DNA from: Thermoproteus tenax Kra 1
GTDB taxonomy: Archaea > Thermoproteota > Thermoprotei > Thermoproteales > Thermoproteaceae
Assembly: GCF_000253055.1 (NCBI RefSeq)
Contig: NC_016070.1
Location: forward strand, 210,001-242,000
Direction of reading: 5' to 3'
DNA length: 32,000 bases
Shown here: in pieces, positions 1 through 32,000 of the stretch
Layout: each line of letters begins with the position of its first letter
Position numbering within the stretch: the stretch's first letter is position 1
Made by a program: the position numbers and the translations under genes
Notes under the pieces: generated by a model
The model's database searches: none
What the model saw: the letters and a program-made list of their open reading frames with translations, nothing else
What the model was told of the DNA's origin: nothing

Positions 1-332
1 ACGTGTACGTAATATGCAGTGGTTCCGTTGTAGATCACGGTCTTGAGGTTCGCAGTGATTACGTGTTTATTGTAGTTTATTACCAATTTAGTTGTATTTG
101 AGACATAGACTATGTGGATAGTGCCCGAGGGCGTCGTAACTTGGACTAAAGTGGCGTTGCCGATCTGTGTGACGTTGGCCGCCGGACTGGTCGCGTTGAC
201 TGAGGTGGAGTTCACTGCAGTTGTGTTAGTAGTGCCGTTGGGCGTGGCGAAGGCTACGGCGTGATGGCCTCCCATGAGCACGACCGCCAGTGCCAACACG
301 GTTAGGGCTGTTATTGTTTTGACCCAGCTCAT
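1..332 (-). CDS. Secreted protein, N-terminal part (runs off the left edge); signal peptide followed by many N-x-S/T sequons
   Basis: Hand translation of the minus strand from the ATG at 332 gives MSWVKTITALTVLALAVVLMGGHHAVAFATPNGTTNTTAVNSTSVNATSPAANVTQIGNATL... The frame stays open to position 1. The N-terminus is hydrophobic and there are repeated NxT/NxS sequons. This ORF is not in the supplied track because it is truncated. Confidence 0.55.
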   Translation of the reverse strand, partial: MSWVKTITALTVLALAVVLMGGHHAVAFATPNGTTNTTAVNSTSVNATSPAANVTQIGNATLVQVTTPSGTIHIVYVSNTTKLVINYNKHVITANLKTVIYNGTTAYYVH

Positions 333-437
333 AGGCGCTGTGCAAGCCCGTCTTAAAAAGGAATATTTTTCAGGCGATGCGGAAAGGCCGGCCCCCGCGT
401 TTCGCCCAGGAGGAACGGCCTCTGAGGGCCATTCCTC

Positions 438-1364
438 CTATCTGAAATGCGCCAGATACCAAAGGTAGCCCACGATGCCTATGGGCGCCGTGAGGCCGAA
501 GTAGCCGCGCCACACCGCGAGGGCCTCCAGGAGGGAGACGACCACGGCGATCGTCACGGCTGTGGTTGTGGCGGGGTCCAGGGAGTAGACGCCGAGGGCC
601 ATCGCGAGGCCCGGGTAGAACGTGCCGTATAGGGCCTTCTCTCCGACTATAGCTCCTATGCCGTCTTCGTCTCTGCCTCTGTAGACCAATATGAGCCCCA
701 CAACCGACTCGGGGATGACGGTGGCTATGGGGACGAGGACGACGGCGAGCGCCGCCTCGTCTAGCCCCAGCGCGCGGCCCAAGCCTGCTATGCCCTCCAC
801 TAGCCACTCAGCGCCGAGATACAGTGCGGCCAACGCGACGGCCAGCTGTAGCAGAGGGTTCCTCAGCCACAGCTTGGAGACGGCCGAGGGCTGTCCCTCC
901 CTCTTTATCAACATATAGGCGTATATAAAATACAGCGCAACTATGGAGAGCCCATATATACGCCCGTAGAGGCCGTAGCTCTGGGGGTGGAGCCAGAGTA
1001 TAGGTATCAAGGGGAGCGTGAAGGCCAACAGCGGCGCTGCCACTACCTTGTGCACGTGGGGGATCGGGCTGGCCCTTCTGTGGGACAGCCACGCGATGAA
1101 GGCTGTGGCGACCACCGCAGGGTAGATAATTGTGGAGGCCATGAAGGGCTGGGCTACTATGGAGCCCCACGCTATTCCCCCCTCCCCTCTGAGGATGGCG
1201 ATGAGGAACACGGCGAGCTCAGGGCTCGACGTTATCAACGGGGCGAAGACGGTGGCAACGCCGAAGGAGGACCTCCTCCACCTCCACGATATATACCCGA
1301 TCAGCTGCTCCACGAGCAGTCCGGCGACCAGAGTCAACGCGAGCCCGGGGATCAGCTGCAGCAT
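438..1364 (-). CDS. Ca2+/cation antiporter (CaCA, Na+/Ca2+ exchanger-like) membrane protein
   Basis: 308-aa polytopic protein with two alpha-repeat-like motifs, 'APLITSSPELAVFLIAI' and 'VPIATVIPESVVGLILV' (G/S-S-x-PE type). Confidence 0.7.
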   Translation of the reverse strand: MLQLIPGLALTLVAGLLVEQLIGYISWRWRRSSFGVATVFAPLITSSPELAVFLIAILRGEGGIAWGSIVAQPFMASTIIYPAVVATAFIAWLSHRRASPIPHVHKVVAAPLLAFTLPLIPILWLHPQSYGLYGRIYGLSIVALYFIYAYMLIKREGQPSAVSKLWLRNPLLQLAVALAALYLGAEWLVEGIAGLGRALGLDEAALAVVLVPIATVIPESVVGLILVYRGRDEDGIGAIVGEKALYGTFYPGLAMALGVYSLDPATTTAVTIAVVVSLLEALAVWRGYFGLTAPIGIVGYLWYLAHFR

Positions 1365-1394
1365 GGCCGCATTATTATATACCTAAATATAGAT

Positions 1395-2294
1395 ATGGAG
1401 TTTAAACCTGAGCTCAAAGTCGTCACAGAGAGGGGGGACCTGGGCCGGGAATTCTTTCAATTGCTCCTTGCTGTGGAGCTTTCGGGCTCCCTCAAGGGGG
1501 CCTCCGAGGCTCTGAAGGTGCCGTATTCAACGGCGTGGAACACTGTGGCGAGGGCCGAGAGGATCCTCGGCGTCAAGATAGTTGAGGCCTCCAAGAGGGG
1601 AGGCACCACCCTCACCGACAGAGGGCGGGAGCTGTTGAGGCGTTATATGGCGGAGGCGGGCAAGATGGGGCTCGTCCTCGGGCTGAGCGACTTCATATAT
1701 GCGGGAAGCCACGACCCGATTGTTGAGGCCGCCCTCCAGAGGTCTGAGGCGTATTTCGTGGGCTCTATGCGGGGCCTCCTCCTCGTGTCGGAGGGGCTGG
1801 CGCACTTCGGCGGCATCCACCTCGGCGATAACGTCCAGGCGGTGCGGATATACGGCGGAGGGCTCCGTCTGATCCACGGGTTCAAGCGGGAGGTGGGCGT
1901 GGCGTCGAGGCGGGAGCTGAGGCGGCTCAGGGACATAGTGGGCCTCAAAATAGTGAACAGACAGCCAGGCTCCGGGACAAGGCTCCACATCGATAGAGTC
2001 CTCTCTACGCTCAGACTTACGCCTGAGAAAGTGCCCGGATACGACAGAATAGCGCCGACTCACGACGAGGCTGCGAGGATCGTTGCGGAGGGAGAGGCGG
2101 ACTACACTATAACTCTGCGCTATGTGGCCGAGAGGTACGGGCTCTACTTTATGAAGCTCTGGGACGAGGAGTTCGACTTCGTCTGCAGACGCGGGCTCGA
2201 GAGGCGTGTGGCTCAGTTCGTGAGGGAGCTGGAGCTGGGGCCCGGCTACGCCCCTAAGCCCAATATGGGCCGGGTTGAGCCAACTATTAAATAG
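1395..2294 (+). CDS. ModE-type HTH regulator fused to a periplasmic-binding-protein-like domain (putative molybdate/tungstate-responsive regulator)
   Basis: An internal ATG at 1395 (MEFKPELKVV...) sits just past the divergent gene that ends at 1364. The N-terminus 'FFQLLLAVELSGSLKGASEALKVPYSTAWNTVARAERILGVKIVEASKRGGTTLTDRGRELL' resembles the ModE/LysR-like HTH. The roughly 200-aa C-terminal part looks PBP-like. The 987-1394 part of the track ORF overlaps the antiporter gene and has low-complexity R/G/P content. Confidence 0.65.
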   Translation: MEFKPELKVVTERGDLGREFFQLLLAVELSGSLKGASEALKVPYSTAWNTVARAERILGVKIVEASKRGGTTLTDRGRELLRRYMAEAGKMGLVLGLSDFIYAGSHDPIVEAALQRSEAYFVGSMRGLLLVSEGLAHFGGIHLGDNVQAVRIYGGGLRLIHGFKREVGVASRRELRRLRDIVGLKIVNRQPGSGTRLHIDRVLSTLRLTPEKVPGYDRIAPTHDEAARIVAEGEADYTITLRYVAERYGLYFMKLWDEEFDFVCRRGLERRVAQFVRELELGPGYAPKPNMGRVEPTIK

Positions 2295-2311
2295 GGAGCT
2301 CCGCAACCTCC

Positions 2312-3481
2312 ATGCGGACCGGCCTCGTTTTGGCGCTCCTCTCGGCCCTCCTCGCCGCAGCCCTAGTCTACCTCTATCTGCAGTACTCAGCTCTGGCCGG
2401 CTCGTACACAGATCTACAGAACAGATATCAAGCTCTGAGGAGCGAGTACGCCCAGCTCTCCAGCCGGCTCTCCTCTCTCCAGACAGACTACCAGAGGCTG
2501 CAGAGCCGGTACAACTCATCGCTGGCCGAGCTCGGCGCACTGCAGAGTAGATATGCGTCGTTGGAGAAGAACTACACCTCGCTCCTGGCGCAATACAGCA
2601 TTCTGGCGAACGCCTCGGCCACCAACAAGACTTGTCTTACGGCGTATGAACAATTGCTCAGCCAATATTTGGCCCTACAGAAGAGCTACGAGACCTTGAA
2701 GGCCCAGCTCGCCTCGCTTCAGCAGAACTACTCCAGGCTTTTGAGCCTATACAACGAGACGCAAAGACATATCGCCTACTTCTGCGCCGGGGCCACCCCC
2801 GCCGTCTTTCAGGCGATACACCTCGCCGAGGCGGGCGCCCTCGAGGGACAGATAGCGTACGAGGGCCAGACCGTCTGCGTCGGGGTGCAGCTGGCCGAGG
2901 GCCAGTACGAGTACCTCCTCTCGTTGTTGAACTCGAGCATGAGGGTCGGCTCCGGGGGCGTGGCGGTGGTGGAGTACCTGGACCCGACCTGCCCGTACTG
3001 CGCTCTGTTCTACGCGCTGTACGGCGGAGGGCTCGGCTCGTACGTGGAGAACGGCACGGTGACCCTCGCGGTGAGGTACTTCCCGACGCACGTATTCTCG
3101 TACTACCAAGAGGGCCAGTACGAGGCCTTCGACGCAGGCGTCGAGGCCTGGCTCTACTGGCAGTGCGCCTACGGGCAGGGGAGGCTGATGGAGGCCGTGG
3201 AGGGGACGTACGCGGTGGCGATCCGTTATCTCGCGGACTACGAGCGGACCGGCAACTCCACGGACCTCTCGGTCTATCCGCTGGCCGAGCTGTCCTATCT
3301 GTCCCAGAGCCTCCCGGGGTGCCGCGTCAACGCCACGACGGCCTGGTTGTTCCAATTCGCCAACTCTACATTGTGGCAGATCTCCTCGGAGGCCCAGAGG
3401 ATAGGCGTGCCGCAGAGCATGCTCGGCACCCCGCTGTTTGTGGTGTTCAAGCTAGCTCCCTCTCAGTATCCCTCCCCTTGA
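2312..3481 (+). CDS. Membrane-anchored coiled-coil protein with a C-terminal DsbA/thioredoxin-like domain (CPYC)
   Basis: N-terminal TM segment 'GLVLALLSALLAAALVYLYL'. About 150 aa of repetitive 'LQxxYxxL' coiled coil. A 'YLDPTCPYCALFY' CxxC motif. Many N-x-S/T sequons suggest an extracellular location. Confidence 0.6.
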   Translation: MRTGLVLALLSALLAAALVYLYLQYSALAGSYTDLQNRYQALRSEYAQLSSRLSSLQTDYQRLQSRYNSSLAELGALQSRYASLEKNYTSLLAQYSILANASATNKTCLTAYEQLLSQYLALQKSYETLKAQLASLQQNYSRLLSLYNETQRHIAYFCAGATPAVFQAIHLAEAGALEGQIAYEGQTVCVGVQLAEGQYEYLLSLLNSSMRVGSGGVAVVEYLDPTCPYCALFYALYGGGLGSYVENGTVTLAVRYFPTHVFSYYQEGQYEAFDAGVEAWLYWQCAYGQGRLMEAVEGTYAVAIRYLADYERTGNSTDLSVYPLAELSYLSQSLPGCRVNATTAWLFQFANSTLWQISSEAQRIGVPQSMLGTPLFVVFKLAPSQYPSP

Positions 3482-3743
3482 CGGAGCGGTCGTAGGCTAT
3501 CCAGTTCCGGTACCACTCCTCGTTCAGCCTCTTGAGCTCGCCCAGAATAAACTTTGTTAATTCAACAGTGGTGACAGACTCGGGCCCGTCGTCGAGCGCG
3601 CACTCTATCTTCCTCGCTATCTTTCTGGCTATCTCGGGCGGCGCTCCGGCCTTCAAAATGCTGACTACGATCTTCTCCGGTATAAACTCCTCTATGCGGC
3701 CGTCCCTTTTGATTACCTTCACAGGAGAGACTGTGGGCATCAA
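3447..3743 (-). CDS. Stand-alone ATP-cone domain protein
   Basis: 'VKVIKRDGRIEEFIPEKIVVSILKAG...ARKIARKIE...VTTVELTKFILGELKRLN' matches the ATP-cone pattern (V-KRDG--E-F---KI). Its 3' end overlaps the convergent gene by 35 nt. Confidence 0.65.
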   Translation of the reverse strand: MMPTVSPVKVIKRDGRIEEFIPEKIVVSILKAGAPPEIARKIARKIECALDDGPESVTTVELTKFILGELKRLNEEWYRNWIAYDRSVKGRDTERELA

Positions 3744-3859
3744 TATATGTTTACCCTCCTAGGATACTGATATCGAAAAAGATTTCTAAAAAACAACATA
3801 TTTAAAAAGAGGCCAATAAAAAAGTCAAAAAGCTTAAATATTAACATCGTTAATACAAC

Positions 3860-5563
3860 GTGCCGAAGTTGCGCTATGCGCTCCTTGGTCCGCCCAACGT
3901 GGGGAAGTCCAGCCTATTCTACGCGCTGACGGGCATATACGTCAAGACGGCCAACTACCCGGGCACTACCATCGAGGTCCACAGAGGCCTCCTCAGACGC
4001 GGCGACATCGAGATAGTGGATCTCCCCGGCGTCTTGCACCCAGACAATCCCACCGACTTAGACGAGAAGATAGCTCTGAGGGAGGCGCTCGAGGGAGACT
4101 ACGACGGAGTGGTCGTCGTAGCTGCACCCCACGCATTCAAGGAGGCCCTCGCGTTGGCCAGGACGGTGGCGAGGAGCAAGCCTGTTATCTTCGTCTACAA
4201 TATGTACGACGTAGCGCCTCTGTCGATACCGGCCGAGGAGCTCTCGCGCAAGCTCTCGATGCCCGTGGTCTACACCTCGGCGGCGAAGAGGCTGGGCCTT
4301 GACAAGCTCGTCGACCTCATGAGGCGCGGGCCTCCGCCGTCTAGGCCGGGCGAGGCGGCCGACTTCGAGGTGCCTGCGTCGTACGCAATAAGGGGGCGGA
4401 TTTTCTCCAGCACGCCCCTCGCGGCGGCGACGTTGATCCTCATGGGCCTGGGCACTCTTCTGTTGCTCTTGGCGGCGATGGAGGGAGTGACTCCCCTGGG
4501 GGAGATCCCGTACGCAGCTATGCCGCTCTGGGACCGCCTCTCCGAGGCGGTGGCGGACTACATCAAGGCCGCCGTCCCCAACGAGGTTCTGGCGTCCTTT
4601 CTTGCAGACGGCGTGTGGAACGCGGCGTCAACTCTGGTCTCGATCTCCATCTACGTCCTCACGGCGCTCTCCCTTGTGGTCTTCTACGAGGAGAGCGGCT
4701 TGATAGGCCTCTTGACCTCGAGGCTCGAGAGGGCTTTGGCCAAGCTCGGCGTGCCCCCCAGAGGCGTCGTATGCCTCCTGGTCGGCGCCTCCTGCAACGT
4801 GCCTGCGGTCGCGTCGGCGAGAGTCCTCTGGGGCTCGGACAATAGGAAGATCACGGCGTTGCTCGCGCCGTATATGCCGTGCGCCGCCCGGCTGGCGATC
4901 TTCACAGCCGTGGCCTCCGCGGCCCTCGCCAATACGCCGTACTTAATCCCTCTGGCGGTCTTTCTGCCCTACGCCGTAGCCTTTCTGGCCGTCTTCGCCG
5001 CCTCTAAGCTCTACCAGCTGGGGCTTGGCGTAAGGCTGGCCCCCAGCGGGGAGGTGCCGCCGGCCCCCCTCCTTATGCCGAACCTCAGGATATACGCCGT
5101 AAAAATCGCGGTGGAGCTCAGAGAGTTTTTACGGAAGGTGGGCCTCCTCTTGTTCCTCACAGTTTTAGCCATATGGCCTCTGACCTCCTTCGGCCCCTCG
5201 GGCTTCACCGGCGATGCCTCAAGCTCGTATCTGGCGCTTCTGGGCAGATACCTAGAGCCGCTGTTCCGGCCGATGGGCATCCCGTGGAACGTCGTGGCCG
5301 GCCTGTTGGCGGGGTGGATATTCAAAGAGCTCGTGCTCGGCATAATGGCCGGGACAGGCGCGCTCCAGACGTTGTCCTCTCTGCCGCTGCCCTCGGTCTT
5401 GGCGGCGCTCGTGTTCATGGCCTTTTACTCCGCGTGTATAGCCACGCTCTCCTCGCTGTATAGGACCGTGGGGCTCAGACTGACGGCTATATCGGCCGCC
5501 GTCCAGCTCGCGCTCGCCTATCTGTTCGCATACGCCGTATATCTGGCGGCCAGCTCCGTTTAA
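3860..5563 (+). CDS. feoB: Ferrous iron transporter FeoB (GTPase plus membrane domain)
   Basis: GTG start. G1 motif 'GPPNVGKSSLFYALTG', 'NYPGTTIE', 'DLPGV', followed by a large polytopic C-terminal domain. Confidence 0.88.
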   Translation: MPKLRYALLGPPNVGKSSLFYALTGIYVKTANYPGTTIEVHRGLLRRGDIEIVDLPGVLHPDNPTDLDEKIALREALEGDYDGVVVVAAPHAFKEALALARTVARSKPVIFVYNMYDVAPLSIPAEELSRKLSMPVVYTSAAKRLGLDKLVDLMRRGPPPSRPGEAADFEVPASYAIRGRIFSSTPLAAATLILMGLGTLLLLLAAMEGVTPLGEIPYAAMPLWDRLSEAVADYIKAAVPNEVLASFLADGVWNAASTLVSISIYVLTALSLVVFYEESGLIGLLTSRLERALAKLGVPPRGVVCLLVGASCNVPAVASARVLWGSDNRKITALLAPYMPCAARLAIFTAVASAALANTPYLIPLAVFLPYAVAFLAVFAASKLYQLGLGVRLAPSGEVPPAPLLMPNLRIYAVKIAVELREFLRKVGLLLFLTVLAIWPLTSFGPSGFTGDASSSYLALLGRYLEPLFRPMGIPWNVVAGLLAGWIFKELVLGIMAGTGALQTLSSLPLPSVLAALVFMAFYSACIATLSSLYRTVGLRLTAISAAVQLALAYLFAYAVYLAASSV

Positions 5564-5591
5564 CGATAAATAGTCGCATCACTGGAGGGCC

Positions 5592-5804
5592 ATGGAGGAG
5601 GTGGACGTCAGAGGCATGCAGTGCCCCGACCCGTTGAAGGTCGTGGCCGCCAAACTGGCCGCGGCCCCGCAGGGGGCGCAGTTCAGAGTTTTGACCGACG
5701 ATTACACCTGCTACTTGATGCTGCGGAGGATGGCGGCTCTAAACGACGTCAAGATCTTGTCGTCTGAGGAGGGCGAGGTCTTCGTGTTGATCCTGGAGAA
5801 ATGA
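5592..5804 (+). CDS. TusA/SirA-like sulfur-carrier protein
   Basis: 70 aa. 'VDVRGMQCPDPLKVV' carries the CPxP active-site motif of the TusA family. Confidence 0.7.
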   Translation: MEEVDVRGMQCPDPLKVVAAKLAAAPQGAQFRVLTDDYTCYLMLRRMAALNDVKILSSEEGEVFVLILEK

Positions 5805-5809
5805 CGCCG

Positions 5810-6967
5810 CTACGCGAGCGCCGCCTTCAACAGCTTTATCACTTCGCCTAGGTGTCTTTCTCTGGCCTCGTCCGCGGTCTCTCCGTCGGCCGGGTCTATC
5901 CTCAGGGGGTATATGGCGCGGCCGTCTCTCATACGGATCGGCTTGCCGCTATTTGCCCATCTAACTGCCGCCTCCTCCTCTTCATCCTCGGCCTCTTCCT
6001 CCGACACGGCTGGATATACCAATATCCCAATTTTCGCACTATATTCGCACATATATGTCATCACTTGGAAGCGGCCTCTTGCGATGTAGCCCGGCCTGTC
6101 TGAGTATTTGCACTCCACCACGGCTTTCACGTCGGCGTTTGCGACAGTTAAATCCGGTCTCCCCCTCACCTCGTCCCCGGCGACCTCCTCTATTATGGAG
6201 TGGTGCGGCAATGCTCTGTTAAGATACACCGCCAGGGTTTTACCGTCCCTTTCGACTAAGACGGCGCGTTTCTCCGCGTCTATCCCCACCGTCCTCCAGC
6301 CCAAGCGCCGTAGGGCATCTAACACGAGCGTAGCTATGTACATCTCGTATAGGCGCCAGTTGATGAACTTCAACGCCTTCCCAACGCCCCTCCTCTCCCC
6401 CACGTATACCTCTCCCTCGACGAGCGCCTTGGCCGCCTTGTAGATAGCCCACCCCTGTCTTAGCCACGGCGGCGCCTCTCTTACGTCTACTGCCGCTGTG
6501 CCATATGCCTTGGGCAACCTTTTGGCGATCCGCCTCAGCCTCTCGGCGTTCTCCCTCATCTTCTCATCGAGGATAGCCTCCCTCCCCCACTTAGCTACTT
6601 TTAGGGCCATGCGCCGCAGTATTCCATACTCCGGCGCTTTAAGCGAAGGGAGATACGTCAGCGAGGCGTATACTCCAGCAGGCAGAACAGCCACTGTCCT
6701 TCCTACGTCTAAGGCGCCGAAGACATCGTCACCGTATACGACAGCAAATTCCCTATAAACCAAGAGGTCCCTAAGTGCGGCCTTCACCACTCTTGTCATA
6801 GCATTTACAAACTCGGCCAACAACGCGGAGGCTACTGTGTGTCTCTCCTCCTCCGATCCTCCCAGGAGCTTCACGGCCTTCCCCCACTCGACGTAGTGTT
6901 TTATGTACCAACGGGCCGTCAGCTCTAACAACCGCCTATCCCTAAGGCGCCACTCAGCGGACCCCAC
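5810..6967 (-). CDS. McrC-like subunit with a PD-(D/E)xK nuclease core
   Basis: Lies 3 nt downstream of the McrB-like gene on the same strand. 'RPDLTVANADVKAVVECKYSD' has the D...ExK pattern typical of the McrC C-terminus. Confidence 0.65.
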   Translation of the reverse strand: MGSAEWRLRDRRLLELTARWYIKHYVEWGKAVKLLGGSEEERHTVASALLAEFVNAMTRVVKAALRDLLVYREFAVVYGDDVFGALDVGRTVAVLPAGVYASLTYLPSLKAPEYGILRRMALKVAKWGREAILDEKMRENAERLRRIAKRLPKAYGTAAVDVREAPPWLRQGWAIYKAAKALVEGEVYVGERRGVGKALKFINWRLYEMYIATLVLDALRRLGWRTVGIDAEKRAVLVERDGKTLAVYLNRALPHHSIIEEVAGDEVRGRPDLTVANADVKAVVECKYSDRPGYIARGRFQVMTYMCEYSAKIGILVYPAVSEEEAEDEEEEAAVRWANSGKPIRMRDGRAIYPLRIDPADGETADEARERHLGEVIKLLKAALA

Positions 6968-6970
6968 GGG

Positions 6971-8326
6971 CTACGACTTACGCCTCCTCCTCAGGGCGAA
7001 TCCCCCAGACGACATCTCAATCAGCTCTTCAGCTCGCGGCTCGGCGAGACCCAAGGCCTGGTAGGCGCGTCTAAGCCTCTCGGCGTGAATTAACGCGCTG
7101 GGCGGAATGTCGCCTCCTCTATTCATGTTCTGATATGCGCTGTAGAGATCTTTATCTGTCTGGAAAACGTTCTCACTTACGTCAAATTTCACGATGGTGA
7201 ATCTCCTCAAGAGGGCCTCCCCCAGCAGAAACAGGTTTCTAACGTCGCGCGTGTTCATCGTGGCTAACACCCTGATCCTCTTGAGAGGGGCATCCCCCAT
7301 CTCTCTATAGTTCCGCAGGAAGGCCCTCGCCTCCTCGTCGGCCTTTTCGCCGTATCCCTCGATCTCCTCCACCAGCGACTTGGGTATTTCCCAGTCTTCG
7401 GGACTCGGCGATCTGAAGATAGAGAAGAACTCGCCGAAGGCCTTGTCTGCATCTGCCCTATTTATCTCGTCGATGATGAGGAGAAGGGGCCTCCCGCAGT
7501 TTCCGGCGGCCCTGTTGTAGGCCTTTATCAACAAGCCGCTCTTCCAGACGACGGAGCCCTCCCTTATGGTTTCCCCTCCGATCACGTCGCGCCTAAACCA
7601 CAACGCGTTCGCTGTAGCCAAAATGTAATCGCTCCCCGTCAGCCTCTTGGCGAACTCCACAGCCAACGTCGTCTTCCCCACCCCCGGCGGACCAACAAGC
7701 AACACGTTGCCGGCGTACAGCGCCGCCCCCACCTTCTCCGCCACGCCGGGATACAAGCCGCGTAGTTGCTCAACAGCAACCTTGAAGGGGGCGACCTCTA
7801 TGCCGCCTTTACACCTAGGTACAACATAGTTCCCGCTTCTCCTCGCCAGATCTAAGACAGCTTCAACTATCCTGCAGTCCACCTCGTGAAGCGACCCAGG
7901 CGCCTCAATCTTAAGCAGAAAGCCCTCCCCGCCCTCTAGATAGGCTAGCACATCGATGAAAAATTTGTAGTTCCACCCCTCTCTGCGCCTGTCAGGCCAG
8001 TACTCGCACTGGCACCAATCCACAAGGTCTTCCTTCGAAACTCTGCCGATAGCCACCACCTTCGAGTGGTACCACTCCGGCGATCCACTTGACGTGGGCA
8101 CTGCCAACACATACACCTCTCCCATTTTCTCAACGGCCTCCTTCAGCTTCTCAAAGTGCTCATACTGGGCAAACGCCCACAGGATTTTGCCATCTCTCTT
8201 CTTTGCCTTTAACGCCTCTAGACATTGGGGATCGCACTGGTCTGGATAGCGCGGCTTGAGCTCGCCTGCGATCTGCGACAGCGCGAAATGCCAGTTTGTG
8301 GCGGTGCCCCTTATTATAAAACACAT
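6971..8326 (-). CDS. McrB-like AAA+ GTPase with an N-terminal EVE/PUA-like domain (type IV restriction)
   Basis: Walker A 'LLVGPPGVGKTT'. Walker B 'LLLIIDEINRAD'. McrB signature 'LATMNTRDVRN...EALLRRF'. The N-terminal ~170 aa ('CFIIRGTATNWHFAL...ILWAFAQ...VYVLAVPTSS...VVAIGRVSKED...GWNYKFFIDVL') resembles an EVE/ASCH-type reader fold; this last point is inference. Confidence 0.8.
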   Translation of the reverse strand: MCFIIRGTATNWHFALSQIAGELKPRYPDQCDPQCLEALKAKKRDGKILWAFAQYEHFEKLKEAVEKMGEVYVLAVPTSSGSPEWYHSKVVAIGRVSKEDLVDWCQCEYWPDRRREGWNYKFFIDVLAYLEGGEGFLLKIEAPGSLHEVDCRIVEAVLDLARRSGNYVVPRCKGGIEVAPFKVAVEQLRGLYPGVAEKVGAALYAGNVLLVGPPGVGKTTLAVEFAKRLTGSDYILATANALWFRRDVIGGETIREGSVVWKSGLLIKAYNRAAGNCGRPLLLIIDEINRADADKAFGEFFSIFRSPSPEDWEIPKSLVEEIEGYGEKADEEARAFLRNYREMGDAPLKRIRVLATMNTRDVRNLFLLGEALLRRFTIVKFDVSENVFQTDKDLYSAYQNMNRGGDIPPSALIHAERLRRAYQALGLAEPRAEELIEMSSGGFALRRRRKS

Positions 8327-8355
8327 AAAGTTGAAATTAAAAACCGATCTAATAT

Positions 8356-9261
8356 GTGTTAACGTTGTTCAACAGACGCATCGGCAAGAGGACGTTGAGG
8401 GAGCTTGCCTGGGAGCTCTACAGAGGTGGGGCCTACAGGCCGCCCCGCTCCGAGCTGGAGCTCGCCCAACTGGTCCAAATCCAGAGGAGGATCTCGGGGG
8501 GCGTGCCGGTGCCCAAAATGCCGTATGCCCCCGGCAATAGGAAGGTGGGGAGGATATGGACCTTCGACCTCCCGCCTGTTCTGACATGCCCCTACGCCAC
8601 CTTCTGCGGGAGGCCGGGGTCCGCCGGGCTCTACCGCGGGAGGGGGCTGGTATGCTACGACATAAACATCGCCAGGTACAACCCCCTACACCTCCTGAGG
8701 GAGTACATCAACTTCATCCACGTCGTGAGGGAGGGCTACAGCTGGCTTAGAGACTGGACCCGCTTCGTCGTGGACTATAGGGGTGCGAGGATAATTAGGT
8801 TCCACGTTGGTGGAGACTTATTTTCATACTGGTACTGGGGCTACCTCAAGAGGCTGGCGTCCGACTTCCCCCACGTGACGTTCTACCTCTACACGCGGTC
8901 GTTCCCCATTGTGGCGGCGTCGCCGGAGCGGCCGCACAACCTGGTGGTCCTCATGTCTCTAGACGGGGCCAACTACAAGGCCTATGAGAAATACGGCGCC
9001 TACTTCGACCACATCACGTATCTAGCCGCTGGCGAAGACGCAAGGGGCCAGATCCCCGCGATAGATGCCCTGGCTAAGTGGGCTGCCCAAAACGGCAAGA
9101 GGCTTATCATATTCCTAGAACACAGAAGACTCCCACAGCTGAGACAAGCCCTGGAGAAATACAGCCAGTACATCTGCCCAAACGAGCTAGGCGTAAATAC
9201 GACATGCGAAAGGTGCAGACGCTGCTTCGCGCCCCCAAGGGACAGACATTTTACGGCTTAA
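8356..9261 (+). CDS. Cys-rich protein of unknown function (possible Fe-S/Zn enzyme; weak recollection of the phage 'GP88'-type family)
   Basis: GTG start, 29 nt from the divergent McrB-like start. Motifs are 'TCPYATFCGRPGSAGLYRGRGLVCY', 'IRFHVGGDLFS' and a C-terminal 'ICPNELGVNTTCERCRRCF'. The family assignment comes from memory only. Confidence 0.5.
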   Translation: MLTLFNRRIGKRTLRELAWELYRGGAYRPPRSELELAQLVQIQRRISGGVPVPKMPYAPGNRKVGRIWTFDLPPVLTCPYATFCGRPGSAGLYRGRGLVCYDINIARYNPLHLLREYINFIHVVREGYSWLRDWTRFVVDYRGARIIRFHVGGDLFSYWYWGYLKRLASDFPHVTFYLYTRSFPIVAASPERPHNLVVLMSLDGANYKAYEKYGAYFDHITYLAAGEDARGQIPAIDALAKWAAQNGKRLIIFLEHRRLPQLRQALEKYSQYICPNELGVNTTCERCRRCFAPPRDRHFTA

Positions 9262-9441
9262 TACGGCAAAAGTCGGTTCCACATGCTAGCTCCGATTTGA
9301 CATTCCGCGTTGGGCAACGCCATCAGCGCCGCCTTTCATCGTAGAGCGTACAAGACGCCGACCAAGCTCTATGTACGATAAGCGGTTGGATTAGTTCTGA
9401 GCTAGATCTTTTGGATATTTCTAAGTCTAATAGGCGATGAC

Positions 9442-10191
9442 TCAGCTCTTTCCGTGGAACTCTCGGCTGTCCCCTACAGCTCCTCCGAATTGCACGGCGC
9501 CTAGCCCAACCCCGCGGCTCTTGCCCAAGCCCAGAAAGTTGGCAAGTGAAACGTAGTACGAGAGCTTGTCCATGTATCTGTCGTCCTGTACCACATACTT
9601 CGCGGTGCCGTAGAAGCCGTAGAGAGACCTCCTTCCGTCGTACTTTACCTTCACGACGCAACTGGGCCTGTGGCACCGTAGGTCGGCAAGGTCGACATAT
9701 TCATACACCCAGCGGAGGAAGTTCCGATCGAGCTTCTCGACAAGCCCGAGCTTATACGCCGTTATGACGAGCCACTTGAAGACGCGGAGCGGCTCGGGGA
9801 GGAACGCCAGCTTGGCCCTCCTCCTCTCCTTGGTCTTAACGGCGAACTGCACAGGCGTTATGGTCTCGAGAACGAGGCGGTTTGCCCCGACGTCTTTCGG
9901 CTCAAACCAGCGCACGGCGACGTCTTCGACGGCCACGCGGGCTCTGCCCAACGCCACGACGTCCGGCCTCTCGGCCGGCGGCTCCCGCGTCACGTAGACC
10001 ACCTCCACCTGCGTCCCCGGCGGATAGGCGACGGGCCGCCCCCACACAGGCCTCCCCTGGACAATGGGCGGCCAGACGGACAGCGCCTTGATTCCGCGCG
10101 AGGTCAGCAGGCCGTGCACAAGGCGGGGCGTCCAGCCGGCGAGCGCCAGGGGATCCAGCGCGTAGCCCCTGAGCGCCACCCTGAATATCAT
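9442..10191 (-). CDS. cas6: Cas6 CRISPR repeat endoribonuclease
   Basis: The internal ATG at 10191 forms an ATGA overlap with the stop of cas3''. The product begins 'MIFRVALRGYAL...' and has the C-terminal glycine-rich loop 'LGLGKSRGVGLGAV' typical of Cas6. Confidence 0.78.
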   Translation of the reverse strand: MIFRVALRGYALDPLALAGWTPRLVHGLLTSRGIKALSVWPPIVQGRPVWGRPVAYPPGTQVEVVYVTREPPAERPDVVALGRARVAVEDVAVRWFEPKDVGANRLVLETITPVQFAVKTKERRRAKLAFLPEPLRVFKWLVITAYKLGLVEKLDRNFLRWVYEYVDLADLRCHRPSCVVKVKYDGRRSLYGFYGTAKYVVQDDRYMDKLSYYVSLANFLGLGKSRGVGLGAVQFGGAVGDSREFHGKS

Positions 10192-10766
10192 CTCCTGTTC
10201 CTCGACGCCACCTCGTAGTCGCAGTCGCTGAGAAGGCCGAGTAGCGCCATCCCGGCGTATCTGGCCGGGCCTTCTAGGGCTTCTAGGAAGTCGCGACTCA
10301 CCGCCGAGTCGTAGATGTCGTCTTCGGCGTCGCGGAACAGAAGGTTGAGCGCCTCGTTGAAGAGCTCGGTCTCCGGTCTCCAGCTGATTGTAATTTTGCA
10401 CCTCGGCTGAAATGTTACCTTGCCCAAGGGCTGGAGCTCCTTGAAGGAGTAGTGGTGCCTAGCGACGGCATACACGGCAAGCCTTCTGATCCTCCAATCG
10501 GCGCTGTCGAGCGCTTTTTGTACAGCCACGGCGGATTTGGCCTCGTGGTGCGGGAAGTACCTATCTGCGTCCTTATACTTCCTGTCCGCCTTCCCAACGT
10601 CGTGTGCATAGCCCACGAACACGATTAAGTCTCTAGCCAGCGCCTCCTCTACGCCGAGGACCCGCGCCAGCTTGGGCGCCAGCCACCTCCCCCTCGCCGC
10701 CATACACGACGCGACCTCCTCCAGATGCAGTTCGAGGGGCTCTCCAGGGCCTGCGAGACACGTCAT
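10188..10766 (-). CDS. cas3'': Cas3'' HD nuclease
   Basis: The ATG at 10766 forms an ATGA overlap with the cas3' stop. HD motifs 'GYAHDVGKADRKY', 'FPHHEAKS' and 'VARHHYS'. Confidence 0.82.
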   Translation of the reverse strand: MTCLAGPGEPLELHLEEVASCMAARGRWLAPKLARVLGVEEALARDLIVFVGYAHDVGKADRKYKDADRYFPHHEAKSAVAVQKALDSADWRIRRLAVYAVARHHYSFKELQPLGKVTFQPRCKITISWRPETELFNEALNLLFRDAEDDIYDSAVSRDFLEALEGPARYAGMALLGLLSDCDYEVASRNRR

Positions 10767-12238
10767 ACCCCCTCTCCGCACTTCTTGAGCACAGCCCCAA
10801 GCCCCTCTCTGTATTTCACAACGCGTATCCTCGGCACATCACCGTGCTCAGCGACGGCGTCAAGGAGCCACCTCATCAGTTCCCCGCCTTCGTAGCTACG
10901 GGGCGGCTCAATCCGCCTTTCTCCGACATACGCCTCAAACTCCAGCTGTTCCAGCCTGTCCAACGGGACTGTGAAGGATTCCTCGGGCCCCTCCCCCACC
11001 TCCGCCTCCAGCAGGGCGTGGCGGACGAAGGAGCCGCCCTCCTTCAACAACTTTTTCCTCAAACGGCCTGTGTCCACCCTCTCCTCCTTCATGACCGTCT
11101 CCAGAAACCAGAAGTGCCTCTCGTCCACCTCGGTCTCCCCTCGGAGGAGGTGCATGTAGCTGTCCGGCTTGTGCGGGAGACGCCAGTTCTTGACCTTGAG
11201 GAGCTTCTCATCGACCTCGCCGATGAAGTATATCTCGCCTACGCAGCTCTCCCTGTTTCTGCAGACGCGCCCTACCCGTTGCACGACCCGCTCCACCTCG
11301 TCGGCTTCGGTTATCAACACGTCGAAGTCTACGTCGACGCCGGCCCCAATCGCGTCTGTGCCCACCACGATCTGCGCCTTATCGAGCTCGCGCTCAGCCC
11401 TCTCGCGGTCTCTCCGCGTCATGAGGGAGTGCACCGCCGGCGCCCCCAGCGTCTCGGAGAGGCGCTGGACTCTACAGACGTCGTTAACTATCACGAGCAC
11501 CCTCTTCCCTTCCTCCGCTTTGCGCCTCGCCACCTCCTCTATATTGTCGACCCTCCCCACCTTGTAAGTTACGTTCGACATCCGCCGCTCGAACTCCGGA
11601 TCGGCGACTTTGACGTCGTCGCCCCTCTCCTCGTCTCTATCCCCAAGCGACACAAACCTAAAGCCCTTGAATACATCCCTCTTCCACTCGCCAAGCGTTG
11701 CCGACATGACGACGGTGGGCACGCCGAGCTCCTTGAGGAACCGCACGGCCGCCTTTACTGCGGCGAGCTCCTTCCTGGAGCCAGCTGCCATATGCGCCTC
11801 GTCTAGGAAGACGCACGAGGGGTAGATGTAGGCGAGAGGTATGTGGTACCTCACCGACGGTCTCTCGGACTTGTAGAACTTCCACATCTCCGCCACGGGG
11901 ACCTTCGCCAGATTGTGGACGAAGGAGTCCAGCGTCGTGAGGACGTACTCCTCGCGGAAGTACGGATCCTTCTCGTATCTGTCCCTGAGGAGGACGTCGC
12001 CGTCTTGATACGCGAACTTTATATCGGGGTGAGCAGAGGCGTACCTCTCGATCTGCTTCCTAATTAGAGCTCTCAGGGGCATGACGTGGATCGCCTTGCT
12101 GCAGAGGCCCTCCTCCCTCAGAGCCTTGTAGAACAGCGGCGCGGCGTAGGTCTTCCCGTATCCCGTCGGAAGCTCCAGGACGATCCTCGAGACGCCCGCG
12201 CGCGCCAGCTCGAGCCCCCTCTCCACCGCCCTACGCAT
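10763..12238 (-). CDS. cas3': Cas3' DEAD/DEAH-box helicase
   Basis: The ATG at 12238 (MRRAVERGL...) overlaps the upstream gene's end by 8 nt. Walker A 'LELPTGYGKTY', 'VFLDEAHM' (DEAH) and 'VVMSATL'. The 105-codon extension in the track ORF is R/G/S-rich and overlaps the upstream gene. Confidence 0.88.
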   Translation of the reverse strand: MRRAVERGLELARAGVSRIVLELPTGYGKTYAAPLFYKALREEGLCSKAIHVMPLRALIRKQIERYASAHPDIKFAYQDGDVLLRDRYEKDPYFREEYVLTTLDSFVHNLAKVPVAEMWKFYKSERPSVRYHIPLAYIYPSCVFLDEAHMAAGSRKELAAVKAAVRFLKELGVPTVVMSATLGEWKRDVFKGFRFVSLGDRDEERGDDVKVADPEFERRMSNVTYKVGRVDNIEEVARRKAEEGKRVLVIVNDVCRVQRLSETLGAPAVHSLMTRRDRERAERELDKAQIVVGTDAIGAGVDVDFDVLITEADEVERVVQRVGRVCRNRESCVGEIYFIGEVDEKLLKVKNWRLPHKPDSYMHLLRGETEVDERHFWFLETVMKEERVDTGRLRKKLLKEGGSFVRHALLEAEVGEGPEESFTVPLDRLEQLEFEAYVGERRIEPPRSYEGGELMRWLLDAVAEHGDVPRIRVVKYREGLGAVLKKCGEGV

Positions 12239-13160
12239 GGCCGAAGAGCGCGCCGAGCGCCCTCCTCTCGCCCTCGGACAGCCCCTTGCTGGCCAACATG
12301 CTCCTCGCCACCTGGTAGAGCCGCCCCCAGTCCTCGGCGACTCTCCACCTCCCGTCGCCTTCTCCATACATCTCGGAGAGAGATGTGGCGCTCCAGATGG
12401 CCGATGCGGCAGGCTCGACGTAGTCCGACCCCGACTCCACGAGCTCGACGAAAAACCATGCGACGCGGCGCATCCTAGAGAGCGCCTCCACAGGCAGTGC
12501 GGTGGCCGTGTAGTAGCTCTCTCCGCCGACGAAAAGCCTCCCCGAAACCCCACCGAGCCTCAGCACGACGAGAGAAGCCGCGTACAGGAGGAGGGCAAGC
12601 CCGCCCAAGTTAGGCGCACGCCGCCACACCCTGTCGTTGACGTCCCACAGATCCCCAGCCGCAGTCCGGTCCTCCACGTCTACAAAGACGTGGTACCACC
12701 TGTCTCCTATCCTCACCCTAGTGAGCCTGTCGAAGGCATCGGCGACTTTTAAAACCGCCCTAGCGATGCCGAAAACCTTCCTCGCCTCTTTGTAGAAGAA
12801 CCGCCCGTCGAGATGCACGAACTCCTTGCTCTCCAAAAGCCCAGAGCTCTGCGAAAAGCTCTCCACAGTCTCAAAGTCCTCCCTCTCCAAGAGCAAGCTC
12901 TGGATGTCGGCCCCACCCTTCCGTTGCTTGCTACGTTGCTGAGCCTTCCTCCTTTCAAGCACAGACTCGATGAAGCTGTTGTACTCCTCGATATAGTAGT
13001 CGATGTCGTCCCACTTCCAGATTTCGGCCCCGGTGGCCATGTAGGAGAGGAGACCGGCCTTGTACACCGCGGAGAGGTGGATGAACTGAGACGCGCTCCG
13101 TAGATCAATTGTTACTAATGTATCGACTCCAGAAGATCTGCCTTTCTTAGCTCCTGGCAT
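12231..13160 (-). CDS. Putative type I-A large subunit (Cas8a-like; Csa4/Csx9-type), assigned mainly by position
   Basis: 309-aa ORF lying between cas5a and cas3' and overlapping both neighbours. I recognise no motif with certainty. Confidence 0.5.
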   Translation of the reverse strand: MPGAKKGRSSGVDTLVTIDLRSASQFIHLSAVYKAGLLSYMATGAEIWKWDDIDYYIEEYNSFIESVLERRKAQQRSKQRKGGADIQSLLLEREDFETVESFSQSSGLLESKEFVHLDGRFFYKEARKVFGIARAVLKVADAFDRLTRVRIGDRWYHVFVDVEDRTAAGDLWDVNDRVWRRAPNLGGLALLLYAASLVVLRLGGVSGRLFVGGESYYTATALPVEALSRMRRVAWFFVELVESGSDYVEPAASAIWSATSLSEMYGEGDGRWRVAEDWGRLYQVARSMLASKGLSEGERRALGALFGHA

Positions 13161-13929
13161 ACTCCTTCGGCAACAGGGCGTAGAGCTCTTTTTCCACTTC
13201 CGGCACGATTTTCACCGCCGTGTATCCCTTCGCTGGCCTTACTCTGATGTAGCCCATCGGCGGAGGGACGTAAAAGGGTTGCCTCTCCGCGTTCAGCCCA
13301 AGGCGCGGATCAAAGAAGTATTCCTCTCTGCATTGAGCCGTCACCTGGCCGTAGTACGGCACCGCGGTACACTCAGAAGCCCAATCAGCCGGGATGTAGA
13401 AGCGCGTCTCTACCTCCCTAGCCCCGAGGTCCTCTGCCGTGAACTTGAGGGGAGTCGCAGCGACCAGCCCCTCCTTCTGCCCGACCCGGTAGACATACGG
13501 GGCCAGCTTCTCTGCCTCGCCGCCTGAGACCAGGAGGTAGGCGGAGTCCCAGAAGTATACCTCGCGCCGCGACCCAACTCCCAAAAAGTTCTGTATCAAG
13601 TCCCGCGCGGTCATCCCGCTCTCGACCACCTTGTCCTCTCTGCCCTTAAGCACCATCTCTATGGCCTTGGGGAGCTTCTTCAGCCTGCCCGGCTTCTGGG
13701 TCATAAAGGTGTAGTGTCTGTAGAGCCCGACCCCCTCGGTATACGGCGGCGCCCAGAATAGGACGAAGTCGGCCCGGGGCGCGTAGAACCGCTCCTCCGG
13801 TCTCACAGCGACCGCGCCCAAGGCGCCCAGTAGCGTGGTAGGCGGCGGGAGGAGCGGCCCCGCCCCGTGCTCAAGGAAGGCCGGCTTGGAGACGAAGGGG
13901 GAGAAAAAATCCAGCTTTACCAACATCAT
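13147..13929 (-). CDS. cas5: Cas5a
   Basis: 'MMLVKLDFFSPFVSKPAFLEHGAGPLLPPPTTLLGALGAVAV' is a typical Cas5 N-terminus. ATGA overlap with the cas7 stop. Confidence 0.78.
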   Translation of the reverse strand: MMLVKLDFFSPFVSKPAFLEHGAGPLLPPPTTLLGALGAVAVRPEERFYAPRADFVLFWAPPYTEGVGLYRHYTFMTQKPGRLKKLPKAIEMVLKGREDKVVESGMTARDLIQNFLGVGSRREVYFWDSAYLLVSGGEAEKLAPYVYRVGQKEGLVAATPLKFTAEDLGAREVETRFYIPADWASECTAVPYYGQVTAQCREEYFFDPRLGLNAERQPFYVPPPMGYIRVRPAKGYTAVKIVPEVEKELYALLPKEYARS

Positions 13930-14861
13930 TCTTCGAAGTACTCAAGCACCCGCTCCTTTGCCCAGTCTATGAGCTCCTCCAACGTAGACAGGCCCGAGTC
14001 ACATGACGTTATCCCCTCGCGGTCGAAGCACGACAGCTCTAACATATCATACAGCGACTTCATCTTCTCCACGCGGGCTTTATTCAAGGCCCAGTAGTCG
14101 CCGTAGCGCGGCGGAGACACCATGAAGGGGTGGGGGTCTGCGACAGCGGCGACGCCGCCAAGAGGCTCGAAAGCAGGCAGATACCGCGCCTTCTTCGCGC
14201 CAAAAAGCATACCGGAGTAGAGAAGCTTCAGAGCGTCAAAGGCTAACTCGGCCCTTTCAAGCCAATCGTCCACGTCATCTCCGTCCTCCAACCTACCGAT
14301 TTTCATCACGTCTATCGCGACAGCTTGAATGTATATGGCCGTGCCGCTCTCGATAGTGAACGGTCTCTGTGCGTCGGGGTTCTGGAGGTTGTAGCGGACG
14401 TGGAACTGCGGCGTGATGACGCCCCTCGCGCTGGAGGTGTCCGGAAGCATGTAGCTGAACATCACCGCGCTCGTCCTCTTGACGGCGGATCCCTTCTCGC
14501 CGCCGCCGGCCTCCTTCGTCGCCATGAAGCCCGTGATGTCCTCCACGACGCAAGTCTTCACTCTGTCGTCGTGCCCAATGTCAGCTCTATCCGCACGCTT
14601 GAAGAAGCCGCCGATCTTCTCATAGCTCGCGCACTCATCACAGACCGGCAATTTCCTCTCCGCTGCGAGCTTGACAAGCGCAGCCATGTAGCCATAGGAA
14701 ATGGACTGTCCCGAGACGCCGGGAGCCGCCGTGATGCGATAGCCGTCGTCCTCGCGGATGAGGACAGGGACAGTCCTGTGCCTGGCGTAGTTCCCCACAG
14801 TCTCGACCATGTTGAGGGCCTCGACCTCCACTCGGAACCGGAAGGCGAACGACACAAACAT
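13926..14861 (-). CDS. cas7: Cas7 (Csa2/DevR family) backbone subunit
   Basis: 'VEALNMVETVGNYARHR', 'GVSGQSISYGYM', 'CVVEDITGFM' and 'KRTSAVMFSYMLP' fit the Csa2 family pattern. Confidence 0.88.
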   Translation of the reverse strand: MFVSFAFRFRVEVEALNMVETVGNYARHRTVPVLIREDDGYRITAAPGVSGQSISYGYMAALVKLAAERKLPVCDECASYEKIGGFFKRADRADIGHDDRVKTCVVEDITGFMATKEAGGGEKGSAVKRTSAVMFSYMLPDTSSARGVITPQFHVRYNLQNPDAQRPFTIESGTAIYIQAVAIDVMKIGRLEDGDDVDDWLERAELAFDALKLLYSGMLFGAKKARYLPAFEPLGGVAAVADPHPFMVSPPRYGDYWALNKARVEKMKSLYDMLELSCFDREGITSCDSGLSTLEELIDWAKERVLEYFEE

Positions 14862-14863
14862 AG

Positions 14864-15214
14864 CTACCTCGCCGCAGACGCCCGTCCCTTCACCGCCTGC
14901 CGCTCACCACCCACCGCCTTCGCAAGCGCCTTAAACGCCACCTCCTTCGCCACAGCCGGTCTCCTCTTAACCAACGCGGCGAAGGCGCGGACAGCCTCAT
15001 CCAGCCCCTCCGGACGGGCACAGCCCTCCAGTGTGCCGAAGTACCTCAACGCATCGTAGAGGGCCTCCATAGCTGTCGTGACGTAGAACTCGTCGTTGTC
15101 CTCAACGCGGGCTAGGCGGTCAAGCGGGCCATAGTACTTCTCACGCGCCAGACACGACAAGACGTGAACCAACGGTTCCAAGGATAGTTTCTTTTGTTCA
15201 GTTTTGTTATTCAT
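14864..15214 (-). CDS. csa5: Csa5-like small subunit (Cas11a)
   Basis: 116-aa alpha-helical ORF, first in the operon and 2 nt upstream of cas7, which is the canonical I-A position. The sequence itself is not diagnostic. Confidence 0.55.
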   Translation of the reverse strand: MNNKTEQKKLSLEPLVHVLSCLAREKYYGPLDRLARVEDNDEFYVTTAMEALYDALRYFGTLEGCARPEGLDEAVRAFAALVKRRPAVAKEVAFKALAKAVGGERQAVKGRASAAR

Positions 15215-15223
15215 AAAAAATGT

Positions 15224-15237
15224 AGAACAAATGTTCT
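15224..15237. promoter_or_regulatory. Perfect palindrome AGAACA-AA-TGTTCT between the TATA-like element and the csa5 start codon (candidate operator)
   Basis: Read directly at 15224-15237. An AT-rich TATA-like 'taaatatttt' lies at about 15238-15248, roughly 25-30 nt upstream of the csa5 ATG (15214, minus strand). Confidence 0.4.
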
Positions 15238-15250
15238 TAAATATTTTGAT

Positions 15251-15269
15251 CTTTCCAAATCTATATCCC
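15251..15269 (-). repeat. Degenerate partial CRISPR repeat abutting repeat 1 (trailer-end remnant)
   Basis: 'ctttccaaatctatatccc' aligns to the first ~17 nt of the plus-strand repeat 'ccttcaaatctctatct' with indels and mismatches. No spacer separates it from repeat 1. Confidence 0.45.
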
Positions 15270-16899
15270 CCTTCAAATCTCTATCTGAGATTCAATAGCT
15301 GGATGGGGATTGGCGCATGCGCTTGGCTGGAACCCCCTTCAAATCTCTATCTGAGATTCCTTGCTCATAGTCGAAGCAATACATCTTGGGACGGCGACCT
15401 CCTCCTTCAAATCTCTATCTGAGATTCCTCGACTGCGTCGAACTTCATATCGCGCTCAACGCGCACGTACCTTCAAATCTCTATCTGAGATTCCGCTCGG
15501 TTGGACACGTGGACTCGATAGCTTGGCGCATCTGCCTTCAAATCTCTATCTGAGATTCAGATCCATGTGCCGATCTTCGTGTTGCCCGTCTCGTCGAATA
15601 TCCTTCAAATCTCTATCTGAGATTCATAACAAGATCAACCTTGTCGCCAATGAGCTCGCTAAGCAAGGGCCTTCAAATCTCTATCTGAGATTCGAGAACA
15701 TCGCAATAAAGATAACGGAGGAACAGCTACGCCCTTCAAATCTCTATCTGAGATTCCGCCGTACTTCTTCAGCACCTCCTTCACCCGTTCCTTCAGAAAC
15801 CTTCAAATCTCTATCTGAGATTCGTGCAGATATGTGAACAAGCCGTACGCGAAGCCGGTCAGGATAAGCCTTCAAATCTCTATCTGAGATTCGGTCCGTC
15901 TCGATTCGGGATTGGCTGTGATAGTGACAAAAGACCTTCAAATCTCTATCTGAGATTCCAGAAGAGCTCGAACTTTACGACCTTGCGTCCGATATATTCG
16001 TACCTTCAAATCTCTATCTGAGATTCGGCGATTTCAAATACCGCTATGAGGCGATATCCTACTGGGTCCTTCAAATCTCTATCTGAGATTCGAGTAGAGG
16101 TACCCTCCGTCGACGACCGCCCCCTGCGTGATGCTCAGTTGCCTTCAAATCTCTATCTGAGATTCAGGTGTAGTCGGTATAGCTGATGCCGTTGCACTGC
16201 ACCTGGTACCTTCAAATCTCTATCTGAGATTCACGATCTCGCCATGCTTGAGACGAAGCTTAGGTTGGGCTTTCCCTTCAAATCTCTATCTGAGATTCTG
16301 GAGCGTATTTCGCAATACGAGGATGCCGCACATATATCCAATCCTTCAAATCTCTATCTGAGATTCAGCAATCCGCCGCGGGTCGGCGCATGCCAACACA
16401 GCGTCCAACCTTCAAATCTCTATCTGAGATTCAATTGGAGGGAAACCACGGCCGTGCTGACAGACGCCGGCAACCTTCAAATCTCTATCTGAGATTCCCT
16501 GTATTGCCGGCCGTCCGGCCCCTCCACGACGAAGAAGTTCCTTCAAATCTCTATCTGAGATTCATTGCTGATAGTGTTCCTGCTAGTTGTCATTTGGCCT
16601 ATACTAAGCCTTCAAATCTCTATCTGAGATTCCCAGAGTGCTCGATGAGGCGGGCATAGACAGGTACTCCATCACCGACCTTCAAATCTCTATCTGAGAT
16701 TCGTATAGCCGCTCACAGGGGTGAACGATACAGACTGTGCGCCGCCTTCAAATCTCTATCTGAGATTCTGTTTAGGGAGAAGATTAGGGAGAAAAATTGA
16801 AAGAGAAACCTTCAAATCTCTATCTGAGATTCACTATCTCGATGTGAACAACATATGCATCAATGTCGGCGCCGGCCTTCAAATCTCTATCTGAGATTC
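15270..16899 (-). CRISPR. CRISPR array: 25 apparently identical 24-nt repeats and 24 spacers of 39-50 nt
   Basis: The plus-strand repeat is CCTTCAAATCTCTATCTGAGATTC. The first repeat is at 15270-15293 and the last at 16876-16899. Hand-measured spacer lengths sum to 1030 nt, which matches the array span. The reverse complement, GAATCTCAGATAGAGATTTGAAGG, resembles crenarchaeal type I-A repeats (GAATC...ATTGAAAG), so I infer minus-strand transcription with the leader on the right. Confidence 0.97.
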
Positions 16900-17250
16900 C
16901 GGGTATTGTTGTCTTTGTTTCTACGAGCTTTTAAGCTTTTTTCTCACGAGACTGACGTTGATCTCGGCGGACTCTTGAGGTGGCATGATAGCAGTTTTGT
17001 CTATTTTCCGCGGCCGGCTTCTGTCTCAGATAGTTGAAAGTGTGTCTTTGGGGTTCGGCGCCGCCATCCGCCGCGCCTCCGCACGACGATTTATATGCGG
17101 GATCCCCGCTTGACAAAAACACAACGGCGGAGGAGTAGAACGATTTTACAGAAGGAAAGGGCAAGTTGCACGACGATTTATAAACGCCGTGGTCTATATA
17201 GATCTCCTTTCAGTTATCTAGGTTTCTGGTCTTGAAACTCAGTGTTGAGA
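16900..17250 (-). promoter_or_regulatory. Putative CRISPR leader with a TATA-like element
   Basis: The minus strand reads 'gagaaaaaagcttaaaagctcg' (plus 16928-16943), about 30-45 nt from the leader-proximal repeat. A 15-nt motif, gcacgacgatttata, occurs twice (17081-17095 and 17168-17182). The extent of the leader is a guess. Confidence 0.45.
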
Positions 17251-18536
17251 GGATGTAGTGCTAGTTGTGGTGTGTTATGGTTTTGTATGTTGGCGCTGTT
17301 GGGTCTGGGTTTTTGCGGGTGTTGGTGGACGTTCTAGGCCGGTGGTGTTGCGCTTTACATCGCCTCTGGTAGTGTTTTTATTTGGAGGGGGTGAGTTTCA
17401 GGAGGGTGAGGTTGTTGAGGTTGTGCGGAGGTTTCTAGTGGGGGCTGGCTACATGTTGGCGTTTTTGGCGTCAGGACGGGACTGACGTTGTGGCGTATAG
17501 GGGGGCTTTTGGTTGTCGAGATGAGGGGTGTGCCTACTGGTGTTAAGGTTAGGGGGCGTGGGTATGCCTAGGAGTAAAGCGGCGGTGCGTCAGTAGCTTT
17601 GGAATTGGCCTGCGGAGGTGGTGGCCGAGCTTATGGAGCATGAGTACGAGTGGGCGGTTGGCTGAGAGGGGTAGTGAGGCAGCTTAGGGAGAGAGTGGAG
17701 GTGCCGTGTCGAAGGTGAGGTGGGTTGGCGCTTTTGGCTATCATGGGGAGTACGTCCGCGTGTTTAAGAAGAGAGGACACGCGATAGCTAGGTGTGGGTA
17801 CGAGATCTGACTGGCGAGAAAAGATGGGATACAAATGCTGATACCCGGCCGCGTCTAGCTGTGTTGCCCTCGGCGTAGGCAAGCCCAAGGTCTGGGATTT
17901 AGGGCACTATGTGGCGCTATTGTCATTGGGCCAGCTTTGGCACGGAGCTAGACCTCCTCATGGAGGTAGCCTCTTGGAAACACGGTGATGTACTGCCGAC
18001 GTCAAGCAGTTCTATGCGTAGTTGTGGCGGCCGCTGTCTCCAGAGGATATTGTTACACTCCGCGTGTTAAATCCCGCCTTGGCTGCTGGAGGGCTCCGGT
18101 GGGCGCCCGCACTTAGCCTGTCTCCATCACGCCGGTTGCGCCCAGTGAGCCTACCGGGGGTATTACGGAGCGTTGACCCATCCGGCTGTTCGGCGGGCCG
18201 CGGCTGGGGACCGCCTTTTATGTGCTACACCACCTCGGGGGGCTCTCACCTCGACGCCGCACCTCTCTGCGACTTCGGAGCCGCATCGTTGTCAACGCTG
18301 TGGAAGCTGTCCCCGATTCTTTCAATGGTCCGGAGTGGGACTACCGGCTCTGTTCCGCCGACCGGCGGCGTGGACAAGTTACCACCCCCGCCTCTGGACT
18401 AAGACCTCGTCGACTGCGCGTTATCTCAGAGAGGGTGGCAAACCGTGATCTGACCGGCGGCTGGGAAGTGGGAGGATGTCGTGTTAACGCCCCTGCCTGC
18501 GCCTCTTATGTTGAGTACGATTGGCCACGGCGGGGC

Positions 18537-18875
18537 CTATATCCTGACGCTCCTCCTCATTAGGTTGGCCATGAGTTTCGCCAGCTCTTCGTAGGTCTGG
18601 GCCACGTTCTCGTTTAGAGCGGCGAGTATCTGTTTGACCTCGGCGAGGTCCTTCCCGATGTTGTCCAGCTTTCTATCTACATCATCTAGTTTTTTGTTCG
18701 TATCGTCTAGCTTTCTGTTCATGTCGCCCATCATCTTGACGATGACGAGGAGGAGCGCCGTCTGGAAGTCCTCCCTCGAGATCTTCTTCTGCAGATAGGC
18801 CTGCACAGCGGTCTCTAGGGCCTCCTCGGCGGCCTTGCCCAGAACAGCCGCGATCAAGTTCTCAGCCACATCCAA
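18537..18875 (-). CDS. Small coiled-coil protein with tandem 'KLDD/KLDN' heptad-like repeats; function unknown
   Basis: TTG start with 'gcttatatgg' (minus strand) about 20 nt upstream. The sequence contains '...MNRKLDDTNKKLDDVDRKLDNIGKDLAEVKQIL...'. Confidence 0.6.
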   Translation of the reverse strand: MDVAENLIAAVLGKAAEEALETAVQAYLQKKISREDFQTALLLVIVKMMGDMNRKLDDTNKKLDDVDRKLDNIGKDLAEVKQILAALNENVAQTYEELAKLMANLMRRSVRI

Positions 18876-19143
18876 TCCGCCGCCCCTCCATATAAGCCTT
18901 TCGGGTGCAGATCCCTCTGCCAGCGGCTGCCGCCTTTGACATTACAACCGAAGGCCTCGCCCTATAGGGCGGGGATTGACTCTATATTTTTCATGGCGAA
19001 GAGGGCTGAGAGGGGCCTAGATGGCGCGCTCCGTACGGCGGCCAACGGCGGATGGCCCCCGCATGAGCGGGGAGGAGATCAGTATACGTTCTAAATCTTA
19101 AGAATCTTAAGATAAGCTCTTTTTAACGGGCGTTCATCTTTTT

Positions 19144-19998
19144 GTGGAGACAAGGGAGTATGTCACTCTGCTTCACGGAGCTTGGTCGAAGTGGGATAGG
19201 ATAAAGCGCTTAGTGTATAGGGAGCTGGGGGTGAGGAATACTGAGGAGCTCATCCGGCGGTTCGTGGACGTAGAGAGCTGCCGGCCGTTGGACGTGGAGA
19301 CTCTGGCGTCGGCGTTGCGCAAGTTCGTCGAGCCGGCCGACCCCGGCGCCTTCGCCACGCCCTTCTTCGACCCCCGCTACCCATGCGAGCTCCTGCGGTA
19401 CCCCGCCTATGGAGACGTGCTCTACCCGCCCCTCATGCTCTACTGGAGCAGGGAGTTCAACGCCAACGAGCGGCCGGCGGTGGCGGTGGTTGGGACGCGG
19501 AGGTGCTCCAGCTGGGGGAGAAAGACGGCGAGGGAGCTCGGCAGAGCTCTGGCGTCTAGGGGCTACGCCGTCGTGACCGGGCTCGCCGAGTGTGTAGACG
19601 CAGAGGCGGCGCGCGGCGCTCTAGATGCCGGCGGAATAGTCGTGGGCGTGAGGCCGTGGCTGAGGCCGCTCGAGCTCCCCAGAGAGTCTGCGCCGTTGGC
19701 CAAGAGGGTTGTTATCGTCAGCGAGCGGCTGGAGAAGCCGAGGGGGGACGTGAGGCGGCTCTACTTCCTCCGCAACAGGATAATAGCGGGGATGGCCAAG
19801 GCGGTGGTGGTCGTGGAGGCGCGGGAGGGCGGCGGGACGATGCACCAGATAGAGCTGGGACTGAGGCGGGGGAAGCCCGTCTATATAATGAAGCCCGCCT
19901 CTGAGGACTACCTGCCCGCCTACAAGGCCTTCTTAGAGAAGGGCGCCGAGGAGGTAGAGGACATCGCGCAGCTCCTACGCTATGTACAGAGGGCTTGA
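19144..19998 (+). CDS. dprA: DprA/Smf-like (SLOG/Rossmann) DNA-processing protein
   Basis: 'VAVVGTRRCSSWGRKTARELGRALASRGYAVVTGLAECVDAEAARGALDAGG', 'FLRNRIIAGMAKAVVVVEAREGGGTMHQIELGLRRGKPVYIM' matches the DprA core pattern (VGsR...SGlA.GiD...F..RNRii.gl....vvvEa...sG). GTG start with 'ctttttaac' about 20 nt upstream. Confidence 0.8.
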   Translation: METREYVTLLHGAWSKWDRIKRLVYRELGVRNTEELIRRFVDVESCRPLDVETLASALRKFVEPADPGAFATPFFDPRYPCELLRYPAYGDVLYPPLMLYWSREFNANERPAVAVVGTRRCSSWGRKTARELGRALASRGYAVVTGLAECVDAEAARGALDAGGIVVGVRPWLRPLELPRESAPLAKRVVIVSERLEKPRGDVRRLYFLRNRIIAGMAKAVVVVEAREGGGTMHQIELGLRRGKPVYIMKPASEDYLPAYKAFLEKGAEEVEDIAQLLRYVQRA

Positions 19999-20743
19999 GC
20001 TCAGAAGAGACTTCATATACTACAATGGGAGCCCCCTGGCCAGGCTGATTACCAGCTTCCCCTCGCGGCGCTACTGCCCCATATGTGGCCACCCCCTCCC
20101 CAGGGGCTCAACAGAGTGCCCACTTCATGGTCCAGAGGAGAGAGTTGACGCCACTATGGCGGTAGGCCTCTACTACACTGTGAAAGCTGAGAGATCTGGC
20201 TACGGAAACCAACTCACTAACCTGATCCTCAGACTTAAGCAGTCTGTGGAAGAGGCGAAGCTGCTCGGCGCCGCCATGGCTCTGTTGGTCAGAGAGGGCG
20301 TATTCCGCATCAGCGACGTAGATGTCGTGACCTATGTCCCCAAGAGACGGGAGGAGTTCAAGGTAGACGAGGAGACGGGGAAGCGTTTTAATCAAGCGTA
20401 TCAGCTTGCACGTGCAGTCGCACATCACCTTCGTCTAGGCAAGCCGGTAAAGACGGTCAGAAAAGTGAAGCCTTTTACTCTTCAGGGGCTGAGGCGAGAT
20501 GAGAGGTATAGGTTAGCCTACGCCGGATATGAAGTGCTGCAGAATGTAGCCGACAGAATTCGGGACAAGAGCGTGCTTCTGGTTGACGACGTTAGGACGT
20601 CGGGCGCTACGGCCAACGCAATAGCGGCGAAGCTCAAAGAGCTCGGCGCTAAAAAGGTCTACCTCTTCGTGGCGGGGCGCACAGCAGAGATATCTATACT
20701 AAACGAGATATGCTCCAACGCAGAGGGTTGCGAAAAACCATAG
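19982..20743 (+). CDS. comF: ComF(C)-like phosphoribosyltransferase-fold protein with an N-terminal Zn-finger
   Basis: 'CPICGHPL...ECPLHG', 'KRFNQAYQLARAVA', 'LQGLRRDERYRL' and the PRPP-loop-like 'VLLVDDVRTSGATANAIAAKLKELGAKKVYLFVAGR'. Overlaps dprA by 17 nt. Confidence 0.8.
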   Translation: MYRGLELRRDFIYYNGSPLARLITSFPSRRYCPICGHPLPRGSTECPLHGPEERVDATMAVGLYYTVKAERSGYGNQLTNLILRLKQSVEEAKLLGAAMALLVREGVFRISDVDVVTYVPKRREEFKVDEETGKRFNQAYQLARAVAHHLRLGKPVKTVRKVKPFTLQGLRRDERYRLAYAGYEVLQNVADRIRDKSVLLVDDVRTSGATANAIAAKLKELGAKKVYLFVAGRTAEISILNEICSNAEGCEKP

Positions 20744-20858
20744 AACAAGTCGCGCCGATCTGGCTCCAAAGCTCAAACCTCTAGTCCACCTCTGAAATTT
20801 ATGGGACGCTATTTTGGTAAACCTATAGCCCGTACAAGTCAAAACGCCGCCGCCCAAT

Positions 20859-21092
20859 ATGGAAATAGAAATTTCATACAAGAGACGGCGGCGTCCACAA
20901 AGCGAAGAAAGGTCCCAAGCCATCGTCTTCAAAATACGACAAACCCTCAGATCGCTTTCGTTTGACGCGACTCCGAGACAGCCGTACAAGTTCTACTACA
21001 GAGGGAAGAAGCCACAGAAGGTGGGGGAGGTCCTGGAGGTCTCGGCTAAATGTAACAACGGCATGATCCCCATCGTGCCTTGGCCTCTATGA
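20859..21092 (+). CDS. Small basic protein (77 aa), unknown function; probably translationally coupled to the next gene
   Basis: Its TGA stop (21090-21092) overlaps the ATG at 21089 as ATGA. The sequence begins 'MEIEISYKRRRRPQSEERSQ...'. No family recognised. Confidence 0.45.
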   Translation: MEIEISYKRRRRPQSEERSQAIVFKIRQTLRSLSFDATPRQPYKFYYRGKKPQKVGEVLEVSAKCNNGMIPIVPWPL

Positions 21093-21883
21093 CGCTGGTA
21101 ATCGGCGTAGTCTGGCGGGCGGTGCAAGGCGTCTTGGTAGTCGCAGACACTAGATCCTCCATGGGCCCCGTGTTTCTAGAGGAGAGGAAGATACACCCCG
21201 TAAAGCGGGGCGGATTGGGATACGCTGTGTTAGCCGGCTCCGGGAACCCCAAGCTCGTGAAGAAGGGGTATAGGGTGATTGAAGAAACAATAGACAGCTG
21301 GATAGCACAAAACGGCACGCGCACGCCCAAGTCGCAGGAACTCAACAAAATGGTAGACACCGCAGAGCGGCTATTAATAGAAGAGCTCAAATTCCTTAGA
21401 GACAGAGGCATAGATCCGTGCGAAGACGGGTTATCAATACTGTGGGCGTCTGTCTCAGATGAAGGCGACCCACGCCTATACCACATAGACTGCACCGGCT
21501 TAGCAGACGCCAAACACGACAACCCAGGCTACGTCCTCTTGGGCAGGGGTCTCTACACCGGCGCCCTCGCCCTGCTTCGCCTGTTTAACTTCAGCCCAGA
21601 GCACACGTGGGACATGGGCCTTTACACCGCATTCATAATAGACCTAGTGTCCGAGGTCGACTCGTCGGTCTCCCCATTCCTAGGCGATTCCTACCTAATC
21701 AGAAAAGAGGGCGAAAAGGTAGTCCTTGGGCCTCTAAAGCCTGAGGCCTACCAGGAGTACAAGAAAAAGATCGCAAAGAGGAGAGAGGCTATCCAGTTGC
21801 TCTGGCAAGCCCTCGAGAGCGTCGACAACGAGGACGAAGTCATGGAAATACTGAGAGAAAAAATAAGACAGATACAGAAGTAG
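21089..21883 (+). CDS. Divergent proteasome-beta/HslV-like Ntn hydrolase with a helical C-terminal extension
   Basis: From the ATG at 21089 the product starts 'MTLVIGVVWRAVQGVLVVADTRSSMGPVFLEERKIHPV'. Thr follows the initiator Met directly. An Asp lies in the 'ADTR' strand and a Lys at about position 33 counted from Thr1, as in proteasome beta/HslV. 'VLLGRGLYTGA' sits where the GSG loop would be. Confidence 0.6.
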   Translation: MTLVIGVVWRAVQGVLVVADTRSSMGPVFLEERKIHPVKRGGLGYAVLAGSGNPKLVKKGYRVIEETIDSWIAQNGTRTPKSQELNKMVDTAERLLIEELKFLRDRGIDPCEDGLSILWASVSDEGDPRLYHIDCTGLADAKHDNPGYVLLGRGLYTGALALLRLFNFSPEHTWDMGLYTAFIIDLVSEVDSSVSPFLGDSYLIRKEGEKVVLGPLKPEAYQEYKKKIAKRREAIQLLWQALESVDNEDEVMEILREKIRQIQK

Positions 21884-21885
21884 AT

Positions 21886-22188
21886 ATGAATAACATAGAA
21901 CAAAAGAAGAAAGGAATGCGGGTTATTAAGATAGAAGGCGGCAGAATCGTGGCGAGCGAGGGGTTCCTAGAGGCCCTACGTAAATTGCGTTTCACAGTTG
22001 TAGAGGGAAGAGGCGTAGAGATCAAGGTAGGAGGATCCTTAGTAACGAACTACAGCACATACTACTATAACAAGGGAGATATTGTTGTGAGGACGACAGA
22101 CAGAGGTTCGGGCGATATATTAATACAAATAGACGACATTAAAAAGGGAAACAAGACGGAGAGAACGCCTGTCGGAGACCTAGTATGA
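21886..22188 (+). CDS. Hypothetical protein (100 aa)
   Basis: Starts 3 nt after the previous stop and forms an ATGA overlap with the next gene. AT-richer codon usage. No motif recognised. Confidence 0.5.
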   Translation: MNNIEQKKKGMRVIKIEGGRIVASEGFLEALRKLRFTVVEGRGVEIKVGGSLVTNYSTYYYNKGDIVVRTTDRGSGDILIQIDDIKKGNKTERTPVGDLV

Positions 22189-23111
22189 CCGTCAAACGGA
22201 CATACGGCGACCTCTATGGAGAATTGACAAAGTCGCGCGTCCAACAGCTCGTAGACGACGTAAAATGCCTCCTAGATATGATAGAGCGAGCTCAGGATAA
22301 AAACATCTTTAAGGAGCTACCACTATCGACCCTAAAGAAAGCCGCTGAAAAGGTAATGAATATAGCAAAGGGTTTGGGGTACAGCGCATCGTGTCGGCTG
22401 AATAGAGCTGTAACAGACCTCCCCTATGTCCTCTGTGGATTTATACCGCGGATAAGGCCCCACGGCGACATAACTTATGTTTTATATACGCTTAGAAACA
22501 CGCCGCTTAAGATAGCCCAGAGCATATATCCCTCTTTTAACCCAGACGACAGCTTTATCAAAAGCCTAGGGCTAGAGAAGTACCAACCCTTTGGCTCGCC
22601 CCCGATAAAGGAGGTGGAAGACTGGACAACTTTTATCTCTTTTAGAGATTACCCAAGATACTTCTATCTTAAAGAAGAGCCAGGTCGATACATGTCAGAA
22701 TTCAGAGCATATATAACAAATTCTCTTCCCGACGTCCCAATAACCTGTGATAGATCTGTGGGCGTCAGGATAGATGTAAACTTCGACAGCATAATAAACA
22801 ACACCACTATGCTAGGGACGGCGATATTGCTGTTATCCATAACCTCTGCAAGAGCTCTAATGTCCATTGGATTGAGGGAGTGTCCGATATCTAGTGTACT
22901 CACACATGGCATCGCCATGAATTACGACTCCTATTATAGACTCTATGAGTCCTCAAATGGGATATTATCTAAGCGTTGTGGGGAGTCAAGCTACAGGTTC
23001 TTGCTCGAAGATCTAGCACTACATGCAGAACAGATAGTCAAGGGGGATGTAGACATATTCTTCTCAAGAGGTAGCACAGGTACAGTATACCTAATAACTG
23101 CGATTTTGTGA
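22185..23111 (+). CDS. Hypothetical protein (308 aa)
   Basis: Operon position only (4-nt overlap upstream, 9-nt gap downstream). No motif recognised. Confidence 0.55.
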   Translation: MTVKRTYGDLYGELTKSRVQQLVDDVKCLLDMIERAQDKNIFKELPLSTLKKAAEKVMNIAKGLGYSASCRLNRAVTDLPYVLCGFIPRIRPHGDITYVLYTLRNTPLKIAQSIYPSFNPDDSFIKSLGLEKYQPFGSPPIKEVEDWTTFISFRDYPRYFYLKEEPGRYMSEFRAYITNSLPDVPITCDRSVGVRIDVNFDSIINNTTMLGTAILLLSITSARALMSIGLRECPISSVLTHGIAMNYDSYYRLYESSNGILSKRCGESSYRFLLEDLALHAEQIVKGDVDIFFSRGSTGTVYLITAIL

Positions 23112-23120
23112 TGAGAGCCT

Positions 23121-24449
23121 ATGAGTTTCCTGCTTCAAAAATTACGAGAGCACATCAGAAAAACCTACCAACCCGAGGTTCTGAGGGATCTGGAGAGTAG
23201 ACTTGGCCAAGTTGTGGAGAAGCTGGAGTCGGCGCCTGCCGTAGCCGTCCAAAGCGTCGAGTTCTACGAGATCGGGATGAGGATGCAGATTGCGGTGGGA
23301 GATGTAGATATCTACCACGTTGCCTACCCCAGCGATGTGAGCTTCCATCCAGTGGAGCTTTTGGAAGTCGGAATCCCCTTCGTTGGCATAAGTGATCAAG
23401 TTGAGATTTTTGAGCCCCCTCCGCCCGCGCGTCCTCTACCTGATGTAGAGGAGGTTGACCTAGTTGGCGCTCTCGGCATCCAGTGGGAGAGGGCGCCCCG
23501 TGAAGGCACCTTTCTCCTAGAACACAACGGTGGCGACGACTACTCCCTATCTCTGGGGCGAATCGCACTTGAGTTTTTCATTGCAGCCACTGGCAAGTTG
23601 GCCGATTTGAGGATTATAAAGGACGTATCAGAACTTGGTCTGATAGAGGAGGAGGGAGTTTACGTAATAAAAAGCGGGGTGGTAGACAGTAGCGCTTTAA
23701 GATTTATCGAGATTTTAAAACGGTTTAGTGGAAGAGGGCTTAGGTATATTGTGTTCAGCTTCAGCGAATCAGAGAGGTTGGAAAAGACGCTACGCGGGAT
23801 ATTGCGTCAGTATGTGAGAGTAAACAGTGACGCAGAGGCGAAAAAAGCTGTCCAGTGCTTGGCAACAGCCGCCTCAGGTCTCCACCCTACCCTTCGGTCT
23901 GGTCCGGCGTCTGATGATGTCTTCAACCGCTACTGGGAGTTCTACTGGGAACTTCTTGAGAATATGTACCGTGAAGCGAACCTAGAGTTCGATGTGCAAT
24001 CGCCAGGTGAAATAGAGACGGAGCACCACAGAATTTTGAAGGCCTATGTAGCGACTTACCTTAAACAAGAGAAAGAGTGTAAAAACATAAAAGTTGAAAG
24101 TTATAGTTGCAGAGGCTCTATCGTAGACATATATGCTGATGGATGTAAAGATGGCAAATCCTATATTGTAGATGTTAAAACTAGTATAGGCGCCAATCCC
24201 CTCGATGAAATAAGAGAAGTGATAGAGAAGTACCAAGCATGCGGCGATATAGTCGCCGTAGTCATGCGTCCTGTGGTAGTGGCCCTCTTTATCAGAGCAA
24301 TCGCCAGAATGCTCAACATGTTGAGAAGCATATCTACGGAGAAGGTAGTAGACATATGGATACCATCCTACGAAGAAAATAACAAACTTACATTATTAAC
24401 TATAAATGATTTTATACAAAAGCTTAAATTATGTAAAGAGAAGAATTAG
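23121..24449 (+). CDS. Hypothetical protein (442 aa) with a C-terminal PD-(D/E)xK-like nuclease motif
   Basis: 'EIETEHHRILKAYV...GSIVDIYADGCKDGKSYIVDVKTSIG' fits E...D...(D/E)xK spacing. The N-terminal two-thirds carry nothing I recognise. Confidence 0.55.
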   Translation: MSFLLQKLREHIRKTYQPEVLRDLESRLGQVVEKLESAPAVAVQSVEFYEIGMRMQIAVGDVDIYHVAYPSDVSFHPVELLEVGIPFVGISDQVEIFEPPPPARPLPDVEEVDLVGALGIQWERAPREGTFLLEHNGGDDYSLSLGRIALEFFIAATGKLADLRIIKDVSELGLIEEEGVYVIKSGVVDSSALRFIEILKRFSGRGLRYIVFSFSESERLEKTLRGILRQYVRVNSDAEAKKAVQCLATAASGLHPTLRSGPASDDVFNRYWEFYWELLENMYREANLEFDVQSPGEIETEHHRILKAYVATYLKQEKECKNIKVESYSCRGSIVDIYADGCKDGKSYIVDVKTSIGANPLDEIREVIEKYQACGDIVAVVMRPVVVALFIRAIARMLNMLRSISTEKVVDIWIPSYEENNKLTLLTINDFIQKLKLCKEKN

Positions 24450-24754
24450 TACTTTATCAACTTTCTCCTTGGGAATCCTTAGCCTTACTTGTAGGAAAAA
24501 CACCACTTCTTGGTTTCTCTTGACTAACGATGTGCCTATGAAATGTGGCAGCTCCATTTGGACTTAGCGTTCACGTAAGTGTCAAGATAGACGTCGGTCG
24601 CCATATAGCCGTGGAGGCGTCGCAAGGTTAGCTCCGGCCGGCATAAGTTCATAGCTGGATACGCTCAAGGCGGCCGCAGACGCTTGGCAAGGTCTGCAGG
24701 GAGGGTTCCGCTGGGGGGTCTGGAAGAGAGCAGTTTACGCTTCATGAAACCACT

Positions 24755-25076
24755 TCAAACGGCTCTTACATTGAACCTTCCCCTTGAGGCCTCAATAGCG
24801 GTTTCGGCCGCCGCGGGCTCCTGCTCCGCTATGTCAACCAGCTCCCAACCGTCTGTGGGAAGCGTGGATGGGAGTAAGGGCTTGTCGGCCACGGCCTTCT
24901 TCAGCTCCTCAGGCAAGTCCTCAATGTATATGCCGTCCGCAACGCTCACGTCGAAGTTTACACCGCCGAAGGGGGGAGAAGCCGATCTCCTTCACGTTTA
25001 GTATCAGGATCTTTAGCTTAACCACTGCGCCATCGGAGAGCTTGATGGTGCCTACTCCAATCTCGCCAAGGCTCAC
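24755..25076 (-). pseudogene. Small conserved-looking gene interrupted by a 1-nt frameshift in a G6/C6 run
   Basis: Hand translation from the GTG at 25076 gives MSLGEIGVGTIKLSDGAVVKLKILILNVKEIGFSP. At the homopolymer (plus 24971-24976) the frame shifts and continues as FGGVNFDVSVADGIYIEDLPEELKK...RAV* (track ORF 24755..24949). The span is 322 nt, which is 3n+1. A TATA-like 'aaataa' lies about 21-26 nt upstream. Confidence 0.6.
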
Positions 25077-25350
25077 GGCTGATCTGCTCTACGTCCTTAT
25101 TTGTCTTTTGGCTTTGTGGGGTAGCGGCCGTTGGGCGCCTCGGGGCGGCGCAAGCCTCGAGGCGGGGGCCTGGGCGGCGCCTCTTAGGAGGAGGGCTCTC
25201 CTAAGGTCTCTCGATGTGCTGAGGAGGGTTATGAGTCTGCCGGGCCCGGTGGCTAGGCGCGGCCTAACTCAGTACCTCTCGGCCACGGAGGGGGCAAGCC
25301 GTCGCGGGTGAGGACCAGGTGGCCGCGGCTGCGTAGATCGGCATGAGGCC

Positions 25351-26598
25351 CTAGGTGCGGGTTTTCATTCCCCACTCCCTCAGGGCGTTGAGGCCCATGT
25401 ATATTCCTCTCTGCATCTGGTGTATTTGGTACAGGGCTTTGGGGCTTGTGATCCTGTAGCATGGGCCCCTCCTCTGGCCGTGTAGCCTCGCGTAGGGGGC
25501 CACCGAGGCGTTTATGAGTTGGCCGAGTGGGCCGTAGCGCCTCTCCACCTCCCGGGGGCACCACCTGAGGCCGAACAGCGCTGTGGAGGCGTAGTACAGG
25601 GCGTCTTCCCAGGGGGCTATGTACATGGCTCTGGCGGCTCCGTGGCCGCGGCGTTCGACGTAGTCCACGTATTTAGTTGGGTCAAAGCTGTTGACGTAGA
25701 TGTACCAGTTGCTTCTGCCTATTGCGCTTGCCCCGGCGGCTAGGTAGACGTCGTGGTCGACCACGTATTCGTCTATCAAGCCGGCGGTTCGGCTGAAGCA
25801 CCAGGGGGTGGCGGGGGCGTAGCCCCGCTCTGAGGCTGTCTCTAGGATGGCGCCGTATAGGGCCTCCTCCTGGGGGTGCCAGGGCCCCTCCCCCCTCTGC
25901 CTCAGTGTTTTTCTGAGGCCGGGGCCCGGCATGAGAGGGTAGAAGGTGACTTGGCCGACGCCGAGGGATAGAGCCAACGCGGCCTCTCTCCTCAAGGTGG
26001 CGGGGGTGTCCAGCCGCGTGCCCCAGATCATGTCTATGTTTACGGTGGGGAACCTCCCCGCGGCGAGCCTCGCGGCTTGTGCCCCCTGCGCCGCCGTGTG
26101 GGACCTGCGGCCGAGCTCGGCGAGTTTGGCGTCGTAGAGGCTCTGTAGGCCGATGCTCAGCCTCTCCACGCCCGCCTCCTTGAGCACGGAGATGGACTCG
26201 TCTGTGACGTCGGCGGGGTTGGCCTCAACGCTTATGTCCAACCTGCCGAAGTGGCTCTTCGCCACGTCGAGGATCTCGGCCAGGGCGTAGACGTCGACGG
26301 TGGGGGTGCCCCCGCCCACGTATAAGACGTCGACCTTGGCCCCCTCGGCTGCCTCCGCCAGGAACTGCAGCTCCTTTGCCAAGGCCGCCTTGTACCTCCT
26401 GTAGAGGGCGGGGTCGTATGGGTATCTAACGAAGCTACAGAACCTACAGAGGGATCTGCAGAAGGGGATGTGGATATACAGCCCAAACCGGCCTTCGAAC
26501 CTCCTCAACGCGGCGGCGTGTCTCCGGGGGTCTGCTGGCGATCTGCTCAACCTCCCCACGAACCGCTCCACCACGAGGGCGGCGGCGTGTGTAATCAT
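25351..26598 (-). CDS. HemN/HemW-like radical SAM protein (oxygen-independent coproporphyrinogen oxidase family)
   Basis: 'LYIHIPFCRSLCRFCSF' CxxxCxxC motif and 'LYVGGGTPT'. The 415-aa length and layout are typical of the HemN family. Confidence 0.8.
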   Translation of the reverse strand: MITHAAALVVERFVGRLSRSPADPRRHAAALRRFEGRFGLYIHIPFCRSLCRFCSFVRYPYDPALYRRYKAALAKELQFLAEAAEGAKVDVLYVGGGTPTVDVYALAEILDVAKSHFGRLDISVEANPADVTDESISVLKEAGVERLSIGLQSLYDAKLAELGRRSHTAAQGAQAARLAAGRFPTVNIDMIWGTRLDTPATLRREAALALSLGVGQVTFYPLMPGPGLRKTLRQRGEGPWHPQEEALYGAILETASERGYAPATPWCFSRTAGLIDEYVVDHDVYLAAGASAIGRSNWYIYVNSFDPTKYVDYVERRGHGAARAMYIAPWEDALYYASTALFGLRWCPREVERRYGPLGQLINASVAPYARLHGQRRGPCYRITSPKALYQIHQMQRGIYMGLNALREWGMKTRT

Positions 26599-26618
26599 GT
26601 GGGGCGTGGCGCGGCCCC

Positions 26619-27437
26619 CTATAAAGGTGCCATCTCAGTCCCCAAGTCTATAGGCGGCGCGCGGTACGGGGCAGAGGTAACCACCACGTCCACATGTGGG
26701 GCATAAGACGCGATGTTGTGCTCGTCTATGCCCCCCGACGCCCCCACCACCACGCGGGGGTTCACCGCCCTGATCCTCGCCGCCGCCTCCGCCACCTCCT
26801 CCGGGGTCATCCGCTCCAGCTGGATATAGCTAAAACCTGCCTTCGCCGCCTCAACGGCCTCCTCGACGGTGGACACCTCCACGCCGGCTGGCCTAACCGC
26901 AACCGCCCTTGCGGCCTTCTGCAGAGCCCCATCCCCCAGAAAGACCAGGTGGTTTCTAAAGACGAGTACGCCGTCGGAGAGGCAACACCTGTGGACCATA
27001 CCCCCTCCCGCCAGCACCGCCTTGTGATACAGGGCCCTCAGGCCGGGCGGCGTCTTCCGCGTAGCCGCCACCACGACCCTTGGGTTGACCCGCCGCGCCA
27101 GCTCCACCAGCCTCCTCGTCTTCGTGGCGACCCCCGAGGCCCAAGCAACGACCTCCTGCGCCGTCCTCCAGGCGGCGTGTAGACACCGGGCCTCCCCCAC
27201 CGCCCGCAACACGACGTTGCCCCTCCGCGCCAGCTGGCCGCTCCTCTTAACCACCTCCACCTCCCCGCAGCCCGCCAGCCTGTACACCTCAGCCGCCTCC
27301 TCAGACCCAGCTACCACCGCCTCCTCCCTGGCGAAGAGTTGGGCAACCCCCCTCAGACCCCCGATGCCTAGAACCTCAGTAGTCAAGTCGTAGCTCCCCA
27401 GATCCTCCAAAAGCCAAGCCTCCAGCCGGCTCCTCAT
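26619..27437 (-). CDS. Quinolinate phosphoribosyltransferase-fold protein (NadC/ModD family; the context favours ModD-like)
   Basis: 'LLEDLGSYDLTTEVL' N-terminal signature. 272 aa. ATGA overlap with the upstream ModA/WtpA-like binding protein gene. Confidence 0.7.
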   Translation of the reverse strand: MRSRLEAWLLEDLGSYDLTTEVLGIGGLRGVAQLFAREEAVVAGSEEAAEVYRLAGCGEVEVVKRSGQLARRGNVVLRAVGEARCLHAAWRTAQEVVAWASGVATKTRRLVELARRVNPRVVVAATRKTPPGLRALYHKAVLAGGGMVHRCCLSDGVLVFRNHLVFLGDGALQKAARAVAVRPAGVEVSTVEEAVEAAKAGFSYIQLERMTPEEVAEAAARIRAVNPRVVVGASGGIDEHNIASYAPHVDVVVTSAPYRAPPIDLGTEMAPL

Positions 27438-28402
27438 TTGATAAACCCGTACTTCGACAAATCCATCTTCTTCAGCGACTCTATGACGCAGTTGCCTAAC
27501 TCCGTGTAGGAGGCCACGAAGGCCTCGAAGTGGCCAACCCTTATGGTTTTGACCGGCGGGCCAAGGAGGACGGCCACGGCTTTGATGGGCGGGTCCTCCA
27601 CGAAGTCGTAGGGCGGCTTGAAGACGTACACATAGTAGATCCTCCCGTCCGCCTCGGCTGTGTATGGCTCCCAGTAGCTAGTACCGTTGCCGGCGGGCCT
27701 AAGCTGGAGGCCTTTGCCGAGGAGGAAGGGGACGTAGGCGAACATGCAGCGGCCCGCCCCCGCCTCGAACTTAGCCCAAGCGCCGTCCAGGTTGGGGGCT
27801 ACGTCTATCATCTCTGTGTTGGGGAGGGAGCTGGGTATGTAGATGTAGAGCGTGCCGTTGTATACAAACCTCACCCCCAGGGCGGTGTACTTCGCCGTGA
27901 GGTTGACGCCGAGGTCCCGAGACAGCATCCACGCGGCGGCGAGCTCCCTATAGCCGATGGGGGCCTTGTTGGGGTCTGCGAAGACCGTCTTGGCGGAGGC
28001 CAGCTCCTCAAGCGTCGTGGGGCTTCTGCAGACGAGGGCCAGCTTGAACCTCCCCAGCGAGTAGGTCTGGAGGGCTCCCGCCCTCTCGGCATCCGGCCTT
28101 AGCTCTATGTCTACGCATGCAAATATGTCCGGTCTAGCCCCGCCCTGTATCCTCCTGAGGCCTTCTATACATCCCATAGACTGTATACCCCCTGTGCCGA
28201 GCCCCGCGGCCGCTGCAGCATCCCTAACCACCTTGACCAACATAGGCGCCACATACCCCAGAGGCGAGCCCGAGCACGTCTTGGTCGCCGTTGTAGCCGC
28301 CGTCTCGGGTGTCTTCTGTGGTGGCTGTTGGGACTGTAACAGGAAAAAGACTATTGCTACCAAGACTAGAGCTATGACCCCGATTAGGATCACCCGTTGC
28401 AT
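27434..28402 (-). CDS. Oxyanion (molybdate/tungstate-type, ModA/WtpA-like) ABC substrate-binding protein
   Basis: N-terminal TM/signal 'VILIGVIALVLVAIVFFLL' followed by a Thr-rich linker. 'SMGCIEGLRRIQGGARPDIFACVD' resembles the ModA/WtpA 'GSS..L..qI..Ga.pDvf.saD' motif. Confidence 0.65.
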   Translation of the reverse strand: MQRVILIGVIALVLVAIVFFLLQSQQPPQKTPETAATTATKTCSGSPLGYVAPMLVKVVRDAAAAAGLGTGGIQSMGCIEGLRRIQGGARPDIFACVDIELRPDAERAGALQTYSLGRFKLALVCRSPTTLEELASAKTVFADPNKAPIGYRELAAAWMLSRDLGVNLTAKYTALGVRFVYNGTLYIYIPSSLPNTEMIDVAPNLDGAWAKFEAGAGRCMFAYVPFLLGKGLQLRPAGNGTSYWEPYTAEADGRIYYVYVFKPPYDFVEDPPIKAVAVLLGPPVKTIRVGHFEAFVASYTELGNCVIESLKKMDLSKYGFIK

Positions 28403-28623
28403 GTGTATATAAAAATTGTGGTTTATCTATATAACTTATATACGAAATATAAAGTTTAAATTTTTTAAAGTTTTATACTTTTGTATTACATAAATGGCTT
28501 TCTTTTAATTTTTGTCTTATTACTTTGTTTATATATATATTTTTATTCTTATCTTTTATTAAAAATAGTTTATATAGTTTTTTATTATTATTTTTTGTAT
28601 AGGTAACGCCTAAATCCCTGGCT
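28403..28623. promoter_or_regulatory. Extremely AT-rich 221-bp divergent intergenic region
   Basis: The sequence is almost entirely A/T ('tatataaaaattgtggtttatctatataacttatatacgaaatataaagtttaaatttttt...'), between the divergent binding-protein and permease genes, in a GC-rich background. Confidence 0.7.
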
Positions 28624-29325
28624 GTGTTGTTCTCTGTGGTTCTGGCCTTGGCCGCCGTTGCGTTTATAGTACTCCTACTATTTATACTGCCTATCGCCTA
28701 CCTAGGGGCGCTTCCGCCGGGGTTCGCGGAGACGTTTCTCCTCACTGCTCTGTTTAGCGGGGCGGCGGCTGGGCTTGGCCTGCTCCCGGGGCTGGCCGTG
28801 GCCGTCTGGGGCCGTGGGGGCTGGCGGGCGGCCGCGGCGCAGATCCTCTACGCGCCTGCCGTCGTGCCGCCTACGGCGGTGGGGGTTCTCCTCCTGGCGG
28901 CCTTTAGGAACCCCCTCCTGCCGGAGTGGCTCTACGGCTTTTTTGTGAACAGGGCGGCGGGGGTCCTCCTGGCGATGTTCGTCATGGCTCTGCCGGTGTC
29001 CTACGCGGTTTTCGACGGAGCGCTTAAGGACGTGAAGGCGGAGCTCTACTTCAGGTCGCTGGGGCTTGGGGGGCTTAGGCTTCTGGCGGCTCTCCTCCTC
29101 TCGCTGAGGAGGGCGGCCGCGGCGGCTTTCCTGCTGTCCTTCCTCCGGGGCTTCGGGGAGCTTGGGGTGCTCCTCATTTTCGCCTCCTACCCGCCAACCA
29201 TGCCCATCTACATATACCAGACCTTCCTCCAGGAGGGGTTGGGCGCCACGGTGGCGGCCTCCATGGCCGTCGCGGCTCTGGGGGTCTCCACGGCATACCT
29301 ACTGAGGCTATGGCTGTCGAGGTGA
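28624..29325 (+). CDS. ABC transporter permease (ModB/WtpB-like)
   Basis: 233-aa polytopic protein. 'LRGFGELGVLLIFASYPPT' resembles the ModB/CysTW 'GEFGa' segment. GTG start. Confidence 0.7.
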   Translation: MLFSVVLALAAVAFIVLLLFILPIAYLGALPPGFAETFLLTALFSGAAAGLGLLPGLAVAVWGRGGWRAAAAQILYAPAVVPPTAVGVLLLAAFRNPLLPEWLYGFFVNRAAGVLLAMFVMALPVSYAVFDGALKDVKAELYFRSLGLGGLRLLAALLLSLRRAAAAAFLLSFLRGFGELGVLLIFASYPPTMPIYIYQTFLQEGLGATVAASMAVAALGVSTAYLLRLWLSR

Positions 29326-29990
29326 GGGGGCTTAGGGCCAGGAGGGGGAGGTTCCAGCTGGAGGTGGAGCGCCTCTCCGTCAACTCCGTCACGGTGGTGC
29401 TCGGGAGAAACGGCAGCGGGAAGACGACGCTACTCGACGCGATAGCCGGCGCCATACCGGCGGAGGGGTCGGTGGAGGCGTGTGGGAGAGAGGTCTCGCG
29501 CCTCCCGCCGGAGGAGAGGGGGCTCGTATATATACAGTCCACGCCGGTGGACCCCCCCGGCGGCCCCAGGAGGTTCCTGAGGTGGGTGGCGGCGAGGTGG
29601 GGCCGGGGGGAGCGGGAGGTGGAGGAGGTGGCCGCCCTCCTGGGCATAAGGGAGCTTCTGGACAGGAGGGGCCTCTCCACCGGCCAGAAGCAGCTTGTCA
29701 ACATCGCGGCGGGCCTCCTGGCGGGGGCCTGCGGCTTCCTCATGGACGAGCCCACCTCCCACTTGGACTGGTTCAACAAGCAGCTTGTGGACGACGCAGT
29801 GAGGAGGCTGGGCAAGCCCGTCCTCTACGTAACCCACGACCCCTACGAGGCCGCCTACATAGGCGACGTCATATGCGTCATGGAGGAGGGCCGCTTAAAG
29901 AGGTGCGTGGAGAACAACCCCATCGACCTGGCTAAGCCCCTCGTGGAGAGGCTCCTCCAGCCAGAAAACCTAGCCGCCGCTCGGCGCTAA
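29310..29990 (+). CDS. ABC transporter ATPase (ModC/WtpC-like, no TOBE domain)
   Basis: Walker A 'GRNGSGKTT', signature 'LSTGQKQ', Walker B 'FLMDEPTSHLD'. Overlaps the permease gene by 16 nt. Confidence 0.8.
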   Translation: MAVEVRGLRARRGRFQLEVERLSVNSVTVVLGRNGSGKTTLLDAIAGAIPAEGSVEACGREVSRLPPEERGLVYIQSTPVDPPGGPRRFLRWVAARWGRGEREVEEVAALLGIRELLDRRGLSTGQKQLVNIAAGLLAGACGFLMDEPTSHLDWFNKQLVDDAVRRLGKPVLYVTHDPYEAAYIGDVICVMEEGRLKRCVENNPIDLAKPLVERLLQPENLAAARR

Positions 29991-30022
29991 AGCTTATATT
30001 ACACCTGCTGTTGGCGAAACAA

Positions 30023-30093
30023 ATCGCCGTAGTTTAGCGGTCAAGTTCGCGGGTTGCGGTCCCGCCGGCCCGGATTTAAATCCCTGCGGCAAT
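30023..30093 (+). other. tRNA-like element (possible degenerate tRNA-Arg, anticodon GCG) with an upstream TATA-like box
   Basis: 'cttatatta' at about 29993-30001. Canonical-looking D-loop AGCGGTCA (30036-30043). Perfect 5-bp stem GCGGG/CCCGC around a 7-nt loop TTGCGGT (30049-30065). T-loop-like TTTAAAT. However, neither acceptor register (30026-32/30084-90 or 30023-29/30087-93) gives intact D and T stems. Confidence 0.3.
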
Positions 30094-30208
30094 CCTTTCG
30101 CTATTTCCTTCCTAGGGCTGGCCATTAGCTAATGGTGATCCACCCTGGGGTCTGGCGATCTGGGGGCGACCGGCGGCGGAGGATTCTTGTTACACGTCAC
30201 AAAACGTG

Positions 30209-30961
30209 TTATCCCGGCGGCTGTTGAGGAACTACTGCGGGAATTTCCCAAAGTATCTTCGTCTTGACGCCGTAGACGTCGTATATGACGTCTTCTCTAA
30301 AGACGGCTTTTATAGGCCCCGCGGCGTATACCTCCCCGCGGGACATAAATATGGCGTAGTCGGCGTACCTCAGTGCCATGTTCAAATCGTGTAGAACAGC
30401 CACCACAGTGACGTCGCTGGAGAGCTTCCTCAATAGCGAGGCCGCCTCCAGCTGGTGTCTCAGATCTAGGTTGTTGAAGGGCTCATCCAGCAGGAGGACC
30501 CTCGGCTCCACCGCGAGTGCCCTAGCCAGGAGGACCAGCTGGAACTCGCCTCCGCTCAGCTCCTCCAGAAACCTATCCCTCAAGTGGCTGATCCCGACGC
30601 GCTTGAGGGCATCCTCGGCGGCTCTGTAGTCCCCAGCGGTGGGGAAGAAGCGGAAGTAGGGCTTCCTAGAGCTCACCACCAGGTCGATGACCCTCAGCCG
30701 GCCCCCCGGGGTGGCCCTCTGCGGGACGTAGCCCACCGTCCTATACAGCTCCTCCCTCCGCGGAATCCTCCCGTCGAAGTACACCGCCCCCCTCCTGGGC
30801 TTTAGGACAGACGCCATGATCTTCATGAGGGTGCTTTTCCCAGCCCCGTTTGGCCCGAGCACCGCCGTAAAAGACCGCGGCGGGATCTCCACGGTGACCC
30901 CCCTAAGCGCCGGCCGTGAAGGGTAGCTGAACTCAACCTCTTCTATCTTAATACTCACCAT
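30209..30961 (-). CDS. ABC ATPase of the iron-siderophore/cobalamin (FepC/BtuD) type
   Basis: Walker A 'GPNGAGKSTLMK', signature 'LSGGEFQLVLLARAL', Walker B 'LLLDEPFNNLD'. Confidence 0.85.
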   Translation of the reverse strand: MVSIKIEEVEFSYPSRPALRGVTVEIPPRSFTAVLGPNGAGKSTLMKIMASVLKPRRGAVYFDGRIPRREELYRTVGYVPQRATPGGRLRVIDLVVSSRKPYFRFFPTAGDYRAAEDALKRVGISHLRDRFLEELSGGEFQLVLLARALAVEPRVLLLDEPFNNLDLRHQLEAASLLRKLSSDVTVVAVLHDLNMALRYADYAIFMSRGEVYAAGPIKAVFREDVIYDVYGVKTKILWEIPAVVPQQPPG

Positions 30962-31964
30962 ACTTTCTCAGCCTAAAGAGCAGGGCCAGTATGAAGGCTG
31001 CCCCCACGAAGCTTAAAGTGATCCCCACCGGTATTATCACGGGAGGCTTCGCCACCCTCCCCACGATGTCTGCCCCCAGCACAAGGGCGGCGCCGGCCGC
31101 CGCGGAGGCGGGGATAAGCCTCGTGTGGCTTCCCCCCACCAGAAGCCTCGCTATATGCGGAGCCGCCAGGCCCACGAAGCCGATTACCCCCGTGAAGGAC
31201 ACCAACACCGCCACCGCCAGCGTCACGGCCACGAGGGTGGTCAACCTCAGCCTGGCGGGGTCCACCCCCGAGGTCTTCGCCACCTCTTCCCCCACGGCCA
31301 CCAGGTTGTACCCCGCCGAGTTGGCGAGGAAGTAGAGAGCTGAGGCGGCCGCCACGGCGAGAAGCATAAAGCTCTCCCAGTAGCTGGGCCTCCCCACGTC
31401 TCCAAACGTCCAGAAGACCACAGCCGCCGTCTGTATATCGTTGAGGTAGAGGTACTGGAGGAGGGCCAGCGCCGCCTGATACACGGAGGAGACCACCACC
31501 ATCGCCAGAACCACAGAGGCCACGCTGAAGCCGGTCAACGAGGCGAGGAAGAGCACGAGGAGGCCGTTCAAGAGGGCCGAGAGGAAGGCCAACCCCACGA
31601 CGAGGTAGGGGTTGGATATGTCCAACAGACCGCGCGTGACTGTCCCCGCCCCCGCCACCATCACCGCCACAGCCACGCCCAAGGCTGCCGCCTGGGGGAT
31701 CCCGAGGGTGAAGGGCGAGGCGAGGGGGTTCCTCAAAACCGCCTGTAGAGCGGCCCCCGCAACCGCAAGCGTAGCCCCCACAGCCACAGCCGTCACAGCC
31801 CTCGCTAGACGCATCTTCGCCACAAGCGCCTCAGTCCCAGATCCCCACAACGCCGCCTTAAGCACATCCAGAGGGCTGTAGTTGTACGCTCCAACTGAAA
31901 GCGAGGAGAGGAAAAGTGCCACCAAAACCCCAACCAACAGGAGATACGATGCTAAGACCCGCAT
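30948..31964 (-). CDS. FecCD/BtuC-family ABC permease
   Basis: 338-aa polytopic protein. 'LRNPLASPFTLGIPQAAALGVA' and 'GVIGFVGLAAPHIARLLVG' are typical FecCD motifs. Overlaps the ATPase gene by 14 nt. Confidence 0.85.
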   Translation of the reverse strand: MRVLASYLLLVGVLVALFLSSLSVGAYNYSPLDVLKAALWGSGTEALVAKMRLARAVTAVAVGATLAVAGAALQAVLRNPLASPFTLGIPQAAALGVAVAVMVAGAGTVTRGLLDISNPYLVVGLAFLSALLNGLLVLFLASLTGFSVASVVLAMVVVSSVYQAALALLQYLYLNDIQTAAVVFWTFGDVGRPSYWESFMLLAVAAASALYFLANSAGYNLVAVGEEVAKTSGVDPARLRLTTLVAVTLAVAVLVSFTGVIGFVGLAAPHIARLLVGGSHTRLIPASAAAGAALVLGADIVGRVAKPPVIIPVGITLSFVGAAFILALLFRLRKYGEY

Positions 31965-32000
31965 TTGAACTCCGTCAGCTGTCTAAATCCTCCTTTGAAG

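What the first reader, a model, noticed from the sequence alone, without database searches (positions are those of the whole stretch)
17230..17750. About 0.5-kb block with extreme G+T strand skew and no credible ORF beside the CRISPR leader
- **Skew:** hand counts give G+T = 52/60 (17261-17320), 43/60 (17321-17380) and 49/60 (17381-17440). The value is 33/60 at 17761-17820. The plus strand is therefore strongly depleted in both A and C.
- **Coding:** the only ORF (17258-17485) is a V/G/F/W/C-rich product that the composition alone would generate.
- **G-runs:** several are present (gggtctgggtttttgcggg, ggagggggtgag...ggaggg, ttagggggcgtggg), giving G-quadruplex potential on the plus strand and an unstructured C/A-rich transcript from the minus strand.
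- **Possible origin:** simultaneous loss of C and A from one strand is what C-to-U and A-to-I deamination of a persistently single-stranded strand would produce. It could also be a decayed mobile or viral remnant.

This pattern is not explained by any annotated feature.
Basis: seen in the sequence. Interest (0 to 1): 0.6.

Follow-up and report, generated by a model that had tools for sequence, protein, structure and literature searches.

The report
Strand-skewed DNA beside a CRISPR array
The G+T-rich half kilobase is real, non-coding and the most strand-skewed DNA in this Thermoproteus tenax genome, and it appears to be a local case of an apparently undescribed outward-pointing composition bias that flanks CRISPR arrays and the rRNA operon in the related genus Pyrobaculum.

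Summary
Window 17242-17737 (496 nt, 75% G+T on the + strand) is the top-scoring G+T segment of the whole 1.84-Mb genome.

**What it is not:**
- It is not coding.
- It shows no RNA fold signal.
- It has no canonical G-quadruplex motif.
- It has no paralog and no phage match.

**Where it sits:** just beyond the conserved leader of array TTX_1. Its only homolog lies at the same place upstream of Crispr6 of Pyrobaculum neutrophilum. That copy is 86-87% identical and 77% G+T. Both lie inside a cas/CRISPR cassette shared by the two genera.

**The wider pattern:** the same polarity recurs without sequence homology at most Pyrobaculum arrays. The strand running away from the array is G+T-rich, and the bias fades over about 1-1.5 kb. 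It rewrites silent sites of genes in either orientation. A nurA paralog reaches GT3 0.87. An inward-pointing csx1 gene falls to GT3 0.16.

**What limits the cause:**
- The pattern occurs in P. islandicum, which lacks Cas3 and Cas1.
- It also flanks the Pyrobaculum rRNA operons.
- It is weak in Thermoproteus.

**Best reading:** an inherited footprint of strand-specific C-to-T and A-to-G change next to very active RNA loci, probably without a function of its own.

This scan noted the same pattern earlier in Staphylothermus.

The parts
15270..16899 (-). CRISPR array TTX_1: 25 repeats, read on the minus strand toward csa5
   Evidence: PMC4005679 names TTX_1 by its 8-nt tag UUUGAAGG and reports that crRNA 1.1 makes up 10% of small-RNA reads.
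16929..16942 (-). Promoter-like box AAAAAAGCTTAAAA, the T. tenax form of the invariant Pyrobaculum CRISPR promoter AAAAACTTAAAAA. Pre-crRNA therefore starts about 30-45 nt from the first repeat, and the skewed block lies upstream of it.
   Evidence: Sequence. The G015 copy has the exact consensus. The motif is described in PMC3396285.
16997..17203 (.). Conserved leader core. It contains two GCACGACGATTTATA boxes (17081-17095, 17168-17182), a palindromic TTTATAAA (17177-17184) and TCTATATAGA (17193-17202).
   Evidence: The core is shared with four other T. tenax leaders and with leaders in 18 of 62 Thermoproteales genomes.
17242..17737 (+). G+T-skewed non-coding block. These are the limits of the maximal-scoring segment. 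The visible skew spans about 17230-17800.
   Evidence: The homolog in G015 is 86-87% identical with G+T 0.77.
17258..17485 (+). Spurious 75-codon ORF produced by the lack of A
   Evidence: It has no Pfam family. A 1-nt indel shifts the frame in G015. Mismatches by codon position are 11/11/9. In 62 genomes it matches only G015, and there in two different frames.
17801..18536 (.). Unskewed ORF-free remainder between the block and the 112-aa coiled-coil gene. Between the equivalents of 18098 and 18190, G015 carries roughly 1.5 kb that T. tenax lacks.
14864..15214 (-). csa5 on the trailer side. Its coding strand, which points away from the array, has GT3 0.66 (0.92 in its last third).

Best explanation
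The block is non-coding DNA just beyond the distal end of the TTX_1 leader and probably has no function of its own. Its skew is the leader-side part of an outward-pointing G+T zone. In Pyrobaculum this zone flanks CRISPR arrays and also the rRNA operon. There, the strand that runs 5'->3' away from the locus loses C and A over roughly 1-1.5 kb, whatever lies there.

The skew has nearly reached saturation here because the DNA is non-coding. It is shown that T. tenax shares the whole cassette (cas3-csa5, the array and its special repeat, the leader and the block) with P. neutrophilum. It is inferred that the skew was written in a Pyrobaculum-like background and is now inherited, and slightly eroded, in T. 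tenax.

The writing process is also inferred. It is most likely repeated exposure of the outward strand as single-stranded DNA at 85-100 degrees C. This would occur ahead of or behind polymerases moving outward from a very heavily transcribed RNA locus. Deamination of C to U and A to hypoxanthine then becomes fixed as C>T and A>G.
For: **The block itself**
- It is the unique extreme of the genome.
- It is not coding.
- It is not a structured RNA: Rfam finds nothing, and fold z-scores are -0.46 and -0.35.

**Homolog and cassette**
- The only homolog is in G015, at the same position, with G+T 0.77.
- The flanking cas genes are 90-92% identical, against 67-73% for ordinary genes.
- The TTX_1 repeat type occurs only in these two of 29 family genomes.

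**The wider pattern in Pyrobaculum**
- 22 leader-distal flanks in 7 genomes were anchored on the conserved leader core. Outward G+T falls from 0.67 to 0.50 over 1.7 kb.
- In array-bearing 20-kb samples of three Pyrobaculum genomes, 21 of 21 extreme segments outside arrays point outward. Windows without arrays have few.
- Across 18 arrays the leader side is stronger than the trailer side.

**Silent sites carry the skew**
- An outward nurA paralog has GT3 0.87, reaching 0.98 locally.
- An inward csx1 gene has coding-strand GT3 0.29, falling to 0.16 next to the leader. The skew therefore follows locus polarity, not gene strand.
- The same nurA family has GT3 0.73-0.89 beside Pyrobaculum arrays. 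It is about 0.50-0.55 away from arrays, and also beside leaders in Thermoproteus.

**Change since the two cassettes split**
- G015 is more keto on the + strand to the right of the array: 44:18, 40:16 and 35:19.
- G015 is more keto on the - strand to the left: 199:121.

**Other support**
- Pyrobaculum rRNA operon flanks also show outward G+T of 0.6-0.73 (computed by hand from the skews).
- G+T enrichment by single-strand deamination is the accepted explanation for the mitochondrial H strand (PMC3269012).
Against: - The writing mechanism is therefore entirely inferred.
- The block is more conserved than the adjoining non-coding DNA: 87% against 77%, Fisher p = 0.0003. Its conservation is also patchy. 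Some selection is therefore possible.
- In T. tenax itself the other four type I-A leaders lack a distal block. The rRNA operon and the thermosome and EF genes show no skew.
- The left-side substitution asymmetry is not graded with distance.
- Skewed DNA also exists away from arrays. Examples are the T. tenax sugar-nucleotide operon with GT3 0.67-0.79 and three segments in array-free G015 samples.
- The direction of cassette transfer is not resolved.
- The Pyrobaculum genomes are related, so the flanks are not independent.
Confidence: 0.58

Rival explanations
1. The block is a selected non-coding element. It could be an extended leader, a polar terminator or insulator, or a deliberately R-loop-prone G-rich transcription unit that starts at the TATA-like boxes at 17177-17202. 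On this reading, selection keeps the G+T richness.
For: The block is more conserved than the neighbouring non-coding DNA (87% against 77%). Runs of 30-60 identical bases alternate with variable patches. The 60 nt before the block, which contain TCTATATAGA, are nearly invariant between the two genera. The same TATA-like boxes end the leaders of other arrays, where a gene follows.
Against: The block's identity is about that of third codon positions in the flanking cas genes (79-90%). No sequence homology links the skewed zones at other arrays. The same skew overwrites silent sites of unrelated genes in both orientations for a kilobase or more, which a discrete element would not need. Neither strand shows fold or covariation signal.
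Confidence: 0.2
2. The block is a decayed foreign or gene remnant (virus, plasmid, or a dead nurA-like or cas gene). Its odd composition was brought in, or followed loss of coding constraint.
For: The region is an ORF-free gap of 1.35 kb in a horizontally shared cassette. At other Pyrobaculum leaders, a nurA paralog occupies the equivalent place. Relative to G015, T. tenax has lost about 1.5 kb just downstream.
Against: There is no match in 50,697 phage records. There is no paralog in the genome at DNA or six-frame protein level. No colinear similarity to 11 nurA orthologs appears beyond the translated leader core. No source genome with 75% G+T on one strand is known, and decay alone does not create strand skew.
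Confidence: 0.07
3. The skew is a footprint of CRISPR machinery acting on its own array. One candidate is Cas3 unwinding 3'->5' from self R-loops toward the leader. The other is repair linked to spacer integration.
For: The polarity fits Cas3 moving along the crRNA-sense strand toward the leader. The leader side is stronger than the trailer side. TTX_1 yields the most abundant crRNA.
Against: P. islandicum has only a type III-A module, with no cas3, cas1 or cas2 (PMC3396285). It still has outward blocks on both sides of its arrays, 8 of 8 outward. rRNA operon flanks in Pyrobaculum show the same polarity. The T. tenax arrays next to the active type I-A genes show little of it.
Confidence: 0.03
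4. The block is a G-quadruplex-forming element on the + strand, or it encodes the 75-aa V/G/F/W/C-rich peptide.
For: G-run density is at the 97.5th percentile. An ORF is open.
Against: T. tenax has no G3+ x4 motif with loops up to 12 nt, and the one or two motifs in G015 are not conserved. The ORF is frameshifted in G015, shows no codon periodicity and has no family.
Confidence: 0.04

Closest known systems
Transcription-associated strand asymmetry and GC-skewed R-loop zones at transcription start sites (vertebrate genes; PMC2927911)
   Same: G>C and T>A accumulate on the strand that would be non-template for outward transcription. The skew is strongest near the start, fades over 1-2 kb, and flips sign across the locus.
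   Different: Here no transcript is shown. The amplitude is far larger, with silent sites up to 98% G+T in relatives. An inward-facing gene carries the skew on its template strand. Highly expressed T. tenax genes show nothing.
G+T-rich H strand of vertebrate mitochondrial DNA, explained by single-strand deamination during strand-displacement replication (PMC3269012)
   Same: One strand loses both C and A, through C>U and A>hypoxanthine. The degree depends on the time spent single-stranded.
   Different: This is a chromosomal, kilobase-scale zone centred on RNA loci in a hyperthermophilic archaeon. No replication intermediate is known here.
[quoted passage not shown]
   Same: GC and TA skews are intense and positively correlated. 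They are strongest at third codon positions and shift amino-acid use toward Gly, Val, Cys and Trp.
   Different: GRINS are defined as duplicated regions longer than 500 bp, over 80% identical, within a gene cluster, and are tied to gene conversion. This block is single-copy and non-coding, and the zones at different arrays are not homologous.
CRISPR leaders, including the conserved Pyrobaculum leader and promoter (PMC3396285)
   Same: The block lies on the leader side, directly abuts the conserved leader core, and travels with the array in the shared cassette.
   Different: It lies upstream of the promoter box. It is absent from the four other T. tenax leaders that share the core. In relatives the equivalent zone is occupied by genes.
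Earlier notes of this scan on Staphylothermus CRISPR flanks (e1-2616588, e1-2617540)
   Same: The G+T strand points outward on both sides of arrays, and silent sites are rewritten.
   Different: This case is in a different order of Crenarchaeota. The present work adds a leader-anchored survey, an ortholog comparison, a Cas3-free species and rRNA flanks. The last of these argues that the effect is not specific to CRISPR.

Membership tests
Protein-coding gene (ORF 17258-17485) | The reading frame is kept in relatives and substitutions concentrate at third codon positions | tested here: not met
   A 1-nt indel shifts the frame in G015. Mismatches by codon position are 11/11/9. In 62 genomes only G015 matches, and in two frames.
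Protein-coding gene (ORF 17258-17485) | Match to a protein family | tested here: not met
   No Pfam hit at E<=0.01. The large protein databases were not searched.
Structured non-coding RNA | Rfam match, or folding energy below that of shuffled sequence | tested here: not met
   Rfam finds nothing at gathering score, and nothing relevant at E<=5. Fold z-scores are -0.46 (+) and -0.35 (-). With only two sequences, covariation cannot be tested.
G-quadruplex motif | Four runs of G3 or more with short loops | tested here: not met
   No motif in the T. tenax block with loops up to 7 or up to 12 nt. G015 has one or two.
CRISPR leader | Contains the array promoter and abuts the first repeat | tested here: not met
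   The promoter-like box lies at 16929-16942. The block starts about 330 nt from the first repeat, beyond the conserved core.
CRISPR leader | Shared among leaders of related arrays in the same genome | tested here: not met
   Homology with the four other leaders ends at about 17189-17203. Their distal flanks have G+T of 0.40-0.62.
GRINS | Intense, correlated GC and TA skews (mean absolute values above 0.15) | tested here: met
   GC skew is about +0.5 and AT skew about -0.4 across the block.
GRINS | Duplicated region longer than 500 bp with over 80% identity to another copy nearby | tested here: not met
   No second copy in the genome.
Transcription-associated strand asymmetry | The skewed strand is the non-template strand of a mapped transcript | not testable with these tools
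Only TATA-like boxes at 17177-17202 suggest an outward start.
Transcription-associated strand asymmetry | Present at other very highly transcribed loci of the same lineage | tested here: inconclusive
   Absent at the T. tenax rRNA, thermosome and EF genes. Present at the rRNA operon flanks of four Pyrobaculum genomes.
Outward G+T zone flanking CRISPR arrays in Pyrobaculum (defined here) | The G+T-rich strand points away from the array, starts at the leader's distal end and fades within about 1-1.5 kb | tested here: met
   The T. tenax profile is 0.74, 0.77, 0.75, 0.72, 0.68, 0.65, then about 0.55. This has the same shape as 15 or more Pyrobaculum flanks.

The most novel reading that the evidence does not exclude
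In Pyrobaculum, and perhaps other hyperthermophilic Crenarchaeota, very heavily transcribed stable-RNA loci (CRISPR arrays, the rRNA operon) are each surrounded by a 1-2 kb zone of outward-polar hypermutation. This zone strips C and A from one strand and recodes neighbouring genes to more than 90% G+T at silent sites. It would be a localised, lineage-specific mutational process not yet described in print. Its footprints, such as the T. tenax block, would persist as fossils that record where an array stood and from which lineage a cassette came.
Probability: 0.4. Interest if true: 0.8.

Novelty: new variant of a known kind. Interest (0 to 1): 0.6.

Why it matters
If the outward skew is mutational, it marks places where one DNA strand of a hyperthermophile is repeatedly single-stranded. 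That would make transcription- or replication-linked DNA damage at 85-100 degrees C readable directly from genome sequence.

It would also mean that genes parked next to CRISPR arrays evolve under a strong local mutation pressure that deforms their proteins. It would give a compositional tracer for horizontally moved CRISPR cassettes.

If instead the skew is selected, CRISPR arrays and rRNA operons in these archaea carry a kind of flanking insulator or R-loop element that has not been recognised.

For T. tenax annotation, the practical point is that 17230-17800 should be left without a gene call.

Tried and rejected
- **Rfam:** gathering and E-value modes found nothing relevant.
- **tRNA scan:** none found.
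- **Tandem repeats:** only a 9-nt unit present twice.
- **Internal repeats:** the 15-16 nt repeats D5 and D8 are not conserved in G015 and were treated as chance.
- **Weak DNA matches in G012, G052 and G022:** these proved to be GT-rich codons of a small gene (judged TRAM-like by eye, untested) and of another gene, not homologs.
- **Phage collection:** no match.
- **Pattern scans:** two metagenome scans and one species-genome scan with conserved cores found nothing. No third homolog was available to polarise substitutions.
- **Six-frame search against the own genome:** no paralog.
- **nurA pseudogene idea:** only the translated leader core matched.
- **Spacer composition in the array:** no skew, 0.4975, which is uninformative.
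- **GC content as a clue to transfer direction:** indecisive, 0.594 at the 88th percentile.
- **Double-strand-break resection from the array:** rejected on polarity, because it would leave the inward-pointing strand single-stranded.
- **General 5'-end or intergenic skew in T. tenax:** absent.
- **Literature searches:** searches for a described skew beside CRISPR arrays found none. The word 'skew' does not occur in the Pyrobaculum CRISPR survey.

Full report
**1. The observation**

The window is bases 210001-242000 of a single 1,841,542-bp contig. Its length and CRISPR content match Thermoproteus tenax Kra1 as described in PMC4005679.

From, G+T is 52/60, 43/60 and 49/60 in 17261-17440. It drops to 36/60 and 29/60 by 17741-17860.

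The block is the extreme of the whole genome:
- The highest-G+T windows of 200, 300 and 500 nt all lie in it. The 300-nt maximum is 0.783, against a mean of 0.50 and sd of 0.036.
- Window 17242-17737 is the top of only four maximal-scoring segments.
- Coding strands average 0.513 with a maximum of 0.634.
- Sense-strand intergenic DNA averages 0.499.
- Gene 5' ends average 0.514, and none of 734 reaches 0.65.

The skew is significant, and it is not common in this genome.

**2. What the block is not**

*Not a gene.* The 75-codon ORF has no Pfam family. In the only homolog, a 1-nt indel moves its second half into another frame. Mismatches fall 11/11/9 over codon positions. A six-frame search of 62 Thermoproteales genomes finds it only in that one genome, split over two frames.

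*Not a recognisable RNA.* Rfam finds nothing. Neither strand folds better than shuffled sequence.

*Not a G-quadruplex element.* G-runs are dense, but T. tenax has no canonical G4 motif.

*Not a recognisable remnant.* There is no paralog, no phage match and no residual protein similarity, including to nurA.

**3. Context**

From left to right the window holds:
- type I-A interference genes on the minus strand: cas3, two genes without Pfam hits, csa2/cas7 and csa5;
- array TTX_1 at 15270-16899, read leftward;
- a promoter-like box at 16929-16942, matching the invariant Pyrobaculum CRISPR promoter;
- a leader core at 16997-17203, shared with four other T. tenax leaders and many leaders in the family;
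- the skewed block;
- about 740 nt of unskewed ORF-free DNA;
- a small coiled-coil gene, then a DprA-like/ComF-like gene pair.

The block lies upstream of the array promoter, so it is not part of the pre-crRNA.

TTX_1 gives the most abundant crRNA in the cell. crRNA 1.1 makes up 10% of small-RNA reads (PMC4005679).

**4. The one homolog**

Genome G015 is 1,769,823 bp. Its array coordinates equal those of P. neutrophilum Crispr6 in PMC3396285. It carries the same arrangement.

Identity of T. tenax to G015 by region:

| Region | Identity |
|---|---|
| Window 16877-18098 overall | 79% |
| Skewed block | 86-87% |
| First 96 nt of the leader | 60% |
| Leader core (16997-17189) | 77% |
| Next 300 nt of non-coding DNA | 77% |
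| Flanking cas genes | 90-92% |
| Third codon positions of the cas genes | 79-90% |
| Ordinary genes of the two genomes | 67-73% |

The G015 copy of the block is 77% G+T. The TTX_1 repeat type occurs in only these two of 29 family genomes. The cassette has therefore moved between genera. The block travelled with it and was already skewed.

**5. The wider pattern**

A note from this scan on Staphylothermus (e1-2616588) led me to test whether arrays in general are flanked by outward skew. The conserved leader core served as the anchor.

- *Leader-distal flanks.* In 22 flanks from seven genomes, G+T on the strand pointing away from the array falls from a mean of 0.67 in the first 100 nt to 0.50 at 1.7 kb. 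Several Pyrobaculum flanks stay at 0.7-0.89 for up to 1 kb. None is homologous to the T. tenax block.
- *Extreme segments.* In array-bearing 20-kb samples of P. neutrophilum, P. arsenaticum and G017, 21 of 21 extreme segments outside arrays point outward, on both sides. Eleven array-free samples hold three such segments.
- *Leader versus trailer.* Over 18 arrays the leader side is stronger and longer than the trailer side.

**6. The skew is written on whatever lies there**

- Beside P. oguniense Crispr5, an outward nurA paralog (Pfam NurA, E = 4e-22) has GT3 0.87, reaching 0.98 locally.
- Beside P. arsenaticum Crispr3, a csx1 gene faces the leader. Its coding-strand GT3 is 0.29, falling to 0.16 at the end nearest the leader. 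The skew therefore follows the polarity of the array, not the gene's own strand. This excludes codon preference and the gene's own transcription as causes.
- Fifteen orthologs of the nurA paralog form a natural experiment:
  - GT3 is 0.73-0.89 next to arrays in Pyrobaculum.
  - GT3 is about 0.50-0.55 away from arrays.
  - GT3 is also 0.52-0.53 directly beside leaders in two Thermoproteus genomes.

The effect is therefore strong in Pyrobaculum and weak in Thermoproteus. This fits the weak flanks of T. tenax's own arrays TTX_4-7. It suggests that the TTX_1 block is an imported footprint.

**7. Change since the split**

To the right of the array, G015 has the keto base where T. tenax has the amino base more often than the reverse. 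The counts are 44:18 in the block, 40:16 in the leader and 35:19 beyond it. To the left of the array the sign flips, at 199:121 in + strand terms.

Either the process continued in P. neutrophilum, or the T. tenax copy is relaxing. The left-side excess is not graded with distance, so this point counts as moderate support only.

**8. Constraints on the cause**

*Polarity.* The surviving single strand must run 5'->3' outward. Three processes fit: outward transcription (non-template strand), outward replication or repair forks (lagging-strand template), and a 3'->5' helicase-nuclease leaving the array. 5' resection from a break in the array does not fit.

*CRISPR machinery.* Cas3 and the adaptation proteins are not required. 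P. islandicum (G014) has only a type III-A module (PMC3396285). It still shows outward blocks on both sides of its arrays, 8 of 8 outward.

*Specificity.* The effect is not specific to CRISPR. Both flanks of the rRNA operon in four Pyrobaculum genomes show outward G+T of about 0.6-0.73 over 1-2 kb (G+T computed by hand from GC, GC skew and AT skew). These four flanks are probably orthologous and so not independent.

*T. tenax controls.* The T. tenax rRNA operon, thermosome genes and EF genes show nothing. This again marks the genus difference.

*Base composition.* Within pyrimidines, T rises from 45% to 70%. Within purines, G rises from 55% to 74%. Both transitions are therefore biased to a similar degree, as in single-strand deamination of the mitochondrial H strand (PMC3269012).

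**9. Verdict**

The block is best read as a non-coding stretch carrying an inherited, strand-polar substitution footprint of the kind that surrounds very active RNA loci in Pyrobaculum.

Established:
- The block is non-coding and is the genome's unique extreme.
- It shares cassette ancestry with P. neutrophilum.
- The outward pattern is general in Pyrobaculum and does not depend on gene orientation.
- The pattern occurs without Cas3.

Inferred only:
- The bias is mutational rather than selected.
- Single-strandedness from outward-moving polymerases writes it.
- The T. tenax copy came from a Pyrobaculum-like donor.

The main rival is a selected extended leader or insulator. The block's somewhat higher conservation keeps that reading alive.

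I found no printed description of the pattern in the literature I could search. The nearest described phenomena are GRINS (PMC8256042), transcription-associated asymmetry (PMC2927911) and replication-linked deamination (PMC3269012).

Noticed in passing
G000:C1:1175095-1177936 (outside the window): Three co-oriented minus-strand genes have coding-strand GT3 of 0.79, 0.74 and 0.67. One looks like an NAD-dependent sugar epimerase/reductase and one like a sugar-phosphate nucleotidyltransferase. This is the second strongest skew segment of the genome, it is not near any CRISPR array, and it is unexplained.
   Followed up: partly
G000:C1:1060089-1060313 (outside the window): A 225-nt intergenic stretch is 79% G+T on the minus strand. 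It lies between a coiled-coil gene that looks like a PD-(D/E)xK nuclease and the next co-oriented gene, in the cas-rich region about 16 kb from the nearest array.
   Followed up: partly
window 5825-15180 and 25323-32000: These stretches are 91-97% identical to P. neutrophilum, while ordinary genes of the two genomes are 67-73% identical. They form a mosaic of recently exchanged DNA much larger than the CRISPR cassette alone.
   Followed up: partly
window 18098-18190: Relative to P. neutrophilum, T. tenax lacks roughly 1.5 kb here. That DNA carries a minus-strand ORF in G015. The ORF-free region 17801-18536 is therefore partly a deletion scar.
   Followed up: partly
L044:10951-11189 (P. neutrophilum Crispr1) and G014:C1:1403161-1403392 (P. 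islandicum Crispr3): About 640 nt upstream of type III-family arrays lies a block of about 235 nt that is 90% A+C on the array-sense strand. It is built of loose A/C-rich repeats and sits in the same place in two species.
   Followed up: no
L072 (G013:C1:1210897-1211901): The P. calidifontis nurA paralog has an in-frame TGA and GT3 0.87, although it lies 5 kb beyond the trailer end of Crispr6. The whole 7 kb between them is outward-skewed at 0.55-0.76.
   Followed up: partly
window 17201-17860: The two components of the skew end at different places. T>A fades by about 17560, while G>C persists to about 17800.
   Followed up: no
window 17081-17095 and 17168-17182: The box GCACGACGATTTATA occurs twice, 87 nt apart, in the leader core. 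The distal copy forms a palindromic TTTATAAA followed by TCTATATAGA. Equivalent TATA-like boxes end the leaders of other arrays, where a divergent gene follows.
   Followed up: partly

Follow-up and report, generated by a model that had tools for sequence, protein, structure and literature searches.

A stand-alone proteasome-like protease with a nuclease-like partner in a Thermoproteus tenax defense island: a possible recurrent archaeal defense module

The window analyzed here is a 32,000-nucleotide stretch of the Thermoproteus tenax genome. ORF listing revealed a cassette of five tightly packed open reading frames, TTX_0244 to TTX_0248 (here g1 to g5), all on the plus strand and enclosed in an island of low GC content. 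The features are as follows, in window coordinates.

20744..24449, no strand: low-GC island enclosing the cassette (GC and GC3 calculation)
20859..21092, plus strand: g1 (TTX_0244), 77 aa, putative small basic ORF (ORF call, ATGA overlap with g2)
21089..21883, plus strand: g2 (TTX_0245), 264 aa, proteasome-homolog Thr1 Ntn protease (homologs, AF2, Foldseek)
21886..22188, plus strand: g3 (TTX_0246), 100 aa, orphan ORF between the protease gene and g4 (ORF call)
22185..23111, plus strand: g4 (TTX_0247), 308 aa, orphan by sequence, immediately 5' of the family-B gene (ORF, profile comparison)
23121..24449, plus strand: g5 (TTX_0248), 442 aa, short member of family B (BLASTP, hhalign, alignment)
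24021..24446, plus strand: C-terminal domain of g5, residues 301-442, candidate PD-(D/E)xK-like domain (motif, AF2 order)

The RefSeq version of g3 comprises 90 aa. The initial annotation had described an operon-like packing, and its ATGA overlaps (21089-21092 and 22185-22188) and the 9-nt gap between g4 and g5 were recovered; the gap between g2 and g3 is 2 nt rather than 3 nt. The AT richness that it had judged by eye was borne out by computation, with a GC content of 47.8% for the cassette versus 60.0% for the remaining window, and the 3.6-kb segment of lowest GC in the 32 kb starts at position 21001. Genes g3 to g5 deviate most in composition (GC3 of 0.49 to 0.50), g1 (0.62), g2 (0.67), and the preceding PRTase gene being intermediate; GC3 ranges from 0.63 to 0.89 for 20 other measured genes. 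The cassette is compositionally foreign, which we take as a sign of horizontal transfer. As noted earlier, the window contains no integrase gene, and a search for tRNA genes and flanking att-like or direct repeats also returned none. A frameshifted gene is present at the right edge of the island.

The surroundings of the cassette correspond to the defense context first described for it. A CRISPR array (positions ~15270-16900), type I-A cas genes, and a gene for an McrB-like ATPase are all located upstream, and the DprA/PRTase pair beside the cassette matches the PADLOC models ShosA (1e-31) and ShosT (1.5e-8), i.e., a Shosta-like pair. These genes support the assignment of the T. tenax cassette to a defense island.

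The product of g2 starts with M-T-L-V, has no propeptide, and retains the equivalents of Thr1, Asp17, Lys33, and Gly47. In an alignment of 33 sequences, drawn from a family in which 36 archaeal homologs were found, T2, D20, K34, and G50 (g2 numbering) are invariant or nearly so, D20 and K34 being strictly invariant. The AF2 model (pLDDT of 92.9) adopts the proteasome fold, followed by a C-terminal tail of ~65 aa predicted to form a β-hairpin and two long helices (residues 218-244 and 248-263). Foldseek searches with this model retrieved 20S β subunits and Anbu (E of ~4e-11; TMq of up to 0.68 over 251 columns), to which g2 is only 14 to 19% identical, and the match to Pfam PF00227 (E = 5e-4; 20.2 bits) falls under the gathering score of 22.4. 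Both the recognition of an Ntn peptidase with a helical tail and its distinction from canonical PsmB were upheld by these comparisons, which support g2 as a genuine, non-canonical protease of the proteasome/HslV type, catalytically complete as judged from its residues. The protein probably belongs to the ACC group of Fuchs et al. 2021, to which it was matched by shared features rather than by accession: the ACC representative WP_161937350.1 was not among the protein clusters inspected. Like g2, the ACC-type homologs are archaeal, including Crenarchaeota, display the proteasome β fold with equivalents of the four residues named above, lack a propeptide, and carry a long C-terminal helical extension resembling H5 of Anbu.

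The g5 protein seemed to be an orphan in a word-index search; BLASTP and profile comparisons placed it, as a divergent sequence, in a recurrent family designated B, which is unannotated and whose members are usually longer (~560 to 700 aa). The matches were obtained with the B proteins of locus L069 (30% identity over 153 aa; E = 4.6e-8) and locus L067 (E = 5e-7), and with a four-sequence B profile (hhalign E = 9.8e-6); full-length identity to B members is only 13 to 20% (alignment A7). The protein comprises a poorly modeled N-terminal part, a central α/β region, whose motif FSGRGLRYIVF matches the family-B motif FSQxFGFLI, and a C-terminal nuclease-like domain. The residues of the nuclease-like ending noticed initially are present, namely, a helix with E301, H303, and K307, a strand with D336, and a strand with D351-V-K353; the AF2 model of g5 is too poor (pLDDT of 38) to establish a PD-(D/E)xK fold. 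In alignment A7, neither K307 nor D336 varies; D336 is also invariant in alignment A9, where K307 is nearly so. The DVKT of g5 is replaced by EVET in almost all B members, with E rather than K at the signature position, and many of them may therefore be non-catalytic. No relative was found above threshold in the PDB or Pfam; sub-threshold matches to HSDR_N_2 and YhcG PDDEXK were obtained for three B members. Together with the motif and the order of secondary-structure elements (α-β-β-β-α-β) in the C-terminal part of the model, these hits make the PD-(D/E)xK fold of g5 a candidate assignment.

The neighborhoods of Ntn homologs were compared in 95 non-redundant loci. A family-B gene lies beside the Ntn gene in at least 32 of these, in diverse archaea, either alone (14 loci) or together with a gene of family C (11 loci) or D (7 loci). 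Other partners were family A (14 loci), C only (2 loci), and D only (1 locus). The nearest partner overlaps the Ntn gene or lies within 100 nt of it in 35 of the 50 partner loci, on the same strand in 26 of these 35. Of the 12 Ntn sequence clusters, 7 include B-type partners, which were encountered in Acidilobaceae, Desulfurococcales, other Thermoproteota, and Bathyarchaeia. Among the 27 loci in which each flank of the Ntn gene extends for 2.5 kb or more, 16 had a partner; the 11 loci without a nearby partner include most members of the Ntn cluster nearest to T. tenax in sequence. Since g2 and g5 homologs are neighbors in no fewer than 32 of the 95 loci, their pairing is not an accident of T. 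tenax. The co-occurrence anticipated for all five genes extends to this pair and not to the complete unit, as g1 and g3 were found nowhere else and the link of g4 is weak.

The B gene is usually preceded by a member of families C, D, or B', which form a single unannotated superfamily, C being related to both B' and D at 96% probability. The g4 gene occupies the same slot, directly upstream of the family-B gene. In a phmmer search of 1.84 billion (1.84e9) representatives, g4 retrieved only itself. Comparison by hhalign with C, D, and B' gave top matches that all fall on g4 residues ~92-131, with an E value of 1.2e-3 over 147 columns for B'. The HMM score of g4 was equaled or beaten by 1 of 3,000 shuffled sequences for B', 11 of 3,000 for D, and 50 of 3,000 for C, and the link to the superfamily is weak (p of about 7e-4 by shuffling). 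From this match, g4 is probably a diverged member of the accessory superfamily. Neither the 108 related loci nor Pfam, NCBIfam, PHROGs, or PADLOC yielded relatives of g1 and g3; g1 forms a singleton cluster, the g3 cluster holds only T. tenax, and profile tests of g3 against families A and B gave scores no better than shuffles. The orphan status initially given to these proteins stands for g1 and g3 and, at the level of phmmer, for g4. The g1 gene is probably outside the conserved module, and we interpret both g1 and g3 either as mis-called ORFs or as additions specific to this lineage. The T. tenax copy of the recurrent archaeal module comprises two, and probably three, of the five genes.

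Many of the loci with adjacent g2 and g5 homologs include known defense genes. Type I restriction R subunits, Tiamat TmtA, and the Hma methylase and ATPase were found at Ntn loci, further neighbors being a PDC-S37/Hhe-like helicase, a short pAgo, HerA-NurA, and PIN-MazE. In three of the 95 loci (L011, L067, and L075), C, B, and an AAA+ gene form an operon, the last matching PF00004 (4e-47) and PADLOC IetA (8.5e-41). The latter is a component of IetAS, reportedly a defense system combining the AAA+ ATPase IetA with the subtilase-like protease IetS. These three loci share the ATPase-plus-protease architecture of IetAS, whereas the T. tenax cassette has no AAA+ gene, the protease is of the Ntn type rather than a subtilase, and IetAS contains no counterpart of B or C/D.

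Also comparable in gene arrangement are the bacterial protease-gated pro-nuclease pairs of Hachiman HamMAB, AVAST, and the caspase-nuclease "canu," in which a trypsin-like or caspase protease is combined with a nuclease of the metallo-β-lactamase fold and proteolytic unmasking of the nuclease was tested (Tuck et al. 2025; PMC12799240). These pairs and g2/g5 have in common a protease gene and a separately encoded predicted nuclease amid defense genes. The likeness is one of arrangement without sequence relationship; g2 is a proteasome-type Ntn hydrolase, g5 is at best PD-(D/E)xK-like, and the hosts are archaeal. The initial annotation knew of no defense architecture of this kind, and this assessment holds: the cassette proteins and partner families are not represented by models in PADLOC v2, and we found no description of the protease-B pairing in the published literature. 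Fuchs et al. 2021, in a much smaller homolog set, reported no informative genomic context, co-occurrence pattern, or AAA+ partner, in contrast to the recurrent partners seen here (B with C/D/B', or A, rarely an AAA+ ATPase).

We hold with middling confidence that g2 and g5, probably with g4, constitute the core of a horizontally mobile, protease-controlled, nuclease-like defense module, the defense function being deduced from gene neighborhood. The threonine protease would become active after simple removal of Met and is likely oligomeric via its coiled-coil-like tail. Its partner B, in which a variable N-terminal region precedes a conserved central α/β domain and a predicted C-terminal restriction-endonuclease-like domain, would bind or cut nucleic acid in antiviral or anti-plasmid defense and be gated by the protease; the accessory C/D/B' protein would be supplied by the gene directly upstream and an IetA-like AAA+ ATPase occasionally added. 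Cleavage of B, or of the accessory protein, might release activity upon infection, as in the pro-nuclease/protease pairs; these set a precedent for immune nucleases that are gated by a protease (Tuck et al. 2025; PMC12799240). Alternatively, one component might be continuously degraded, as in protease-controlled toxin-antitoxin modules.

A dedicated role in housekeeping or stress proteolysis appears unlikely. B and C/D/g4 would then be regulators, caps, assembly factors, or specific substrates of a compartmentalized proteasome homolog, in a system similar to HslUV or the Anbu operon, and the endonuclease-like domain would be a non-catalytic scaffold or nucleic-acid-binding module. Anbu is indeed among the closest structural matches, with its C-terminal helix aligned, the signature Lys is absent from most B proteins, an AAA+ unfoldase-type ATPase is present now and then, and many Ntn homologs are solitary. 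HslUV and Anbu share with g2 a stand-alone β-type subunit without α subunits, and HslV, like g2, has no propeptide to remove before exposure of Thr1. No HslU-type ATPase gene adjoins g2 in the window, and the Ntn neighborhoods contain novel families instead of the ATP-grasp, alpha-E, and transglutaminase genes typical of Anbu operons. PsmB, the canonical archaeal 20S proteasome β subunit, has the same fold and catalytic triad positions but not the extra tail of g2, which also differs in lacking a propeptide and lying in an acquired low-GC island. Patchy distribution, foreign composition, and varying genomic positions argue against housekeeping, as do the recurrence of known defense genes and toxin-antitoxin pairs near Ntn loci and the fast divergence and swapping of the partner families (A versus B; C versus D versus B'), which is typical of conflict systems.

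Less probable still is that the genes belong to an integrated mobile element, as cargo or as an addiction module resembling toxin-antitoxin systems, with the protease breaking down a labile antitoxin-like component and so stabilizing the element rather than protecting the host. The low-GC island with its frameshifted edge gene, serine recombinases near the Ntn gene in loci L044, L019/L093, and L013, and the PIN-MazE pairs flanking the L005 homolog fit such an origin, but integrase genes, tRNA genes, and att-like repeats were all missing from the window, and searches of 2.9 million viral contigs, the phage records, and PLSDB plasmids returned no Ntn homolog.

That the cassette has no collective function, g2 being a stand-alone proteasome homolog and the other genes unrelated, decaying, or mis-called orphan ORFs in AT-rich acquired DNA, with a g5-B similarity too slight to be meaningful, is improbable: the lack of detectable relatives of g1, g3, and g4, the low full-length identity of g5 to B members, the GC3 difference between g2 (0.67) and g3 to g5 (~0.50), and the mostly solitary state of the closest Ntn cluster would fit, but the g5-B matches by BLASTP and profile with shared K307 and D336, the intact long ORFs with coupled start/stop overlaps, and the position of g4 in the exact C/D/B' slot, matching the core motif of these families, count against this reading.

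The cassette consists of five genes carried by the same strand (g1 to g5; CCC80920-24), as follows.

20859-21092 (+), g1 (TTX_0244), 77-aa basic ORF
21089-21883 (+), g2 (TTX_0245), proteasome-like Ntn protease
21886-22188 (+), g3 (TTX_0246), 100-aa orphan
22185-23111 (+), g4 (TTX_0247), 308-aa protein
23121-24449 (+), g5 (TTX_0248), 442-aa protein

The operon-like packing described in the initial annotation stands for both ATGA overlaps and for the 9-nt gap, the distance between g2 and g3 being corrected from 3 to 2 nt. The AT richness of the cassette, previously judged by eye, was borne out by calculation, with a GC content of 47.8% versus 60.0% for the remainder of the window, a background from which the CRISPR array was left out. 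The 3.6-kb stretch of minimum GC in the 32-kb window begins at 21001, and the second low-GC dip is the CRISPR array. Two compositional parts were observed in the cassette, 21089-21883 (g2, GC3 of 0.67) versus 21886-24449 (g3 to g5, GC3 of 0.49-0.50), a split that may have arisen because the two parts were acquired separately or are under different constraints. The corresponding values were 0.62 for g1 and 0.63-0.89 for the other 20 genes measured.

The Pfam Proteasome profile (PF00227) matched g2 with an E value of 5e-4 and 20.2 bits, under the gathering cut-off of 22.4 bits, and no match was found in NCBIfam or PADLOC. A search retrieved 36 archaeal homologues of g2 (35-53% identity), and the family is represented in Thermoprotei, Bathyarchaeia, Nitrososphaerota, and other archaea. 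In an alignment of 33 sequences, D20, K34, and G50 do not vary, and M1-T2 is nearly invariant, T2 being present in >90% of the sequences. These residues (T2, D20, K34, and G50) are the equivalents of Thr1, Asp17, Lys33, and the oxyanion Gly47, K34 being residue 33 of the mature chain. Nearly all members of the family start with M-T-L-V, indicating that translation begins at the ATG at 21089 and that there is no propeptide. An AF2 model computed from the 33-sequence alignment (pLDDT of 92.9, pTM of 0.89) gave >1,200 Foldseek matches in the PDB at E≤1e-3, the top ones being 20S β subunits and Anbu (E~4e-11). Anbu was aligned over 251 columns, C-terminal helix included, with a query-normalised TM-score of 0.68. 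The tail of ~65 aa is modeled as a β-hairpin (residues 201-215) followed by two helices (218-244 and 248-263). PDB sequence and profile searches with g2 returned nothing significant.

The proteasome/HslV-like Ntn peptidase with a helical tail proposed in the initial annotation is hence retained, on the basis of a triad conserved in 33 sequences and of the AF2 proteasome fold. Canonical PsmB was rejected as an identity for g2, which fails the PF00227 gathering score and shows 14-19% identity to the aligned 20S β subunits and Anbu. Canonical archaeal PsmB has an autocatalytically removed propeptide and lacks a long C-terminal extension, whereas the reverse holds for g2 on both counts. Judged from its sequence and model, g2 is a non-canonical proteasome homologue with a predicted catalytic residue set that is complete. 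The catalogue of Fuchs, Alva and Lupas (2021, PMC8665760) lists 22 groups of proteasome homologues. The g2 model contains the β-sheet core and the helices H1-H4 that serve as their fold criterion, and the g2 family contains the catalytic triad and the oxyanion Gly that serve as their catalytic one. Their ACC group is archaeal, includes Crenarchaeota, and has a predicted C-terminal coiled coil, all of which is also true of the g2 family. Thus, g2 probably belongs to ACC, as matched by the group description, the ACC representative (WP_161937350.1) being absent from the clusters inspected.

We assembled 108 loci carrying a g2 homologue (Ntn loci) from the encoding contigs, a one-genome-per-species scan (22 loci), and a metagenome scan (80 loci). 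Direct tblastn searches of these 108 loci with g1, g3, g4, and g5 gave no matches. Clustering of all flanking ORFs revealed recurrent neighbour families, B (~560-700 aa), A (~415 aa), C (~390 aa), D (~215 aa), and B' (~335 aa). None of the five has a Pfam or PADLOC match, and PDB sequence and profile searches with A, C, B, and the C-terminal domain of B returned nothing significant. Family B is present in 32 of the 95 non-redundant loci, alone (14 loci), with C (11 loci), or with D (7 loci). Family A is present in 14 of the 95, C without B in 2, and D without B in 1; many of the other 46 loci are short contigs. A partner was present in 16 of the 27 loci having at least 2.5 kb on both sides of the Ntn gene (NTN). 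Typical gene orders are C-B-NTN, NTN-C-B, NTN-x-C-B, D-B-NTN, NTN-D-B, B'-B-NTN, and NTN-A. The nearest partner lies within 100 nt of the Ntn gene or overlaps it in 35 of the 50 partner loci, on the same strand in 26 of these 35. B-type partners occur in 7 of the 12 protease sequence clusters, and A-type partners are concentrated in two clusters.

Family A is an alternative partner whose gene directly adjoins the protease gene in 14 loci, for example the following three.

L018:7609-8856 (+), family A
L021:6685-7935 (+), family A
L023:8834-10060 (-), family A

Its N terminus contains an Hjc-like motif (E..G..V.R..HDVLV..IFYECTG). On account of a similar D...E motif, a relationship of A to B or g5 was considered but not demonstrated, and no statistical link to B was found.

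A single-sequence search with g5 against a 5.8-billion word index retrieved only g5 itself, and the family to which it belongs came to light only through clustering of the neighbours of Ntn homologues. BLASTP matched g5 to the family-B members of loci L069 (30% identity over 153 aa, E=4.6e-8) and L067 (E=5e-7), and hhalign matched it to a four-sequence B profile (E=9.8e-6, 82.5% probability, 135 columns). A 22-sequence family-B alignment shows that g5 shares both the FSQxFGFLI-type central region and the C-terminal domain and that K307 and D336 do not vary. By these sequence comparisons, g5 is assigned to family B as a short member, and its orphan-like appearance in the word-index search did not survive the BLASTP and hhalign results. 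A large database searched with the B-alignment profile yielded one additional member only.

The C-terminal domain of family B comprises a helix with an E/H...K motif, a strand with the invariant Asp (D336), and a strand with a third motif. K307, in the first helix, is nearly invariant in a 20-sequence alignment of the C-terminal domain as well. The E...D...DxK nuclease-like motif initially reported at the end of g5 is indeed present (E301, D336, and D351-V-K353). An AF2 model of g5 built from two sequences (g5 and P0039) has a mean pLDDT of 38. At this low confidence, the order of elements is α-β-β-β-α-β (helix 301-318, strands 322-327, 335-340, and 348-352, helix 360-370, and strand 379-381), D336 starting strand 2 and D351-x-K353 ending strand 3; the match of this order to the PD-(D/E)xK core is only suggestive. 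Pfam scans of individual B members gave sub-threshold matches to HSDR_N_2 over the motif region in two members (E=0.012 and 0.055) and to YhcG PDDEXK in a third (E=0.0059). For g5 itself, there was no PD-(D/E)xK Pfam match even below threshold, and PDB sequence and profile searches were empty. The C-terminal domain of B is likely to adopt a putative endonuclease-like fold. The last motif is D-V-K-T in g5 versus E-V-E-T in nearly all other members, and, since the Lys is usually replaced by Glu, it is doubtful that the family as a whole is catalytically competent.

Families C, D, and B' are always encoded directly upstream of B. Profile comparison by hhalign related C to B' (96% probability, E=2.6e-9) and to D (95.7%, E=8.5e-9), indicating that C, D, and B' form one superfamily. 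A relationship of B' to B was rejected, BLAST single linkage having produced an artefact. An exhaustive phmmer search of 1.84 billion representatives with g4 retrieved only g4 itself. In hhalign comparisons, the top matches of C, D, and B' each fell on residues ~92-131 of g4, which correspond to the core motif of the superfamily. The E value was 1.2e-3 for B' (147 columns, 19.6% probability), 0.05 for C, and 0.11 for D. We calibrated this similarity with 3,000 HMMER shuffles, among which the score of g4 was equalled or beaten by 1 for B', 11 for D, 50 for C, and 1,552 for the unrelated B profile. In addition, g4 lies directly upstream of a B-type gene, as do C, D, and B' elsewhere. From this profile similarity and position, it appears reasonably likely that g4 is a diverged C/D/B' accessory component. 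Comparisons led to rejection of a relationship of g4 to A, B, or f121 ORFs.

No relatives of g1 or g3 were found by any test, and these genes may be lineage specific or ORF artefacts. The earlier description of g1, g3, and g4 as orphans consequently holds for the first two and, in the database search, for g4, the shuffle test qualifying it by the weak similarity of g4 to C/D/B'. A 16-residue resemblance of g3 to family A was rejected as a sign of relatedness. Likewise, the arrangement of NTN with genes for 96- and 318-aa proteins in loci L010, L036, and L038, which matched g3-g4 by size, was discarded, since the products are unrelated Cys-rich and GNAT-like proteins.

The following features of the window lie upstream of the cassette.

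6971-8326, McrB-like AAA_5 ATPase gene
9442-14861, type I-A cas genes (Csa2/Cas7, Cas3, Cas6)
~15270-16900, CRISPR array, at least 25 copies of the 24-nt repeat CCTTCAAATCTCTATCTGAGATTC with a period of 63-74 nt
19144-19998 (+), DprA/SLOG gene (PADLOC ShosA, 1e-31; Pfam DNA_processg_A, 4.7e-33)
19982-20743 (+), zinc-ribbon PRTase gene (PADLOC ShosT, 1.5e-8; Pfam Pribosyltran, 6.9e-6), with an intermediate GC3 of 0.63

The last two genes overlap by 17 nt directly upstream of the cassette and also matched PsyrA/PsyrT; their matches to ShosA and ShosT identify a Shosta-like defence pair in an archaeon. Together, these features place the cassette within a defence island. Neither gene of the Shosta-like pair was found near Ntn homologues in the other loci, and the pair is an independent neighbour of the cassette.

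Recurrent or notable neighbours of the protease in other loci are mostly defence genes. One neighbour family, present in 8 Ntn loci, consists of type I restriction R subunits (REase_I, 4.7e-113 for the L101 member). Others are a PDC-S37/Hhe-like helicase, Tiamat TmtA, an Hma DUF1156 methylase with a DUF499 ATPase, a short-pAgo set, HerA-NurA, PIN-MazE pairs, and a Dam-like methylase. The short-pAgo set (Piwi PF02171, 2.9e-15) comprises three genes and is located immediately beside the Ntn gene at two distinct loci.

L018:1763-5223, short-pAgo set
L056, L058, and L059:2303-5746, short-pAgo set (L058 and L059 being near-identical copies of L056)

The conserved unit is the protease with B and a C/D/B'-type accessory protein, or the protease with A. 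The candidate conflict-system cassette of the initial annotation thus persists as a protease-B pairing that recurs in 32 of 95 loci and not as a five-gene unit, which is not conserved. We read the module as a conflict system because it is distributed patchily across phyla, is compositionally foreign in T. tenax, has partners that diverge fast and are exchangeable, and lies in defence-gene neighbourhoods. We tentatively propose that a widespread antiviral system of archaea may use a proteasome-family Thr protease for regulation or execution, together with B and C/D/B' or with A and, in some versions, with an AAA+ protein. The most economical mechanism would be one in which proteolysis controls a nuclease-like effector or sensor, which could be activated by cleavage or restrained by degradation. 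We infer both the accessory role of the C/D/B'-type protein and the defence role of the module.

A classical AAA+ ATPase (PF00004, 4e-47) is encoded by the last gene of a C-B-AAA operon beside the Ntn gene in three loci. Its best PADLOC match is IetA (8.5e-41), and such an IetA-like ATPase was found only in these loci.

L011:1714-3048 (-), AAA+ ATPase
L067:743-2059 (-), AAA+ ATPase
L075:2791-4095 (-), AAA+ ATPase

A dedicated proteolysis module of non-immune function appears less probable. It is unlikely that the genes are addiction cargo of a mobile element. Serine recombinases were found near some Ntn loci. The window contains no tRNA, Rfam family, or flanking att-like repeat, searches of viral contigs, phage records, and plasmids gave no g2-family homologue, and the only viral structural matches to g2 were distant phage proteasome homologues. 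Finally, it is improbable that the T. tenax arrangement has no collective function. The protease cluster closest to T. tenax contains mostly solitary Ntn genes. The order NTN-g3-g4-B agrees with the typical partner-gene orders.

Among known systems, IetAS combines an AAA+ ATPase (IetA) with a subtilase-like protease (IetS). The cassette differs from IetAS, since Pfam and PADLOC detected neither an AAA+ nor a subtilase gene in it. Protease-nuclease pairing is an emerging recurrent theme of bacterial immunity, and a version based on a proteasome-type protease would mean independent convergence on this logic. A tested precedent for protease control of a nuclease in bacterial immunity involves a trypsin-like or caspase protease and a metallo-β-lactamase (MBL)-fold nuclease (Tuck et al. 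2025, PMC12799240). In contrast, g2 is an Ntn hydrolase of unrelated fold, and none of the cassette proteins matched a trypsin, caspase, or MBL family in Pfam or PADLOC. The likeness to these protease-gated pro-nuclease pairs is a functional analogy only.

According to the catalogue paper (Fuchs et al. 2021, PMC8665760), neither genomic context nor a pattern of co-occurrence nor an AAA+ partner hints at the function of the new proteasome homologues. Our literature searches turned up no report that connects proteasome homologues with defence islands or with anti-phage systems. The linkage of the protease to B, C/D/B', A, and AAA+ proteins in a defence-island setting is absent from that paper, from PADLOC v2, and from the literature searched. 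The protease family was thus already catalogued, albeit uncharacterised, and its conserved partner linkage is the new part. This linkage provides one archaeal proteasome-homologue group with a testable context, including defined partners, a putative effector or substrate, and occasionally an AAA+ ATPase. If the antiviral reading is true, the proteasome fold would be linked to prokaryotic immunity for the first time, and one of the 22 "orphan" groups would have its first assigned biological role; there is a real chance of a first immune role for a proteasome-fold protease. To our knowledge, few archaeal immune systems other than CRISPR and restriction-modification have been described. Present in Thermoproteota, Bathyarchaeia, and Nitrososphaerota and repeatedly located among defence genes, the module is a good candidate for a system specific to archaea. 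Families A, B, and C/D/B', which have no Pfam, PADLOC, or PDB relatives, are targets for structural work.

Additional observations were made in the remainder of the window. A GP88-family protein (PF17338, E=6e-30) is encoded at 8356-9261 (+), between the McrB-like AAA_5 gene and cas6, and the ORF at 5810-6967 beside the McrB-like gene has no Pfam match. From the CRISPR array to the DprA gene (17000-19140), the sequence shows a strong GC-skew swing and contains only short ORFs without a Pfam match (e.g., 18022-18402), and a 21-nt tandem repeat occurs at 18681-18720. The segment 24707-25052 (-), at the right edge of the low-GC island, has a native GC content (0.58) and encodes, in two frames, a frameshifted relative (~39% identity, E~1e-16) of the 158-aa protein of unknown function encoded by L013:10093-10569 (-); this sequence is probably a pseudogene.
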